The translations under genes and the position numbers were made by a program. Shown piece after piece: positions 1-64,000 of a stretch of 64,000 nt of DNA (positions are counted from its first letter, which is position 1; each line of letters opens with the position of its first letter). The stretch is from a virus: IMG/VR virus record IMGVR_UViG_3300046468_002660; one strand, given 5' to 3'. The notes under the pieces were generated by a model. The model was not told where the DNA came from, did no database searches, and saw nothing but the letters and a program-made list of their open reading frames with translations.

Positions 1-23
1 ATGGTGTCTTTATTAGCTGTCAT
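1..23 (-). CDS. 5' end of a small early gene (MTANKDT...), truncated by the window edge
   Basis: ATG at 23, 6 nt downstream of a TTGCAA-N17-TACATT promoter. Confidence 0.5.
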
Positions 24-29
24 AAACAC

Positions 30-58
30 AATGTAAACTAGCGGTGCGTGTTTTGCAA
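30..58 (-). promoter_or_regulatory. sigma70-type early promoter, leaderless
   Basis: Minus strand TTGCAA-N17-TACATT-N6-ATG. Confidence 0.65.
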
Positions 59-188
59 GCAAATACGGATTTATTTTCACTTTTTTTTCGTTTTTTTATT
101 TAGTTGCAAATAGCCTAATAGTGCAACTTTATAGGAGTAGCAGGATTGTACAACTTTATAGTTGGCACACTTCCTGAACACCCGTTCT

Positions 189-268
189 GTAAGTCGTTGT
201 TTAGCAAGCTGTTACGAGAGCGGCAGCCGCCGCCCTAAGTGCTTGGTTATCAGTCACTTAGGAGGCTA
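189..268. repeat. 80-bp direct repeat, copy 1 (two 29-bp imperfect palindromes)
   Basis: 77/80 identical to 833-912. Confidence 0.95.
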
Positions 269-271
269 AGT

Positions 272-445
272 TTAGCGATGTGCTAAACCTTCCAATTGTG
301 CTATTTGTTTGTCCAATTCTATTTGAATGGCTTCTATATCCGAAGCTTTCTTTTTATTGTTCAATTTCATAGCTTTTACCCTTTCGTTATTTAAAGCCAT
401 GATTTGTATTTTAAGTTTATTTATTGTATTTTTTATGTATTCCAT
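272..445 (-). CDS. hypothetical 57-aa coiled-coil protein (MEYIKNTINKLKIQ...)
   Basis: Translated by hand (below the ORF-track cutoff); TAATG stop/start overlap with the upstream gene. Confidence 0.65.
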   Translation of the reverse strand: MEYIKNTINKLKIQIMALNNERVKAMKLNNKKKASDIEAIQIELDKQIAQLEGLAHR

Positions 446-759
446 TATACTAGCTCCTCCTCTGCTAAAACTTTGATTCTATCCTCGAAGCATTCGTCAA
501 TTTCAGAATCGCTTTCAATGAAGTCTTCTATTTCTTTATTTGTGAAGGTTAAACTTGTTGGCTTGTCATTATCATCTAATTGCTCAACTTTAAGAACTCT
601 TGCGTTTGTGAAGATGTCCCACTCGTCAAAGTCATGTTCTATTTTAGCTTGAACTAAGAGTGTTCCAAAGTCTCCGAAGAGAACGATGTCGAATGTTCCA
701 CCATGTATGCCGTTCGAGTCTACGCTCTCGGCACTTTCGAATTGTAATGTCTTTGTCAT
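445..759 (-). CDS. hypothetical acidic early protein (MTKTLQF...)
   Basis: ORF 445-819 with start moved to ATG 759, because the upstream part overlaps its promoter. Confidence 0.75.
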   Translation of the reverse strand: MTKTLQFESAESVDSNGIHGGTFDIVLFGDFGTLLVQAKIEHDFDEWDIFTNARVLKVEQLDDNDKPTSLTFTNKEIEDFIESDSEIDECFEDRIKVLAEEELV

Positions 760-767
760 ATAACTAC

Positions 768-796
768 ATAGTAAACCACAAAACAAAAGAACGCAA
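768..796 (-). promoter_or_regulatory. sigma70-type early promoter, near-leaderless
   Basis: TTGCGT-N17-TACTAT-N8-ATG. Confidence 0.65.
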
Positions 797-832
797 GAAA
801 AAAGCGATTTATTTTGCATTTATTTTACTTTC

Positions 833-912
833 GTAAGTCGTTGTTTAGCAAGCTGTTACGAGAGCGGCAGCCGCCTCCCTAAGTGCTTGGTGGTCAGTCA
901 CTTAGGAGGCTA
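833..912. repeat. 80-bp direct repeat, copy 2
   Basis: 77/80 identical to 189-268. Confidence 0.95.
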
Positions 913-962
913 GTATTAAAGGCTATGTAAGAAGAGGGCTAGAGATAGACAAGCGATCAAGA

Positions 963-1142
963 TCATATAGCCTCCTTGTATTGCTTGCCGTTTTTGACGA
1001 TTGCCAAGTGAGGATTTTTTCTTTTTATTTGTTTTGCAATCTCCATAGCTTTAGCTTGTGAAGTTGCGTTGTCAACTAGCTTTCCAAAGACTCGAATGTC
1101 AATCCAATTGGAAAAGTTTTGGTTCTTTAGTATTGAGATCAT
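963..1142 (-). CDS. hypothetical 59-aa early protein (MISILKNQNFSNWIDIRVFGK...)
   Basis: Translated by hand; lies directly after a TTGACA-N17-TACAAT promoter. Confidence 0.7.
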   Translation of the reverse strand: MISILKNQNFSNWIDIRVFGKLVDNATSQAKAMEIAKQIKRKNPHLAIVKNGKQYKEAI

Positions 1143-1147
1143 ATCTA

Positions 1148-1176
1148 ATTGTAGTATGGTTGATTTGATTTGTCAA
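1148..1176 (-). promoter_or_regulatory. strong sigma70-type early promoter, leaderless
   Basis: TTGACA-N17-TACAAT-N5-ATG. Confidence 0.8.
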
Positions 1177-1179
1177 GAC

Positions 1180-1392
1180 TTACCTTTTAAAGTAAGCCTT
1201 GACTTGATCGGCAGTTGCCTTGACTAAGTCAGAGATAAAAACTTCTGACTCAAAAAGATGGTCTTGCGAGTGATGCTTTATTGTAGCGATACGCTGAGAT
1301 CCGACTCGATCAAGAGAAACGAGACGAACGACTTTATTATTTACCCGTGAGTGATACAGGCTTCCGACTTTTAATCCTTTAGTAATGTTCAT
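1180..1392 (-). CDS. hypothetical 70-aa early protein
   Basis: ORF with its own promoter. Confidence 0.75.
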   Translation of the reverse strand: MNITKGLKVGSLYHSRVNNKVVRLVSLDRVGSQRIATIKHHSQDHLFESEVFISDLVKATADQVKAYFKR

Positions 1393-1398
1393 ATATAC

Positions 1399-1427
1399 AA
1401 ACTAAACCAATTAATGCGTTGTGTCAA
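1399..1427 (-). promoter_or_regulatory. sigma70-type early promoter, leaderless
   Basis: TTGACA-N17-TAGTTT-N6-ATG. Confidence 0.7.
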
Positions 1428-1646
1428 ACTATTTGAGCAAAAAAACCCTCTTTTTTAAAAGTTTTTTTGATTGCACTATGTCCCCCGTTTTTTGAATTTT
1501 TTTTTAGGTGCTATCCTGAGATTTAGCGGGGGGGTGGGTTTTCTCAAAAAATCAACGCTTTATTCTTTTGTGAATAACATTTTTACGAAAAAAATCGGCG
1601 ACACTTGAATTTTGAGCGTGTAATATATAGTATATCTTTTAAATAC

Positions 1647-2372
1647 ATGCCAAGACGCAAAAAATCTGAAATAGAAGACGATCAGGAAATAGAAAAAATT
1701 ATGAGCTCAATGTCTAAGACAAAGGTTAAGCTCAAAAAAATAGATTTTTCTGACAAACAACAAGAGTTACTAAAACTGATCTTTGATCGAGACACTAAAA
1801 TAATTTTCATCAACGGTCCAGCTGGAACAAGTAAAACCTTTATGGCAATTTATGGAGCGCTTCAATTGTTCAACATGAATAATAACTACAGTATTAGTTA
1901 TGTGCGAACGATTATTGAAAGCGCTGATAGAGGAATGGGCGCTCTACCAGGAAGTGTAGATGAAAAATTTTGCCCATTTATGATGCCGCTTAATGATAAA
2001 CTATACGAATTGATACCAATATCGACAGCAAAAAATTTGGTTGACAAAGGCGTGATAACAGCTATGCCTATTAATTATTTACGCGGAGCGAGTTTAAACG
2101 ATCAAATTGTAATAGCTGATGAAGCTCAAAACTTTAGCTTAAAAGAGCTAGTAACCCTAATCACAAGAATAGGAGAGAACACGAAAATGTTTATTTGTGG
2201 AGATATTATGCAGAGCGATATAAACGGAAAAAGCGGATTATGTCCAATTAAAGAACTTTTTGACGAAGAAAATTCTAAAAGGCAAGGGATACACACTTTT
2301 GACTTTGATCATAAAGATATAAAGAGAAGCGAAATATTAAAATATATAGTTAAAAAATTAGAAGAATTATAA
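1647..2372 (+). CDS. phoH: PhoH-family ATPase
   Basis: GPAGTSKT Walker A, YLRGASL, IADEAQN, GDIMQSD; ATG 1647 preferred over TTG 1605. Confidence 0.92.
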   Translation: MPRRKKSEIEDDQEIEKIMSSMSKTKVKLKKIDFSDKQQELLKLIFDRDTKIIFINGPAGTSKTFMAIYGALQLFNMNNNYSISYVRTIIESADRGMGALPGSVDEKFCPFMMPLNDKLYELIPISTAKNLVDKGVITAMPINYLRGASLNDQIVIADEAQNFSLKELVTLITRIGENTKMFICGDIMQSDINGKSGLCPIKELFDEENSKRQGIHTFDFDHKDIKRSEILKYIVKKLEEL

Positions 2373-2387
2373 AGTGTATATAAATAC

Positions 2388-2582
2388 ATGCAAGAAGGAG
2401 ATTATATATACTTTAATCACAATAATACAAAAAAATCAGGGAAAATAGCTAAAATTTTTACTCAAATTGGTTTTGAGGATCATGGCGAAAAAATGGTGGT
2501 AATTTTAGTTGATAATTCGAATGGCTTATTTAACGAAGAGTCTAGTTTAATTTTAAAACTTAAAGACCTGCAAGTTATGTGA
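2388..2582 (+). CDS. hypothetical protein
   Basis: ORF preceded by a GTGTA motif. Confidence 0.65.
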   Translation: MQEGDYIYFNHNNTKKSGKIAKIFTQIGFEDHGEKMVVILVDNSNGLFNEESSLILKLKDLQVM

Positions 2583-2627
2583 GCATTTAAATTGAAAAAA
2601 TCCTGTGTATTATTAGTATAAATACAT

Positions 2628-2852
2628 ATGGAGTTGATCATATCTGCATTTATAGGAGCGTTGTCTGCAATTATTGTCGCGATTTTAAATAAAAAAAAGA
2701 GCGATAGTAATAAAGATAAAATCGTGCAACAAATAATTGAACAATTAAACATTAACCACAACAATGTTTATGTTGTCGATTCTACAAAAAAACAAGAAAT
2801 TAAATATAAATCAGAAGGCTCGCAAAATAAATCTTTAATTATACTAAAATAA
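2628..2852 (+). CDS. small membrane-anchored hypothetical protein
   Basis: N-terminal hydrophobic helix followed by KKK. Confidence 0.65.
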   Translation: MELIISAFIGALSAIIVAILNKKKSDSNKDKIVQQIIEQLNINHNNVYVVDSTKKQEIKYKSEGSQNKSLIILK

Positions 2853-2853
2853 A

Positions 2854-3144
2854 ATGGCACATAAATACTGTAAATCATGTGGAAGCAAAAATGAATATCT
2901 TGGCGTAGAGCCAAAATTTTGCAGTCATTGTGGAGCCCCGTTGGGTGCTTCATCAATAAAGAGAGTTGTTAAAAACTCAGAGGCTCAAGCTGGAAACTTT
3001 GAAAGCTTAGCTGAAGATGAAACTGATGTTAATTTTGTCCCCAATATATCAAAATTACAGTATGAAGTATCGCCATTCGAAAAAAGAACTTTCAAGGTGG
3101 AAGAACTATTTAATCTTGAAAGCGATGGCAAAAAAGAGGGGTAG
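2854..3144 (+). CDS. zinc-ribbon protein
   Basis: CKSC...CSHC. Confidence 0.75.
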   Translation: MAHKYCKSCGSKNEYLGVEPKFCSHCGAPLGASSIKRVVKNSEAQAGNFESLAEDETDVNFVPNISKLQYEVSPFEKRTFKVEELFNLESDGKKEG

Positions 3145-3844
3145 GCCAAGAAAAATAAGATTCGAAGATAAGTACGAAACAATTCTAGAGCAAATAGCTA
3201 AAAGAAGAGGGCAGTGGTACTTAAAGGCAATAAATTGGATTTCTTGGGACGATGTGGTGCAAATTATATTATCACACATCCATCAGAAATGGCACCTATG
3301 GGATCAGAAAAGATCTATTGAGCCATGGCTTAATAGAATTATATCAAATCAAATCAAAAACTTATTAAGAAACCATTACAGTAACTTTATTAGACCTTGC
3401 ACTTCTTGCCCTTTTAATTCTTCAGGAGCAATAGATAATAACAATGAATCCGCAAATACTTGTTCTTGGACAAAAACAGGAAAGCAAGATGGCAGCTGTC
3501 CTTTATTTAAAAAATGGGAGCGCACAAAAAAATCTTCTTTTCACATTAACACAGCTTCTTGCATAGATAACTCAGAAGCGCTACATAAAAAGCATAAAGA
3601 TTTTGATATTGATAATGCGACAAAAAAACTTAATGAGCATATGAAAAATAATTTATCAGAAAAACATTATAAAATATATGAAATGATACATATTTATAAT
3701 TTAGATATTCATAAAGCTGCTGAGAAACTTGGATATAAAAGCAATGAAAAAGGAAGAAATGCGGGATACAAACAAATAAAAAATTTTGAAAAAATGTTTA
3801 AAGCATTAGCTAAAAAAATAATTAATGAAAACGACATAATATGA
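3125..3844 (+). CDS. sigma70-like phage transcription factor (candidate late sigma)
   Basis: Region-2-like WDDVVQ...HLWDQKRSIEPWLNRIISNQIKNLLR; C-terminal HTH-like (AAEKLGY); N-terminal KKRGRPRK; start placed at ATG 3125. Confidence 0.7.
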   Translation: MAKKRGRPRKIRFEDKYETILEQIAKRRGQWYLKAINWISWDDVVQIILSHIHQKWHLWDQKRSIEPWLNRIISNQIKNLLRNHYSNFIRPCTSCPFNSSGAIDNNNESANTCSWTKTGKQDGSCPLFKKWERTKKSSFHINTASCIDNSEALHKKHKDFDIDNATKKLNEHMKNNLSEKHYKIYEMIHIYNLDIHKAAEKLGYKSNEKGRNAGYKQIKNFEKMFKALAKKIINENDII

Positions 3845-4890
3845 AACTAACAGAAGAACAACAAAACTTTATAAGAGAAAATTATATGTTAATATCTGAT
3901 TTGATTGAATTAACGAGACAAGTATTTAATGACAATACTCTTGACGGTAGAACAAAAGAAGGTCGAGCTGTAAGGAAATATCTTGTAGATAATAATCTAG
4001 AATATAAAACGACAGAAAAACAAAAAAAAGAAGATATAACATTTTCTCAAGAACAAAAAGAATTTATTGTTCAATATGCGAAAGAAGGTATGAGTGCATA
4101 TGAAATATCAAAAATTATATTCCCAGATATAAATATAACAAATTTAACAAAAGAAGTAACAGAAGTAGCTAAATTTATAGAAGATATTGATCAGAAGCTT
4201 TTGCATCCTGACGAATCTGCAATAAACTCTCAGTATTTTGCGCCAAAATCTGTTTCGAGAGTAATTAAAAAAATTAATGATTATTGTCAAGAAGAACTTG
4301 ACGAAAAGCAATTAAATCGTCAAGATTTAGACAACATAGAAAGCACAACGAAATTTTTGTCTGCACCTAGATTTATTCAAGTGATTAATACATATAGCGC
4401 CATGGATGATAGAAATTTATTTGAAGCTGAGTATATAAGATCTGTATGGGATAAACCAGACTTAACAAGTGATGAATTAAATTTGTACATTAATGTTTGT
4501 ATGGATTATATTCATTTAAAAAATATTAGTAAAGCAATAGATAAATTAAATCGTATGTTTGAAGAATGTGAAGATCAGAGAGACATGACTGTACGATTAG
4601 CTGAATTATTAAAAACAAAAAGCGAAGAATACAATCAATGTGAAAAACGTCAAGAAACATTAATCGCGCGGTTAAATGGTGATAGAAAAGAGCGTATCAA
4701 GAATAGACATAAAGATAATGCATCTATACTATCACTTGTTAGAGTATTTCAAAATGAAACAGATAGAAAGCGTATGGTAGAAATGGCAGAAAAACAAAAA
4801 TTACTTATTAATCAAGAAGCTGACGAATTAGAGAGAATGGATGTTTGGAAAGCTCGAGTTTTAGGAATATCAAAAGATGAAGCTATCTAA
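3841..4890 (+). CDS. hypothetical helical protein (HTH-like plus coiled coil; possible terminase small subunit)
   Basis: Long ORF upstream of TerL; the function is inferred from position only. Confidence 0.45.
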   Translation: MKLTEEQQNFIRENYMLISDLIELTRQVFNDNTLDGRTKEGRAVRKYLVDNNLEYKTTEKQKKEDITFSQEQKEFIVQYAKEGMSAYEISKIIFPDINITNLTKEVTEVAKFIEDIDQKLLHPDESAINSQYFAPKSVSRVIKKINDYCQEELDEKQLNRQDLDNIESTTKFLSAPRFIQVINTYSAMDDRNLFEAEYIRSVWDKPDLTSDELNLYINVCMDYIHLKNISKAIDKLNRMFEECEDQRDMTVRLAELLKTKSEEYNQCEKRQETLIARLNGDRKERIKNRHKDNASILSLVRVFQNETDRKRMVEMAEKQKLLINQEADELERMDVWKARVLGISKDEAI

Positions 4891-5548
4891 ATTAGAAAAA
4901 ATATCAAATGCTATAGGTGAGCGTTACTATACCATTCAGCTGATGTTAAATCTCTTCGAAGGTTTTGGCGGCAGTAATATTATTCAAGTTGGATGTCAAA
5001 AGCGGGACTTTGAATCTTTTCATTACGACTTATTCAATATACTTGCTGATTATGTTGATGACAAAAAACTACAATATGTCAATTATTCACTATACCATGA
5101 TCATGATGATAATGCTAAGGCTATACAATCATTAATATATAAACAATATAATACAAAACAAATAAATATAAAAGATATATCAGAATATAAAGAATATAAA
5201 CAAAATGATATAGATTTATTGATACTACATGATATAAACTATCCAATGCAAAAATTAATACAGCAAGTAGATAGTAAATTAAATTATTTAGAAGCTAGAA
5301 ATATATTAAACGGAATAGAAGAAAAAGAATTTGAGCACCTATTTGGAGATGCAGTACATCCATGCAGGAAAACAATGCTTAATCAGCTAAAAACCTTTTC
5401 TAGCCGTCTTGCTCGCCGTGCAATCGTGGTTCTAGAAGGAAATGATTATCCTGGCGGCTCCCAAACTCTTCTTGCCAAGCGGCAATTGGAGAGGGAGGGA
5501 TTTATTTGTTTATTAGATTTAAAACAGTCAGTGTGGATTAAGCGTTGA
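4877..5548 (+). CDS. hypothetical protein, possibly a degenerate SAM-methyltransferase fold
   Basis: IIQVG..., IDLLILHD and VVLEGND loosely resemble class I MTase strands. Confidence 0.35.
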   Translation: MKLSKLEKISNAIGERYYTIQLMLNLFEGFGGSNIIQVGCQKRDFESFHYDLFNILADYVDDKKLQYVNYSLYHDHDDNAKAIQSLIYKQYNTKQINIKDISEYKEYKQNDIDLLILHDINYPMQKLIQQVDSKLNYLEARNILNGIEEKEFEHLFGDAVHPCRKTMLNQLKTFSSRLARRAIVVLEGNDYPGGSQTLLAKRQLEREGFICLLDLKQSVWIKR

Positions 5549-6474
5549 GTATAACATGTAAAATATGCGGTTCAAAATTTAGAAGTGAGCGTTCTCTCCA
5601 CACTCACATAAAAGCGCATGGAATTTTGCTAGCTGAATATTATACAACATATTATCCTAGATATAATTTATATACAGGTGAATTAATTCCTTTTAAAAAT
5701 AAAGATCAATATTTTTCTACTTATTTTTCCAATAATGTTGAATTAGAAAAGTGGGCGGCTACAGCCGAGCGCGAACATGTTCAGCAAATATTACTAGATA
5801 TGTTGAGCAAAAGAATAATTAGCAAAGATTTGCAATACGCGCCTAATCATTTAGAATTAAAATTACTTGATTTACCAGAAATAGAAATATATAAAGTATT
5901 TTTTGGTTCATATAATGAAGCCTGTCGCAGGCTTCAGGTTGAACCTTTATTAAACAAAAGTGTAAAAAGTAAATTTTTAAAAGAAAATAAAAATTTAAAT
6001 GACATTGAAATCTTGATTGATACTAGAGAGCAAAACCCATTAAAGTTTCCAAATAGCAAATCTCACAAATTAGATTTTGGAGACTATACAGCAACAGGAG
6101 AATATTATAACAAGACCTACATTGACCGAAAAAGTGAAACCGATTTTAAATCAACAATGACAGTAGGTTTTGATAGGTTCAAAAAAGAACTGCAGAGAAC
6201 TGTAGATTTTGATTCTTTTTTATATATAGTTGTTGAGAGTTCAACAGAAAAAGTTATAAGAAACAATAGCTTTGGTCCTCACAAATCTAATTTAACTTTT
6301 GTATGGCATCAAATGAGAGTGTTATCTCATGAGTTTGCAAGAAGGTGTCAATTTGTTTTTTCTGGAGGAAGAAAAAGATCTGAGAATTTAATACCAATAC
6401 TTTTAGATGCTGGTCCAGAGATGTGGCATTCAGACATACAATATTACATTGATAAAAGAATTTTAAAAATATGA
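5545..6474 (+). CDS. C2H2 zinc finger plus ERCC4/XPF-type nuclease
   Basis: CKIC...HIKAH; IDTREQ, GDY and DRKS motifs. Confidence 0.8.
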   Translation: MSITCKICGSKFRSERSLHTHIKAHGILLAEYYTTYYPRYNLYTGELIPFKNKDQYFSTYFSNNVELEKWAATAEREHVQQILLDMLSKRIISKDLQYAPNHLELKLLDLPEIEIYKVFFGSYNEACRRLQVEPLLNKSVKSKFLKENKNLNDIEILIDTREQNPLKFPNSKSHKLDFGDYTATGEYYNKTYIDRKSETDFKSTMTVGFDRFKKELQRTVDFDSFLYIVVESSTEKVIRNNSFGPHKSNLTFVWHQMRVLSHEFARRCQFVFSGGRKRSENLIPILLDAGPEMWHSDIQYYIDKRILKI

Positions 6475-8336
6475 CTTGGGAAAAAGGAAAACAAAAAAGA
6501 CGAAGTACTAGTAAAGATATAAACGAAAGAATATCTAAGTTAGAAGGCTTCTTAGAAGAAAGAGAATCGAAAATTTTATTATATGAATTTTTACGAGAGA
6601 ATGTTACTTTTAGTACAAACTTAATTGCTGGGGTAGATTTATTCCCTTTTCAACATATGGCTATTAAATCGATGTTTGAAAGCGATTATTTTTTGGGAAT
6701 ATGGTCTCGTGGTATGTCAAAATCTTGGACCACAGGAATCTTTGCATTTATGGACGCCATCATGAACCAAGGTGTGGAAATAGGTATTCTATCAAAATCT
6801 TTTCGACAAGCTAAAATGATTTTCAAAAAAATTGAAGATATAGCAGCTAAACCAGAAGCGAAATACTTATCTCAATGCATTACAAGGGTATCTAAGCAAA
6901 ATGACGAATGGGTCATGGAAATTGGAAGTAGCTCAATTAGGGCACTGCCTTTAGGCGACGGTTCAAAACTTCGGGGTTTTAGGTTTCATAGAATTATTAT
7001 TGACGAGATGCTACTTATGCCAGAAAGGATTTATAATGAGGTTATTGTTCCCTTTCTATCTGTAGTGCAAAACCCAAAAGAAAGGGAAGATTTACATAAT
7101 CTTGAAACCCAGTTAATTAAACAGGGCAAAATGAAAGAAGAAGACCGTTACGTTTGGCCAAACAATAAATTAATAATGTTGTCCTCTGCAAGTTACAAAT
7201 TTGAATACTTGTATAAACTTTACGAAAACTTCGAAACCCTTATTAATAACGAAGGGAAGTCAAACACAAATGCATCTAGAGCTATAATGCATTTCTCATA
7301 CGATTGCGCTCCAAAGCAATTGTATGACCAAAACCTTGTAGAACAGGCAAAGTCAACCATGAGTCAAAGCCAGTACGATAGAGAGTTTGGTGCAATATTT
7401 ACAGATGACAGTTCTGGTTACTTTAAGATTTCAAAAATGCAAGAATGTACCGTCGAAGAAGGTGTGAGCCCTTGCGTTGAAGTGAAAGGAGAAGTGGGAG
7501 CTGAGTACATGCTTTCGTTTGACCCAAGTTGGGCTGAAAGTGAAAGTTCTGATGATTTTGCTATGCAAATATTTAAATTAAATAAAGAGACTAAGCAAAG
7601 TACGCTTGTTCACGTATATGCAATGGCAGGTCAAAACCTTAAAAATCATATTAATTATTTTCATTATTTATTAACTAATTTTAATATTGTATCAATGGTA
7701 GGAGATTATAATGGAGGAGTACAATTTATAAATGCTGTTAAAGAAAGTTCATTATTTAAAGTTGCTAAAATACAAATTAATGTACTCGAAACTGAATTTG
7801 ATGATTTAGAGAATTATCATAAATCTTTAAGATCAGCAAAAAGAGAGATGAACGCTGAAGGTATTCCTTGTGTGCTTAGAAAACCAACTTCAGACTGGAT
7901 CAGAAGAGCTAATGAATTGTTGCAAGCTAACTTTGATCATAAAAGAATATGGTTTGCCTCAAGAGCTATAGACGAATCATTTCAAAGCCAAAGAAAAAAG
8001 AAAATACCTATTCAAAAATTAAATTTTTTAAATTTTGCTGATGATGAAGAAAAACAAAGTGACGGTGCGAAAATGATAGACTTTGTGGAGCATCAACATG
8101 ATATGATGGAATATACAAAAGGTCAATGCGCATTAATTGAAGTTAAATCTTCACCTCAAGGAACACAAACTTTTGACTTGCCTTTAAATTTAAAAAAGAC
8201 GACTGGGCCCAGTAAAGCCAGAAAAGACTGCTATTCAGCACTAGTGCTTGGAAGCTGGATGATGAAAATTCATAACGACATTTACAACTTTAAGGATGAA
8301 ACTGTTAATTCTTTTGTGCCAATGTTTATAAAGTAA
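6471..8336 (+). CDS. terL: terminase large subunit
   Basis: SRGMSKS Walker A, LRGFRF, IIIDE Walker B, RNase H-like SFDPS...DD...KDCYSAL; directly precedes the portal. Confidence 0.88.
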   Translation: MTWEKGKQKRRSTSKDINERISKLEGFLEERESKILLYEFLRENVTFSTNLIAGVDLFPFQHMAIKSMFESDYFLGIWSRGMSKSWTTGIFAFMDAIMNQGVEIGILSKSFRQAKMIFKKIEDIAAKPEAKYLSQCITRVSKQNDEWVMEIGSSSIRALPLGDGSKLRGFRFHRIIIDEMLLMPERIYNEVIVPFLSVVQNPKEREDLHNLETQLIKQGKMKEEDRYVWPNNKLIMLSSASYKFEYLYKLYENFETLINNEGKSNTNASRAIMHFSYDCAPKQLYDQNLVEQAKSTMSQSQYDREFGAIFTDDSSGYFKISKMQECTVEEGVSPCVEVKGEVGAEYMLSFDPSWAESESSDDFAMQIFKLNKETKQSTLVHVYAMAGQNLKNHINYFHYLLTNFNIVSMVGDYNGGVQFINAVKESSLFKVAKIQINVLETEFDDLENYHKSLRSAKREMNAEGIPCVLRKPTSDWIRRANELLQANFDHKRIWFASRAIDESFQSQRKKKIPIQKLNFLNFADDEEKQSDGAKMIDFVEHQHDMMEYTKGQCALIEVKSSPQGTQTFDLPLNLKKTTGPSKARKDCYSALVLGSWMMKIHNDIYNFKDETVNSFVPMFIK

Positions 8337-8379
8337 CTTTAAAAGTGACTTTTTGACTTTTCGGTGTACTATATATGTA

Positions 8380-10440
8380 ATGAGCGAGCAGAAAAGAAAA
8401 TATGTTAAAAAATCCTCTTACTGGAATAAATTTGAAAAAAAAGATAAAGCTTTAGACGAGAGTGGCTTTGAACCTATGCTTTGTGGCGACAATTACTACA
8501 GTGAAGCTTCTGAAAAAAGACCTCCAGTAATTACCACAAAAGCCTCTTGCTCGGTAAGAGACGCTTTGAAAAATGCAGACAGTGCAACTGCAGGCAGAGG
8601 AAGAATGGGCTCTGGAGTTAAAAGCGATAAGTATAAAAATATCGCTCAAGGGATGTTACCTTATACAGTAGGAGCTAATGGAATAGATATTAGAGAAACA
8701 ATAGAACTGTGCCAAAAAGCATACGCTAATATTCCTATATTCAGAAACGCTGTGGATGTTATGTCTGAATTTTCTAATTCTGATATCTACCTTGAAGGAG
8801 GTAGTGAGAATGCGAGAAACTTTATATACAAATGGTTTGAAAAAATTAATTTATGGAAAGTAAAAGACCAATATTTTAGAGAATACTACAGAAGTGGAAA
8901 TATATTTTTGTATAGAATAGATGGAAAATTTAATAAAGAAGATATTTTAAAATTAAATACTATTTATGGTAACGATTCTAAATATTTAAATCCAGGTAAA
9001 ATACCAGTAAGATATATATTACTAAATCCATACGATATTATATCCACAAGAAGCAGTTCTTTTAATAATGGAGTGTATAAAAAAATTCTTTCTGAATATG
9101 AACTCGAAAGATTACGAAATCCAAAAACAGAAGAAGATAAACATATCTTAGATTCTCTTGACTCTGACTCAAGAAAAAAAATAAAAGAAGGTAGTTATCA
9201 CTTGGGCGGAATGACAGTTAATCTCGATCCTAATAGATTAATTTATTCTTTTTATAAAAAACAAGATTACGAACCATTTGCAATTCCTTTTGGGTTTCCT
9301 GTTCTTGATGATTTAAATTGGAAAATAGAACTTAAAAAAATTGACCAAGCAATTAGCCGAACAATTGAAAATGTTGTTTTGTTAATAACAATGGGGGCAG
9401 AGCCTGATAAAGGAGGAATAAACCCTCATAGTCTTGGAGCTATGCAATCATTGTTTCAAAGTGAAAGCGTGGGGCGCGTACTTGTAAGTGATTATACTAC
9501 AAAAGCTGAATTTATTATTCCTGAAGTAAATAAAATATTAGGGCCTCAAAAGTATGAGATTGTAAACCAAGATATTAGGGAAGGATTGCAAAACATTATC
9601 GTAGGAAAAGAAAACTATTCAAGCACTCAGATCAAAGCTCAAATATTTCTTGAAAGATTAAAAGAGGCGAGAAATGCTTTTATTAATGATTTTATTATGC
9701 CTCAAGTAAAAACTGTATGTAGAGCAATGGGATTTAGAAAATATCCTACAGTTAGATTTGAAGAGGTGGACATCAAAGATGAAGTTCAGTTCCAAAGGGT
9801 GATTACTAGACTACTTGAAATCGGAGTGATAACTCCTGAGCAGGGTATAGAATCTATAAGAACTGGATTGTTTCCAAATCCAGACACTCTATCTAATGCG
9901 CAAGAAAAATATATTGAACAGAGAGGCGAAGGGTTGTATAATCCACTCATTGGAGGTGTGCCTCCTGTTGAAGCTGCTGGATCTGAAGAAGACAGAGATT
10001 TAAGAGAAAAACAAATTGATGAGCAGGTGAAGCAACAGAATCAAAACAAGCCAAACCAGCAACCAGTAAAAAATACTCCTAATCAACCTGGCAGACCTAC
10101 AGGAGCAAAAGCTAATCAGTTGTATTCTAGGCAATCAATCCAAGGAACTATATACGAAATAGAAAAGTTAAGAAGTTTAGCTTCTAAAGAAATTAAAAAT
10201 AAATTTAACGTTAAAAGATTAAATTCTAATCAATCAAAAATTTTAGATAATCTTATCGAAGCTGTTGTCACATCAACTCCAAAAAAAGAATGGACCAAAG
10301 AAATAAAATCGTGCATTAAAAATGAAGATAAGATTGAAAAATTGACTTGTTTAGAAAGTGTTTTAGATATTTCTTCTCAACACCAACTTCCTGATTATCC
10401 AGCCTCAATATTATTTCACAGTCAAAATAAAGAAAGTTGA
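8380..10440 (+). CDS. portal protein
   Basis: Position after TerL, size, helical pattern (FREYYRSGNIF, YEPFAIPFG), Q/P-rich C-terminal extension; ATG 8380 follows a GTGTA motif. Confidence 0.8.
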   Translation: MSEQKRKYVKKSSYWNKFEKKDKALDESGFEPMLCGDNYYSEASEKRPPVITTKASCSVRDALKNADSATAGRGRMGSGVKSDKYKNIAQGMLPYTVGANGIDIRETIELCQKAYANIPIFRNAVDVMSEFSNSDIYLEGGSENARNFIYKWFEKINLWKVKDQYFREYYRSGNIFLYRIDGKFNKEDILKLNTIYGNDSKYLNPGKIPVRYILLNPYDIISTRSSSFNNGVYKKILSEYELERLRNPKTEEDKHILDSLDSDSRKKIKEGSYHLGGMTVNLDPNRLIYSFYKKQDYEPFAIPFGFPVLDDLNWKIELKKIDQAISRTIENVVLLITMGAEPDKGGINPHSLGAMQSLFQSESVGRVLVSDYTTKAEFIIPEVNKILGPQKYEIVNQDIREGLQNIIVGKENYSSTQIKAQIFLERLKEARNAFINDFIMPQVKTVCRAMGFRKYPTVRFEEVDIKDEVQFQRVITRLLEIGVITPEQGIESIRTGLFPNPDTLSNAQEKYIEQRGEGLYNPLIGGVPPVEAAGSEEDRDLREKQIDEQVKQQNQNKPNQQPVKNTPNQPGRPTGAKANQLYSRQSIQGTIYEIEKLRSLASKEIKNKFNVKRLNSNQSKILDNLIEAVVTSTPKKEWTKEIKSCIKNEDKIEKLTCLESVLDISSQHQLPDYPASILFHSQNKES

Positions 10441-10470
10441 GATAAACACTGGGTTACTAGTGTACATATC

Positions 10471-11541
10471 ATGTATATGAAACATACAATCAATGGAACA
10501 GTAAATAGTAAAAAAATTATTGTAACTGGAGTCACTGGGCAAGATGGCAGCCATATGGTAGATTATCTTTTAAAAAATGTTGACTGTAAAATTTTTGGAT
10601 CATTGAGAAGGATAAGTGTGCCTAATTATAAGCACATTAAACATTTAAAAAATGAATCAAGATTTGAATCTATAAAATTAGATTTAACTGATTCGTACAG
10701 TATTCAAAATGCAATCACCAACATTCAACCAGATTATTTTATAAATTTTGGAGCACAGTCATTTGTGCAATCAAGCTGGGATTTTCCAGAGCAAACTTTT
10801 CAAACAGATGCTACTGCTATGATACATATATTAGAAGCAATTAGAAAGTTCGCTCCGAAGTGTCATTTTTATAACGCAGGGTCTTCTGAAGAATTTGGTG
10901 ATGTAGTTTATTCTCCACAAGACGAAAAGCATCCTTTAAGACCTCAGTCTCCGTATGGAGCAGCTAAAGCCGCAGCTAGACACCTCGTGAGAGTATATAA
11001 AGAATCTTATGACTTGTACGCTATTCAAGGTTGGTTGTTTAATCACGAAGGAACTAGAAGAGGGTATGAATTTGTTACCAGAAAAATCAGTAATAGCATT
11101 GCAAAAATCAAAAAATGCATAGAAAAAAATGAAGATTTTAAACCTTTAAAATTAGGTAATCTTGACGCTAAAAGAGATTGGACAGATGCTGAAGATTTCA
11201 TGGATGGCGTGTGGAAAATGTTAAACCAAGAAACACTAGATCCTAAAAATTATGTTCTAGCGAGTGGAGAAATGTATACGATTAGAGAATTCCTACAAGA
11301 AACTTTAAAACATGCAGGAATAAAATTTGTGGTATCTGGAGAAAAAGAAGATGAAAAATATCTAACTGAAGATGGAAAAACCTTAGTGATTATAGATCCG
11401 TCTCACTACAGACATGCAGAGGTTAAGGAATTGCTTGGAGATTGCTCAAGAGCTAAAAAAGAATTGGGCTGGAAACCTAAAAACAGTTTTATTCAATTAG
11501 TGCATAAAATGTACGATAATGATTACGCAGAAAGTTCTTAA
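10471..11541 (+). CDS. gmd: GDP-mannose 4,6-dehydratase
   Basis: TGVTGQDGS, AQSFV, SSEEFG, SPYGAAK, LFNHEG, FVTRKI, LGNLDAKRDW. Confidence 0.95.
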   Translation: MYMKHTINGTVNSKKIIVTGVTGQDGSHMVDYLLKNVDCKIFGSLRRISVPNYKHIKHLKNESRFESIKLDLTDSYSIQNAITNIQPDYFINFGAQSFVQSSWDFPEQTFQTDATAMIHILEAIRKFAPKCHFYNAGSSEEFGDVVYSPQDEKHPLRPQSPYGAAKAAARHLVRVYKESYDLYAIQGWLFNHEGTRRGYEFVTRKISNSIAKIKKCIEKNEDFKPLKLGNLDAKRDWTDAEDFMDGVWKMLNQETLDPKNYVLASGEMYTIREFLQETLKHAGIKFVVSGEKEDEKYLTEDGKTLVIIDPSHYRHAEVKELLGDCSRAKKELGWKPKNSFIQLVHKMYDNDYAESS

Positions 11542-11561
11542 TTTTTTGTGTATTAAAAAGC

Positions 11562-12272
11562 ATGAAAAAAATAATTTTAGATTTCTCTGAACAAATCCGC
11601 TCTAGTTCGTTATTTTGCGACTGTACTGAAGGGGATGAAGAATACATAACTATGGAAACATGGGCTGAAGAAAAAGGAAAAGGCAAGAAGTTAAATAAGC
11701 CTTTTAGAACCCCAGGGGGTCCAAAGAAATTTTCTGTTTACGTTAAAAACGAAAAAGGTAATGTAGTAAAAGTAAATTTTGGAGATCCAAATATGTCAAT
11801 AAAGCGGGATAACCCAGAGCGTAGAAAAAGTTTTAGAGCTAGACACAACTGTGCTAATCCTGGACCAAAAACTAAAGCTAGATATTGGTCATGCCGTCAA
11901 TGGAGAGCTGGATCAAAAGTTCAAGGATCAGAATTCGATCTAAGTGATGAAGAAGTTGATGCTGTTATTCTTGATGAGCTTGATGAATCAGAAGCTAAAA
12001 AGGGCAAACCAGGACTTTGGGAAAACATTAGAAGAAAAAAAGCTCGGATGGGGAAAAATTATAAACCAGCAAAACCAGGAGACAAGGACTACCCTGACGA
12101 AAAATCTTTGAAAAAAGCTCAAAAATCTTCGAAAGAAAAAAAAGAATCCAAGGGAGAACTAACAAAAGAACAAAAAAGCTTACCCCCTGCATTGCAGAAA
12201 AAAATATTAGAAAAAAAGGGTAAATCTCCAAAAGATAAAGAAGATAAAAACAAAGATAAAAAAGATAAATAA
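11562..12272 (+). CDS. basic, modular head-associated protein
   Basis: K/R-rich modules (VNFGDPNM...SFRARHNC...RYWSC; GLWENIRRKK); lies in the head operon. Confidence 0.6.
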   Translation: MKKIILDFSEQIRSSSLFCDCTEGDEEYITMETWAEEKGKGKKLNKPFRTPGGPKKFSVYVKNEKGNVVKVNFGDPNMSIKRDNPERRKSFRARHNCANPGPKTKARYWSCRQWRAGSKVQGSEFDLSDEEVDAVILDELDESEAKKGKPGLWENIRRKKARMGKNYKPAKPGDKDYPDEKSLKKAQKSSKEKKESKGELTKEQKSLPPALQKKILEKKGKSPKDKEDKNKDKKDK

Positions 12273-12295
12273 ATTTTTAGTGTATTAAACAACAC

Positions 12296-13885
12296 ATGAA
12301 TTTTAAATACAAAACAGCTTTTTCTCATGAGATCAAAGCTTCTGATAAAGATGTTAAGAATAATAAATTCACATCAGAAGCTTCTTTAGAACAATTAAAG
12401 AGTTTAGTTCCTGAAGATATTGATTTCAAAAGAAATATCGATCTTATAGGTTTAGCTTTTAATGCAGCAGTTATTAATCAATTTAATAAAAATGATGATG
12501 GAATTGATACAGCTACAGCAATGGCTATAAAAGATTATTTTGTTCATAAACCTACTAATATAGAACATAATAAAAAGAAAATTGTCGGACATATTGTTTC
12601 TTCAGCTTTTTCAAGATCTTATAACGATGAAATTTTTGAAATTAACAATCAAGATTCTAAAGAGCCTTTTAATTTAGCTCTGGGTGCAGTGATATATTCT
12701 AATGCTAATCAAGAGTTTGCAGATCTTGCTCTACGCTCTGTTAATCCGAATGATGAATTATATCAGTCAGTATCTGCAAGCTGGGAACTCGGATTTAATG
12801 ATTATGTTATTGCTGCTGGTAGTCGAAAACTAAGTGAAGCTGAAATTATTACAAATGTAAAACATATAAGTGAATTGTCAGAATATTTAAAAGCTTTTGA
12901 CGGTGAAGGGGAAATGAAAGATGGTACTCCTATTTACAGATTAGTTGTTGGAGAAGTTTATCCGCTAGGAATTGGATTCACAGCAAATCCTGCAGCTGAA
13001 GTTCAAGGTATTTATATACATAAGGATAAAAAAAAAGAGATTGAACTAGACGACCAAGAAGCTCAAGAAATTGAGCGCATAGAAGTACACAATAAAAACT
13101 TTTTTGAAAAAAGTGAAAAAAATATTTCACAAAATGAAAATTTACATGTAATAGAATCTATAAACAAAATTTCTACTATGGAAAAAAAAGAATTACTAGA
13201 AGACTTTAAAGCCATTCTCGAAGAAAAAATGCCTGGTCATGATTTCTCTCAGGAAACTGTGGCTAATGTTGGCCGCGTAATTGGAGATGCTATCAAATCC
13301 AAAAGCGAACAATATGAAAAGGAACTTCGTGCTCTTGAAGAGCATAAGTTAGAATTTGAAAAGTCTGAACAAGCATTGAAAGAAGATATTGAAGATCTTC
13401 GTTCAAAACTCGGTTCAGCTGAAGAACAAGTTTCTAAACTTAACGAAGAAATCGAAGCTCGTAAAAGCGAAGAAGCTTTTAACGCAAGAATGGACGAAAT
13501 TGATGCGACCTATGAATTGAGCGATGAAGATCGCAAGGTTCTTGTTGCTGAAATTCAATCTGTTGGATTAGAAGATTCTGATTTTGAAGAATACAAATCC
13601 AAGCTTGCTGTAATGTGGGCTCATAAAAACAAAGAACATATCGCAGAGCAAGAAAAGCTTTTCAACGAAAAACTTGAAGCTGAAATTCAAAAACGTTTGA
13701 ATTCAGAAAAAGTTGAAGTTGTCGAAGCTAAAGAAGAAGATTCTGTCGAAGAAGTTCTTGAGAATGCAGTTGCTGAAGAAGAAATTGTTGCTAATAACAA
13801 TGTCGATACAGCCACTGAAGAAAAATCTTTAAAGGAAAAGTTTCAACAAGCTTTTGCTAGAGAGAATATATCAATCAAAATTTAA
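12296..13885 (+). CDS. prohead protease fused to a coiled-coil scaffold
   Basis: NIEH...VGHI, SASWELGF, GIGFTANPAA; acidic coiled-coil C-terminal half; precedes the capsid genes. Confidence 0.8.
   Translation: MNFKYKTAFSHEIKASDKDVKNNKFTSEASLEQLKSLVPEDIDFKRNIDLIGLAFNAAVINQFNKNDDGIDTATAMAIKDYFVHKPTNIEHNKKKIVGHIVSSAFSRSYNDEIFEINNQDSKEPFNLALGAVIYSNANQEFADLALRSVNPNDELYQSVSASWELGFNDYVIAAGSRKLSEAEIITNVKHISELSEYLKAFDGEGEMKDGTPIYRLVVGEVYPLGIGFTANPAAEVQGIYIHKDKKKEIELDDQEAQEIERIEVHNKNFFEKSEKNISQNENLHVIESINKISTMEKKELLEDFKAILEEKMPGHDFSQETVANVGRVIGDAIKSKSEQYEKELRALEEHKLEFEKSEQALKEDIEDLRSKLGSAEEQVSKLNEEIEARKSEEAFNARMDEIDATYELSDEDRKVLVAEIQSVGLEDSDFEEYKSKLAVMWAHKNKEHIAEQEKLFNEKLEAEIQKRLNSEKVEVVEAKEEDSVEEVLENAVAEEEIVANNNVDTATEEKSLKEKFQQAFARENISIKI
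13124..13153 (+). promoter_or_regulatory. putative internal late promoter ATTTCAC-N16-TGTAATA
   Basis: Same boxes and spacing as 18749-18778; in-frame ATG at 13178. Confidence 0.5.
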
Positions 13886-13897
13886 CAAATATTAAAA

Positions 13898-14566
13898 ATG
13901 CAAAAATTATTACCATTTAGACAATATGACGAACAAGACGTACTTGGAATCTTTTCTTTAGATGTATCATCTGAAAAAGTTACTAAGTATGTAGATTTAG
14001 CACCCGACAATGTAAATTTTGACGGTGGAGCTAATTGGAGTGGAACCCTTGTAAAAGCTACAGCTGGAAACGAGTTGGGTAAAGACGAACCTTTAAGAAC
14101 AAACGATGCTTATCTTGGAGCAATTGGAAGCGGAGATCAAGGGTTTGCTATGCAACAAGGAAGTTTTTATCCTCAAGCCCCTTTGAAAGTAGAGGCTGTT
14201 GCAAGTGATCAAGATGAAAACGCTTTAGGTTTAACTCTTCGCCCAACAATGGCATGGGACGAAAATATGGAAAAGCTTCTTTACTATCCTGTAAAGAAAG
14301 ATGAGTTTCAAGCTGTTCTTCCTGGGGAAACTGTTCCTGTTGTTACTCGCGGATTTTTTACAGTAAAATACGGCGGCACAACTACAGGAGTAACTATAGC
14401 AGGAACACCTGCAGTTGGCAATGTATTGAAAGCAACAGCTGTTGCTGGAGAATTGGGAGTAGCAACAAGTGCTCAGAAGGGCATCGCAAGAGTCCTTGCT
14501 ATAGGAAAAAATGGAGGAGACAATGTAGCACTAATTCAATTTGGAATTTCTGCTGTCGCTTCCTAA
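13898..14566 (+). CDS. capsid decoration/cement protein
   Basis: Between scaffold and MCP; G/A/V-rich beta pattern (VPVVTRG). Confidence 0.65.
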   Translation: MQKLLPFRQYDEQDVLGIFSLDVSSEKVTKYVDLAPDNVNFDGGANWSGTLVKATAGNELGKDEPLRTNDAYLGAIGSGDQGFAMQQGSFYPQAPLKVEAVASDQDENALGLTLRPTMAWDENMEKLLYYPVKKDEFQAVLPGETVPVVTRGFFTVKYGGTTTGVTIAGTPAVGNVLKATAVAGELGVATSAQKGIARVLAIGKNGGDNVALIQFGISAVAS

Positions 14567-14584
14567 AAGAAAGGAAAATTTAAT

Positions 14585-15766
14585 ATGAATATTACTTTAA
14601 AACGTACACAAGAACAAGTCGAGCTTATTAAAGCTATGGCTTCTAAGAATCGAAACGTTGCATATGAAGCTCAAGCTGCAGCTGCTGAATTTATTGGCCC
14701 TGTTTTGGCAGAAGTCATTAATAACGCTCCTGCTTTGAGCAATATGTTTAACACCTTTTCTTTTAATGATGATGACAATCCCTCTATTCCATTGGATCTG
14801 TATCATGATATTACAGATACTGATTATGTAGAGATTTACACTCAAAATGTTCCTGGTGGACTTCCATCCAACCATGTAGCACCTAAGCACAGCGAGCTTA
14901 AATTCCAAACTTACCGTCTTGAAACAGCAGTTGACTTTGATCGTCGATATGCTTCTCGTTCAAGGCTTGATGTTGTAAGTAAAACATTTACTCGTATCGC
15001 TCAAGAATTGCTTCAAAAACAAGAAGTTACTTCTGGTAACTTGGTAATGTCTGTTTTGGCAAAAGCTTTGACAAACGGCAAAAAACATGTTATTAAATCT
15101 CATACAGAGAATCAATTCTTACTTGCTGATGTTAATAAACTTATCACTCACGCTAAAAGAATTAATACAGCATGGAATCAAGGAACACCAATCAATGCAA
15201 CTCGCGGAGTTACTGATTTGATTGTTTCTCCTGAAATTATGGGTGAAATTCGCGCTATGGCTTACAACCCCATCAATACTCGTACACACGGTTCTTCTTC
15301 TGTAACTGGTTCAGTTGGAGGTAGCGGATCTTCTGCTGGCGATGCTGTTACTGGTACAGTAGATAATCCTGGTGGAGTTATTGCAGCTACTGATAGCATG
15401 CGTGAAGCATTGTACAACAACGCTGGAACTTCTGAGCTTTATGGTATCTCCATCACTGAACTCAACGAGTTTGGTATTAGCCAAAGATTTAACACAATCT
15501 TTGATACTGCTGATGGTGATGCTGGTAGTTTTGGACAAGCTGGCACTCATTTTAATACTGCCGATGATGAAATTATCCTTGGCTTGGATCGCACTCGTGA
15601 ATCCATGATGAGAGCTATTGCTGTTGATTCTGAAACTGGAGCAGAGTTGAGACTTGCTGCTGATGATCAGTATACTGTTCGTCAACAAAAGATCGGATAC
15701 TATGGTTCAATTGAAGAAGGTCGTATGATCCTCGACAGTCGTGCCCTCACAGGTATTGTTGTGTAA
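14585..15766 (+). CDS. major capsid protein
   Basis: 393 aa, position in the head operon, followed by a strong terminator. Confidence 0.8.
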   Translation: MNITLKRTQEQVELIKAMASKNRNVAYEAQAAAAEFIGPVLAEVINNAPALSNMFNTFSFNDDDNPSIPLDLYHDITDTDYVEIYTQNVPGGLPSNHVAPKHSELKFQTYRLETAVDFDRRYASRSRLDVVSKTFTRIAQELLQKQEVTSGNLVMSVLAKALTNGKKHVIKSHTENQFLLADVNKLITHAKRINTAWNQGTPINATRGVTDLIVSPEIMGEIRAMAYNPINTRTHGSSSVTGSVGGSGSSAGDAVTGTVDNPGGVIAATDSMREALYNNAGTSELYGISITELNEFGISQRFNTIFDTADGDAGSFGQAGTHFNTADDEIILGLDRTRESMMRAIAVDSETGAELRLAADDQYTVRQQKIGYYGSIEEGRMILDSRALTGIVV

Positions 15767-15794
15767 GACACTTCTTAACACATATTAAGAGTTT

Positions 15795-15824
15795 AAAAAA
15801 ATCCACCTACGGGTGGATTTTTTT
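15795..15824 (+). terminator. rho-independent terminator
   Basis: A6-ATCCACC-TACG-GGTGGAT-T6 (cUACGg tetraloop). Confidence 0.9.
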
Positions 15825-15865
15825 ATTCCCAGATTTAACATAAAAGTGTAACCTAAAATAATATT

Positions 15866-16279
15866 ATGGCACAAAGCAAAGCAAAAAAAACGAAGAAAAA
15901 AGCTCAAGAAAGCGTTTCAAGGACGAATAAAGAGATGATGTATACAGATGGTAAAGCTACAATAGCAAGCGAAGAAAAAAAACTAACTGATTTAGAGTCA
16001 ATATTGAACCCTGGGATTTTAACAAATCATTTTCAAGCGAAAACAGGAGAAGAATTTGATAGTAAAATGGCTGATATGTCCATGCCTGAGCTGCAATCCT
16101 TGGCTGTAAAAGTCGGAGTATTTCCTTCTGGAAATAGAACAACTTTAAAAAATAAATTAAAGAAAGAATTCAATAATGTTGTGTTTACAGGAAAAGGAAA
16201 AGTCATGCAATCAGAAAGACCAATGTTTGATTTTGACTCTTTAACTGCAGAGCAAAAAAAATTATTTAAAGAAATTTAA
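15866..16279 (+). CDS. hypothetical protein
   Basis: ORF after a GTGTA motif. Confidence 0.7.
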   Translation: MAQSKAKKTKKKAQESVSRTNKEMMYTDGKATIASEEKKLTDLESILNPGILTNHFQAKTGEEFDSKMADMSMPELQSLAVKVGVFPSGNRTTLKNKLKKEFNNVVFTGKGKVMQSERPMFDFDSLTAEQKKLFKEI

Positions 16280-16280
16280 C

Positions 16281-16820
16281 ATGGGGCAACTGGATGATAT
16301 TGCTGGAGATATATATGATACTGAATTTTTTGATGAAGTAGCGACTCCAGGAGAAATAGCTGCAGCAAAAGCTAGGATAGCTGCTTGGCTAGAAACCAAT
16401 ATTGGACAGTTAAATGTATTAATAAATTCTTCTTATAGAGTAGATGCAAGCAATGATACTTGCCCTGTTTTGCAGGATGAAGAAATTGCTATATTTATAC
16501 AGTTATACCTTAAGTATTACTACAAAAGACAAAGTCAATCTATTCTTAAGAATTTAACATCAACCACAGTAATTTCTGGAACTCCAATTTATACAATGTC
16601 AGATTGGACAGAGTTGCGAGAAGGAGATTCTCAAATTAAAAGAGTCTCGCAAAACGCTTCTCCGCAACAAAAAGTTCAAATAGCTCAAGCTTATAAAGGA
16701 TTCTCTTCTGAGGCTGATGTAAAATTAAGTGAATTAATTCATGCCTATAATATGTATAAATCTGTGCCAAGGCAAGTTGTATCAGATGGTATAATAAATA
16801 CTCCTCCAACACCTACTTAA
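16281..16820 (+). CDS. putative head-tail adaptor
   Basis: Position after MCP; ELREGDSQI beta-hairpin pattern. Confidence 0.55.
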   Translation: MGQLDDIAGDIYDTEFFDEVATPGEIAAAKARIAAWLETNIGQLNVLINSSYRVDASNDTCPVLQDEEIAIFIQLYLKYYYKRQSQSILKNLTSTTVISGTPIYTMSDWTELREGDSQIKRVSQNASPQQKVQIAQAYKGFSSEADVKLSELIHAYNMYKSVPRQVVSDGIINTPPTPT

Positions 16821-16821
16821 A

Positions 16822-17268
16822 ATGGCAGATTTAATTCCAGGGTCTGACAAAATAGCTTTTGATGCTATTTTTGACGATATTCACGATACTTTTGCGAGAG
16901 AAATTACAATTTTTAAAAAAGAGAAAAAAGTATTTGTAGCTACGAATCCCACTTATAACGCACTGTACTCTAGACTTAAAAACGCAAAAGGTTCAGAAAA
17001 AACAGTTGAAGCTATAACAGTGAAAGCACGAGTTGCATACGCTGGGAATTTTGAATTCTTGAGAGCCAATTCAGAAAACGAAATTATGGGAATAGATATC
17101 CCAGCAGATCATGTAAGAATTAAAATTGATGCAGCTGGATACAATTTAATCAAGCAAGCTACTGATATAGAAATTGACGGAGAATTATTTAACATCACAT
17201 CTGACGCTGCAAAATCTGGATTGTTTAAAGTTAATTACTACAATTTATTGCTAAAAAGAAGGAGTTAA
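16822..17268 (+). CDS. putative head closure/stopper protein
   Basis: Position; beta-rich (IEIDGELF). Confidence 0.55.
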   Translation: MADLIPGSDKIAFDAIFDDIHDTFAREITIFKKEKKVFVATNPTYNALYSRLKNAKGSEKTVEAITVKARVAYAGNFEFLRANSENEIMGIDIPADHVRIKIDAAGYNLIKQATDIEIDGELFNITSDAAKSGLFKVNYYNLLLKRRS

Positions 17269-17269
17269 T

Positions 17270-17875
17270 ATGCCTGTAAGAATAAACATGAGAGCTTTAA
17301 AAGCGATAGAAAACTCTCAAGTTGCTCCAATTGTAAATAAGCAAGTTGAAATGAGTATAATAAAATCGGCAAAATTAGCTCATCAAAAAATGTTAAAAGC
17401 ATTTGATAATCACCCAGTAACAAAAGAAATTATGTCAGGGCCTGAAGGGTATAATCAAAGCGGTACATTAGGAGGATATGGTAATTTATTTTCTTTTATT
17501 GGTTTCGAAGAAGGTATGGATCCTATAGCTCCAATTAGATATATACTACAAAAAAGTTTAAATGTTAAAGCTACACCTTCAAACCATAAATCAATGATCA
17601 TGAATTTTTTAGTAGAGCTACCCTCTAAAGAAAGTTTGTTTGAAGCCTCTCCAATGCCGTGGGCTAGTGGTAGAAGTTGGTTGGAGGGAATCGAGCGGGG
17701 AATATCTGGACTTGGAAATTATCTTAACACAATGTCTTTTTCAAGTAGGTCTGGAGAAGGTGTGCAAACAAAAAATAAAATTCGAAGCGGTGGATTCAGG
17801 AATACTCAGTATTTGAGTAGTTTATTAAACAATCTAGCAATAGATGTTAGAAAAGGAGTGTCGTTTAAAAAATGA
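17270..17875 (+). CDS. putative neck/tail-completion protein
   Basis: Position; basic composition. Confidence 0.5.
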   Translation: MPVRINMRALKAIENSQVAPIVNKQVEMSIIKSAKLAHQKMLKAFDNHPVTKEIMSGPEGYNQSGTLGGYGNLFSFIGFEEGMDPIAPIRYILQKSLNVKATPSNHKSMIMNFLVELPSKESLFEASPMPWASGRSWLEGIERGISGLGNYLNTMSFSSRSGEGVQTKNKIRSGGFRNTQYLSSLLNNLAIDVRKGVSFKK

Positions 17876-18747
17876 ATGTTGGGTTTGATCATGAGTTACT
17901 GTCTAGTTTTTATTTATGGTGTGATGATAGGTTAACTTATTTTGCTGAAGCTTATCAGCCAATAGAAACTCATACTTTTGAATTTGTTGATTCAATTGAT
18001 GTTCCAACAAATTACCACGCGTATTACAGCCCATACAGACAATTCGTATGGTCATCTGATAAATTTTTAGTTGACGATCATGTTGAAATTGGAGGATCTC
18101 AAGTTGTTGATAAAAATGGGATATATATAGATTATAACAATGGCAGAGTATTGGTTGATACAGCTACACATGGATCAAGTAAAACTTTAAATATTCAGGG
18201 GAACTTTGCATATAAAACAGTAAATTTATACATCACCGATGAGACTGAAGAAAATGTTATTTTAAATAGTGATTTTATTATTAGCCCTTTAAATCAAACT
18301 TATATGCAAACAGCAGGAGGATTCAGTGATCAGATGTATACTGTTCCTGCTATATTTTTAACATTATCAAGTTCAACAAATGAGCCGTTTGCTTTCGGCG
18401 GAATGGATTGCACAAAAGTAAATGTAAGATCTGTTGTGGTAGCTGATTCAAATTACACATTGGATGGTGTACTTTCTATTTTTAGAGACTCTGCACGAAC
18501 AAGTTTTAAATTAATATCTTTTGAGGATTTTCCGTTTGGAGAATTTCATCATATTAAGTCCCATCCATATAAATATAACTCATTATCTAACTCTTCTTCA
18601 GCTCATTGTTTTGTTGATGAAGTGAGGGTTTCAAAGCTTACGGATCGTTCAAGAGAAAGAATTACAGGGTCAAAAGATTATAAGATTGGTTTTATTGATT
18701 TCCAAATATCAAAACCAAGAACTCCAAGAGAAATTTTTTCTAGATAA
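17872..18747 (+). CDS. putative tail terminator protein
   Basis: Directly before the tail tube; VPAIFL...PFAFGG. Confidence 0.5.
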   Translation: MNVGFDHELLSSFYLWCDDRLTYFAEAYQPIETHTFEFVDSIDVPTNYHAYYSPYRQFVWSSDKFLVDDHVEIGGSQVVDKNGIYIDYNNGRVLVDTATHGSSKTLNIQGNFAYKTVNLYITDETEENVILNSDFIISPLNQTYMQTAGGFSDQMYTVPAIFLTLSSSTNEPFAFGGMDCTKVNVRSVVVADSNYTLDGVLSIFRDSARTSFKLISFEDFPFGEFHHIKSHPYKYNSLSNSSSAHCFVDEVRVSKLTDRSRERITGSKDYKIGFIDFQISKPRTPREIFSR

Positions 18748-18748
18748 A

Positions 18749-18778
18749 ATTTCACATTTATCCTTTTTTTCTGTAATA
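18749..18778 (+). promoter_or_regulatory. putative late promoter ATTTCAC-N16-TGTAATA
   Basis: Upstream of the major tail gene; duplicate of the 13124-13153 motif. Confidence 0.55.
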
Positions 18779-18810
18779 CTAGATACTAACAATTTTACAC
18801 AAAAAATATT

Positions 18811-20055
18811 ATGGCAACAGATAGAATTATTTACCAAAGTGAATCTTTGTTTGTCAGCGACATTAAAAAAAGTGGTGGAAACATTACTGACGCTGATATT
18901 TCAGAGGTTAATCGTGTTCAGGATATGAGTTATAACCTTGAGGTTTCTCGTACTGACATTAATGAGTTTGGTCAACTTGCAGCTCTTTCGAGAGAGGTAA
19001 CTGAACCCCCCACAGTGTCTTTAGATTTTTCTTACTTACTTACGGATGGCACTCAGGAAGAAAAATTGGGCTTTACTTTAAACAGTGCTGATTCATTACC
19101 TAAGAGTAGTGCAGACTCAATGACAAAAACTATCCTCGGAGGATCGACTGAAGAAAAAAATTATTACATATTAACCGTACCCGAAGGAGAAGATGTTCAT
19201 GGCAATACTCCACTCAACGCCGCTGATCATGGAGTGATTGGGGTCGGAAACGGATTTGTCACAAGTTATGGAATGACCGCTGCAGTAGGAGAACTAGCAA
19301 CAGCCAGTGTTTCTGTAGAAGCATCTAATATCATGTTTAAAAATGATATTAGTGGTACTTTTAAAAACCCTTCAATTGACACCAGTTCTTCAACAGGAGA
19401 TAGATTAAGTAATACAGTTAATTTTGCTAGCGTAACCTCTAGTGATGGAAGTATCCAGAACACTACAACTGGTGATGAAATTTATGCTATTCGACCTGGT
19501 GATATTCTTATTGATTTTGATGCAGTTGGATATTTAGACGGATCAAAAAGCGCAGGTGACTTAAATGTTGGCGGAGCAAGACTTCCTGGTGCTGGAGGTG
19601 CATTGGGGGCAGGTAATACAGCTGTTCACGTTCAAAGTGTATCTCTTGATATTCCTATCGGAAGAAGTCCGCTTAATAGATTGGGTAGTCATTTTGCATT
19701 TGCAAGAAAAACCGATTTCCCTGTAAACATGACTTTGAGTGTAAGCGCTCTGATGACAGATTTTACAGACGGAAGTCTTGATGGATTGATGTGTGAGGCT
19801 GAACAGAAAAGAGACATAGCCATTGTTCTTAATGATAGATGCGGAAATGCAACCAATATGGTATTCGTTATGAAGAATGCTATACTTGACACACAAGCGT
19901 TTTCAGCTTCTATTGGAGACAATAAAACTGTTGACTTGACTTTCTCTTCTCAAGTGGGTGGAGCGAATGATAGTGAAAATGGCATCTTCTTGCTTGCTGA
20001 GCCAACCAACAAGATTCCAGAATACGGAGAGACTCCAACTCCTGAATCTTTCTAA
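18811..20055 (+). CDS. major tail tube protein
   Basis: Beta-rich, two-fold internally repeated pattern (RTDINEFG / RSPLNRLG); followed by a terminator, chaperones and the TMP. Confidence 0.78.
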   Translation: MATDRIIYQSESLFVSDIKKSGGNITDADISEVNRVQDMSYNLEVSRTDINEFGQLAALSREVTEPPTVSLDFSYLLTDGTQEEKLGFTLNSADSLPKSSADSMTKTILGGSTEEKNYYILTVPEGEDVHGNTPLNAADHGVIGVGNGFVTSYGMTAAVGELATASVSVEASNIMFKNDISGTFKNPSIDTSSSTGDRLSNTVNFASVTSSDGSIQNTTTGDEIYAIRPGDILIDFDAVGYLDGSKSAGDLNVGGARLPGAGGALGAGNTAVHVQSVSLDIPIGRSPLNRLGSHFAFARKTDFPVNMTLSVSALMTDFTDGSLDGLMCEAEQKRDIAIVLNDRCGNATNMVFVMKNAILDTQAFSASIGDNKTVDLTFSSQVGGANDSENGIFLLAEPTNKIPEYGETPTPESF

Positions 20056-20074
20056 AGGAAAGAAAAGAGTTTTT

Positions 20075-20108
20075 AAAAAACCTCAGGTTTCACACCTGAG
20101 GTTTTTTT
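20075..20108 (+). terminator. rho-independent terminator
   Basis: A6-CCTCAGGT-TTCAC-ACCTGAGG-T7. Confidence 0.9.
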
Positions 20109-20143
20109 GTGTAAACACACAAAAGGTAAAAGGAAAGTTTATT

Positions 20144-20428
20144 ATGAAAAAAGAAAGAGAACTCTTAGAGTTTCAAGTTTTGCGTACAATCGTAAATTTA
20201 TACAAAGGTTTTTTGTTAACAATAGAAGATCTCAATAAAGATCATAAGATGCAGTTTGATAAATTAAAACAGTCAATACCTGAACATGAGGATTTACTGC
20301 GACAAGCTGAATATTTAGATGAAGCGCAATTAAACTATTTAAGAAAAAAAATTTTAGACAATGGCAATGACGCTAGAAGAGAGCTCATGTCTTATATGGA
20401 AAATTTTGATATAAACTTTAAAAAATAA
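20144..20428 (+). CDS. hypothetical protein
   Basis: ORF-track 19958-20428 with start moved to ATG 20144, after the terminator and GTGTA motif. Confidence 0.7.
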   Translation: MKKERELLEFQVLRTIVNLYKGFLLTIEDLNKDHKMQFDKLKQSIPEHEDLLRQAEYLDEAQLNYLRKKILDNGNDARRELMSYMENFDINFKK

Positions 20429-20464
20429 ATTTAAATATTAATATAATAAGGTAAAAGGTAAAAT

Positions 20465-21319
20465 ATGATAACAGAAAAAAACACACTATATTCTTTCTCT
20501 ATAAATATCGAAAAAGAAGTTGAAGAAGAAGTAGAGAAAAAAAGTAGAAAAAAGAACAAAGAAACAGGTAAAACTGAAGTTGTAACAACAACATCAATAA
20601 AAACTGTAAAAAAAGAAGTTCCATACAACGTATATATCAAGAAACCAAATAGAACAGAACTTGAAGATGGAGATATGTTTTATAGCTTGGAGCTAAATAA
20701 ATACATCAAAATGGGCTTGCTAACAAAAGCAATGCTTGCGAAGCAATACGGTAATCAAGGAGGAGTATGGTCTGAGAAAGAGCAAAAAATATATTCTGAA
20801 TTACTGTATAAAATGCACAGCAAACAACTTGAAGTTCAACAGTTTTCTTTGCTTGGAGATAATGGAAAGTTATCAGTAAGGCAGAAAGATAAGTTAGAAA
20901 CTGCAGTAAAGGAACTTGCTGAAATCAAGAAAGATCTTACAGAATATGAAATGATTCAAAACTCTCTGTTTGATCACACTGCAGATGTAAAAGCTAGGAA
21001 TAGAGCTATCATGTGGTATATTTTGCATATGACTTATTTCACAGAAGGTGATGAAGATGATCCTGTATTTGAAGATTTTTTTGAGGGGTTAGACTTTCAA
21101 GAAAAGTATAGCGACTATCAGGAAAAAGAAGATGATCAAGATCCTTTATATTCGGCAGCTATAGATAAGATTTCTTCAATTATGACGATATGGTATATTA
21201 GTGGCACTCAAGATAAAGAGGGTGTAGAAAGTATATTAAAAGAAATGAAGTCTATTGAGAAAGAAGAAGAAGAAGAAGAAGAAGAAGAATTAGAAGCTGA
21301 ACCAGCTTCGAATGAATGA
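20465..21319 (+). CDS. putative tail assembly chaperone
   Basis: Between tube and TMP; acidic tail. Confidence 0.55.
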   Translation: MITEKNTLYSFSINIEKEVEEEVEKKSRKKNKETGKTEVVTTTSIKTVKKEVPYNVYIKKPNRTELEDGDMFYSLELNKYIKMGLLTKAMLAKQYGNQGGVWSEKEQKIYSELLYKMHSKQLEVQQFSLLGDNGKLSVRQKDKLETAVKELAEIKKDLTEYEMIQNSLFDHTADVKARNRAIMWYILHMTYFTEGDEDDPVFEDFFEGLDFQEKYSDYQEKEDDQDPLYSAAIDKISSIMTIWYISGTQDKEGVESILKEMKSIEKEEEEEEEEELEAEPASNE

Positions 21320-22301
21320 AGATAATAAGTTTTTTGAAAATTTATTTTTAGAAATTAAAGATGGATTTTCTGAATTTGATTTTCAAGATCAAGTTCTGTA
21401 TATTAAACACTCTGATTTAAATCAGTTAAAAGTTATCAATGATAATTATGAATTCTTTTTGGGTAGAGCTAAAAAAATGGGAATCCCAACTGAAGAGCAG
21501 GTTTTGCAGGATCTTGAAGAAGGTGATTTATGGACTAAGAAAGATGAAAGTTTATATCAAAGCTTAGAGATCGAAATTAGCAACATCAAAAAAACTTTAT
21601 CAAACCTTTTTGTAGAAAAAGAAAAAAACAATCTTAAACAAAGGCTTGATGAAGCTGAAAAAGAATATTTAGAAAAAAAGAATATTAGAAGCGCGTTAAT
21701 GCTAAATTCTGCCGAGCAGTATGCAGAGCGCAAGAGTAATGAAAAATTTGTTTTTCATTCTTTGTACAAAGATAAAGAATGTTCTAATTTATTCTATAAT
21801 AATGATGAGTTTGATGAAATAGATAATAAAGAGTTAAGCGAGTTGTATGTGATATACAATGATTGTGTTGAAAAATTTTCAAATAAAAATTTAAAACAAT
21901 TATCTATAAGTCAAATGTTTACAAGTTTATTAAATATATACTCCAAAGACTTATCTAACTTTTTTAAAAAACACCCATTAGATCTAACTTTCTATCAAAT
22001 TAATTTATTGAACTATGGAAAGCTATTCTTATCAATTTTTCAAAACCATGAAATTCCTGAATCAATATCTAAAGACCCTGATAAAATTTTAGAGCATATA
22101 GACAAAAGCAAAAAAATAAAAAAAGAAAATTTAAAAGAAAAAAGTTCAAAATCGGACGGATTCTCTTACGCAGGAGCCACACAAAAAGAATTGGAAAAAA
22201 TGGGAGGAAGAAAAAAGAAAGGAGTTGATATTCATTCAATAGCAGATGAAAAAGGGGGCGAGCTATCAATGGATGATTTTATGAAAATCCATAAAAAATA
22301 G
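21312..22301 (+). CDS. putative tail assembly chaperone 2
   Basis: Immediately before the TMP. Confidence 0.5.
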   Translation: MNEDNKFFENLFLEIKDGFSEFDFQDQVLYIKHSDLNQLKVINDNYEFFLGRAKKMGIPTEEQVLQDLEEGDLWTKKDESLYQSLEIEISNIKKTLSNLFVEKEKNNLKQRLDEAEKEYLEKKNIRSALMLNSAEQYAERKSNEKFVFHSLYKDKECSNLFYNNDEFDEIDNKELSELYVIYNDCVEKFSNKNLKQLSISQMFTSLLNIYSKDLSNFFKKHPLDLTFYQINLLNYGKLFLSIFQNHEIPESISKDPDKILEHIDKSKKIKKENLKEKSSKSDGFSYAGATQKELEKMGGRKKKGVDIHSIADEKGGELSMDDFMKIHKK

Positions 22302-22331
22302 TGTAATACTTAACAGGTTTAAGGATAATTC

Positions 22332-25300
22332 ATGAGTGTAGTAAATATACCAACTAGTGCGACTGGCTATCATCAAAGTATTGTTAGTCAAGCAACTACT
22401 GCCCAGAAAGCAGTAAATAGAATGCAGATGTCGCCAAGATTGAATCCTCAAGGAATTGTACAGCCATTAGGAAAAATTACAAATTCAGCGAGTGAATTCC
22501 AAAAATCAATGGATGCATCCGCAGCTCGTGTTTTTGCTTTCGGGGCTGCAGTTGGAGTGATTAATGGAATATCCGATGCGTTTAGAGGAATAATTCAAGC
22601 AACAGCTGAAGTCGAAAAGTCGTTAAAAGATATTCAAGTTGTTATGGAAGCAACGGATAGTGCTATGAAAAAATTTGGAGATGGATTGTTTGACGTAGCA
22701 AGAAACACAGCTACTAGTTTTCAATTAGTAGCAGAATCTGCAACAGAATTAGCTCGTCAAGGTTTGAGTTCAGAAGAAACTCTTGCTAGAGTAAATTCCG
22801 CTTTAGTACTGAATAGACTATCAGGATTAGGGGCCGTAAAATCTACAGAGACTTTAACAGCAGCTATAAACTCATTTAATAAAGAAGGGATTACTCATGA
22901 ACAAATTGTGAATCGAATGGCTAATGTCGATGCTGCTTTTGCTGTATCCTCCGCTGATTTAGCTGAAGCGATATCAAGAGCTGGAGCTGTTGCGCAAGAA
23001 TCAGGGGTTCAGTTTAACGAACTAGCTGCGATTGTAACCGCTGTCCAGCAAAGAACCGCCAGGGGTGGTTCTGTCATAGGTAATGGATTTAAAAGTATAT
23101 TTACGAGAATAAAAAGAAGTAGAGTTAGAGATGCTCTAGAAGAGATCGGAGTAAGCACCACAAATTTAGATGGTAGTTTTAGATCTTCAATTGATGTATT
23201 GAAAGATTACGCTGGAGTTTATGAAACTTTATCAGATTCTCAAAAGTCATACACTTCAGAACAAATTGCTGGAGTATTTCAAATACAGAATTTGCAAGCG
23301 TTAATATCTGATTTGAATGATGAGTACTCTGTGTATAATAGAGCTTTAGGTGTCGCTAATAATACAACTAATGAAGCCACGAAAAGAAACGAAGAACTAA
23401 ATAAAACTTTATCAGCTGTTTTTACGCAAACTTCGTTAACCGCAAAAGAATTAGCGGCTTCAATTGGAGAAATAGGTTTTTCGGACAACTTTAAAGAAAT
23501 TTTAACATTTTTAAATAATTTAGCGGGAAAGTTAAATGAAATGCTTTCGGAAAATAAAGGGAGTGAATTAGCTAAAGGCTTAGTTCGCGGAATAGGAGCT
23601 TTTCTGACGGGTCCTGGTTTAGTTATTCTTGGCGCGGCTTTTATTAAAATTTTTGCAATGGTAACTAAATTTGCAAAAGAAGCTTTTTCTGATTTGTTAG
23701 GGGTTAATAAAGAAACTAAAAGACAACAAAGTTTGCAAGTTGCTATTAGTCAAATATTATCAACAAACGCTGGCTTGTATCAAAAAATATTTGCAGCGGG
23801 AACCAGTACTGCGAAGCAAGAACAAATGATATTAAACATCATAAAGCAAGAAACCGCAGAAAGACTGAAGCAAGAAGCGGTGATCAAAAGAATAGCCGCT
23901 TCAAGTAGCTTGGTTGGTATCGGAGCATCTGATAAAGGTTTTGTGCCTATGGGGAAAAGAGGGGCTAAGAAAACAGGTAGAAAAACTTTAAATGCAGCGA
24001 ACGGTTTTCTTCCATCGTTTAATCAAGAAAAACGAGATATTAATAAAGGGGTTGGCGGAGCAAAGACAAGCGATAAACCAGTTTTATTAAAAAATCATAA
24101 GATGGGAAGGGGGCGCACAGAAAATGTAATCGCTCACACTGGCGAGTGGGTGATTAATAATTTTGGTGGTAGTGGAGGAACTGCAATATTTAACAGGGAT
24201 ATGGCAAAGCAGTATGGATTACCTAAAGAAGCAAAAAAAATTACCGCATCTGGAGGGCTTATTCCAAATTTTAGCAAGAAAAGAAAAGATACACTTACTA
24301 GACCTTCTCTTGAATTAGGTTGGTCTCCAGGCGGAAGATCCCAAATATCGCAAAAAAGTGATCCTTTTGATAAATTCACAGCGACAGTTAGCAGGATAGA
24401 ACAAGATAAAACAGCAGATGAAACAAAAGGTATCGTAAAAAAAGAATCAGGAAGATTCTTGCAACCTTATTGGGTTAATAAGAACAATAATAAGCAAGTA
24501 TCATCAGAGTGGAGTGGTTCAAATTGGGGAGGATCTAGCTACAAAGAGATAAGTAAGTTGCCCGAAGAAGAAAGGCAAAATTTTGTTAAAAAATATAAAA
24601 TACATTCAGAAAATTTTAAACAATTCAAAGCTAAAGGTTATGGACAATTAATGAAAACGTTTCCATACAATAATTCAAAAAAATATATTAAAGATATTGT
24701 AGATAGCGGGGGTTATTCTGGAAAGTCTCAACCTCAAGAATTAAAACAAAAATTTGCGGCTTTAAACATGAATTTATCAGGAGCTGCTGGGGAAATTAGT
24801 GGAGCAAAATATTTAAAAAAAATAGGGTATTCAGATATAAAATTTATTGCTGCTGGAAAATCTTTTGATTACACAGCGAGAAATAAGAAAGGGGATAAAG
24901 TTCTCTTCGAAAACAAAATGAAAGAAATGCAGAATATATCTGCATATCTTAAGAAAGGAGCCACAGAGTATTTAGGTACTATTGCTGCTCCAGGCATTAA
25001 AGATAATAAACCTCAAAATATAAATTTAGATTTAGTCAAATCTTCTGGGAGTCTATTATTTCCATCAGGGATTAATGCTGTTACTGCAAAAGATTCAAAA
25101 GAAACAAATTCAAAAATTACTCATAAAAATTTAGTGAAAGATTCTAAATTGAGAGAGCGGCTAGATAAAGAATTAGAATTAATATGGAAAAACCCTGACA
25201 TTAAAGATTCAGTTAAAAGCGAAGAAACTATAAGAAATTTTTTATTTCATAACGCAGAGTCAAAAATACCAAGATATTCATCAGGATTCGTTCCAAACTT

Positions 25301-28300
25301 CGGCCCTAGGTGGGGTAGATTTAAGAAGTATAACAAAGATAAGTCTCTTAAGGATTTACGAAAAAAACAAGCTGATAACAAACAGATGGAAGAAGCTTTC
25401 TATGTTAGATCTGCAGACGCTGCTCAAAGATTTCAAAGATTTAATAATAAATTTGGAGTAGAAAAAATTGACGATTTATTTAACGTACTTCCTTTTTCAG
25501 AAGGATATGTGCCGAATTTTATGATAAAAAAACCTGGCTTTGGTAGGAGCGGTTCAGTTTATTCCATGAATAGAGGAAAGGAGAAAGTTTTAAACGTATC
25601 TCATATTAGAGCTGAAGAAGGTGAATTTGGTTCAAGTATATATAAAAATTTGATGAAAGAAATTGAAAGTGCCGCTAAATCTGGACAACCATACACAAAG
25701 ATAGACGCTGGCTCTGTAATTGGACCGAGGATACCAAGAGCTTTGTTAGCTGCAAAAAAAATGTTAGACAAAAAAAGGCTTTCCTCGAATATTCCAAAAA
25801 TGACACTCGAAGGAGTTTTTATTCCTAGACAGCTAAGAAAGAGAGTAGAAGGGTTTAGGCAAGATAATTACTATAGAGAATCTGGTAAATTTCGAACAAA
25901 AGATCCAGCAGAATACTTACCTGGAGAAGAAGGTAAATTAATTAAATCTCTTCGAGCATTTGGTTTAGGTCGTAACGCTCATAAGCGCAAAGCGTTTGTA
26001 AGGTTAGAAGATTTACCAATTGGTAAGAATTTTTCAAAGGGATATATTCCTAATTTCAGGAATGTTACCTTGTATAGAGGGCAAAAGCAAAAAGAGTTAG
26101 ATTTACCAAATATTGGTAAAAATATGCCAAGTTTTGATGCAGCTAAAACCCCACAGGAAGTAATTGGTGTTATTCAAAAATTTGTAAAGTCTCATTCAAC
26201 AGGCCCATTATCTGGATACAGAAACATGGGAGAAGTTGACGGAAAAATGCCTTCAGGAGCAACATCATTTTCGACAAGTAGAAAAGTTGCCGAAAATTTT
26301 TCTAACTCTATTAATATAGGACAACCTGTTTTACCTGGCAAAATTTTTGAAAAAATAGTTCCTGAAAAAAACATTTTTAGCAAAAAAAAGTTGTTGAAAA
26401 TTTTTAATAAAGGAGCTAATCCAGAAAAAAACTTTTATCCAAAAGTTGATCAATTTAAGACTGCAATAAAATCTGGAGCGGTAGAAAAATGGGCTAAGAA
26501 AAATGGAGGAGTGTTCCTGAATGTAGCTGGAGAATATAACGATAAAAGACATTTAAGTTTAGCTAAAATGGACGCAGGAAGAATGCGTAGTAAATATGGA
26601 AAAGATATGGGCTCAATTGTACCTGAAATCGATGTGGGTAGGACTTTGAGTGGGAAAAGAGATATTTTCAGAAAAGAAAAAGAAGTTATGCATATTATGT
26701 CTAGAGGATACGTTCCTAATTTTTCGTTTAGAGGTGGTGCTCTTAAGAGAATTGCGACTAAAATGCATAAACCAGCAATAGAAGACCCAAAGGGGAAAAT
26801 ATTATACCAGGGAAAAAAGTATAGAGAAGCTAAATTTAACACTCCTGATTGGGATAACCCTAATGTAAAATGGATTAGCCCTGTAGCGCAAAGAATACAA
26901 GGTGGCAAACAAGAAGTTGAGGAATTTGCTAAATATTTATCGACTAGAAAAGATATTCCAGCTTATGTAGCTTCAAATTTCAAAAAGGGTTTAGAGAAAG
27001 AAAAAGCTGCTTTAGAAGAACAAAAAAAACGACATTACGAGCTTGGTAAGAAAATCAAAATGGGCAATGCAGGTTATTACGAAAGAAAAAATCATTTTAC
27101 AACTCCTTTGCCTGAAGATAATCCGTTTAGAGTAGAATTAAAATATCTTAAAAAAGATAAAATTAATGATCTTGTTCAGGGTTTCAGGAATAATTACTCA
27201 AAAGGATTTATTCCAAATTTTGCAGCTGGAGTCAAAACATCAAGAGGGTTTTTCTCTACCCAGCGAATAAATCGACTTAAAGGTGGGCAGGCAGCCAAAG
27301 ATCAAGATGGCAATAAAGTTTACATGAATATGTTTTCACCTGAAGATCGGAAGAAGATCAAAGGATTTCAAGCAACTTTCTCAAAAGAAAACATGGCTGC
27401 TACAAGACAAGTTTCTAGAGATAAAAAAAATGAAATGCAAACCATTGACGCTTCCAGGCAGGCAACCATGCTTGTAGCTACAAATAATTTAAGAAAGAGG
27501 GTTGATACAAAAATAAAACAAGGGAAACAAGATATAAGATTAAAGTACAGGGTAGAAGGATTGAAGCCTTCGAGATTAAAAAACTCAGAAGAAAAAATTA
27601 GAGGCAGAGTAGAGAACCTTATGCTTAAAGAATCTTCTTTTTTAGCTCAAGAAATGGCAGGAGCTGGCAACTTTGGAGCTAACACCCCTCCTGTTACAAG
27701 AATAGCAAATGCTGGTAGTGTAGGTTCTGCTGCAGGATCCATCTTTGAGACAGCTTTAAAGGCAGTTGGGAAAAATAAATTATTTACAAAAAATAATGCT
27801 AGTTTTGACATAGCTGGATTTCCAGATGAAAAATTGCAAAAATTATTTGGTTACTACACTCCTTTTGCTGATGCTAAAATTGGATTAAGCCCCGATACCA
27901 AAAGAGACTTTAATCAAAAATTGCTAAAACTGCCAAGTAGTCAGGCTGAAATAGGTAAGCAAGATGCAGTTAAACAACAAGCAGTATCTAGATCTTCTCG
28001 AAAGAATTTTGGGCCTCTAAGAAAATCTGAAGGTTTTATACCAAATTTTGCTATTAAAAAATGGGAAGCTCAAGATTTTATAAATAAAGGTTTAGCGAAA
28101 AATCTAAGAGACGCTAGTAAGAGGTTTACATCCAGAGATCATGAAATAATGTTTGGAGGTAAAAGATTTAATTCTAGCAGCCCAGGTATAAGCGTGAAGA
28201 AATTTGGACAAGAAAAATCTTTTGATGCAGATTATCAGAAAATGAAAGGAGTTAGATCTCAAGATAATTTTATATTTGGTCCTACTGTTAACAATAGAGA

Positions 28301-31300
28301 AGAAAGAAATTTCCAAATGTTATTAGCTCAAACACAAAGAATGAATTTGGAGGCAAAACAACAAAGAATAGCTAGAGAGCTTTCTAAAAAACAGCAAGGA
28401 ATTAAATCAAGAGATTATAAGCCTACTACCATAGATAAAATCTTTAAAACGAAATCAGTAAGATTTGATCAGATTAATTCCATGGGCAATTTAACAAAAA
28501 AACAATTTAAGCTTTATGGTGGCGCAAATAAAGATTTGACTACAGCTTTTCATAAAAAACAAAATCAACTAATGCAGTTATTAACGAATCCCCCTGAAGA
28601 TTTAGATACAGGCTTTAGGAATGGGAAAGGTTATTACAGTCCGCAGGTAGAACAGTTAGAAAAAGAATTAAAAGATATCAAAGATCAGAGAAAAAATTTA
28701 CAAGCAAAATATAAAAATATTTCAGATAAATCAATACTAAATAAGTTTCGAAAAAAATTTGGCGGAGAAAGAATTTTTGTATCCCCGAGGATGAGAAGGA
28801 TGTTAAGCAGAGCAGCTAAAGGTTTCATACCTAAACCAAGAAAACTTGAAGGTAAAGAGTATTCTCAGTTTAGCACTTCTTTAGCTAGGTATAATTCTAG
28901 AGTGTTGAAGGGTAGTGGAAAAAATAATCAGGGCGACATGCAGTCAAAAATGTTAGAGTCTTTAGATTCTAGAAAAATGTTTAAAATATCAAGAAGAAAA
29001 AGAGAAGAAACTTTAGGTAATATTAAACAATATCTTAATTCGGATATATTTAAAATGTTGCCACAAGAAATTAAAAATAAAGTAAATAATTATTATAAGA
29101 AACAAACTAAAACTTCAGGAGATAATGAGTATTTAAGGCATTCAAAAAATCCAAGTTTTACGGGAAGAATCAATAATTACGCGGGCGGATTTGTGTCTAA
29201 TTTTTCTCAACCATTACAGCAGGCAATAGCAAGAGAAGGAGTTGCCTTAAAAGAAAGAGGATTACCAAAATCTTCAATTAAAGTTGAACAATCAAATAAG
29301 TTAAAAAACAATAAAAATCCAATGGGGTTAGCTGTGACCAATAAATTTGACGAACCAGGAGGTCTTTTTCAAGGAATAAACCGAGCTAATCAAATGGGGA
29401 TAGATCCAAAGACTCATGGCATGTCCGAAGGGTACGTTCCAAATTTCAGGATGATACAAAAACTGATCCCAGGTAAATATTTAAAAGACTTAAATCGTAG
29501 AATGCATGCTGGAAAGTTTTTGAAAAAAAGAGGGGAGCGGGGGAACCCACAAAGTGGCAGTGGGTTTGGTCAAAATCTAGCAATGGGAGGAATGTTTGCA
29601 GCTCCTATGGCTAATGAAATGATGTTCGGGGGGCAAGAAAAACCCTTAGGAGTAGGCGCGTCTGCAGCCAGTGGCGCCATGACAGGAGCAGGCTTTGGAG
29701 CTATGTTTGGCGTTCCAGGAATGATTGCAGGGGCTGGCTTAGGAGCTGCCCATGGAGCAATAAGCTCTTACTCAAAAAAGGATGGAGTGGAGGCTAGCTC
29801 AAGAATGATGGAAGGGTTGAAGAAGTCAAAAGAAAAACTTGATAAAATTATGAATGACGGTTCAGCTATGGAAAGTTTTGGAGCTGGACTAATAGAGTTA
29901 AATCAAGCTATGGAATCAGGCGACCCTAAAGAAATAGTGGCTGCAAATAAAAAAATGAGAGAGTCTTTGATGAATATAGCTGATCCAAAACTAAGAGATA
30001 AGCTTCACGAAATTAGAAGTTCTAGCGTATCAGCTTCAGAGAAATTAAAAATGATGGGGGAAGCTATTAATGACGTAAAAGGCAGAGCTGAAGAATTTCA
30101 AGGGTTAATGAATGCGGGAGGAAAGTTTCAAGAACATACCCAGAAAAATGCAAAATTAGGTGAGGGGGCAATGGGTGCGATTGCTGATACGTTTTCAGCG
30201 ACTGCTGAAGGATTGATGAATTGGGAATGGCAAGGAGGTAATTACGCTAAAAAAAGAAGAGATAGGATGTCAGGAACATTTACTCAAACTGAAGAAGGAG
30301 AAGCTGCAGCAAAAGATACTGCCATGAGTTTTTTAAACCCGATTATGAAAAATAATGCTATAGAAGCTAGGAATCTTGCAAATGAAAGAATTGCTTCTGG
30401 AGCAGCTTCAAGAAGCATAGCTTCTGATAAAAAATTGATTCAAGATTTAATCAATAGCAATAAAAGATACATTGAAATAACGAAAGAGCGAGATGAAATA
30501 TCACGAGCTCAAAAAAGTGGAGAAATTGGTGAGAAAGAAGCGTTTCAAGGAATCCAAAATCTAAATTCAGAAAGAATTGATTTGGATAAAAATTATGCAA
30601 GAAAAAGAAGAGATGTTGAAGGCTTTAATGATTCTAGTATAGCAAGCTCCTTGATGGAAATTTATAAAAGTGGAGAATTTAATTTAAGCCAAGAAACTTT
30701 AAAAAAGTTTGAAGATATAGCAGATGGATTAGATGATGTAAGTGGTGAAATTTCCAATTTAAAAGGTTTATCTACAACAGAGATTGAAGTTAAAAGAAGA
30801 GAGGGTTTAGTGACAGACGCCAGTGCGGGTGTGGTTGATAGGGTAGCTTTGCAAGATTTTAATCAACAGGAAGCGGGGTTATTTAGATCGGGTCAATTTG
30901 AAGAAACAGAAGTAATTCAACAGTTAAAATCTAGTGGGCAAAATGCGGTAGCGGTGGAATTAATGAAGCAGCTTGAAAATGAAACTGGTGTACTTGCTCG
31001 AGCTTTCGCGAAACACTACGAAGATGCTAATAAAAAAATCGCTACCAGTTTTTCGGATTTGTCAAGTTCGATGGATGCAGCTAATACAACGTTATCAACC
31101 AGAGAAAGATTAGATCAAAAAACGCTTAGCATGTATCAAAAAATAATTTCCGCTCAGGATAGGATGAATTCTGTCATGGGGAACTACGCAAATGCTGTAA
31201 GTAAAGCTTCTGGGAATTTAGAAAACATGAATGATTTTTTGATGTCTGGAATTGATTATTTGGTAAGTACTGGATCAATGAAACAAAGAGAAGGTATTCA

Positions 31301-32663
31301 GCAAGCTGCAATAGTTCAAGGGAAAACTATGAAAGCTAGTCAAAGAATCGAAGAAAGTCAAGCCTTGTTTGAAATACTTCGGAGTAATGTCAATCTTGAT
31401 AGTATGATGAACTTAACTCGATCCGAAAGAAGAGAGTTGGGAGAAACTATACCTAACCCCTCCACAAAACTTGGAGAGTTTAAACAAGATACTCAAGAAA
31501 TGTACACTGGACAAGATAGTGTTATTGCGCAAAAATTTGATGAATTTTTAAAAGTTAATGAGGATGGCAATATTACACTGAGTGAGATTAAAGGGTTTCA
31601 GGCAGAACTTAGGACGGTAGGAAAAAGAGGAAATGATATTGCTGATGACATGAGTCGAATGTCTGAAAATTTTGCGATAAAAGCTCAGCAACAGAGAGAA
31701 AAGATGCTTCTACAAAATCAATTACAATTAGCAACACTAGCTAAGGATGAATTAGCTAAAAAAGGTCAGCTCGTGACTGAGAGTGATCTACAATTTTTAA
31801 CTGCTAATTCAAGCGCTATTGATATACCAAAAGCTCAAGATTTTGCAAACTTTGGCTCGAGAGGTGCAGGTCCAGTTAACACTGAAATGCTAAAACTTTT
31901 ACAAGTGACAGAGCAAGTTGCTGCTATACTAGGGATGCAACCACATGAAATGATGGGAGTCGATAAAGTAGATTACGACTATCAAAAGGCACAATATAAT
32001 CAAGATTTAATGGAGAGGAGTCTGAAAGCTGACACAGGTCAGTTACCACCAGGCATGCAAGAGGTTCTTGATAAGATGGCTGAAAACACTAAGAAAGACT
32101 ACGAGCAAGCTAAAAAATTTGACGAATTAATCAAAAAATCTTTATCAACTTTAACGGATTCTAAATCTGATGACCCTTTGATAAATTTAAATTTACAAAT
32201 GGCAACTTTAATTAAAGATGGACTTAAGATTCAAGAAAAGTCTGAATTAGCAAAAGAGATTGGGTTAGAAGTTGCTAAAAATTTACCCACAGGAAGTGGC
32301 ACAACTTCTGGAGATCCTCCTCCACCTGAATACATCCCACCTTCTGGTGAAGTAACCATAATTGGCTTAGATCAACTCACAACAAATTTGCAAACCACAT
32401 CAACAAATCTAGAGACTTATACAAATTCAATATCGGAAATGACAAATACTATGTCAAGGTTACCAGAAGTGTTAAAAACAGAGTTGCAGTCTGTTGTTTT
32501 AGAGCACAACGTAACAGGATCTATTGATTTTAATTTTAATTCAGATGTCGTGAGAAACACATTAGGGCCCGTCATGTTCGAACAGTTAAAAAGAACCATA
32601 GCTGAGCCTATGATATTAGATTATTTAGCTAGAGCTTTAGGTCCCAGAATGGACGTAGAATAA
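22332..32663 (+). CDS. tape measure protein (3443 aa) with a central array of motif-delimited cargo domains
   Basis: N-terminal TP901-like TMP domain (ELARQGL, AVSSADLAEAISRAG, IGNGFKSIFTRI), G/A-rich hydrophobic segments, helical C-terminus; 11 GxxPNF-type motifs between 24003 and 29447. Confidence 0.88.
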   Translation: MSVVNIPTSATGYHQSIVSQATTAQKAVNRMQMSPRLNPQGIVQPLGKITNSASEFQKSMDASAARVFAFGAAVGVINGISDAFRGIIQATAEVEKSLKDIQVVMEATDSAMKKFGDGLFDVARNTATSFQLVAESATELARQGLSSEETLARVNSALVLNRLSGLGAVKSTETLTAAINSFNKEGITHEQIVNRMANVDAAFAVSSADLAEAISRAGAVAQESGVQFNELAAIVTAVQQRTARGGSVIGNGFKSIFTRIKRSRVRDALEEIGVSTTNLDGSFRSSIDVLKDYAGVYETLSDSQKSYTSEQIAGVFQIQNLQALISDLNDEYSVYNRALGVANNTTNEATKRNEELNKTLSAVFTQTSLTAKELAASIGEIGFSDNFKEILTFLNNLAGKLNEMLSENKGSELAKGLVRGIGAFLTGPGLVILGAAFIKIFAMVTKFAKEAFSDLLGVNKETKRQQSLQVAISQILSTNAGLYQKIFAAGTSTAKQEQMILNIIKQETAERLKQEAVIKRIAASSSLVGIGASDKGFVPMGKRGAKKTGRKTLNAANGFLPSFNQEKRDINKGVGGAKTSDKPVLLKNHKMGRGRTENVIAHTGEWVINNFGGSGGTAIFNRDMAKQYGLPKEAKKITASGGLIPNFSKKRKDTLTRPSLELGWSPGGRSQISQKSDPFDKFTATVSRIEQDKTADETKGIVKKESGRFLQPYWVNKNNNKQVSSEWSGSNWGGSSYKEISKLPEEERQNFVKKYKIHSENFKQFKAKGYGQLMKTFPYNNSKKYIKDIVDSGGYSGKSQPQELKQKFAALNMNLSGAAGEISGAKYLKKIGYSDIKFIAAGKSFDYTARNKKGDKVLFENKMKEMQNISAYLKKGATEYLGTIAAPGIKDNKPQNINLDLVKSSGSLLFPSGINAVTAKDSKETNSKITHKNLVKDSKLRERLDKELELIWKNPDIKDSVKSEETIRNFLFHNAESKIPRYSSGFVPNFGPRWGRFKKYNKDKSLKDLRKKQADNKQMEEAFYVRSADAAQRFQRFNNKFGVEKIDDLFNVLPFSEGYVPNFMIKKPGFGRSGSVYSMNRGKEKVLNVSHIRAEEGEFGSSIYKNLMKEIESAAKSGQPYTKIDAGSVIGPRIPRALLAAKKMLDKKRLSSNIPKMTLEGVFIPRQLRKRVEGFRQDNYYRESGKFRTKDPAEYLPGEEGKLIKSLRAFGLGRNAHKRKAFVRLEDLPIGKNFSKGYIPNFRNVTLYRGQKQKELDLPNIGKNMPSFDAAKTPQEVIGVIQKFVKSHSTGPLSGYRNMGEVDGKMPSGATSFSTSRKVAENFSNSINIGQPVLPGKIFEKIVPEKNIFSKKKLLKIFNKGANPEKNFYPKVDQFKTAIKSGAVEKWAKKNGGVFLNVAGEYNDKRHLSLAKMDAGRMRSKYGKDMGSIVPEIDVGRTLSGKRDIFRKEKEVMHIMSRGYVPNFSFRGGALKRIATKMHKPAIEDPKGKILYQGKKYREAKFNTPDWDNPNVKWISPVAQRIQGGKQEVEEFAKYLSTRKDIPAYVASNFKKGLEKEKAALEEQKKRHYELGKKIKMGNAGYYERKNHFTTPLPEDNPFRVELKYLKKDKINDLVQGFRNNYSKGFIPNFAAGVKTSRGFFSTQRINRLKGGQAAKDQDGNKVYMNMFSPEDRKKIKGFQATFSKENMAATRQVSRDKKNEMQTIDASRQATMLVATNNLRKRVDTKIKQGKQDIRLKYRVEGLKPSRLKNSEEKIRGRVENLMLKESSFLAQEMAGAGNFGANTPPVTRIANAGSVGSAAGSIFETALKAVGKNKLFTKNNASFDIAGFPDEKLQKLFGYYTPFADAKIGLSPDTKRDFNQKLLKLPSSQAEIGKQDAVKQQAVSRSSRKNFGPLRKSEGFIPNFAIKKWEAQDFINKGLAKNLRDASKRFTSRDHEIMFGGKRFNSSSPGISVKKFGQEKSFDADYQKMKGVRSQDNFIFGPTVNNREERNFQMLLAQTQRMNLEAKQQRIARELSKKQQGIKSRDYKPTTIDKIFKTKSVRFDQINSMGNLTKKQFKLYGGANKDLTTAFHKKQNQLMQLLTNPPEDLDTGFRNGKGYYSPQVEQLEKELKDIKDQRKNLQAKYKNISDKSILNKFRKKFGGERIFVSPRMRRMLSRAAKGFIPKPRKLEGKEYSQFSTSLARYNSRVLKGSGKNNQGDMQSKMLESLDSRKMFKISRRKREETLGNIKQYLNSDIFKMLPQEIKNKVNNYYKKQTKTSGDNEYLRHSKNPSFTGRINNYAGGFVSNFSQPLQQAIAREGVALKERGLPKSSIKVEQSNKLKNNKNPMGLAVTNKFDEPGGLFQGINRANQMGIDPKTHGMSEGYVPNFRMIQKLIPGKYLKDLNRRMHAGKFLKKRGERGNPQSGSGFGQNLAMGGMFAAPMANEMMFGGQEKPLGVGASAASGAMTGAGFGAMFGVPGMIAGAGLGAAHGAISSYSKKDGVEASSRMMEGLKKSKEKLDKIMNDGSAMESFGAGLIELNQAMESGDPKEIVAANKKMRESLMNIADPKLRDKLHEIRSSSVSASEKLKMMGEAINDVKGRAEEFQGLMNAGGKFQEHTQKNAKLGEGAMGAIADTFSATAEGLMNWEWQGGNYAKKRRDRMSGTFTQTEEGEAAAKDTAMSFLNPIMKNNAIEARNLANERIASGAASRSIASDKKLIQDLINSNKRYIEITKERDEISRAQKSGEIGEKEAFQGIQNLNSERIDLDKNYARKRRDVEGFNDSSIASSLMEIYKSGEFNLSQETLKKFEDIADGLDDVSGEISNLKGLSTTEIEVKRREGLVTDASAGVVDRVALQDFNQQEAGLFRSGQFEETEVIQQLKSSGQNAVAVELMKQLENETGVLARAFAKHYEDANKKIATSFSDLSSSMDAANTTLSTRERLDQKTLSMYQKIISAQDRMNSVMGNYANAVSKASGNLENMNDFLMSGIDYLVSTGSMKQREGIQQAAIVQGKTMKASQRIEESQALFEILRSNVNLDSMMNLTRSERRELGETIPNPSTKLGEFKQDTQEMYTGQDSVIAQKFDEFLKVNEDGNITLSEIKGFQAELRTVGKRGNDIADDMSRMSENFAIKAQQQREKMLLQNQLQLATLAKDELAKKGQLVTESDLQFLTANSSAIDIPKAQDFANFGSRGAGPVNTEMLKLLQVTEQVAAILGMQPHEMMGVDKVDYDYQKAQYNQDLMERSLKADTGQLPPGMQEVLDKMAENTKKDYEQAKKFDELIKKSLSTLTDSKSDDPLINLNLQMATLIKDGLKIQEKSELAKEIGLEVAKNLPTGSGTTSGDPPPPEYIPPSGEVTIIGLDQLTTNLQTTSTNLETYTNSISEMTNTMSRLPEVLKTELQSVVLEHNVTGSIDFNFNSDVVRNTLGPVMFEQLKRTIAEPMILDYLARALGPRMDVE
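24003..29447 (+). repeat. dispersed peptide repeat [S/A]xG[F/Y/L][I/V/L]PNF, 11 copies inside the TMP
   Basis: Motif Gly codons at 24003, 24255, 25284, 25503, 26040, 26706, 27204, 28032, 28821, 29187, 29430 (three copies are variant: GFLPSF, GFIPKP, GFVSNF). Confidence 0.92.
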
Positions 32664-32691
32664 AAATTTTTTATTTTTAATATAATAGTAT

Positions 32692-35600
32692 ATGAATTTT
32701 AATAATGTAAGCTTGTTATCCATATCAGAACAACAAAATAGTTTTGGTGGTGATTTAAGTTTTCATAAAATTAAAAATATATCTATAACTGGATATTTAC
32801 TCGACCTACAAAATACTGATGGGGTAAAAAGTATTATTGAGCAAGCAAATGATATATTTGAAATTCCAGATGCTCTAGCTAGTGATGATAGTTCAATACT
32901 TAACGCAATACAGGGTATTGAAATTAATGGAGTCGATTATGGAGAAGGCTTTGTAACTTCTTTTTCTGTTGATGGAGATAGTATACAAACTGCAAATTAT
33001 GAAGCAGAATTAGTTGTAAAAGAAGAGGGAGATTTAAAGGATATAATATTAGCGCAAAATCTATATCCAGAAACAGCAACAGGAACAAGTACACCTTTAG
33101 ATAATAAATTAATTTTTAGTGATTCAAATTTAACAGATGAAGATTTAAAATATTTAGAAAATTTTGATGAAAATTTATCTTTCACTACAGATGCTAGTAA
33201 CAAAGGATCTTTTACTCATCAAATTAATTGCACTTTTAAACACAGAGAATCGTTAATACCTTCAAGAAAAAATATATGGAGCAATAGTTCAATACAACAA
33301 TCAAAACTTAAGAATTTAAAAAATAGAGGTAAAGGATCTTTAAAAGTTTTAGCTAATCAAGTTAGCTCGTATTCATTAAATTTAAATGCTGGAGATTATG
33401 TTCTACAGTTTGATTACTTGGGGCAAGATTCTCAATCTTGGGGTAGTGCTAGTGTTGATTTCGAAAATGAAAATTATAGTCTTGATAATGTTGCTGGTAT
33501 TAAAAAAATAGAAGTTAACTTAACCACAAGTAAGACAGTTTCAATATCTTTAAACGCAAATTCAACAAATAATACTTTTTTTGATAATTTAAAATTATTT
33601 AAAAAAGATGAACTGCCGTTACAGAAGAGCAGGGAGTTAGCTAATTTTTTATTAGATAATAACCCTAACTACCCAGTAATACAAAGTAGTTACAACGATA
33701 AATATAAAAACTCTTCTAGTTTTGATAATTTTTCATATACAGAAAGTTTTGACGAAGTTAATCTTACTTACTCAAAATCTAGAACTATAGAAAATGATGC
33801 GCTGCAAAATGGCTCAGACATATCTTTGTCTCAAAATTACGCTGTTAATTATTTACCAGAAGGAGTTATAGAAATAACTGAAGTATCAAACTTACAACTT
33901 TTAAAAAATAAAACTGATAATAATTTAAAAAATTTCGCAACAAGTGTTGTTAATGGTTCGTATTCAAGATGTTTATCAAAATTAGAGGGGTATGAAGATT
34001 ATTTTACCTATGGTTGCCCAACAAATACATCGACAGAAATAAATAAAAATAATTTACTTTCTACCCCGATATCAAAATCAATAACATATAATATAAATAA
34101 AGGGTTAGCAACCATCCAGGTTGTATACTCTAATCATAATAGTTTAAAATTTAATGGTGGACCTTATAATCATGAACACCAAGAGTCTATTTCTGAATTT
34201 GATGGTTATTATATAATTAATATATCAGGAGTAATTCAAGGAGAAGATGAAGCTTTAGAGAATAAAAATGCTTACGCTAAAAACGGTCTTGATGATGCAA
34301 TTAGCGGACTAGCAACAAGAATATCAGAGATAAAAACAAATATAGGGATAAGCTCAACTTTTAGAGAATTATCGAGAACAATAGACGCTAATACTTCTAT
34401 TGGTGAAATTTCCTATGACATAGAATATAGTGATAAAAAATCACTCGAAGGTTACACTGATGCTGATGGAAAAAAAATTGCAAAATCATACGAAATCTCA
34501 GTAGCAATAGATAATTCTAGTAGGATTTATAATAACTTTTCAGTAAATTGTAAAAATATCGCTCAATTACTAGGAAATTTGTTTTCACCAAAAACAATAA
34601 CAGTTTCTATCGATTTAAATGGATACAAGAACGTTACTCAAATTGAACTATATAACGCAGCTAAGTCTATATTAACATCACAAAATTTATTATTTGACGA
34701 TGAAAACTCAAACAACTTTTTAACTGAAGAGAATTATAATTTTTCAGAAAAACAAAAATCTTTATCTTACACAAGGGCATCTTTTGATTTAAGTTCTTGT
34801 CCTGTTCCAACAATAACAGCAACAGAGGGATTTGGTTTTTTAAACGATTTCAAACATCCACCTTTTACACCAACTCCTGAGACTATAACTTTTGAGCCTG
34901 AGATATTTGATATTTACCCAATTACAATTACATCAACCCCTGATTTTAATTTTAACTATACTCCTTACCAAGCTACGATAATACCTGAGGAGACACCAAC
35001 AACAACTCAAACAGAAACGTTTACTCCATTTACCCAAACAACTTTTCCAACTGCCACCGAAACAGAAAACGTTAGTCAACCAGATCCTACTTCTACTCCC
35101 ACGCTAAATTCGTATTTTTATAGAGCTTATATACCAGATAATTGGAATAATAATATTGCAAATTTAGCTCCAGGGGGTAATATAATATTAGGGTATAAAT
35201 GTTTGGATGAAGGAGGTTCTTTAAATAATCCAAATTTCACTTTTATTAACCAAAGTTACGCGGAAGATTCATCCAATATTGTTAAAGATTGTTATAGGGG
35301 GATAGGTGATAATGGACAAGCTTTCGGGTCTTTTTTATTTGAAATGCCTCCAGAAATAACGCCAACACCATTAGTTGATCAATGTACTTTATACACAGCT
35401 ACTATACCAGATTTTTGGGTTGGAGCAATTGGCGATTTAGTTTCTTCTTCAACCTCTTTTAATATTATTGGTGGTTATAAAAATTCAGCTGCTTTCTTAT
35501 ATTCTAATTTAAGTAGTTCTAGTGATTTAATAAAATTATCTGACAATAATAGCTCTCATCCTGATTTTAATTCAAGTAGCAAAGAAGTTTATGCTGGCCC

Positions 35601-35955
35601 TCTTATTATTGAAAGTTGTCAACCTATTTCAGTAGAAAGTTATGATGTCGTGGAATTAAACATTCCTTTATCTTCGTCAAAAAGTATAAAAGAATTAGTG
35701 ATAGAAAATCAGAATGATTTAAACTGGAGCGCTGGTATATGTTTTGAAATAATTGGTTATAGGAGTTGTAATAATATTAAACGATACAACTCTTTTGTTA
35801 ATCAACCCCCAACGACAACAGAAACTCCTAGAGAATTACAAAGTTTTAGCGTAGTTGATAATTGTAATGAATTATCTGGCAGGACACAGGTATTTTCTGT
35901 GTATTTAAGGAAGTATAGTTGTGGATCAACTTCAATAGAAAATTCAATAGGATAA
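32692..35955 (+). CDS. tail tip/distal tail protein with a CBM-like insert and Thr/Pro-rich linker
   Basis: Follows the TMP; beta-rich; jelly-roll-like ...TFFDNLKLFK segment; TPTPET tract. Confidence 0.6.
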   Translation: MNFNNVSLLSISEQQNSFGGDLSFHKIKNISITGYLLDLQNTDGVKSIIEQANDIFEIPDALASDDSSILNAIQGIEINGVDYGEGFVTSFSVDGDSIQTANYEAELVVKEEGDLKDIILAQNLYPETATGTSTPLDNKLIFSDSNLTDEDLKYLENFDENLSFTTDASNKGSFTHQINCTFKHRESLIPSRKNIWSNSSIQQSKLKNLKNRGKGSLKVLANQVSSYSLNLNAGDYVLQFDYLGQDSQSWGSASVDFENENYSLDNVAGIKKIEVNLTTSKTVSISLNANSTNNTFFDNLKLFKKDELPLQKSRELANFLLDNNPNYPVIQSSYNDKYKNSSSFDNFSYTESFDEVNLTYSKSRTIENDALQNGSDISLSQNYAVNYLPEGVIEITEVSNLQLLKNKTDNNLKNFATSVVNGSYSRCLSKLEGYEDYFTYGCPTNTSTEINKNNLLSTPISKSITYNINKGLATIQVVYSNHNSLKFNGGPYNHEHQESISEFDGYYIINISGVIQGEDEALENKNAYAKNGLDDAISGLATRISEIKTNIGISSTFRELSRTIDANTSIGEISYDIEYSDKKSLEGYTDADGKKIAKSYEISVAIDNSSRIYNNFSVNCKNIAQLLGNLFSPKTITVSIDLNGYKNVTQIELYNAAKSILTSQNLLFDDENSNNFLTEENYNFSEKQKSLSYTRASFDLSSCPVPTITATEGFGFLNDFKHPPFTPTPETITFEPEIFDIYPITITSTPDFNFNYTPYQATIIPEETPTTTQTETFTPFTQTTFPTATETENVSQPDPTSTPTLNSYFYRAYIPDNWNNNIANLAPGGNIILGYKCLDEGGSLNNPNFTFINQSYAEDSSNIVKDCYRGIGDNGQAFGSFLFEMPPEITPTPLVDQCTLYTATIPDFWVGAIGDLVSSSTSFNIIGGYKNSAAFLYSNLSSSSDLIKLSDNNSSHPDFNSSSKEVYAGPLIIESCQPISVESYDVVELNIPLSSSKSIKELVIENQNDLNWSAGICFEIIGYRSCNNIKRYNSFVNQPPTTTETPRELQSFSVVDNCNELSGRTQVFSVYLRKYSCGSTSIENSIG

Positions 35956-37613
35956 TGAGTGTTAATATATTTTATAATAGTGTAGACTTTTTCTCAAGCA
36001 AAGATATTCCAACACCTAGAGTTCGAAGAAGTTCAACAACCGTAGAGATGGGAGAAATTACTGGAGTACGAGAATTGCTTCTGCTGGAAGGAAGTATATA
36101 CATAGAGTCTCCCCCAGCTGACTGCGATTATTTTTCAGAAATAACAAAAATAAGAGACGATCTTTTTAATTTTTTTTCACAAAAATATAAACCATTAATA
36201 ATAAAGCAAGACGGGACTACAATTTTTGAAAAAGATTTTTGTGACATTAAAAATATTGTTTTTGAAAATTCTAATTATGTAAAAACTCTGCCTTATTCAA
36301 TAGAAATTGAATGTTATGACGAAAAAATACATAATGAATTTTTTGAAGTTAAGGAAGCTGAAAACTCAACAAATATAAATAAAGATGATGAAGATTTTTA
36401 TACAATTAGTAGAACTTTATCTGCGATAGGGGTAAGCACTCAGGACGGTCAGCTTCAAGGAAAAAACACCACTGAAAAGTCTAATGCTTTACAGAACGCT
36501 ATTGATTTTGTAGATTCGTTAAAGGTTTTTGATCCAGTTTTACCTGAAGGTCAAGATGACTTGGCTCTGCAACTTATTTCTGAAAATGAAACTATTGATC
36601 GAATAAAAAACTTTTACCAAATTAACCAAGAATATCAAGCTCAAAAAAATGTTAACGATTCAACAAAGGGAGTTTTGAGATACACCGTCGATCAATCGAA
36701 AAGTTTTGGAGACATTAAAACAGTTCAAATGTCTGGAGAGCTTAACTTTGGTAAAAGTACAAGTTTTTCAGATGTGAGATCAAGGTTTAAACAAATTAAT
36801 TTTTTGCAAGAAATAGAAAAAGTTATATCTATAGAAAAATTAAACAAGACACCTAAATCGCTAGAAATATCAGAAAATGATCCAGCAAGACAAATATCTT
36901 TTAAGGTTGTTTTTGATGATGATCAGAATTATGACCAATGCGGAGCGTCTGAAAAAGTTGATTTTTCAATAGACGAAGATGGAGAAAAAATTGTAGTAAA
37001 TATTTCGGGTAGTATACAAGCTCTTGGACCTCAGGAAAAAAGATGGGATTTTGTAAAAGATAAATTTTATAATGCTTCATATGATAACGTATCCTATGAG
37101 AGCAGGGCTCATCAATTAGCTCAAGAGCAATTAAATATTTTTTATAATTCAAAAAGTTTAAATGGAACGCCAGAATCTTTTCAGGTGTCTGAAGATGAAA
37201 ATAATAACATTATTCAATTTAATTACGTTTTTAATAACGAAGATAAACTTGATGATTTTAAAAATTTTGAATGTAACGTCAGTGTAAAAATGTCTTCAAA
37301 TAGATACTCGATAGATTTGAACGCAGGAGGCGGGATGAATAGATACATAGCATCTAAAGCAGGTCAGACAGTGCCTGTTGTTTCTATTGGGGTGCAAGGT
37401 TCTTACAAAAACTTCACGGGCAACGAAGTTAATGATAGAGCTACAGCTCTTGATTTACTTAGAGGCAAAATAAATGAAAAATTTCAAGAAGTAGAATCAG
37501 AATTTTTTCCAAACCACAAATCAAGAGTTTCGTCTGATTCTGAAAACTATTTTAAAAACGAGAATATAGCTTCTATAAGCCAGACAAAAGAATATTATGA
37601 TTATTTAGTGTGA
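35955..37613 (+). CDS. tail tip structural protein
   Basis: TAATG coupling; beta-rich, similar in pattern to the preceding gene. Confidence 0.55.
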   Translation: MSVNIFYNSVDFFSSKDIPTPRVRRSSTTVEMGEITGVRELLLLEGSIYIESPPADCDYFSEITKIRDDLFNFFSQKYKPLIIKQDGTTIFEKDFCDIKNIVFENSNYVKTLPYSIEIECYDEKIHNEFFEVKEAENSTNINKDDEDFYTISRTLSAIGVSTQDGQLQGKNTTEKSNALQNAIDFVDSLKVFDPVLPEGQDDLALQLISENETIDRIKNFYQINQEYQAQKNVNDSTKGVLRYTVDQSKSFGDIKTVQMSGELNFGKSTSFSDVRSRFKQINFLQEIEKVISIEKLNKTPKSLEISENDPARQISFKVVFDDDQNYDQCGASEKVDFSIDEDGEKIVVNISGSIQALGPQEKRWDFVKDKFYNASYDNVSYESRAHQLAQEQLNIFYNSKSLNGTPESFQVSEDENNNIIQFNYVFNNEDKLDDFKNFECNVSVKMSSNRYSIDLNAGGGMNRYIASKAGQTVPVVSIGVQGSYKNFTGNEVNDRATALDLLRGKINEKFQEVESEFFPNHKSRVSSDSENYFKNENIASISQTKEYYDYLV

Positions 37614-40168
37614 TGAGTTGTATAAATAAAAATTTAGATAGTTTATGTAATAAATTTGTATCCTTGAATATCAATTTAAGCCCAACAGGGGGACCCACCA
37701 TAGACTGTGAATTAATTGGAGAACCAAATGGCAACCCTGTTGAGGTTGCTAGTGGCATAGTTAATGAATTAAATAATTTAGACTTACCTATACCACTTGG
37801 ACCTTGGGTCGTTACATCTATAAAAACCGCAAAAAGTAGTAGTGGAATTGTAACTTCTGTGAGAGCTGTAGATTCTGTATGGCTAGACTATAATTCAAAG
37901 CTTCTTGGTGTTCAAGGATCTTCTGGTGGAGATGTTATCTTAGGAGAAGAGTACTTTCATATACAGGGTATACCTGTTGGGAAAAATTTAGGAAGAGGAG
38001 AGATTATTATCAAAGGAGATTTGTTGAGACAGTATTATAGAAATTTTAATAATGGAACTAAATATATTAATGCTGATGGCAATATAGTTTCGCAGAGCAG
38101 TTTAAGCGCTAAGCAGTTTTTAGAAAGCTACTCTTACTCTTTGCCTAACCCATTTATAGAATTTGGAAGTTTTTATTATAAATTTGAAGATTTAATTAAA
38201 GAAACTAAAGTAAATAATGCATCTGGTATCTATGGTTTATATAATGAATCTGGATCTTTTTTTGATGTCTTGAGTTCTATCGGGGCAAGTTTTGGAAAAT
38301 TATTTGTAGCTAATTCAATGTATGGAGCAACTTTTGTAGATTTAGCTTCTAATATTGGAAAACTAGAAGTTTTAGAGAACGCTGGAATATCAGTGCCAGA
38401 ATCAGCCGTTAACTCAGCTAAAGAAATTGATTTTGCTTCTGGTTATACAATAGAAGCTACAAGAATCAATAAGATGCCAGGGAGGTATAAAAACCAGTCT
38501 GACTTGGATGATGACATTGACTCAGATGATGGAAGGGCGATTTCTGATACGAATAGAAATGGATCCAAGTTTTGCTCGGTAGAACAATATACTAATAGTC
38601 AAGGGTCTAGCAGGGGAGGTATCGTAGACGCTTCGAAAATTTACAGAAGAGATAAGCAATACGATGAGTATGAATGGAAAAAATCTGATTTAGCTTGGGC
38701 TATATTTAAACAAACTAACTTGGGTAAAGAATATTGCGCAGCTGCAAATATAAAGAAAAGAGTGCTAGATGATATTGGGACAAAACCAGTAGATCAAGAT
38801 TTTTATAAAGAGATTCATGATAAAGAAACAATTAGAGATAATGATAATCAAAATGTAGCTGTGCACTACGAAGTTTACACTGGGTTTGGGGAAGATATTG
38901 ATTTAGAACAATGGGATAATGCGGCTTATTATTTAGATCAACCGCAAAAAGACGCTGAAGAATCTTTAACTTCAGAAGATGAAACAATAGATTATTCAAA
39001 CGAGTGCTTGCAGTATCATTTGGATTATAATAGATTTCAGTTTTGTACACATTTTTATAATGAAAGTGGCAGGAGGAGTCCGCAATACGGTAACGGAGCG
39101 CTTTTAGCTAGTGGAACTAAGAACGCTGATCAATATGGAAATAGCGTATTAAATCATTGCCCTTTTTCTAATTTTGGCTCAAGATATTTTAACTTAGGAT
39201 CAAAACAATGGTGGGCTGAGGGAGGAGCAGGTGTAAATTTCATTGAATGTTCGACATCGCTTAGTCAAACGCCGTTTGCTCCAGCTAAAAGTGAAGATAA
39301 GACTAATATTGCACAGTTTTTTGACATGACTAATGTTGATTTTGATGAACAGCAAGGAGTTATTATTTTAGATTTTGGTCAAAATCCTATGCCTGATTTT
39401 AATTTTGATTATGACCTCGATGGAGTTGAAAATTTTATTGATATGGGATCTCCCGTGCATGTAAACGGAGAGTCAACAAGTGGGGTTGCTTTTATCCGAT
39501 GGGATGGTACAGGAGGATTGCTGAAAAGAGCTCGAGATACTTTAAGTTCACTAGAGAACACGATAGATGATATGATTGGATCTAACCCCAGTCGCCCTGT
39601 GAAATTAGGTTATTCAGGTATGAAGAGTATGGATATTTCTGGTATGGGTCATAGAAGTGGTGATGGAAGGTTTGGGGATTCTCTATACGATAATAAAACA
39701 GAAGAAGATCAAATAGACAATATAAATCCAGAAATTAAAGCAATTAGAAAATATAATAGTACGACATGTATAAATCACACAAACGAAGGAACGGGTGCGG
39801 AAAAATTAAACCGAAAACATTTTAACTCAATTGTTGATTACGCGTGGACGGAAGGAGTACTAAATGCAGAAACAAAAAAATACAATCAATTACCTGTTAG
39901 ATATTTAGATGCTGATGGAAAATCTGAAGTTTATGGTTATAATGATTTGTGTAGTAACGCAAATTCTGTACCGTATTTACAGAAAATATCATTTACATTA
40001 ATTAATGAATTATATACAAATTTTGACCCAAAATATTTAGAAAGTTTAAGCGTTAATATAATTGATGGAAAAGTAATTGCGTCGTATACTTTTTCTGAAA
40101 AATCTTTACTGCCAGATTATAAAGGAATGAACGCTATGAAAGTTAAAATGCAAAATTCTATAAGATAA
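37613..40168 (+). CDS. tail tip/hub-like structural protein
   Basis: TGATG coupling; position in the tail module. Confidence 0.5.
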   Translation: MSCINKNLDSLCNKFVSLNINLSPTGGPTIDCELIGEPNGNPVEVASGIVNELNNLDLPIPLGPWVVTSIKTAKSSSGIVTSVRAVDSVWLDYNSKLLGVQGSSGGDVILGEEYFHIQGIPVGKNLGRGEIIIKGDLLRQYYRNFNNGTKYINADGNIVSQSSLSAKQFLESYSYSLPNPFIEFGSFYYKFEDLIKETKVNNASGIYGLYNESGSFFDVLSSIGASFGKLFVANSMYGATFVDLASNIGKLEVLENAGISVPESAVNSAKEIDFASGYTIEATRINKMPGRYKNQSDLDDDIDSDDGRAISDTNRNGSKFCSVEQYTNSQGSSRGGIVDASKIYRRDKQYDEYEWKKSDLAWAIFKQTNLGKEYCAAANIKKRVLDDIGTKPVDQDFYKEIHDKETIRDNDNQNVAVHYEVYTGFGEDIDLEQWDNAAYYLDQPQKDAEESLTSEDETIDYSNECLQYHLDYNRFQFCTHFYNESGRRSPQYGNGALLASGTKNADQYGNSVLNHCPFSNFGSRYFNLGSKQWWAEGGAGVNFIECSTSLSQTPFAPAKSEDKTNIAQFFDMTNVDFDEQQGVIILDFGQNPMPDFNFDYDLDGVENFIDMGSPVHVNGESTSGVAFIRWDGTGGLLKRARDTLSSLENTIDDMIGSNPSRPVKLGYSGMKSMDISGMGHRSGDGRFGDSLYDNKTEEDQIDNINPEIKAIRKYNSTTCINHTNEGTGAEKLNRKHFNSIVDYAWTEGVLNAETKKYNQLPVRYLDADGKSEVYGYNDLCSNANSVPYLQKISFTLINELYTNFDPKYLESLSVNIIDGKVIASYTFSEKSLLPDYKGMNAMKVKMQNSIR

Positions 40169-40464
40169 TGAAAGAAACAAAACCAAAAGGAAGTTTTAAT
40201 ATTCATAAATTAAATGCTGATTTTAATCAAGATGAAGGAGTGCCTCCAATTTCAATAAAAGGATTTGTTGATTCTACTGACGTTCAAGGTCTTTCAGGAA
40301 AGAGTATTAGGATAAATATAGAAAACTGGAACGTCAAAAAAGTAACAGACGATCAGAATTCAAATGTTATAGAAATTGCACTGAGAGAAATTAGGTATTG
40401 CGATGAAGATGGAGCTGAGTATAAGATGTACGTTTTGGGTTCGCAAATTATAGACGCAGAATAA
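40168..40464 (+). CDS. hypothetical tail-associated protein
   Basis: TAATG coupling on both sides. Confidence 0.6.
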   Translation: MKETKPKGSFNIHKLNADFNQDEGVPPISIKGFVDSTDVQGLSGKSIRINIENWNVKKVTDDQNSNVIEIALREIRYCDEDGAEYKMYVLGSQIIDAE

Positions 40465-42581
40465 TGAGTTTGGGTTGTTGTTGCTCTGGAGAATTAGGGG
40501 GTTATTACCCTTATATTTATCATGGGTGGCCAGCAGCTTTAGCGAATGATGCTTATATTGATACAAGTATTTTATCAACGAAAATTTATAATTCTGTTTA
40601 TGATGTATTAGATTACCCAAACTTTACTTACAATATAACGTTTTTAAGAGGGAAGTGTTATGCTGCCTGCGGTGATTATGGATTAGTTAAGATGAATATG
40701 GAAGGAACATCAGATCCGTTAGCAACCCCTCTTCCTGAAGACAAATTAAAAGATTGGAATATAGATGACATATTTTTAAAATACCAGACAGAATATTTAT
40801 ACGATAACTCTGAAACTTTTCCAGGTTCTTACGAGTACACTACTGGAGATATTTGGTACAAAAATGAATTTGGTAGCAGATATGGATATGACAGGTTTAG
40901 GGGAGTGTATGATAGTGAGCCTTATTTTATAAACGGAAATCCTTATCTTATTGTTGCTCATGGAATGGGTGGAGTTAGTCTATTAAATGTTTCTGAAGAA
41001 AAACAAAATAAAAAAAATAGAGGGCCTACACCAGGAAATCACGTACAGATAATCAGTGGGTTTACAGAAGGCCCTGAAGAAGATGGTGATGGAGAACTTA
41101 AGCTAACAGTTTATAACACTGTAGAAGTAATTGGTAATAGATTATTTGTAGGGACTTGTGGGTATGACCCTCCTAAAACAGAATATGAAGATTATGATCA
41201 GCAGGATTATTGGCAACCAGAATATGATTATTACTACGGAGTTTATAATGAGTTAGCTATTTATAACCCCTCTTGCACTTTTGATGAAGATAAAGATGGA
41301 AAAAATCTTGAAGCAAATGGAATAGAAATATATGATATAGATAAATTATTGCAGTACGCAGGGATAGAGCCTATTAAAAGACCAATAACTCCAACCCCTG
41401 GAACTCAAAACTACAATCAAGAATTTTATATTGATGAAATTAGTGAAGAATTAGCTATTGAGTTAATTGGTTACCCAATGATTAACCAAATAGATTTAGA
41501 TGGAAATCACGTCAATCAATTAGATACCGATGGGCAAAATTTATATGTAGCAGCTGGGAAAAACACTTATGATACCAGCGGGAATGTTAGTGCAATATCT
41601 GGAGGGTTATATAAAATATCTAGAACTAATAACAACGAAGGTCAAGAAAATTATATTAAAAATAAATTAACATCTATATGCCCTTCGTCATTTGACTTAC
41701 ACAAACAAGATATATATTTTACATCTCCAGATTTAATAGCGGGGAGTAATACTCAAAAATTAATTTATAAAATTGATTTAAGTAATGGAGATCAAGATCC
41801 TAGGGTTACAAATTTAAACATTAATAATTATAAAGATGTTGAAGTTGTAATATGTAAAGATCCAGCTTCAACATGTTTTATTTTTAATCCGTATGATTTC
41901 TCTAATTATCAATTTGATGGAGGTTACGGCCCTGTTGTTGATAGTTTTATTGAACCAACTCAAAGAGGTTTAAGTAATTTATGTCACCGAGATCTTACAA
42001 GTGATGGAGACTTAAGTTACCCTTATTATTCTAATGAAAAATTTGGAACTATTCCTACGGGAATAAAAATCGTAAAAGGGGTTAGGAACCCAGACAGACC
42101 AACAGAACCCGCTAGAGATGTAATTATTATTAGTTTTTGGCAGAATGGTTATTCAGTTTATGACCTAGAAACCTTAGAGCTCAAACAAAGGGTAAGAAGT
42201 TATTTTAATATTAACAGTTGTGAAAATTCTTGCGGAGAAACAGGGGATGAAGTTGATTGTAAAAGAGATGGGTTTTTGAATACAGAGGAAGCGGCTTTAC
42301 TGGGCTTAGGGCAAGGAGAGGCTGATATTAATCCAGATTTAAGTATTGCTTGTGGAAGGATAGAAACTTATAGAGGGAATGTTTATATCATCGATTCTAT
42401 TCAATATGTAGCAAATGGAGCTGGACCTGGAATTTATAACCCTTTTTTTAGGACAAATGCTGCATTAACTAAATCTTCTTTATTAAAAGGTTTTCAAATA
42501 TTTGGTGGAATAATTGAGCTTGGCTATCTAGATGTTCCAGATGAAACCTCAAGAATACCAATTACTCCAACATTTATATAA
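40464..42581 (+). CDS. beta-propeller (LVIVD-like) putative receptor-binding protein
   Basis: Repeating blades YAACGDYGLV, LIVAHGMGGVSLL, LFVGT, LYVAAG; N-terminal GCCCSG. Confidence 0.55.
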   Translation: MSLGCCCSGELGGYYPYIYHGWPAALANDAYIDTSILSTKIYNSVYDVLDYPNFTYNITFLRGKCYAACGDYGLVKMNMEGTSDPLATPLPEDKLKDWNIDDIFLKYQTEYLYDNSETFPGSYEYTTGDIWYKNEFGSRYGYDRFRGVYDSEPYFINGNPYLIVAHGMGGVSLLNVSEEKQNKKNRGPTPGNHVQIISGFTEGPEEDGDGELKLTVYNTVEVIGNRLFVGTCGYDPPKTEYEDYDQQDYWQPEYDYYYGVYNELAIYNPSCTFDEDKDGKNLEANGIEIYDIDKLLQYAGIEPIKRPITPTPGTQNYNQEFYIDEISEELAIELIGYPMINQIDLDGNHVNQLDTDGQNLYVAAGKNTYDTSGNVSAISGGLYKISRTNNNEGQENYIKNKLTSICPSSFDLHKQDIYFTSPDLIAGSNTQKLIYKIDLSNGDQDPRVTNLNINNYKDVEVVICKDPASTCFIFNPYDFSNYQFDGGYGPVVDSFIEPTQRGLSNLCHRDLTSDGDLSYPYYSNEKFGTIPTGIKIVKGVRNPDRPTEPARDVIIISFWQNGYSVYDLETLELKQRVRSYFNINSCENSCGETGDEVDCKRDGFLNTEEAALLGLGQGEADINPDLSIACGRIETYRGNVYIIDSIQYVANGAGPGIYNPFFRTNAALTKSSLLKGFQIFGGIIELGYLDVPDETSRIPITPTFI

Positions 42582-42620
42582 TTGATTTTTTGTGTATAAA
42601 TAGTATAATAGTAATATATT

Positions 42621-42827
42621 ATGAACACAAATGAAATAATTGATAATTTTTTTAAATTAGATAAAGTTTTAATTGATAGTCCTATAAAAGAAAATTTATT
42701 AAAACTAAGAGAGGAGTTCAAAAACGAAATAAATGCAAATAACGGGGGATGCACTCCTTGCAAAAGAGCTGCTGCTCATAGAAAATATACCGCAATTATT
42801 AATGATTTAATTAATAAAAATGACTAA
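42621..42827 (+). CDS. hypothetical protein (CxxC)
   Basis: ORF after a GTGTA motif; GGCTPCKR. Confidence 0.65.
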   Translation: MNTNEIIDNFFKLDKVLIDSPIKENLLKLREEFKNEINANNGGCTPCKRAAAHRKYTAIINDLINKND

Positions 42828-43170
42828 AGAAATTATAGAGCTTTATCTATGGGGATTTTTAGCAACATTAAATTGGATTTTTGTCTGGCAAACCACAACT
42901 TTAAAAGTGCACTTTTTAGAAATATGGATATTTTTAAGAAGAATAAAAAAGAAAGTTTATACACCTACAGACTTTGAAGAATATGTTTATAAAAACTGGG
43001 GCATTTTAGGGGAACTATTAACTTGCCCTATTTGTTTTAGTCACTGGGTTGGAGCTATATTTTCCTCTTTATTAACTTATTTTTTTGGAGGCGAATGGTA
43101 TTTAATACCACTTGCTTTTTTCACTTACCCTGTTTGGATTTATTTGTTGTTAAGAAAATATATTAGTTAA
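42820..43170 (+). CDS. membrane protein, DUF1360-like
   Basis: GELLTCPICFSHW motif and hydrophobic helices. Confidence 0.6.
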   Translation: MTKEIIELYLWGFLATLNWIFVWQTTTLKVHFLEIWIFLRRIKKKVYTPTDFEEYVYKNWGILGELLTCPICFSHWVGAIFSSLLTYFFGGEWYLIPLAFFTYPVWIYLLLRKYIS

Positions 43171-43930
43171 ATTGTTCTTTTATAATCTTAAGAAGAATTC
43201 TACAGTCTTTTGACGGGATATCTTGATAACAAGTCCAATTAGATGCTTCGCTATTTATAAAAGTATTTGAATCTTTTAACTCTAATAAATAATCTTTAAA
43301 GCATTTGAAGTCTGTGCAATTAACATATTGTATGGCTAATTTTTCTAATGTAGAATGTATAGATAAAGATGGGGTAATATTTTCGCTTACCACTTTTTGA
43401 TCAGAGGTATCCATTTCGTCAAGCCCTACGATATGGACATTTAAGAAATTTCTTACAGCTCTAACGAAAGATCGATTGCAAGCTATTGTCTCTAAGAATT
43501 TAACAGCAAAACTGCTGCAATTATTAATTGTAGCATTCGCCATATCTTCATAAACTACTTTTTCAGGAGTTTCGTAATTAGAAATAAAACAGATTTTACA
43601 TTTTACAGCAACGTGATTGTGTTCACATTTTACCATCTCATAAGAAACGGAGTTAAAACCCCTGAGCCTTGCTAATTCTTTTATGCCCGATAATTTTATT
43701 AAAAGTTGGTGATCTTTTAAACCATCAATTACTTTAGGGACAGGTTTTTTAAATCTTTCAAACCACGCTTTATTTGGAAAAAGATGCTCTTCTCCAACCA
43801 TAGCTCTCCAATTTATTGAACCATCTTCATTGAAGACATATTCGACATTTTTTAAAAGTCCATTTTCATCTCTTTGAAAATTATTTGGTCCAAATGAATT
43901 ATCGATTTTTTCTTGTTTTTCTTTAGGCAT
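43163..43930 (-). CDS. putative Rad52/Sak-like ssDNA-annealing protein
   Basis: beta-beta-helix pattern VAVKCKI...DMANAT...ETIACNRSFVRAVR; clustered with SSB. Confidence 0.45.
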   Translation of the reverse strand: MPKEKQEKIDNSFGPNNFQRDENGLLKNVEYVFNEDGSINWRAMVGEEHLFPNKAWFERFKKPVPKVIDGLKDHQLLIKLSGIKELARLRGFNSVSYEMVKCEHNHVAVKCKICFISNYETPEKVVYEDMANATINNCSSFAVKFLETIACNRSFVRAVRNFLNVHIVGLDEMDTSDQKVVSENITPSLSIHSTLEKLAIQYVNCTDFKCFKDYLLELKDSNTFINSEASNWTCYQDIPSKDCRILLKIIKEQFN

Positions 43931-43963
43931 GGTGTACTACTATAAAATATTTAACTGTATTTG

Positions 43964-44497
43964 TCAAGACTTTTTTAAATTATTAATTTGTGTTTGAATT
44001 CTGTGATTAATTGTTCTATTTATAATTGATTGAATGAAGCTGATAGTGATTTCAACCTCACCTGGTTCAAGTGGGATTTTAAATGTGTCTGTTCCGTTTC
44101 TAGTTATCGATAAACCGAAAGCTGGAATAACTTGATAGTTTTCTTCAAACTGTTTTGTTTTTTGGTTAAGCGAACTAATTTTTATTTTTTTATCCCATGG
44201 GGAAAATTTTATAGTTGTTTTATTACCCTCATAATTGTGGAAGGTGTTGTATTCATAACGATTCCTAAGGGAGCTTATTATGGAACCACACTCAAATTCA
44301 TTGAATTTTATTGATAAATTTTTAGATGGATCATCAGCGTTAGAAGAGAAGTTTCCAGTTTTTTTTGCGTCATCCCAACTGTATTGCTTAATTGAATTAA
44401 CGAAAAGGCAGGGGTCGCCGTTTTTTTGTACGCCATACCTAAAGCTGAAGGCGCACCCACTGTTTTTTGAATTTGGTTTATATATAGATATGCTCAT
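43964..44497 (-). CDS. putative Whirly/PC4-like ssDNA-binding protein
   Basis: IYK...; FNEFECGSII...TFH; FKIPLEPGEV, a duplicated beta-sheet/helix pattern. Confidence 0.4.
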   Translation of the reverse strand: MSISIYKPNSKNSGCAFSFRYGVQKNGDPCLFVNSIKQYSWDDAKKTGNFSSNADDPSKNLSIKFNEFECGSIISSLRNRYEYNTFHNYEGNKTTIKFSPWDKKIKISSLNQKTKQFEENYQVIPAFGLSITRNGTDTFKIPLEPGEVEITISFIQSIINRTINHRIQTQINNLKKS

Positions 44498-44499
44498 AA

Positions 44500-44889
44500 T
44501 TAATCATAGGAAATTTTCCAGTTTTTATTTTCAAAAGTTCTTTGCTTCATTTCGTTAATATGCTTAGCTCCTTTTCTTTCTTTTGAATATTGTTTGAAAT
44601 ATTTTTGTTGAACGGGATCTACGCCTCCGTGAATTTTTTTTCTCTGCTCGGATAATTCTTTAGAGTAGTTCTGTAGGTCTCCGTATGTACCTTTCATATT
44701 CCCTGTCTTTTCCACGAAGGCTTTACTATTGAATGGATCTATTGATGACTCTGTATTTAATTGAGGGTTGGTCCAAACCCTTTTCCACTCAATCCCTTCT
44801 TCGTCAAAAAAAATGTGTTTTTCATTCATTGATTGAATGATTTCAATGTATTCTTCGCGCTGAGGGTGTTTGTAAATATATGTTGGCAT
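44500..44889 (-). CDS. FmdB-like protein (Cys-less zinc-ribbon-like N-terminus)
   Basis: MPTYIYK...EIIQSMNE...WKRVW; start moved to ATG 44889. Confidence 0.55.
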   Translation of the reverse strand: MPTYIYKHPQREEYIEIIQSMNEKHIFFDEEGIEWKRVWTNPQLNTESSIDPFNSKAFVEKTGNMKGTYGDLQNYSKELSEQRKKIHGGVDPVQQKYFKQYSKERKGAKHINEMKQRTFENKNWKISYD

Positions 44890-44890
44890 A

Positions 44891-45403
44891 TTAAAATTCA
44901 AAGTCTTCCTCGAAAGAACTGTAAGAACTTTCGCCTGTATCAAATTCTCCAGAATCTGTACTTTCGGTAGATTCGACTGAAGTATCTTTAGGGGTTTCTA
45001 CTTCTTTTTTCGGGGGTCTACCTCGTTTTTTAGTTTGTTTAGGTTCGCTTTCTGGCGAATCATTTACTTCAACTTTAGGACCAAATTGAACTTTTCCGCA
45101 ATAACCATCAACATTAATAGTGACACTGTTACAAGAGAACTCTTCTCCATTTTGCATGCTTTTTTTATACTGCTTAGGGATTACAGAAGCGTTCGATATA
45201 AAAACTTGAGCTCCTTTTTTTAAAAGCATACATTTCTCACCTTCTCTACCCCAAACATCAACATAAAAGAATAAAGCTGTTTCGTTATGTGGATTATTTA
45301 CAGCAATTCTGAATTTGCAAACCTTGCTTTTTCCAGCGTTTTTAAGTTCTGGATCTGCAACTAGATTCCCAATGCAGTGAAATTGATTTAAGTAAAATGC
45401 CAT
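44891..45403 (-). CDS. ssb: single-stranded DNA-binding protein
   Basis: IGNLVADPELK, FRIAVN, VDVWG OB-fold; acidic tail EEDFEF. Confidence 0.85.
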   Translation of the reverse strand: MAFYLNQFHCIGNLVADPELKNAGKSKVCKFRIAVNNPHNETALFFYVDVWGREGEKCMLLKKGAQVFISNASVIPKQYKKSMQNGEEFSCNSVTINVDGYCGKVQFGPKVEVNDSPESEPKQTKKRGRPPKKEVETPKDTSVESTESTDSGEFDTGESSYSSFEEDFEF

Positions 45404-45404
45404 A

Positions 45405-45971
45405 TTATTTTTCCTTTCTTATTTTGTTTATAAATTTATTGTGAACATTAATACACCCTTGAACACTCAGTTGTACTTGGTTATCCTGGCAGACATCTTT
45501 CCAAGGCATTAAATTATTTTTTTTCCCTTCTAGATACCTGAGCTGAAAAATTCTAAAAACTCGAGTATCTTTTTGTTTTTTAAGAACATTTATAGCTTCA
45601 ATAATAGAAGAGTAGTCTGTTTGACTTTTTTCTTCGTAATTTTTGAATACATCTTCATTGCAGTTAACTTCGCAACTTGCGATTGTTTTATTGTAATCAT
45701 TCATGCACATCCATTTTATTCTATTACCTAAATAAGTGCTAAATTTTGTATTTTTGGTTTCGTCAAAATCTAGGGTCACAAGATATATATAATAATTCTT
45801 ATCCCTTAAAAAGTCAAGTTTTTTTTCTTTAAATTTTTTTGAAATATACTTGTGGGCCATTTTGTAAAAAATTCCAGAATGCCTCTCTGATATAATTTTA
45901 AAATTTTCAGAAACGTTAATTCCTTCTTTAATTTGTTTTATGATTTCGCTATCTAATCTTGAGTCTTTCAT
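45405..45971 (-). CDS. sigma70-like phage transcription factor
   Basis: DFDETKNTKFSTYLGNRIKW (region 2); IFQLRY...WKDV (region 4-like). Confidence 0.72.
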   Translation of the reverse strand: MKDSRLDSEIIKQIKEGINVSENFKIISERHSGIFYKMAHKYISKKFKEKKLDFLRDKNYYIYLVTLDFDETKNTKFSTYLGNRIKWMCMNDYNKTIASCEVNCNEDVFKNYEEKSQTDYSSIIEAINVLKKQKDTRVFRIFQLRYLEGKKNNLMPWKDVCQDNQVQLSVQGCINVHNKFINKIRKEK

Positions 45972-46518
45972 TTATAAATCCATCAATAAAGGGTTTTCCT
46001 AGATCTATGTTGTTATCAAAGTCCCCCCAAGATATTACATAATTTGCATTGTTTTTTAATAAAGGGGTGTTTTTTTCTTCTTCTTCGTTTGCGGGTTTAA
46101 ATCCAAATCGCTCTATATGAACATTTATACAATTTTTAAATTTATCTAAAAAATAACTTTGTTCATTAGGGTATCGAGTATCTGTTATTACCGCAATCGT
46201 TTTGTCATTAAAAGGCTTTGTTTTAATTTTTTCAAAAAGTTTTTTAATCCAAATTTCTTTATCTAATTTTCTAGCAACGTGCGTTCCGTAAGAAACCATT
46301 AGTGGTCGGATAATTTCTTTTTGCTCATCTGTAGGATTGCATGGATCTATATTAAAGTTGCCCATAAGTAACGGTTTTAAATCTTCTTTAATTTGATCTG
46401 CGAAAGCAAATCTATGGGTTTTGAAATCTAACGGCAGGGACTGGCTTAATAAGTTAAAAAAAGTGTCCTTACCTGCTCTAGCCACTCCTGATACGAGTAT
46501 TATTGTTCCTTCTTTCAT
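45949..46518 (-). CDS. deoxynucleoside monophosphate kinase-like P-loop protein
   Basis: SGVARAGKDT, FAFADQIK, ITDTRYPNE. Confidence 0.78.
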   Translation of the reverse strand: MKEGTIILVSGVARAGKDTFFNLLSQSLPLDFKTHRFAFADQIKEDLKPLLMGNFNIDPCNPTDEQKEIIRPLMVSYGTHVARKLDKEIWIKKLFEKIKTKPFNDKTIAVITDTRYPNEQSYFLDKFKNCINVHIERFGFKPANEEEEKNTPLLKNNANYVISWGDFDNNIDLGKPFIDGFINERLKIR

Positions 46519-46519
46519 T

Positions 46520-46816
46520 TTATTCTGGTATTATTTTTCTAAATTTTTTAGATAAGTCATGCATACCTATATCTGATAAGACCATTGATGTAGAGTAAAC
46601 TTTTGAATGTTCTTCAGAAAAGTTTATTGAATAGTTAGTCATATCTACTACTATTATGGCTGGTGATAATTTTAAATTCTTGCCCATTTTTTCAAACATT
46701 TTTTCAAGACCCACAGAAACCGCCTTATCAAAAGATGTAGATATGACTGTAATTTCCCAGTCTGCTGAGGTTATAAAGTATGAATTTGTAAGATCGTCGC
46801 TTTTAATTCTTCTCAT
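46520..46816 (-). CDS. hypothetical protein
   Basis: First ORF of the minus-strand operon. Confidence 0.65.
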   Translation of the reverse strand: MRRIKSDDLTNSYFITSADWEITVISTSFDKAVSVGLEKMFEKMGKNLKLSPAIIVVDMTNYSINFSEEHSKVYSTSMVLSDIGMHDLSKKFRKIIPE

Positions 46817-47043
46817 TAAGCCGACAATTATAAACTATAAAAAACAAAAAGTCAAAGAAAAAATTTATTTTTTGTTTATTATTATTATGAGATTATATAT
46901 TTTTATTGATAACTATTTAATATCCTTATAATAATATTAATTATATAATATATATATTAAGGATTTTTTTTCTTGCGTAAATTTCACAAATCTGATAATA
47001 TTATGAAAAACTTAAATCCCCTGTGTAACAAAACTTTATTCAA

Positions 47044-49485
47044 ATGGACATAAAAATTAAAAAAAGAAATGGTCGTCTAGAAAATTTTCAAGTTGATAAA
47101 ATCAATGCGAGCGCTCAAAGGGCATGCGATAATATACAGGATGTATCCGCAAGCGAAATCGTACTTGATGCACAACTTCAACTATTCGATAAGATAACAA
47201 CTAAGGAAATAGATCAAGCCTTAATTCTTTCAGCTAGAGAGAAGATTGAAAAAGAACCAAATTACTCTTTTGCGGCGGCTAGATTACTCCTAAACAATCT
47301 ATACAAAGAAGTTTTTAAAGAAGGTGTAGACTCAGATACATTTCGACTACAGTATAGGAAAAGCTTTATTCAAGGAATCAAGAAGCTAGTTAAAGAAAAT
47401 TTACTAAACCCAAAGCTTTTAGATTTTGATTTAGGAAAATTATCTGAAGCACTTAAAATTAGAAGAGATTTAGATTTTAAATATTTAGGAATCCAAATTC
47501 TTACTGATAGATATTTTATTAGATTTGACGGTAAATGTATGGAGGCTCCCCAATGTTTCTGGATGAGAGTCGCCATGGGTTTATCCATCAATGAAGAAAA
47601 TAAAGAAGAAAAAGCCATTGAATTTTATAATTTATTTAGTCAATTTTTATACACCCCCTCAACCCCAACTCTTTTCAACAGTGGAACTACTCACTCACAA
47701 CTTAGTTCTTGCTACCTTAATACTTTCGATGATAGCATTGACGGTATTTTTGACGGCGCTTGGCAAGAAGCTCGTAAATCAAAATACGCTGGTGGTCTTG
47801 GCCTTGATGTTACCCCCTTTCGTTCTACAGGTTCTCATATTCAGGGAACTAACGGCATTTCTAGCGGCTTGGTGCCTTGGCTTAAAATATACAATGATCT
47901 TCTGGTCGCCGTAAATCAAGGTGGCAAACGCCCAGGTGCTGGTTGTGCATACCTAGAACCTTGGCACTTAGATTTTGAAGATTTCTTAAACTTAAGGAGA
48001 AATACTGGTGATGAAAGACTTCGTTGCCACGACATGAACACTGCTTCTTGGATTCCCGATGAGTTCATGCGAAGAGTAAAAAGCGAAGATGCTTGGTACT
48101 TTTTTGACCCTAAAGATACTAAAGATGATAACGGAAAAACTCTTCACGATTATTTTGGTAAAGAATTTGATCTTCGTTACAATAAATTATGTGATGACGC
48201 AGAAAAAGGTTTAATTAAAAACTACAGAGTAACTCCAGCCAAAGAGTTATGGAAAAAAATGCTAAAGGTTTTATTTGAGACTTCTCATCCATGGAACACT
48301 TTTAAAGATCCTTGCAACATTCGTTATACCAATCAACATGAAGGTGCAGTTCGAAGCTCAAATTTATGCACAGAAATAACATTACACACAAAGCCGTCTA
48401 AATACAAAAATGGAGAAAAAGAAGAGGTAGGGGAAACAGCTGTTTGTAATCTAGGTTCAATTAATTTACTAAATCATTTAGATCAAAAATCTACTCATGG
48501 TAAATCAAGTTTTTTCATTGATTACGAAAAGTTAAAATCAACTATACATACAGCAATCAGGATATTAGACAACGTTATAGATTTAAATTTTTATCCAACG
48601 AAAGAAGCTAAGAATTCAAATCTAAAACACAGACCAATAGGATTAGGGATGATGGCAACTCATGATGTTTTACATAAGCTTAATATTAATATAGATAGTG
48701 ACGAAGCTGTTGATTTTAGCGATAAAATATTTGAGTTTTATTCCTGTCACGCTATACACGCAAGCTCTCTTCTAGCAAAAGAAAGAGGTAGCTATGAAAC
48801 CTACCAAGGATCTTTATGGAGTTCTAACATACTCCCTATTGACTCCTACAATAATTTAATGTCCTACAGAGGCAAATCAACATCTTCAGAGACCTTAAAA
48901 GAATGGAAAGAAGTTAGGGGTCACATCAAACAGTATGGAATGAGAAATTCCAATGTAATGGCTATTGCACCAACGGCAACTATAGGTTATATAAATGGAG
49001 TTGAGCAAAGCATAGAGCCAAACTTTTCAGTTTTATTTGTTTACGAAAATAAAAGCGGAAACTTTTACATCACCAACACGCATTTTGTTGAAGATATGAA
49101 AAATTTAGATTTATGGAATAGCGAAACTGCTAATTTCATTAAAAGCATTGATGGGGATTTATCATTAGCTAGTGATATTATACCCGATCAATTAAAAGAA
49201 AAATATAAAACTGCTTTCGATAGAGACATATTTAAATTAATCAAAGCCACATCTCGTAGACAGAAATGGGTAGATCAAGCTATTAGTTTCAATCTCTACA
49301 ATAAAACAACATCTCTTAAATACCTAAATGATATATATATTGCTTGCTGGGAAGAAGGTTTAAAAACAACCTATTATCTCAGAAATAGAGCTGCAAGTAA
49401 AATTGAAAAATCAGAAGAATCTCAAGAGTCTTCTTGCAGTCTTCAGGCTAGGGCTAGAGGTGAGACCTGTGAAAGTTGTCAATAA
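47044..49485 (+). CDS. nrdA: class I ribonucleotide reductase alpha subunit with ATP cone
   Basis: IKKRNG ATP cone, PTLFNSG...SSC, SNLCTEI, APTAT, KTTYYLR, C-terminal CESCQ. Confidence 0.95.
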   Translation: MDIKIKKRNGRLENFQVDKINASAQRACDNIQDVSASEIVLDAQLQLFDKITTKEIDQALILSAREKIEKEPNYSFAAARLLLNNLYKEVFKEGVDSDTFRLQYRKSFIQGIKKLVKENLLNPKLLDFDLGKLSEALKIRRDLDFKYLGIQILTDRYFIRFDGKCMEAPQCFWMRVAMGLSINEENKEEKAIEFYNLFSQFLYTPSTPTLFNSGTTHSQLSSCYLNTFDDSIDGIFDGAWQEARKSKYAGGLGLDVTPFRSTGSHIQGTNGISSGLVPWLKIYNDLLVAVNQGGKRPGAGCAYLEPWHLDFEDFLNLRRNTGDERLRCHDMNTASWIPDEFMRRVKSEDAWYFFDPKDTKDDNGKTLHDYFGKEFDLRYNKLCDDAEKGLIKNYRVTPAKELWKKMLKVLFETSHPWNTFKDPCNIRYTNQHEGAVRSSNLCTEITLHTKPSKYKNGEKEEVGETAVCNLGSINLLNHLDQKSTHGKSSFFIDYEKLKSTIHTAIRILDNVIDLNFYPTKEAKNSNLKHRPIGLGMMATHDVLHKLNINIDSDEAVDFSDKIFEFYSCHAIHASSLLAKERGSYETYQGSLWSSNILPIDSYNNLMSYRGKSTSSETLKEWKEVRGHIKQYGMRNSNVMAIAPTATIGYINGVEQSIEPNFSVLFVYENKSGNFYITNTHFVEDMKNLDLWNSETANFIKSIDGDLSLASDIIPDQLKEKYKTAFDRDIFKLIKATSRRQKWVDQAISFNLYNKTTSLKYLNDIYIACWEEGLKTTYYLRNRAASKIEKSEESQESSCSLQARARGETCESCQ

Positions 49486-49525
49486 ACTTTAAAATTAAAA
49501 ATTTTTATGTGTAAATTAATAGAGA

Positions 49526-51319
49526 ATGAGGTACACAAAAAAAATTGCAATTTTCTATCCATGCACGTATTCTGAATACAGGCGGGGAGACCTAGACACC
49601 GCTACAGAAAAACTAATATCAAGCAAACCTTCTGACAGTTATTCTTTTGATCTGTTTTTTATTTTCAATAAACCATCCAGTGATGATTACAAGCCTTTAT
49701 TAAAATTTGAATCTCGAGATGAAATAAACTCTGTTAAAATTCATTCATTAAATCTTTCTGATGAAGAAGATATTTATATACAATCATGGAAATCTAGAAA
49801 AGATCTTCCATCACCCATGCCACTACACGGATTAAGCTCTGGACCAAATTTATCTTTCTATCGAAGCCTTTATTACTTACTTGCTCACGAAAATAATTAT
49901 GATAACTTTTTACTAATTGAATCAGATGTTCATTTCGTTCAATCACTTTGGTTTGATAAATTGCTTAAATATTGCAACGAAACACCTTTTACAATTGCTG
50001 GTTCAAAGTACAAAGGTTTAAATGATTGGCATAATCAATTAGATTACAAAGACCATTTAAACGGAATAGCTCTTTATAAAAATAGCGCAAGCCTTTACAT
50101 GTTACTAAAAGAATCTGAAGAATATTTAATTAATGAAGTATCAAAAGGAATTCTATTTATCAACTTTGATATAGCAATAGACGAGTGGCGAAGATCTCAA
50201 GACGGAAAAGTGTTTTTCAAAAAAAACCCTCCTTTATTAGACACAGATTTTATAACAAACGCCAGTGATCCTTTTGATGGGCACTTAACTTTACCTGAAA
50301 TTTTACATCTTCATCCTAATACCTCTATCTTACATCACAAATCAAACAAAGACAATAAGTCATTCCTCTATCAATCTGATGCTTCCATCAATGAAGATGA
50401 TATACAATCTGCTATTGATTCAAAGATTAATTCACTCAAGGCTTTCGATGAAGAGCATAATAATTTATCAGATAATCTCTTGGTGTTTTTCAATACACCT
50501 CAGAATGCAGGCAGTTACATCGTTAGTAAGATATTCCTTTACTTAAGAGCTTATAGACAAAAATTTAATTTAAAAAAATTATTTGGCCTAAACAAAGAGT
50601 CAATATTTAATCTTCAAGTTTTTAAAAATTCAGTTCCTATTTTCAAAATTATCGGGGTTGATAGTAGAAGCGTTTTAGATTCCTTTGATTTTATTACTCA
50701 TAATAGATCAATAGAATATCAAATAGAATTTAAAGATTTATCCCAAGAAATCGTAGAAAATCTTTTTTGCTTCAGCTTAGTAATAGATAGTAATGGCTTT
50801 CCAATATTTGATGAAATTTTAAATTCTAATTTTAAATCTTTCAAAAAAGATTCCCTACTAGTCTTACGAGACCCCTATGAAAGAGTAAGATCTCGATATT
50901 CATACAAAACAGTTCGTCCAAATTTTGAAAATTATTTAAAAGATTGCAAGTATGAAGATTCTTGGGTGATAAGAAGTTTATTAAACTTACCTCTAAATAT
51001 TGAAATCTCAAAAACTCACTACGAATTAGTTTGTAAAATCTTGGAACACATAAAAGTCCATAGCATTAAACCGAAAGGAGATTCCCTAACCTCAAAAAGC
51101 TTAGAGGTTTTCTTAAATCAATCTTTTAAAAAGTGCTGGGGAGTAAATTCTTCTGACATGAATTCCGAGTGGCTACTAGAAGATAATATTATAGATTATA
51201 AGAAAAATAATAATTCATTAAATATTAAATTTTCAGAGGTTAAAGAAGAAGCTAGAAGAAACTTCTTAATTCACACACACTTTGGCAAAAAATTATATGA
51301 AAAATTTTTAAAGGTGTAA
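49526..51319 (+). CDS. glycosyltransferase-like domain fused to a divergent sulfotransferase-like domain
   Basis: N-terminal LLIESDV...HLNGIALY; C-terminal FFNTPQNAGS (degenerate HIPKxAG) and LRDPYERVRSRY. Confidence 0.55.
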   Translation: MRYTKKIAIFYPCTYSEYRRGDLDTATEKLISSKPSDSYSFDLFFIFNKPSSDDYKPLLKFESRDEINSVKIHSLNLSDEEDIYIQSWKSRKDLPSPMPLHGLSSGPNLSFYRSLYYLLAHENNYDNFLLIESDVHFVQSLWFDKLLKYCNETPFTIAGSKYKGLNDWHNQLDYKDHLNGIALYKNSASLYMLLKESEEYLINEVSKGILFINFDIAIDEWRRSQDGKVFFKKNPPLLDTDFITNASDPFDGHLTLPEILHLHPNTSILHHKSNKDNKSFLYQSDASINEDDIQSAIDSKINSLKAFDEEHNNLSDNLLVFFNTPQNAGSYIVSKIFLYLRAYRQKFNLKKLFGLNKESIFNLQVFKNSVPIFKIIGVDSRSVLDSFDFITHNRSIEYQIEFKDLSQEIVENLFCFSLVIDSNGFPIFDEILNSNFKSFKKDSLLVLRDPYERVRSRYSYKTVRPNFENYLKDCKYEDSWVIRSLLNLPLNIEISKTHYELVCKILEHIKVHSIKPKGDSLTSKSLEVFLNQSFKKCWGVNSSDMNSEWLLEDNIIDYKKNNNSLNIKFSEVKEEARRNFLIHTHFGKKLYEKFLKV

Positions 51320-51331
51320 TAAAAATAAAAT

Positions 51332-52042
51332 ATGAAAATATATACTTATTACGAAAATATAGAATTCAAGCAACAAGACGAACTTGTCAAACTCTGGAAA
51401 AGCAGCTGGGAAAGCAAAGGGTTTCAAGCCATTGTTTTGGGTCGATCTGACGCAGAAAATCATAATTTTTACAAAGAGTTTGTTTCTGAACTAGAAGATC
51501 TCCATATGGAAATTTTGGGGGAAGCTATAAAACCTTATGGGATGAGTTGTTACTTGCGCTGGCTTGCATATGCACATGTACTTGAATCAAAATCTTTTGT
51601 AAGTGATTACGATGTTATAAATTCTAGATTAGACCTAACGGATGATTTACCATCAGGCTTAATGTTTTATGATAATTGTTGTCCTTGTTTTGCTTCAGGA
51701 TCTAAAGAAGATTTTCTTAATTTTTGTTTTGATATTTTAAAAATCACCAAGCAAAATTTAAACAACTTAAAAGGGAAGGTTCATCCGTGGTATCACGACC
51801 AAGAATGCATCGTCCATAATAAGACTGATTTTCAAAAATTAAATTATGTTACTATAGAAGAAAAAGATCCCATTGATAGATTAATTCAACAATACGAGCA
51901 TAAAAACTTTTTCATAAAAAAGAAATCTAAAGTTCTTCATTTTTCTCACGGCTCAATAGGACACGCTAAAGAAAACTTCCCAGAGCTTAAAGACCAGAAT
52001 TCAGATGAGCTTAGACTAAGCTTGATAAATGATATTTTGTAA
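51332..52042 (+). CDS. putative GT-A-fold glycosyltransferase
   Basis: CYLRWLA, SDYDVIN (DxD), HDQ, HFSH. Confidence 0.5.
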   Translation: MKIYTYYENIEFKQQDELVKLWKSSWESKGFQAIVLGRSDAENHNFYKEFVSELEDLHMEILGEAIKPYGMSCYLRWLAYAHVLESKSFVSDYDVINSRLDLTDDLPSGLMFYDNCCPCFASGSKEDFLNFCFDILKITKQNLNNLKGKVHPWYHDQECIVHNKTDFQKLNYVTIEEKDPIDRLIQQYEHKNFFIKKKSKVLHFSHGSIGHAKENFPELKDQNSDELRLSLINDIL

Positions 52043-52048
52043 AATATA

Positions 52049-52822
52049 ATGATTACCCCATCAAAAACATACAGGTTAGCAGACATGATAAGAGGACTTT
52101 GGGATGGAAGAGAATTTCATTATGTAAATTATCCAAATTCAATTGCAACAGAATATATGAAAATCAAAGATAAATTTCCTAAAAAACAAGAGTCCTTAAG
52201 TTTCTCTAAAATTGATTTTAAATCTTTAATTTCAATAATAAAAAGCAAAAAATACAAAAACTTCGAAAAGCCAGATTCAAATACAATCATAGTGCATTTA
52301 AGAGTTGGAGATGTTATCGATGGAATACCAACTACGGTAGATAATTTCTTGCATAAATCACCCGCTGAAACCAAATGGAAAAACGGCAAAAATTATGTTT
52401 TCAATTTAGATTATTACAGACATATCATAACAGAACTCCCCACTTCTCTTAAAAATGTAGTCTTTGTATATGGTTATAAAAACAGAGATGAGTCGAGGTA
52501 TCAGCATGATAAGAGATACCAAAAAAATCCTAGTAATAGTTGCGAAAAATCTGAAGAGTATATTGAAAAACTTAAAACTTTTTTTGAATCAAAAGGTTAT
52601 AACGTTACAAAAAAAAATTGCCATACTCCCATCGATAAAGAAGACTTAGATTATAAAAGCTTTCATCAACGATTAATCAAAATTTCTGAAAATGCCGACA
52701 TTGACTTCGTTTACATGTGCAATGCAAAGCATTTCGTAAAATCAGGAGGAGGATTTAGTAAAATTATAAGCAATGTTGTTCAACTACAAGGCAATAACTC
52801 TTATCCCAAAAATAATAAATAA
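52049..52822 (+). CDS. GT11/GT23-like (fucosyltransferase-type) glycosyltransferase
   Basis: IVHLRVGD, ADIDFVYMCNAKHFVKSGGGFS. Confidence 0.6.
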   Translation: MITPSKTYRLADMIRGLWDGREFHYVNYPNSIATEYMKIKDKFPKKQESLSFSKIDFKSLISIIKSKKYKNFEKPDSNTIIVHLRVGDVIDGIPTTVDNFLHKSPAETKWKNGKNYVFNLDYYRHIITELPTSLKNVVFVYGYKNRDESRYQHDKRYQKNPSNSCEKSEEYIEKLKTFFESKGYNVTKKNCHTPIDKEDLDYKSFHQRLIKISENADIDFVYMCNAKHFVKSGGGFSKIISNVVQLQGNNSYPKNNK

Positions 52823-52842
52823 TTTTTTAAAATAAACTTATC

Positions 52843-53505
52843 ATGATTATATCTAAAAAACATAAATTCATAGTATTAAATGCCCCAAAAACTGGTAGTG
52901 GTTATAGGGAAGATCAACTTCGTTCATTTATAGATATCTCTAACGATACCGTAAACGAAAATATTAGACATTTTACAGCCAACAACGCCTTTAAATATTG
53001 CTACATAAATAACTTAAATCCAGATGAATTTTACTGGATTTCTTTTGTAAGAAACCCCTGGACAAGAGTGGAATCTTTTTTTAATCAAGTGGCTAATGAA
53101 ATATTAGATGAAAAGAAACAATCTCCAAGGTATAAAACAGTTTCCAAAGAAGATCTTTTTTCTTCTGATTTTTTACTTAAGTTTGTTCAAAATCAACGAG
53201 AGACCAGGCACAGATATCCACTTCAATGTCAATCAGAATATTTTACAAAACCAAATGGAGAAGATTTTGATTTTATAGGTCAACTAGAAAATATGAAAGA
53301 AGATGTGAATTATATTTTAGATAAGTTTAATTTAAACAGTAAAATACAAAGTCATGAAGAACATTTCGTAAGTAAGTTTGGTGAAGTTAGAGAAAAATCT
53401 TCTTATCACCAAGAGGTAAAAAACCTCTGGAGAAACGATTCTATTGAAATAATAAGAAATCTCGAACAAAAAACTATCCAAAAGTTTAATTATAGCTATT
53501 CCTAA
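52843..53505 (+). CDS. sulfotransferase (Sulfotransfer_2 type)
   Basis: APKTGS (5'-PSB), FVRNPWTR (3'-PB), DFIGQLEN. Confidence 0.82.
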   Translation: MIISKKHKFIVLNAPKTGSGYREDQLRSFIDISNDTVNENIRHFTANNAFKYCYINNLNPDEFYWISFVRNPWTRVESFFNQVANEILDEKKQSPRYKTVSKEDLFSSDFLLKFVQNQRETRHRYPLQCQSEYFTKPNGEDFDFIGQLENMKEDVNYILDKFNLNSKIQSHEEHFVSKFGEVREKSSYHQEVKNLWRNDSIEIIRNLEQKTIQKFNYSYS

Positions 53506-53533
53506 TATAAAATAAATCGAATACAAAAAATAT

Positions 53534-54160
53534 ATGACGCTAAACAAAGAACCAATTTTCATCCATATACCCAAAGCGGGAGGCAAGTCAATGGAAAGTT
53601 TTTTCAAGAAGATTAACCCTCGTCTTAGAATAGGTTGCTTACACATGAAAGCCTCAGCATGGGTGGATCAAAAGAAAAATTCTAAAAAATGTTTTGCGCT
53701 ATCTAAAAAAGAAAGAGAATCAGCTTTTATTTTTTCATTCGTTCGAAATCCTTTTGACAGACTATTAAGTGCATATATGTATCTAAGCGGAGGTTATGGA
53801 AATCAAGGTGATATAAAGTTTGGGAAAACCCTTAATAGCTCTTTTATGGGTTTTATAAAAAAAGATTTTTTATCTTTCTGGGAAGGTGAAAAATTTATCC
53901 CTAGTCGAGGCAAACTTCATTTTGAGCCAATGATTAACTATATAAATAGAGATATAGATTTTATAGGAAGATTTGAAAATATCCAAGAAGACTTCAAAAC
54001 TGTCTGTGACAAAATTAGAATTCCACGACAAGAACTTCCTCACAAAAACAAAAGCGAACACAAACATTACACAGAATACTACGATGACGAAACAAAGCAA
54101 ATTGTTGCAGAAAAATATGCAAAAGACATTGAATATTTTGGGTACAAGTTTGGAGATTGA
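53534..54160 (+). CDS. sulfotransferase (Sulfotransfer_2 type)
   Basis: FIHIPKAGG, FVRNPFDRLLSAY, DFIGRFE. Confidence 0.88.
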   Translation: MTLNKEPIFIHIPKAGGKSMESFFKKINPRLRIGCLHMKASAWVDQKKNSKKCFALSKKERESAFIFSFVRNPFDRLLSAYMYLSGGYGNQGDIKFGKTLNSSFMGFIKKDFLSFWEGEKFIPSRGKLHFEPMINYINRDIDFIGRFENIQEDFKTVCDKIRIPRQELPHKNKSEHKHYTEYYDDETKQIVAEKYAKDIEYFGYKFGD

Positions 54161-54163
54161 AAT

Positions 54164-54712
54164 ATGATAAGCCATAAACATAAATGTATTTTTATTCATA
54201 TTCCAAGAACGGGTGGAACTTCTATAGAAAATCTATTGGGCAAGGTAAATGAAAGAGATAAACACAAATCATTATTTTCACTTGAGAAAAAAGTTGATAT
54301 ATCTAGTTTTTTTAAGTTTTCGTTTATACGTAACCCGTGGGATATCACAATAAGCAAATATGTTGCTCCGTATTATCGTAAAATTAACAAACTGTCAAAT
54401 AAGTCTTTTTTATATTTTTTGGAGAACTATTTTCCTGCACTCCATGAAGCAGGTGACTCATTTCATGATTATTTTGATCCGAGTAAAATGGATTTTATCG
54501 GGAGATTTGAAACGAGGGAAACAGATTTGGCATATATTTCAAACAAAATAGGAATCGAACTTGACCCAAAATTTTCCGCAAAACAAAAAGAAATGCAAAG
54601 ATCAAGAAGTAAAAAACACTACACTGAATACTACGATGACGAAACCCGCGCAATTGTTGCGGAAAAATACGCAAAGGACATTAAGTACTTCGGATATAAA
54701 TTTGGAGATTAA
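54164..54712 (+). CDS. sulfotransferase (Sulfotransfer_2 type)
   Basis: FIHIPRTGGTS, FIRNPWD, DFIGRFE. Confidence 0.85.
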   Translation: MISHKHKCIFIHIPRTGGTSIENLLGKVNERDKHKSLFSLEKKVDISSFFKFSFIRNPWDITISKYVAPYYRKINKLSNKSFLYFLENYFPALHEAGDSFHDYFDPSKMDFIGRFETRETDLAYISNKIGIELDPKFSAKQKEMQRSRSKKHYTEYYDDETRAIVAEKYAKDIKYFGYKFGD

Positions 54713-54713
54713 T

Positions 54714-55388
54714 ATGAGAAAAATTAACTTGCAGAAAATTTCTATCTTAAAAGAAAACAAAGTCTATAGAATTAACGATGTATTCGTTGGATCGGGAATA
54801 AGATTTGAACATGACAGGAAATTAATACTAACCAAACCCCAATACAACAATACCATACTATTTAATTATCTTCAAAACAAACAAAAAGACAGGGACATCT
54901 TAACAATGCAAAAAGTTATTGACAGACACATTGATTTGCACAATTACCCAACACCAGAAGAAAATGAACTAGTAATACATTTAAGGCTTGGCGATATATT
55001 AAATTCAAAAAAAGCCTTTAATCATTACCATGAAACTTTTAAAAATTTAAACAAAAAAATAGATTTTAAAAAATTTTCAACAATCAGCATTGTTACAGCT
55101 TTGCATTTTGGAAGTTTTGATAATCACCCCAAGGGTCCTAGGAATATGTTTTCCGAAAAAGCTCAAGAAAGGAGTTTTACATTTTTTCGTTATGCAGAGT
55201 CTAAAATTAATAAGGCGGGGCATTCAGTAAATTTAATTTCTAGCAATAATATTGATAAAGATTTTTGCTACATGGCAAAAAGTCAATGGTTCGTGAAGTC
55301 AAAAAGAGGCTTTTCTTACTTAATAAGCAAGCTACTACCTGATTCTGCAAAATGTTTTGATTTAGATGAACAAAAATGGATACAATAA
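54714..55388 (+). CDS. GT11/GT23-like (fucosyltransferase-type) glycosyltransferase
   Basis: VIHLRLGD, IDKDFCYMAKSQWFVKSKRGFS; paralog of 52049; start moved to ATG 54714. Confidence 0.6.
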   Translation: MRKINLQKISILKENKVYRINDVFVGSGIRFEHDRKLILTKPQYNNTILFNYLQNKQKDRDILTMQKVIDRHIDLHNYPTPEENELVIHLRLGDILNSKKAFNHYHETFKNLNKKIDFKKFSTISIVTALHFGSFDNHPKGPRNMFSEKAQERSFTFFRYAESKINKAGHSVNLISSNNIDKDFCYMAKSQWFVKSKRGFSYLISKLLPDSAKCFDLDEQKWIQ

Positions 55389-55398
55389 AGATTGAAAG

Positions 55399-55992
55399 AT
55401 GATTAGTCATAAACATAAATGCATATTGGTGCATATTCCTCGATGCGGCGGGACTTCTATGGAGATCAGTATGGTCGGGGACAATTGGTTTAAGATAGAT
55501 CGAACCACAAAACACCTTATTGCCTCAACCGCGAAAAAGATATACGAACCCTATTGGGATGATTACTTTAAATTTAGTTTCGTAAGAAACCCTTGGGACA
55601 GAATGGTATCAATGTCTAGATACAGTAACTTTTATGGTTGCAGGATAGAAGGTGGCAAGCTTAATGTTAATGAATACATGAAGCGGTGGTCGAATTCAGA
55701 AATAGATCCTAGATCAAAAAGCAAGACAGAAAATATTAAGCCAATTAAAAATGCAGTTTATTTAAACATTTTAAATGAAGAGCTTGATTTTATTGGGCGC
55801 TTCGAAAACCTTCTAGAGGATTTTGGTAAAGTCTGCTCGATTCTTAATTGCAAAAACAAGCTACCGCATTCGCAGTATAATAAGAAAACACCGAAACGCT
55901 ACACCGAATACTACAATGATGAAACACAACAAATAGTTGCGGAAAAATATGCAAAAGACATTGAGCATTTTGGATACAAATTTGGAGAGTAA
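55399..55992 (+). CDS. sulfotransferase (Sulfotransfer_2 type)
   Basis: HIPRCGGTS, FVRNPWDRMVS, DFIGRFE. Confidence 0.85.
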   Translation: MISHKHKCILVHIPRCGGTSMEISMVGDNWFKIDRTTKHLIASTAKKIYEPYWDDYFKFSFVRNPWDRMVSMSRYSNFYGCRIEGGKLNVNEYMKRWSNSEIDPRSKSKTENIKPIKNAVYLNILNEELDFIGRFENLLEDFGKVCSILNCKNKLPHSQYNKKTPKRYTEYYNDETQQIVAEKYAKDIEHFGYKFGE

Positions 55993-55995
55993 TAG

Positions 55996-56880
55996 ATGAT
56001 AAACGACATAACAGAAATACTAAATTTTCGTTTTAATCATATGCATTTAACTTGGAATCTCAAAAGAGAGGATAAAGAAAAATATCTTAAACATTATCCC
56101 GAAGTATATAAATACTTTGAGTATGTTTTGCATAAAGATATTCAGATCAATAAAAATTTAAAAAATAAAAATGTTTTTTGCCATACATACCATATAAAAC
56201 TTTTACCGAAACTAATGAATGGACATTCAGATAGTTTCAATAACTTAGTGATTATGGGTGATGATATTCACTTTTCAGCCCAAATACACCAGCTAAAACA
56301 GATTAAAGATCGCTTCAAAAAAATATACTACGAAGCAAAAGATATAGATTGTGAATGGGTGCAAACATTTCCAATGGGAGGAGTTGTGGCATACATGCTT
56401 CGGAATGGCGGTGATAATGCCATACTCCCACAAATTAATAAAAAGAAAAACAAAACAAAGCTCATTGCAAGTGCATTTGGCAGTAAGTGGCCAAATCTAA
56501 CTAGAAGTATTGCAGATAGATCCAAACTTAAAAAATTTACATCTAATTCTGATTTCATGAATGATATGTTTTGTGAACCCGACAAATATTATGAAAATCT
56601 TTGTGATTATCGATTTTTCGCATGTCCACTAGGAAATGGCATACAAACACCTAAGATTTGTGAGTGTATAATGTGTGAAACTGTACCTGTGGTTACTGAT
56701 CATGTTGCTCATCGCGAACTTAGAGATATTTATGGCTTGCCATTATTGATTGTAAACGAATGGTCTGACATTACTGAAGAATTTTTAAACGAACAATGGT
56801 ATTTAGTGTATTCCAAGATAGACTGGCATGAACAAAAAAATAAATTTTTAGTAAACAATTTTAATAAATTATTAATATGA
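55996..56880 (+). CDS. exostosin/GT47-like glycosyltransferase
   Basis: YRFFACPLGNGIQTPKICECIMCETVPVV. Confidence 0.65.
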   Translation: MINDITEILNFRFNHMHLTWNLKREDKEKYLKHYPEVYKYFEYVLHKDIQINKNLKNKNVFCHTYHIKLLPKLMNGHSDSFNNLVIMGDDIHFSAQIHQLKQIKDRFKKIYYEAKDIDCEWVQTFPMGGVVAYMLRNGGDNAILPQINKKKNKTKLIASAFGSKWPNLTRSIADRSKLKKFTSNSDFMNDMFCEPDKYYENLCDYRFFACPLGNGIQTPKICECIMCETVPVVTDHVAHRELRDIYGLPLLIVNEWSDITEEFLNEQWYLVYSKIDWHEQKNKFLVNNFNKLLI

Positions 56881-57731
56881 AAATCATAAAATATCACGGA
56901 CAAGCAGGGCTAGATTTCATAAAAAAATTCAAGAAGAATAACAAAAACATTCTTCAATTCTGTATAGGTTTAAATGATGAAATTGAATCCTTGAAAGAAG
57001 CTAAAAAAAAAATAATATCACAAAACCCAACCTACACATATCATTACATTGACAGCGAAGATAAAATGCATAAATTTATGGAACATTTCTTCAGAGACTC
57101 TAAAGATCCATTTGATCAAAAAATTTATGAAAGTTTTTATTGTGTCCCTATGAAATTAAAAATTCAAACACAACGGTTTCCTAAGGGGTGGAGCAAAAAA
57201 CAACAAGAAGACCAAGCCAATGTATGCCGCCTAGTTTCTCGCACAGATATAATAAGGTATGCATTTTTATATAAATTTGGAGGCTTATATTTAGATCTCA
57301 GTTCTTGCGCTAATGTAGATATAGATAAAGACTTTTCTAAATATGATTTTGTTGGCTTTAAAAGCCCTGCGGAAGTTCGCTCATCCTGCCTTTATGGTAA
57401 AAAAAATAATCTTTTAACAACGAAAATTCTGAAAAGAATTACTGATTCCTGTAACCTAAAAACAGAAAACAATTCTTTAGGTCAAATGAAATATGCTGGT
57501 CCAGGAGCAATAACAAACACTTTAATTTCAATGACTGATTATTCAATTAAACCCTCAACATATAAAGAGTCACTTAAATTTATTGATGTTAAAAAGTATA
57601 ATATTCTTATAGAAGACGAAAAGGGTGGGCAAAAGTTTTTCAAAATGCAGGGTCCATGGAAAAAAGAACTCCACCATCCTTCAAAAAAAAATCCAAATAA
57701 AAAAATAAATGGTCACTGGTTACATCCTTAA
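56877..57731 (+). CDS. GT32-like glycosyltransferase
   Basis: SRTDIIRYAFLYKFGGLYLD, AGPG. Confidence 0.75.
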   Translation: MKIIKYHGQAGLDFIKKFKKNNKNILQFCIGLNDEIESLKEAKKKIISQNPTYTYHYIDSEDKMHKFMEHFFRDSKDPFDQKIYESFYCVPMKLKIQTQRFPKGWSKKQQEDQANVCRLVSRTDIIRYAFLYKFGGLYLDLSSCANVDIDKDFSKYDFVGFKSPAEVRSSCLYGKKNNLLTTKILKRITDSCNLKTENNSLGQMKYAGPGAITNTLISMTDYSIKPSTYKESLKFIDVKKYNILIEDEKGGQKFFKMQGPWKKELHHPSKKNPNKKINGHWLHP

Positions 57732-57803
57732 AACTCTTTAAAAAAATAAAGAAAAAAACAATGGATCCTCGACAACAACTTCCACACAAAAACAAAATTA
57801 ATT

Positions 57804-58316
57804 ATGGCTGGAACAGCAACAGATAAAGAAAAATTAAACACCACACTCGAAAAAGTTTGTAATATTTTTGACAAACATAAAATAGAGGAATGGTTTATTA
57901 TGTATGGCACTCTGTTAGGTATAGTTCGAGAAGATAGCTGTATAGAAGGCGATGATGATTTAGACTTTATGGTTCCAGCTAGTAGTTTTGAAAACATTAA
58001 ATCTATTTTCACAGAAGAAGGCTTTCAATTTACTTCTGATTTCGGAATTGGAGATTCTACTAATATTTTAAAAACAGTTCCTTGTGATAAATATGGGTCT
58101 ATTGATTTTTATATGTTCGAAAAATATGAATCTGGTGACGTCTATTCGCGATGGAGTAGCGTCACTGCAACTAACTGCTATCCCATCGCAAAAAAAGAAT
58201 GGAGATCACAAACTTTAAATTTACCCAATGAGTATTTGAAAAAAGTAATCAATATGTATGGACCAAACTGGGAAAAGCCTAGCGGCGCATCAGCGCCAAT
58301 GCATAGCACCTTTTAA
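57804..58316 (+). CDS. LicD/fukutin-family nucleotidyl(phospho)transferase
   Basis: YGTLLGIVRE...GDDDLD, IDFY, YGPNWEKP. Confidence 0.8.
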   Translation: MAGTATDKEKLNTTLEKVCNIFDKHKIEEWFIMYGTLLGIVREDSCIEGDDDLDFMVPASSFENIKSIFTEEGFQFTSDFGIGDSTNILKTVPCDKYGSIDFYMFEKYESGDVYSRWSSVTATNCYPIAKKEWRSQTLNLPNEYLKKVINMYGPNWEKPSGASAPMHSTF

Positions 58317-58569
58317 AGATGTTGCACCCTTCTCACAACAAAACTTATGACATCTCAATTTTAGGTTTTGGAATTTTTTCGTTTTGTTTTTTTTGATACT
58401 TATCAAAAAAACTGTTTTCAAATTTCGCAATTAAAAATAACTTCAGTCTTAATTTCTTACCTCTTCCATCGTGGTATCCTGCTAGTGCATATCGATACCA
58501 TGTATTTTTACAAAAAAATAAAATAATAAAAGATTAGAATAATCAGCTTGTAAAACACATAATATATAT

Positions 58570-58944
58570 GTGTCTAAATTATTAGATTTTCATTTTAACA
58601 AAATAAAATCAAACCCTAACTACTGCATAGGCGTTTATATCAACAATAATTTTCCTTTTGATGAAAACTTAATTCTTAGCCAAATGGCTAAAACTAAAAT
58701 GCAGCTTACCCCATCTTTTTTTTGCGTTCAATCGCGCGATTTAAGTTTTTTAAAACAAATTAACCAAATTTATTCTGATCAAATTTTAAACTTCACGAAT
58801 GAATTATTTGATTTGTTATCTCTTACGATTGTTTCCTCCAAACAATCCCTTCCTGAAAAACTTTTGAAAAAAGAGATAATTAGTTGTAGCGATTCATCTT
58901 ACTATTTTCGTTTTAATAAAAAATTAATTTCTAAATTTGTATGA
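58570..58944 (+). CDS. hypothetical protein
   Basis: ORF overlapping the next start (ATGA). Confidence 0.5.
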   Translation: MSKLLDFHFNKIKSNPNYCIGVYINNNFPFDENLILSQMAKTKMQLTPSFFCVQSRDLSFLKQINQIYSDQILNFTNELFDLLSLTIVSSKQSLPEKLLKKEIISCSDSSYYFRFNKKLISKFV

Positions 58945-59795
58945 AAAAGTTTTCCTTTATCTTATGCTCTAGGAATGATAATTATTGTGATAACCCTATA
59001 TCCAGGCTATCCAATACTTTGAATTTTCTTGGGGATTTTTTATATAAATTAAATTTATTAGATTCCAGCGAATGTATCGTTGCAGACTGGGGCTCGGAAA
59101 ATAATTTTATTTTTGAATCAATTAAATTAAATAATTATACAAAAACAATTCTCAAGTACGTTTTAATTCCACCACAGATTTGTAAAAATTATAACGACAA
59201 TTCTCCATTTTCTCAAGTTCATGCGTTGAACTGTTGTTTTAGACGTTCTTGCGGAACTTATATAATTAAGCTAGATCAAGATACAATATTAGGACCCTCT
59301 TTAATTCATTGGTTAAGTTCTAGGAATAAACTTCCAAACATCAGCTTTTCAACTCGAAGAAACTTAACTCCAATTCAATCTAGATTACTATCTAATTTTA
59401 TCGTTAGTCAAAATAAATATAAACAAGTTCCAATAGACAACTATCATTATGCCTTCAATAAAATTGTCAATAATTCTATACTACCTTTTCATGGAGGTGT
59501 TTGCGGCACACTTGTTTTAAAAAGAGATCTCTTCGAAAAAGTTTCTGGGTTTAATGAAGAATTAATTTATCAAAACAATTTCGAAATTGATTTATTAAAC
59601 AGGTTGAGTTCAAAATATTCTATTTACAATTTAGGCTTAAAATTAGATTTTGATATTTACCATCAATACCACTCTAATGACGATAAAGCTTACAGATTTT
59701 CAAACTCAAATTTATATAGAAAAAACGTTTTACCAAATAATAATAAAAAAAATTGGGGTTTAATAAATGAAAAATTAGAAATTTTCGAATATTAA
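58941..59795 (+). CDS. GT2/GT7-like glycosyltransferase
   Basis: CSRNDNY, VADWGS, KLDQD (DxD), GFNEEL, YHQYH. Confidence 0.7.
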   Translation: MKKFSFILCSRNDNYCDNPISRLSNTLNFLGDFLYKLNLLDSSECIVADWGSENNFIFESIKLNNYTKTILKYVLIPPQICKNYNDNSPFSQVHALNCCFRRSCGTYIIKLDQDTILGPSLIHWLSSRNKLPNISFSTRRNLTPIQSRLLSNFIVSQNKYKQVPIDNYHYAFNKIVNNSILPFHGGVCGTLVLKRDLFEKVSGFNEELIYQNNFEIDLLNRLSSKYSIYNLGLKLDFDIYHQYHSNDDKAYRFSNSNLYRKNVLPNNNKKNWGLINEKLEIFEY

Positions 59796-59811
59796 TATAA
59801 TATATATTACG

Positions 59812-60744
59812 ATGAAAGTTTTAGTTACAGGTGGAGCTGGATATGTTGGTTCAGTTCTTGTGCGCAAATTATTGCAAAAAGGTTTTAAAGTATGCGTCGT
59901 AGATAATCTCATGTATGATAATGGGTTCACCCTCATTCCTCACTTCAATACTCCTAAATTTCAATTTATAAAAGGAGATGTTAGAGATAAAAAGTTAATG
60001 AAAAGCCTTGTTCATAATTTTGAACATGTTGTTCATTTAGCTGCTATTGTAGGTTTTCCAGCTTGTAGAAAAAATCCGCAATTAGCTAGAGAAGTTAACG
60101 TTCATTCAACAAAGCTTATTTCTTCCTTACTCTCAAAAGATCAAGGAATTGTTTATGCCTCAACAGGTTCAAACTACGGAATTATTGAAAATGAAATCTG
60201 CACAGAAGAAACTCCATTAAATCCAATCAGTCTTTACGGGAAAACAAAAACAAAAGCCGAAGAAATATTTTTAAATGAAAATGGTGCTGTCGCTTATCGT
60301 TTCGCTACAGCTTTTGGTCTTTCTCCTAGAATGAGGTTAGATTTATTAATTAATGATTTTGTTTATCAAGCTATTAACAATAAAACCCTTGTTATGTTTG
60401 AAAAATCATTTAAAAGAACTTTTATCCACGTTAATGATATGGCTGACAGTATTATATATGCAATTGAAAATTATGATAGCATGAAAAATAACACTTATAA
60501 TGTCGGCGGCGATTTTAATAATTACAACAAAGAAGAAATAGCACTTATGATAAAAGAAAGAGTAGATTATTATTTACATTTTGCTGAATTTGGTGAAGAT
60601 GAAGATAAAAGAAACTATGAAGTGTCTTATAAAAAAATAAATGATAAAGGTTTTCATATAAAAACAACTGTACAAGATGGAATTAATGAATTAATAAAAG
60701 CTTGTCCAGCATTAGATGTAAGGAGTAAATATAAAAATGTATAA
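59812..60744 (+). CDS. NAD-dependent sugar epimerase/dehydratase (extended SDR)
   Basis: GGAGYVG, HLAAIVG, YGKTK. Confidence 0.88.
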   Translation: MKVLVTGGAGYVGSVLVRKLLQKGFKVCVVDNLMYDNGFTLIPHFNTPKFQFIKGDVRDKKLMKSLVHNFEHVVHLAAIVGFPACRKNPQLAREVNVHSTKLISSLLSKDQGIVYASTGSNYGIIENEICTEETPLNPISLYGKTKTKAEEIFLNENGAVAYRFATAFGLSPRMRLDLLINDFVYQAINNKTLVMFEKSFKRTFIHVNDMADSIIYAIENYDSMKNNTYNVGGDFNNYNKEEIALMIKERVDYYLHFAEFGEDEDKRNYEVSYKKINDKGFHIKTTVQDGINELIKACPALDVRSKYKNV

Positions 60745-61669
60745 AAAAATATTAATAACAGGTGGTTCAGGTTTTTTGGGTCGCCAAATTGTAAAAGAAT
60801 GTGAACAAGAGTTTGAAGTTCTAGCTCCCAGGAGTTCTGAGTTCAACCTTTATGATTATGAATCAACTTCTAGTTTCATAAAAGAGCATAAGCCAGAAGT
60901 TGTTATTCATTCAGCAGCTTACTATGGAGGTTTAAATATTAATGTTGAAGAGCCTGCAAATCTTTTCAGGAACAACACGATCATGACAACCAACATTTAT
61001 GAAGCTTCTGCTAAACATGGAGTAAAAAAAGTTGTAGCTGTTGGCTCGGCCTGCGCTTATCCAGGAAATGTTGTGGGTGACATGAAAGAAGAAGATTTTT
61101 GGAGTGGTCCAATGCACGATTCTGTTATTGGTTATGGATCTTCTAAAAAAATACAGTTAATCGCTCAAAAATCTTATTTCCAACAATATGGTTTATTAGG
61201 CAACCACTTAGCTTTAACTAATTTATACGGCGAACATGATGTTTTTCAGGTTTATCGAGCGCATGTTGTTTCAGCTTTAATTAAAAGATTTTCTGATGAA
61301 ATTAACAATCCTTCTATCACAAACTGGGGTGACGGAAGTCCAGTTAGAGAATTTTTATATGTAAAAGATGCCGCAAAAGCGATTCGCTTGACTGTTAATT
61401 CCGAACCTGATCTTGAACCGATAAATATTGGCACAGGAGTAGGAACATCTATTAAAGAATTAGCTGAGCTTACTGCAAAATATATGAATTATCAAGGAGA
61501 ATTAAAGTGGGATACTTCCAAACCTAATGGGGTAATGAGAAAAGTTCTTGATGTAACAAGAATGAATCAAGCTTTACCAGAATTTACACCTATTTCTTTC
61601 GAAGAAGGTTTGCAAAAAACTATAAAATGGTATCTAGAAAATAAAGAATCTGCTGATTCTAGAGAGTAA
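60737..61669 (+). CDS. fcl: GDP-L-fucose synthase-family protein
   Basis: GGSGFLG, GSACAYP, YGSSK, NLYG, WGDGSPVREFLYV, KPNGVMRK. Confidence 0.85.
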   Translation: MYKKILITGGSGFLGRQIVKECEQEFEVLAPRSSEFNLYDYESTSSFIKEHKPEVVIHSAAYYGGLNINVEEPANLFRNNTIMTTNIYEASAKHGVKKVVAVGSACAYPGNVVGDMKEEDFWSGPMHDSVIGYGSSKKIQLIAQKSYFQQYGLLGNHLALTNLYGEHDVFQVYRAHVVSALIKRFSDEINNPSITNWGDGSPVREFLYVKDAAKAIRLTVNSEPDLEPINIGTGVGTSIKELAELTAKYMNYQGELKWDTSKPNGVMRKVLDVTRMNQALPEFTPISFEEGLQKTIKWYLENKESADSRE

Positions 61670-61760
61670 TTTTTTACCCCCCCTTTTTTAAAAAATTTAA
61701 TGAAACTTTTTTTTTAGTTCTTCGGGGTCTATTTAGTGTAACTTAGACTTATAAGCTGTT

Positions 61761-64000
61761 ATGTCTAGGTCTGAGTTAGTAGGTTCTTTCGGTAAAGAAG
61801 AAAAAACCCACTCTTTTATGGGGAGTGGTGAGTCTTCTTTTGTTACTGATCCTATAGATATAAGTGTTCATGCCACTCATTCTTACCATTTTTATGTTAA
61901 TAATGATGGTTCTAATGATGTTAATGCAGCTATTTACGTCACAAATTCAGGTGTTAATGCTCCTGCAAATGAATGGACTATTATTTTTAATGCAACTATT
62001 TCTCCCAAAAGTGAAGAGGTTTTTCATTTTAAAGAAGTTTTTAATTTCAAGTATTCAAAAATATCTTTTACAGGAACTTCCTTAAGCGGTTTACTTGAAG
62101 TTTCTGAAGCTCATACTCCTTGGTACAGGCCAATTTTTGATTATAATTTTTCTACACCTACGCCTCCGCCAACAGAAACTGAAACACCTGTTACTGAAAC
62201 AACAACAGCGACTGCGACAGCAACAACAACAGAAACCGAAACGCCTGTTACTGAAACAACAACAGAAACTGCAACAGCCACAGCAACAGAAACTGCAACA
62301 GCCACAGCAACAGAAACTGCAACAGCCACAGCTACAGAAACTGCAACAGCCACAGCAACAGAAACTGCAACAGCCACAGCTACAGAAACTGCAACAGCCA
62401 CAGCTACAGAAACTGCAACAGCCACAGCAACAGAAACTGCAACAGCTACAGAAACTGCGACAGCGACAGCTACAGAAACTGCAACAGCTACAGAAACTGG
62501 AACAGCTACAGCTACAGAAACTGCAACAGCTACAGAAACTGGAACAGCTACAGCTACAGAAACTGGAACAACTACAGAAACTGCGACAGCGACAGCTACA
62601 GAAACTGGAACAGCGACAGCTACAGAAACTGGAACAGCGACAGCTACAGAAACTGGAACAGCTACAGAAACTGCGACAGCGACAGCTACAGAAACTAGAA
62701 CAGCTACAGAAACTGCGACAGCGACAGCGACAGCTACAGAAACTGGAACAGATACAGAAACTGGAACAGATACAGAAACTGCGACAGCGACAGCTACAGA
62801 AACTGCGACAGCGACAGCTACAGAAACTGGAACAGCTACAGAAACTGGAACAGATACAGCTACAGAAACTGGAACAGCTACAGAAACTGCGACAGCGACA
62901 GCTACAGAAACTGGAACAGCTACAGAAACTGCGACAGCGACAGCTACAGAAACTGGAACAGCTACAGAAACTGGAACAGCTACAGAAACTGGAACAGCTA
63001 CAGAAACTGGAACAGCTACAGAAACTGCAACAGCTACAGAAACTGCAACAGCTACAGAAACTGCAACAGCTACAGAAACTGCAACAGCTACAGAAACTGC
63101 AACGGCTACAGAAACTGCAACAGCTACAGAAACTGCAACAGCTACAGAAACTGACACTGAAATTATAGTTGTTCCTGGCACACCTACAGCTACAGAAACT
63201 ACAACAGCTACAGAAACTACAACGGCTACAGAAACTACAACAGCTACAAAAACTGCAACAGCTACAGAAACTGCAACAGCTACAGAAACTGCAACAGCTA
63301 CAGAAACTGCGACAGCTACAGCTACAGAAACTGCTACAGCTACAGAAACTGCTACAGCTACAGAAACTGCAACAGCTACAGCTACAGAAACTGCGACAGC
63401 TACAGAAACTGCAACAGCTACAGAAACTGCGACAGCTACAGAAACTGCAACAGCTACAGCTACAGAAACTGCAACAGCTACAGCTACAGAAACTGCGACA
63501 GCTACAGAAACTGCAACAGCGACAGCAACAGAAACTGCGACAGCGACAGCTACAGAAACTGCAACAGCCACAGAAACTGCAACAGCCACAGAAACTGCAA
63601 CAGCCACAGAAACTGCAACAGCCACAGCAACAGAAACTGCAACAGCCACAGCAACAGAAACTGCAACAGCAACAGCCACAGCCACAGCAACAGAAACTGC
63701 AACAGCCACAGCAACAGCCACAGCAACAGAAACTGCAACAGCCACAGAAACTGCAACAGCCACAGCAACAGAAACTGCAACAGCCACAGCAACAGCCACA
63801 GCAACAGAAACTGCAACAGCCACAGCAACAGAAACTGCAACAGCCACAGCAACAGCCACAGCAACAGAAACTGCAACAGCCACAGCAACAGAAACTGCAA
63901 CAGCCACAGCAACAGAAACTGCAACAGCCACAGCTACAGAAACTGCAACAGCCACAGCTACAGAAACTGCAACAGCCACAGCAACAGAAACTGCAACAGC
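61761..64000 (+). CDS. large Thr-rich mucin-like repeat protein (3'-truncated), probably a virion fibre/appendage
   Basis: Open frame from ATG 61761 (MSRSELVGSFG...), absent from the ORF track because it has no stop in the window; ~130-aa beta domain followed by ~600 aa of TET(A/G)TATA repeats. Confidence 0.85.
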   Translation, partial: MSRSELVGSFGKEEKTHSFMGSGESSFVTDPIDISVHATHSYHFYVNNDGSNDVNAAIYVTNSGVNAPANEWTIIFNATISPKSEEVFHFKEVFNFKYSKISFTGTSLSGLLEVSEAHTPWYRPIFDYNFSTPTPPPTETETPVTETTTATATATTTETETPVTETTTETATATATETATATATETATATATETATATATETATATATETATATATETATATATETATATETATATATETATATETGTATATETATATETGTATATETGTTTETATATATETGTATATETGTATATETGTATETATATATETRTATETATATATATETGTDTETGTDTETATATATETATATATETGTATETGTDTATETGTATETATATATETGTATETATATATETGTATETGTATETGTATETGTATETATATETATATETATATETATATETATATETATATETATATETDTEIIVVPGTPTATETTTATETTTATETTTATKTATATETATATETATATETATATATETATATETATATETATATATETATATETATATETATATETATATATETATATATETATATETATATATETATATATETATATETATATETATATETATATATETATATATETATATATATATETATATATATATETATATETATATATETATATATATATETATATATETATATATATATETATATATETATATATETATATATETATATATETATATATETAT
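62170..64000 (+). repeat. coding tandem repeat of 18-30 bp units (ACAGAAACTGCAACAGCT variants)
   Basis: Directly visible; two sub-arrays separated by a unique EIIVVPGTPT spacer at ~63160-63190. Confidence 0.97.

What the first reader, a model, noticed from the sequence alone, without database searches (positions are those of the whole stretch)
24003..29447. Tape measure protein carrying a motif-delimited array of about 10 unrelated cargo domains (candidate injected effector polyprotein)
Seen: the middle ~1800 aa of the TMP are punctuated by 11 motif copies: AANGFLPSF, ASGGLIPNF, YSSGFVPNF, FSEGYVPNF, FSKGYIPNF, MSRGYVPNF, YSKGFIPNF, KSEGFIPNF, AAKGFIPKP, YAGGFVSNF and MSEGYVPNF. The segments between them are about 78, 337, 67, 173, 216, 160, 270, 257, 116 and 75 aa. 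They are mutually unrelated, K/R-rich and unlike a helical TMP, and several carry enzyme signatures. The motif is conserved as protein but its codons vary, which points to selection on the peptide. Established: TMPs are ejected into the cell at infection and some are proteolytically processed; phage 'polyvalent' proteins and T4 Alt deliver enzymes with the DNA. Inference: the motif is a protease site or folding/export tag that releases a cocktail of anti-host or anti-defence effectors, with cassettes gained and lost between relatives.
Basis: partly seen in the sequence, partly recalled or inferred. Interest (0 to 1): 0.92.

Follow-up and report, generated by a model that had tools for sequence, protein, structure and literature searches.

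The report
Tape measure protein with swappable enzyme cassettes
A 3443-residue phage tail tape measure protein carries ten independently folding, strongly basic cassettes in its middle, including a predicted ADP-ribosyltransferase and a nuclease-like domain. Each cassette is joined by the same 9-residue motif, and related uncultivated phages swap cassettes exactly at that motif, which looks like a modular way to deliver proteins into the host through the tail.

Summary
ORF 22332-32663 (3443 aa) has a PF10145 tape-measure N-terminus and 11 copies of A-[AS]-x-G-[FLY]-[IV]-P-N-[FY] at exactly the stated positions (0.17 expected by chance).

The motif is the whole linker between compact domains. 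AlphaFold models of three cassettes are confident, while the motifs have pLDDT below 50 (one copy 64-76).
- **Cassette c4:** an ART fold with an invariant R / S-T-S / E-x-E.
- **Cassette c3:** an invariant E..D..ExK that aligns on the Hjc catalytic residues.
- **Relatives:** they carry GNAT, SNase and HTH cassettes.

The array is bracketed by two homologous ~70-aa "bookend" domains. The second one defines a family of 1092 protein clusters, almost all giant proteins from metagenomes and none from sequenced phage isolates.

DNA homology blocks between close relatives begin and end at motif copies, and one cassette indel is a clean motif-to-motif deletion. Every cassette is basic (array net +168), the protein has no cysteine, and hydrophobic segments flank the array.

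Delivery into the host and cleavage at the motif remain inferences, because no protease was found. The scan noted this same stretch in an overlapping window and found no look-alike on other DNA. I rate it a new variant of a known kind (polyvalent or virion-delivered effectors) and of high interest.

The parts
22332..32663 (+). Whole tape measure protein gene, 3443 aa (P0001)
   Evidence: ORF list and translation. The identical protein is found on contigs from at least 4 independent samples.
22332..23993 (+). Conventional TMP N-terminal part (aa 1-554). PF10145 covers aa 123-314 and a hydrophobic TM-like segment covers aa 417-450.
   Evidence: PF10145 at E 2.8e-28, 99.6 bits against a cut-off of 33.2. 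PHROG TMP families reach E 1.5e-44, all on aa 14-486. Hydropathy scan.
23994..24020 (+). Junction motif 1, AANGFLPSF (aa 555-563)
24021..24245 (+). Cassette c9 (aa 564-638), the first 'bookend' domain. It is near-universal in the family and homologous to c1.
   Evidence: Found in 41 relatives. Alignment A9. hhalign against c1 gives probability 96%, E 1.5e-9.
24246..24272 (+). Junction motif 2, ASGGLIPNF (aa 639-647)
24273..25274 (+). Cassette c3 (aa 648-981), a probable PD-(D/E)xK (restriction-endonuclease-fold) nuclease. Invariant residues are G817, E821, D846, E860-x-K862 and K875.
   Evidence: Alignment A5 of 22 sequences. The PDB profile top hit is Hjc resolvase 1gef at E 0.12, with KGxxGE / FDL / ExK aligned on its catalytic residues. 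The nearest named ESM-Atlas clusters are Tox-REase-7/2/5 and Mrr_cat at score 0.84, which is a lead only.
25275..25301 (+). Junction motif 3, YSSGFVPNF (aa 982-990)
   Evidence: This is the left breakpoint of the c23 indel relative to P0002.
25302..25493 (+). Cassette c23 (aa 991-1054), function unknown. It is absent from the 89%-identical relative P0002.
25494..25520 (+). Junction motif 4, FSEGYVPNF (aa 1055-1063)
25521..26030 (+). Cassette c7 (aa 1064-1233), function unknown. It has a conserved PYTKIDAGSIIGPRIP block.
   Evidence: Alignment A10. No PDB profile hit.
26031..26057 (+). Junction motif 5, FSKGYIPNF (aa 1234-1242)
   Evidence: pLDDT is below 50 in model mde200521d86d.
26058..26696 (+). 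Cassette c4 (aa 1243-1455), an ADP-ribosyltransferase-fold domain. It has R1249 (LYRGQ), S1314-T1315-S1316 and E1449-x-E1451.
   Evidence: These residues are invariant or nearly so in 21 sequences of 38-95% identity. The AF2 model has pLDDT 74 and pTM 0.74, with the three motifs on strands 17-24 and 84-87 and at the start of strand 224-229. VIA-align top hits are almost all ARTs: TreX Z 7.0, pertussis S1 5.2, EcPltA 5.1, TccC3 5.0, Scabin 4.9 and LT 4.8. Foldseek returns the same families at E about 1.
26697..26723 (+). Junction motif 6, MSRGYVPNF (aa 1456-1464)
   Evidence: pLDDT is below 50.
26724..27194 (+). Cassette c10 (aa 1465-1621), function unknown
   Evidence: Alignment A11. No meaningful PDB hit.
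27195..27221 (+). Junction motif 7, YSKGFIPNF (aa 1622-1630)
27222..28022 (+). Cassette c2 (aa 1631-1897), the commonest variable cassette of the family. It has a nearly invariant G..G...E1806, D1826 and D1847-A-K1849, so a PD-(D/E)xK-like signature is possible but unconfirmed.
   Evidence: Alignment A6. No PDB or Atlas hit. It is unrelated to c3 apart from the motif.
28023..28049 (+). Junction motif 8, KSEGFIPNF (aa 1898-1906)
   Evidence: A DNA homology block with P0003 ends here.
28050..28811 (+). Cassette c43 (aa 1907-2160), function unknown. It is replaced by unrelated sequence in P0003.
   Evidence: Only sub-threshold family hits.
28812..28838 (+). Junction motif 9, a degenerate copy AAKGFIPKP (aa 2161-2169)
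28839..29177 (+). Cassette c13 (aa 2170-2282), a compact helical domain with no fold match
   Evidence: The AF2 model m795a55bc94ba has pLDDT of roughly 63-97 per 10-residue block. The best Z is 5.1, with nothing standing out.
29178..29204 (+). Junction motif 10, YAGGFVSNF (aa 2283-2291)
   Evidence: pLDDT is below 50 between two confident domains.
29205..29420 (+). Cassette c1 (aa 2292-2363), the second 'bookend' domain and the family-defining module (NP.GLAVTN..DEP core)
   Evidence: 73 copies were aligned, with invariant R, E, N, G, N, E and P. The AF2 model is an alpha/beta domain with pLDDT 91-94. 1092 representative clusters match at E<=1e-3.
29421..29447 (+). Junction motif 11, MSEGYVPNF (aa 2364-2372)
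29559..29771 (+). Glycine-zipper-rich hydrophobic segment (about aa 2410-2480), directly after the array
   Evidence: Seven overlapping [GAS]xxxGxxx[GAS] words fall in one 60-aa window, and the position is similar in close relatives. Glycine zippers in TMPs are linked to membrane channel formation in PMC10240207.
29832..32663 (+). Acidic C-terminal TMP part (aa 2501-3443, pI 5.0)
   Evidence: Composition. It is homologous over its full length only in close relatives.

Best explanation
This is the tail tape measure protein of a large uncultivated phage, used as a chassis for a modular cargo array.

Architecture. A standard TMP N-terminal part ends in a hydrophobic segment. A glycine-zipper segment and an acidic C-terminal part lie at the other end. 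Between them sit ten compact, independently folding, strongly basic and cysteine-free cassettes. Each cassette is joined to the next by the 9-residue junction A-[AS]-x-G-[FLY]-[IV]-P-N-[FY]. The array is opened and closed by two homologous ~70-aa bookend domains.

Cassette content. The cassettes are drawn from a pool of at least about 200 families. These include an R-S-E ADP-ribosyltransferase and restriction-endonuclease-fold domains in this protein, and GNAT, SNase and HTH domains in relatives. Cassettes are exchanged between phages by recombination at the junctions.

Inferred mechanism. The array travels inside the tail tube as part of the TMP and leaves the virion first at infection. The two hydrophobic segments insert in the cytoplasmic membrane. 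The positively charged array ends up on the cytoplasmic side, where its enzymes modify host proteins and cut nucleic acids at the very start of infection. The junction motif is most likely a processing site that frees the cassettes, as in a viral polyprotein. Less likely, it is a recognition peptide.

Shown here: the anatomy, the domain independence, the ART fold and signatures, the family and the shuffling. Inferred: delivery, membrane topology, cleavage and targets.
For: TMP identity:
- PF10145 scores 99.6 bits and PHROG TMP families match the N-terminal part. Terminase and portal lie upstream.

Motif array:
- 11 copies against 0.17 expected, found only in this ORF.
- In 129 related loci, every motif-bearing ORF is a giant ORF.

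The motif is the linker:
- In the c4 model the first strand, which carries the catalytic Arg, starts 2 residues after motif 5. The last strand, which carries E-x-E, ends right at motif 6. Both motifs have pLDDT below 50.
- In the c13-c1 model two domains are confident (c1 91-94; c13 mostly above 80, with dips to about 63) and motif 10 between them has pLDDT below 50.

Enzymes:
- c4 has invariant R / STS / ExE, and its ART-dominated structural hits reach Z 7.0.
- c3 has E..D..ExK aligned on the Hjc catalytic residues, and Tox-REase families are its nearest feature neighbours.
- A GNAT domain lies inside a motif-delimited cassette of P0053.
- GNAT, SNase and HTH appear among 140 cassette representatives.

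Family:
- 68 relatives were found by word search.
- 1092 clusters match the c1 profile, nearly all 2000-5300 aa.
- There are 683 motifs against 18 in the shuffled control across 136 further representatives.
- 954 motif-flanked segments fall in 206 clusters.

Shuffling at the motif:
- Cassette order differs between relatives.
- 61% of protein HSP ends lie within 12 aa of a motif, against 12% for random placement.
- DNA blocks shared with P0003 end at aa 649, 1061, 1907, 2286 and 2373, all of them motif positions.
- The c23 indel relative to P0002 is a motif-3 to motif-4 deletion.
- Identity to P0003 swings from 99% (c10) to 33% (c3).

Common physical constraint on unrelated cassettes:
- pI is 9.7-10.3 in every cassette, and the array is more basic than its flanks in 151 of 158 relatives.
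- There are 0 Cys in 3443 aa against 1.16% in the other ORFs (P about 4e-18).

Flanking membrane-type segments: with the TMP glycine-zipper precedent in PMC10240207.
Against: - There is no direct evidence that the array is in the virion, is ejected or is cleaved.
- No peptidase domain or HExxH occurs in the protein, and no recognisable protease lies next to it.
- Folded domains of 17-37 kDa on three chains would not fit side by side in a tail tube about 4 nm wide (own knowledge), so the cargo would have to be stored unfolded or staggered.
- The individual structural scores for c4 are modest (Z at most 7.0, Foldseek E about 1), and no ART sequence family matches.
- Seven of the ten cassettes have no assigned function.
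- Two of the 11 junctions are degenerate (PSF, PKP), and relatives tolerate lost junctions.
- Absence of cysteine is also seen in the head-module ORFs but not in the tail-tip ORFs, so it is only weakly specific.
Confidence: 0.6

Rival explanations
1. Tethered multi-enzyme string. The array is delivered as above, but the junction motif is never cleaved. It is a conserved joint that keeps domains independent and lets cassettes recombine. The enzymes work while still attached to the membrane-inserted TMP at the entry site.
For: The motifs are short, low-confidence linkers. No protease was found. Hydrophobic segments on both sides would anchor the array. Recombination breakpoints sit in the motifs. 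Lost or degenerate junctions are tolerated.
Against: A passive linker or a recombination joint does not need P at 96%, N at 92% and F/Y at 97% over 1162 instances. This holds all the more because the codons vary, so DNA identity is not what is kept. Junction conservation this tight resembles the cleavage sites of viral polyproteins (own knowledge).
Confidence: 0.25
2. Producer-cell polyprotein. The middle is excised at the motifs before or during tail assembly. The cassettes act as late proteins in the infected cell or are packaged elsewhere, and only the N- and C-terminal parts measure the tail.
For: This would solve the space problem in the tail tube. The N- and C-terminal parts alone (about 1600 aa) would give a plausible tail of about 240 nm at 0.15 nm per residue (own knowledge). 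The bookend domains c9 and c1 are homologous and could hold the two halves together.
Against: An ART and nucleases make more sense at entry than at the end of infection. Uniform basic charge and absence of cysteine across unrelated cassettes point to a shared physical passage, not to free cytoplasmic enzymes. The window's other enzymes carry 1-2.8% Cys. A measuring protein cut in two has no precedent (own knowledge).
Confidence: 0.1
3. Structural filler. The cassettes only add length or fill the tube of a very long tail and have no effector function. Their enzyme-like motifs are relics.
For: TMP length in the family varies from 1942 to 5756 aa. Most cassettes have no recognisable function.
Against: Catalytic residues are invariant in c4 across sequences down to 38% identity, and in c3 down to 24%. 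The cassettes are globular alpha/beta or compact helical domains, not extended helices. Rapid cassette turnover is typical of conflict systems, not of a ruler.
Confidence: 0.04
4. Assembly or gene-calling artefact, such as a chimeric contig or fused ORFs.
For: The protein is unusually long and comes from metagenomes only.
Against: The identical 3443-aa ORF is present in at least 4 independent samples. Hundreds of relatives share the same architecture.
Confidence: 0.01

Closest known systems
Polyvalent proteins of phages and conjugative elements (Iyer et al. 2017, PMC5512222)
   Same: One very large virion-associated polypeptide strings together unrelated effector domains (ART, GNAT, nucleases). 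It is proposed to enter the host with the DNA and to evolve by domain shuffling.
   Different: Those proteins are head-packaged or conjugation-delivered. They are characterised by a zincin-like MPTase, which is thought to process them. The paper never mentions tape measure proteins. Here the chassis is the TMP, no peptidase domain or HExxH is present, and domains are separated by one fixed junction motif and bracketed by bookend domains.
Tape measure proteins with embedded enzymatic domains (e.g. T5 pb2 peptidase, mycobacteriophage TM4 Rpf-like motif; own knowledge)
   Same: A TMP carries a catalytic module that is ejected and acts on the host at infection.
   Different: The known cases have one or two cell-wall-directed modules. 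Here there are ten modules, up to 14 motif copies in relatives, of cytoplasm-directed types (ART, nuclease, GNAT, HTH), in a motif-delimited and rapidly shuffled array.
Sle1-type TMP-related effectors of actinobacterial contractile injection systems (PMC13277306, PMC11126660)
   Same: A TMP-derived scaffold is packaged in a tail-like tube and carries an exchangeable functional domain. It is described as a 'reconfigurable' platform.
   Different: Those have a single C-terminal functional domain in a bacterial CIS, not in a phage, with no repeated junction motif and no array.
Polymorphic toxins (CdiA, Rhs; own knowledge)
   Same: A short conserved motif (VENN, PxxxxDPxGL) marks the boundary where variable toxin domains are swapped. 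In Rhs it also marks a cleavage site.
   Different: Those have one variable tip per protein and an adjacent immunity gene. Here many cassettes lie in series inside a virion protein, and no immunity gene is evident.
T4 Alt and internal proteins (own knowledge; cited in PMC7824862)
   Same: An R-S-E ADP-ribosyltransferase is packaged in the virion and injected to modify host proteins at once. Internal proteins carry a short targeting peptide removed by the prohead protease.
   Different: Those are separate head-packaged proteins, not part of the tail ruler.
Viral polyproteins with conserved protease heptapeptide sites (e.g. potyvirus NIa sites; own knowledge)
   Same: The same short motif sits at every domain junction and is conserved across related viruses.
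   Different: No protease has been identified here and cleavage is unproven.

Membership tests
TP901-family phage tail tape measure protein (PF10145) | PhageMin_Tail domain above the gathering score | tested here: met
   99.6 bits against a cut-off of 33.2, on aa 123-314. Ten PHROG TMP families match.
TP901-family phage tail tape measure protein (PF10145) | Gene lies in the tail module, after chaperone-like genes and before tail-tip genes | tested here: inconclusive
   Terminase and portal lie upstream, and four ORFs of 564-1087 aa lie downstream. The immediate neighbours match no family.
TP901-family phage tail tape measure protein (PF10145) | Hydrophobic or glycine-zipper membrane-type segments | tested here: met
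   aa 417-450 and about 2410-2480.
TP901-family phage tail tape measure protein (PF10145) | Chain length sets tail length | not testable with these tools
   Needs electron microscopy of particles.
Polyvalent proteins (Iyer 2017) | Several unrelated effector domains in one virion-linked polypeptide | tested here: met
   ART, REase-like, GNAT, SNase and HTH in relatives.
Polyvalent proteins (Iyer 2017) | MPTase or zincin-like peptidase domain for self-processing | tested here: not met
   No HExxH in P0001, and only 16 of 209 relatives have one. No peptidase family hit.
Polyvalent proteins (Iyer 2017) | Delivered into the recipient with the DNA | not testable with these tools
   Needs virion and infected-cell proteomics.
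R-S-E (cholera-toxin-like) ADP-ribosyltransferases: cassette c4 | ART split beta-sheet fold | tested here: met
   The AF2 model has pTM 0.74. Nearly all of the 50 best VIA-align hits are ART-superfamily chains: TreX Z 7.0 (rmsd 2.4, 102 aa) and pertussis S1 Z 5.2. Z values are modest, so the strength lies in the consistency of the list.
R-S-E (cholera-toxin-like) ADP-ribosyltransferases: cassette c4 | Arg on strand 1, S-T-S on strand 2, E-x-E at strand 5, in that order | tested here: met
   R1249, S1314-T1315-S1316 and E1449-x-E1451. R, S1314, T1315 and both Glu are invariant and S1316 is at least 90% conserved in 21 sequences. They lie on strands 17-24 and 84-87 and at the start of strand 224-229. 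The STS to ExE spacing of about 135 aa is longer than usual (own knowledge).
R-S-E (cholera-toxin-like) ADP-ribosyltransferases: cassette c4 | Match to a curated ART sequence family | tested here: inconclusive
   No Pfam, PHROG, NCBIfam or PDB-sequence hit. Absence of a hit does not exclude a divergent member.
R-S-E (cholera-toxin-like) ADP-ribosyltransferases: cassette c4 | NAD+-dependent transfer activity | not testable with these tools
   Needs a biochemical assay.
PD-(D/E)xK nucleases: cassette c3 | E ... D ... (D/E)xK in order, conserved | tested here: met
   G817/E821, D846, E860-x-K862 and K875 are invariant in 22 sequences of 24-93% identity.
PD-(D/E)xK nucleases: cassette c3 | Similarity to a known member with catalytic residues aligned | tested here: inconclusive
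   Hjc resolvase 1gef is the top PDB profile hit at only E 0.12, although the three motifs align. Tox-REase families are the nearest feature neighbours at 0.84, below the 0.9 trust level.
PD-(D/E)xK nucleases: cassette c3 | Restriction-endonuclease core fold | not tested
PD-(D/E)xK nucleases: cassette c2 | E ... D ... (D/E)xK in order, conserved | tested here: inconclusive
   E1806, D1826 and K1849 are at least 90% conserved, and the position before A-K is D or E. There is no supporting hit and no profile similarity to c3 beyond the junction.
Protease-processed viral polyprotein | Same short motif at every domain junction, conserved across relatives | tested here: met
   Logo from 1162 instances: P 96%, N 92%, F/Y 97%, with A/S at -2 and +6.
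Protease-processed viral polyprotein | A cognate protease, or evidence of cleaved products | tested here: inconclusive
   None was recognised in the protein or in the neighbours. The neighbours are too divergent for any family to be called.

The most novel reading that the evidence does not exclude
The tape measure protein is a true self-contained polyprotein delivery device. The A-[AS]-x-G-[FLY]-[IV]-P-N-[FY] junction would be cut by an unrecognised phage or host protease, or by asparagine-mediated self-cleavage at the invariant P-N-F (as at the Asn-Phe site of tetravirus coat proteins; own knowledge). A cocktail of up to a dozen free effectors stored in the tail lumen would then be released into the host cytoplasm ahead of the DNA. 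The bookend domains c9 and c1 would keep the measuring halves together. This would be a new route of phage protein injection and a naturally programmable cassette platform, spread over more than 1000 protein clusters of uncultivated phages.
Probability: 0.3. Interest if true: 0.92.

Novelty: new variant of a known kind. Interest (0 to 1): 0.82.

Why it matters
How tailed phages bring proteins into the cell ahead of their DNA is known only for a few head-packaged proteins. This finding points to a large, entirely uncultivated group of phages: 1092 protein clusters and at least 119 IMG/VR contigs, with no sequenced isolate. In these phages the tail ruler itself appears to be the vehicle, carrying interchangeable enzyme cassettes.

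It offers three things:
- A catalogue of about 200 mostly unknown cassette families. These are candidate host-takeover or anti-defence effectors, already cut into domain-sized units by a recognisable motif.
- A simple, testable junction motif whose cleavage, or lack of it, can be checked in vitro.
- A possible natural template for loading proteins into phage tails or tail-like particles.

It also raises a structural question: how does 1800 residues of foldable cargo per chain fit in a tail tube?

Tried and rejected
- **Family searches on cassettes:** Pfam, PHROG and NCBIfam searches on the ten cassettes gave nothing above threshold.
- **Cultured phages:** tblastn of the array and of a typical c1 copy against 50,697 GenBank phage records gave no match. 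Megablast of 20 kb also gave none.
- **First IMG/VR scan:** the scan with the single protein found nothing. A degenerate DNA pattern for the c1 core later found at least 119 contigs.
- **Whole genome:** none is held for this window.
- **Multi-cassette alignment:** one alignment (A1) for a 1091-aa fold was discarded, because MAFFT overlaid unrelated cassettes.
- **Search for shorter free-standing homologues:** only 4 hits, all fragments or contig-end pieces.
- **PDB sequence-profile searches:** nothing useful for c1, c4, c2, c9, c7 and c10.
- **Fold searches:** the c13-c1 model gave no standing match, with best Z 5.1 on c13. c1 was barely tested because c13 filled the list. The ESM-Atlas shape search of c4 gave only TM 0.45 rows.
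- **Complex prediction of three copies of c1:** no verdict, score 0.00, controls not run.
- **Atlas feature search of c2:** no usable hit.
- **Tail tube or sheath identity of ORF 18811-20055:** could not be settled.
- **Ideas considered and dropped:**
  - Prepilin-peptidase G|F site: there is no following hydrophobic helix or Glu.
  - 2A-like ribosome skipping: the consensus differs and it is not known in bacteria.
  - Regular tube-docking repeat: the spacing is irregular, 67-337 aa.
  - Internal translation starts after each motif: Met is not enriched at +6.

Full report
**1. The observation**

The window holds one ORF of 3443 codons at 22332-32663 on the + strand. A search for G[FYL][ILV][PS][NSK][FP] finds 11 copies. 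The glycines are at residues 558, 642, 985, 1058, 1237, 1459, 1625, 1901, 2164, 2286 and 2367, which is nt 24003-29447. Shuffled versions of the protein give 0.17 matches on average and at most 3. The motif occurs nowhere else in the six frames of the 64-kb window, and the codons differ from copy to copy.

**2. What the gene is**

Residues 123-314 match PF10145, the phage minor tail / TP901 tape measure family, at 99.6 bits against a cut-off of 33.2. Ten PHROG tape-measure families match residues 14-486. Nothing beyond residue about 490 matches any Pfam, PHROG or NCBIfam family.

Upstream lie a large terminase and a weak portal match. Downstream lie four ORFs of 564-1087 aa. The other structural genes are too divergent for any library. 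The identical protein is encoded on contigs from at least four independent samples, so it is not an assembly artefact.

**3. Anatomy of the protein**

- **N-terminal part (aa 1-554):** it ends in a hydrophobic segment at 417-450.
- **Array (aa 555-2372):** ten cassettes of 64-334 aa.
- **After the array:** a glycine-zipper-rich hydrophobic stretch at about 2410-2480, then an acidic part with pI 5.0.

Every cassette is basic, with pI 9.7-10.3 and a net charge of +168 over the array. In 151 of 158 relatives the array is more basic than its flanks. The protein has no cysteine at all, against 1.16% in the other ORFs of the window (P about 4e-18). The family median is also zero.

**4. The cassettes are independent domains and the motif is the whole linker**

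- **c4 with its two flanking motifs (21-sequence alignment):** the AlphaFold2 model has pLDDT 74 and pTM 0.74. The first strand begins two residues after motif 5. The last strand ends at motif 6. Both motifs have pLDDT below 50.
- **c13-c1 (70-sequence alignment):** the model has two confident domains, with c1 at pLDDT 91-94 and c13 mostly above 80 but dipping to about 63. They are separated by motif 10 at pLDDT below 50.

**5. What the cassettes are**

- **c4:** Arg1249 (LYRGQ), Ser1314-Thr1315-Ser1316 and Glu1449-x-Glu1451 are conserved in 21 sequences down to 38% identity. All are invariant except S1316, which is at least 90% conserved. They lie on strands 1 and 2 and at the start of the last strand of the model.
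  - The exhaustive structural search returns almost only ADP-ribosyltransferases: TreX Z 7.0 (rmsd 2.4, 102 aa), pertussis toxin S1 5.2, EcPltA 5.1, TccC3 5.0, Scabin 4.9 and LT 4.8.
  - Foldseek lists the same families at E about 1, including 'PolyVal' ARTs of phages.
  - Each score is modest. The consistency of the list, together with the catalytic triad, makes the ART assignment well supported.
- **c3:** G817/E821, D846, E860-x-K862 and K875 are invariant.
  - Its profile's best PDB hit is the Holliday-junction resolvase Hjc, at only E 0.12. However, KGxxGE, FDL and ExK are aligned on the enzyme's catalytic residues.
  - The nearest named clusters by language-model features are restriction-endonuclease-fold toxins, at score 0.84, which is a lead only.
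- **c2:** it has a similar E..D..[DE]AK pattern but no other support. It is unrelated to c3 beyond the junction.
- **c13:** a compact helical domain without a fold match.
- **c7, c10, c23 and c43:** unassigned.
- **Relatives:** a GNAT acetyltransferase sits inside a motif-delimited cassette (P0053 aa 1359-1414). Among 140 cassette representatives, Pfam recognises GNAT, SNase, CI-type HTH and HhH domains. These are all cytoplasm-directed functions rather than cell-wall hydrolases.

**6. Bookends**

The first cassette (c9) and the last (c1) are homologous (hhalign probability 96%, E 1.5e-9). c1 is the family hallmark. In 73 aligned copies R, E, N, G, N, E and P are invariant. A profile of it finds 1092 representative clusters (936 at E<=1e-10) among 1.84 billion proteins, nearly all 2000-5300 aa long.

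**7. The family and the shuffling**

A word-based search with the array found 68 relatives, all TMPs of 1942-5756 aa. Cutting them at the motif and clustering the pieces shows the same cassettes in different orders and combinations. For example, P0001 reads 9-3-23-7-4-10-2-43-13-1, P0004 reads 3-2-7-10-4, and P0008 reads 3-2-19-7-8-23-44-1.

- 61% of protein alignment ends lie within 12 aa of a motif, against 12% for randomly placed motifs and a maximum of 39% in 2000 trials.
- At DNA level, homology with P0003 exists only as three blocks: aa 2-649, 1061-1907 and 2286-2373. Every internal end of these blocks is a motif.
- The 89%-identical P0002 lacks c23 through a clean motif-3 to motif-4 deletion.
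- Identity to P0003 ranges from 99% (c10) to 33% (c3).
- In 136 further representatives there are 683 motifs against 18 in a shuffled control. All have c1, none has c3 and only 7 have c4.
- 954 motif-flanked segments fall into 206 clusters, 122 of them singletons.
- The motif logo over 1162 instances is A-[AS]-x-G-[FLY]-[IV]-P(96%)-N(92%)-[FY]-A.
- In 129 related loci the motif occurs only in giant ORFs.

**8. Distribution**

There is no match in 50,697 GenBank phage records, for either the array or a typical c1. A degenerate pattern for the c1 core hits at least 119 IMG/VR contigs of up to 194 kb. It also hits four MAGs: Crocinitomicaceae, Flavobacteriaceae, Cellvibrionales and Neomarinimicrobiota. 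The group appears widespread in environmental samples and uncultivated.

**9. Mechanism**

The anatomy and the evolutionary behaviour are shown. The following steps are inferred.

- The array is part of the TMP inside the tail tube and leaves the virion first.
- The hydrophobic segments on both sides insert in the membrane. TMP glycine zippers are linked to channel formation in PMC10240207.
- The highly positive array comes to lie in the cytoplasm, as expected from the positive-inside rule and a membrane potential that is negative inside (own knowledge).
- Unrelated cassettes share basic charge and lack of cysteine. This argues that all must pass the same physical route.
- The junction motif is far too conserved for a passive linker, and its conservation is at protein level, not DNA level. 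Its placement at every domain boundary resembles protease sites of viral polyproteins.
- No protease was found. Cleavage therefore remains the leading but unproven reading. A non-cleaved, tethered enzyme string is the main rival.
- A trimer test of c1 gave no verdict.

**10. Comparison with what is known**

- **Polyvalent proteins (PMC5512222):** the closest concept. They share the ART, GNAT and nuclease repertoire and the idea of delivery with the DNA. That paper does not mention tape measure proteins, and its hallmark processing peptidase is absent here.
- **TMPs with single cell-wall enzymes** (own knowledge).
- **Sle1-type TMP-derived CIS effectors with one swappable domain** (PMC13277306).
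- **T4 Alt**.
- **The demarcation motifs of polymorphic toxins** (own knowledge).

Each of these shares one aspect. None combines a TMP chassis, a fixed junction motif, bookend domains and a serial, rapidly shuffled cassette array. I found no paper describing this.

**11. Verdict**

It is a new variant of virion-delivered multi-domain effectors, with an unexplained junction motif and a large unexplored cassette pool. The scan had noted the same stretch in an overlapping window. No look-alike on other DNA was on record.

Noticed in passing
window 61761-64000 (+), runs off the window end: An ORF with a ~130-aa N-terminal domain is followed by more than 600 aa of near-perfect Thr/Ala/Glu repeats (units such as TATATE; DNA periods 6 and 18, about 94 copies). 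This is a mucin-like, probably O-glycosylated protein. It sits next to the ORF cluster that an earlier scan note reads as glycosyl- and sulfotransferases; that reading was not checked here.
   Followed up: partly
window 12296-17875: Six of the seven head-module ORFs have no cysteine at all and one has a single Cys. The tail-tip ORFs (32692-42581) and the metabolic genes carry 0.9-2.8% Cys.
   Followed up: no
window 12296-22301 and 32692-42581: Sixteen structural-module ORFs match no PHROG family and no Pfam family above threshold. The virion module of this phage is essentially unannotatable by sequence.
   Followed up: partly
window 13898-14566: A 222-aa ORF in the usual position of a prohead protease or scaffold has a sub-threshold match to the serine peptidase family S31 (E 0.012). 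It is a candidate to test against the junction motif.
   Followed up: no
relatives P0039, P0040, P0056 (proteins): In these 4100-4500-aa relatives, c1- and c9-like bookend domains also flank long (800-1560 aa) rod-like segments and recur near the C-terminus. The bookends may therefore be general joints, not only array brackets. P0074 and P0056 have 7 c1-like stretches each.
   Followed up: no
relative P0005 aa ~1700-1760: The junction after the ART cassette has decayed to GHMPYN and fuses c4 with the next cassette. P0002 likewise fuses c43 with c13. This shows that single junctions can be lost.
   Followed up: partly
PDB 9k3a_B (rank 19): A chain of the cyanophage A4 pre-ejectosome gives a weak ART-fold match (Z 3.0) to c4. 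This hints that ejection proteins of podophages may also carry ART-like modules.
   Followed up: no
window 10471-11541 and 47044-49485: A nucleotide-sugar epimerase/dehydratase-like gene lies inside the head module (PHROG 540, E 1.3e-66). There is also a class I ribonucleotide reductase large subunit (PHROG 84, E 7e-232).
   Followed up: no
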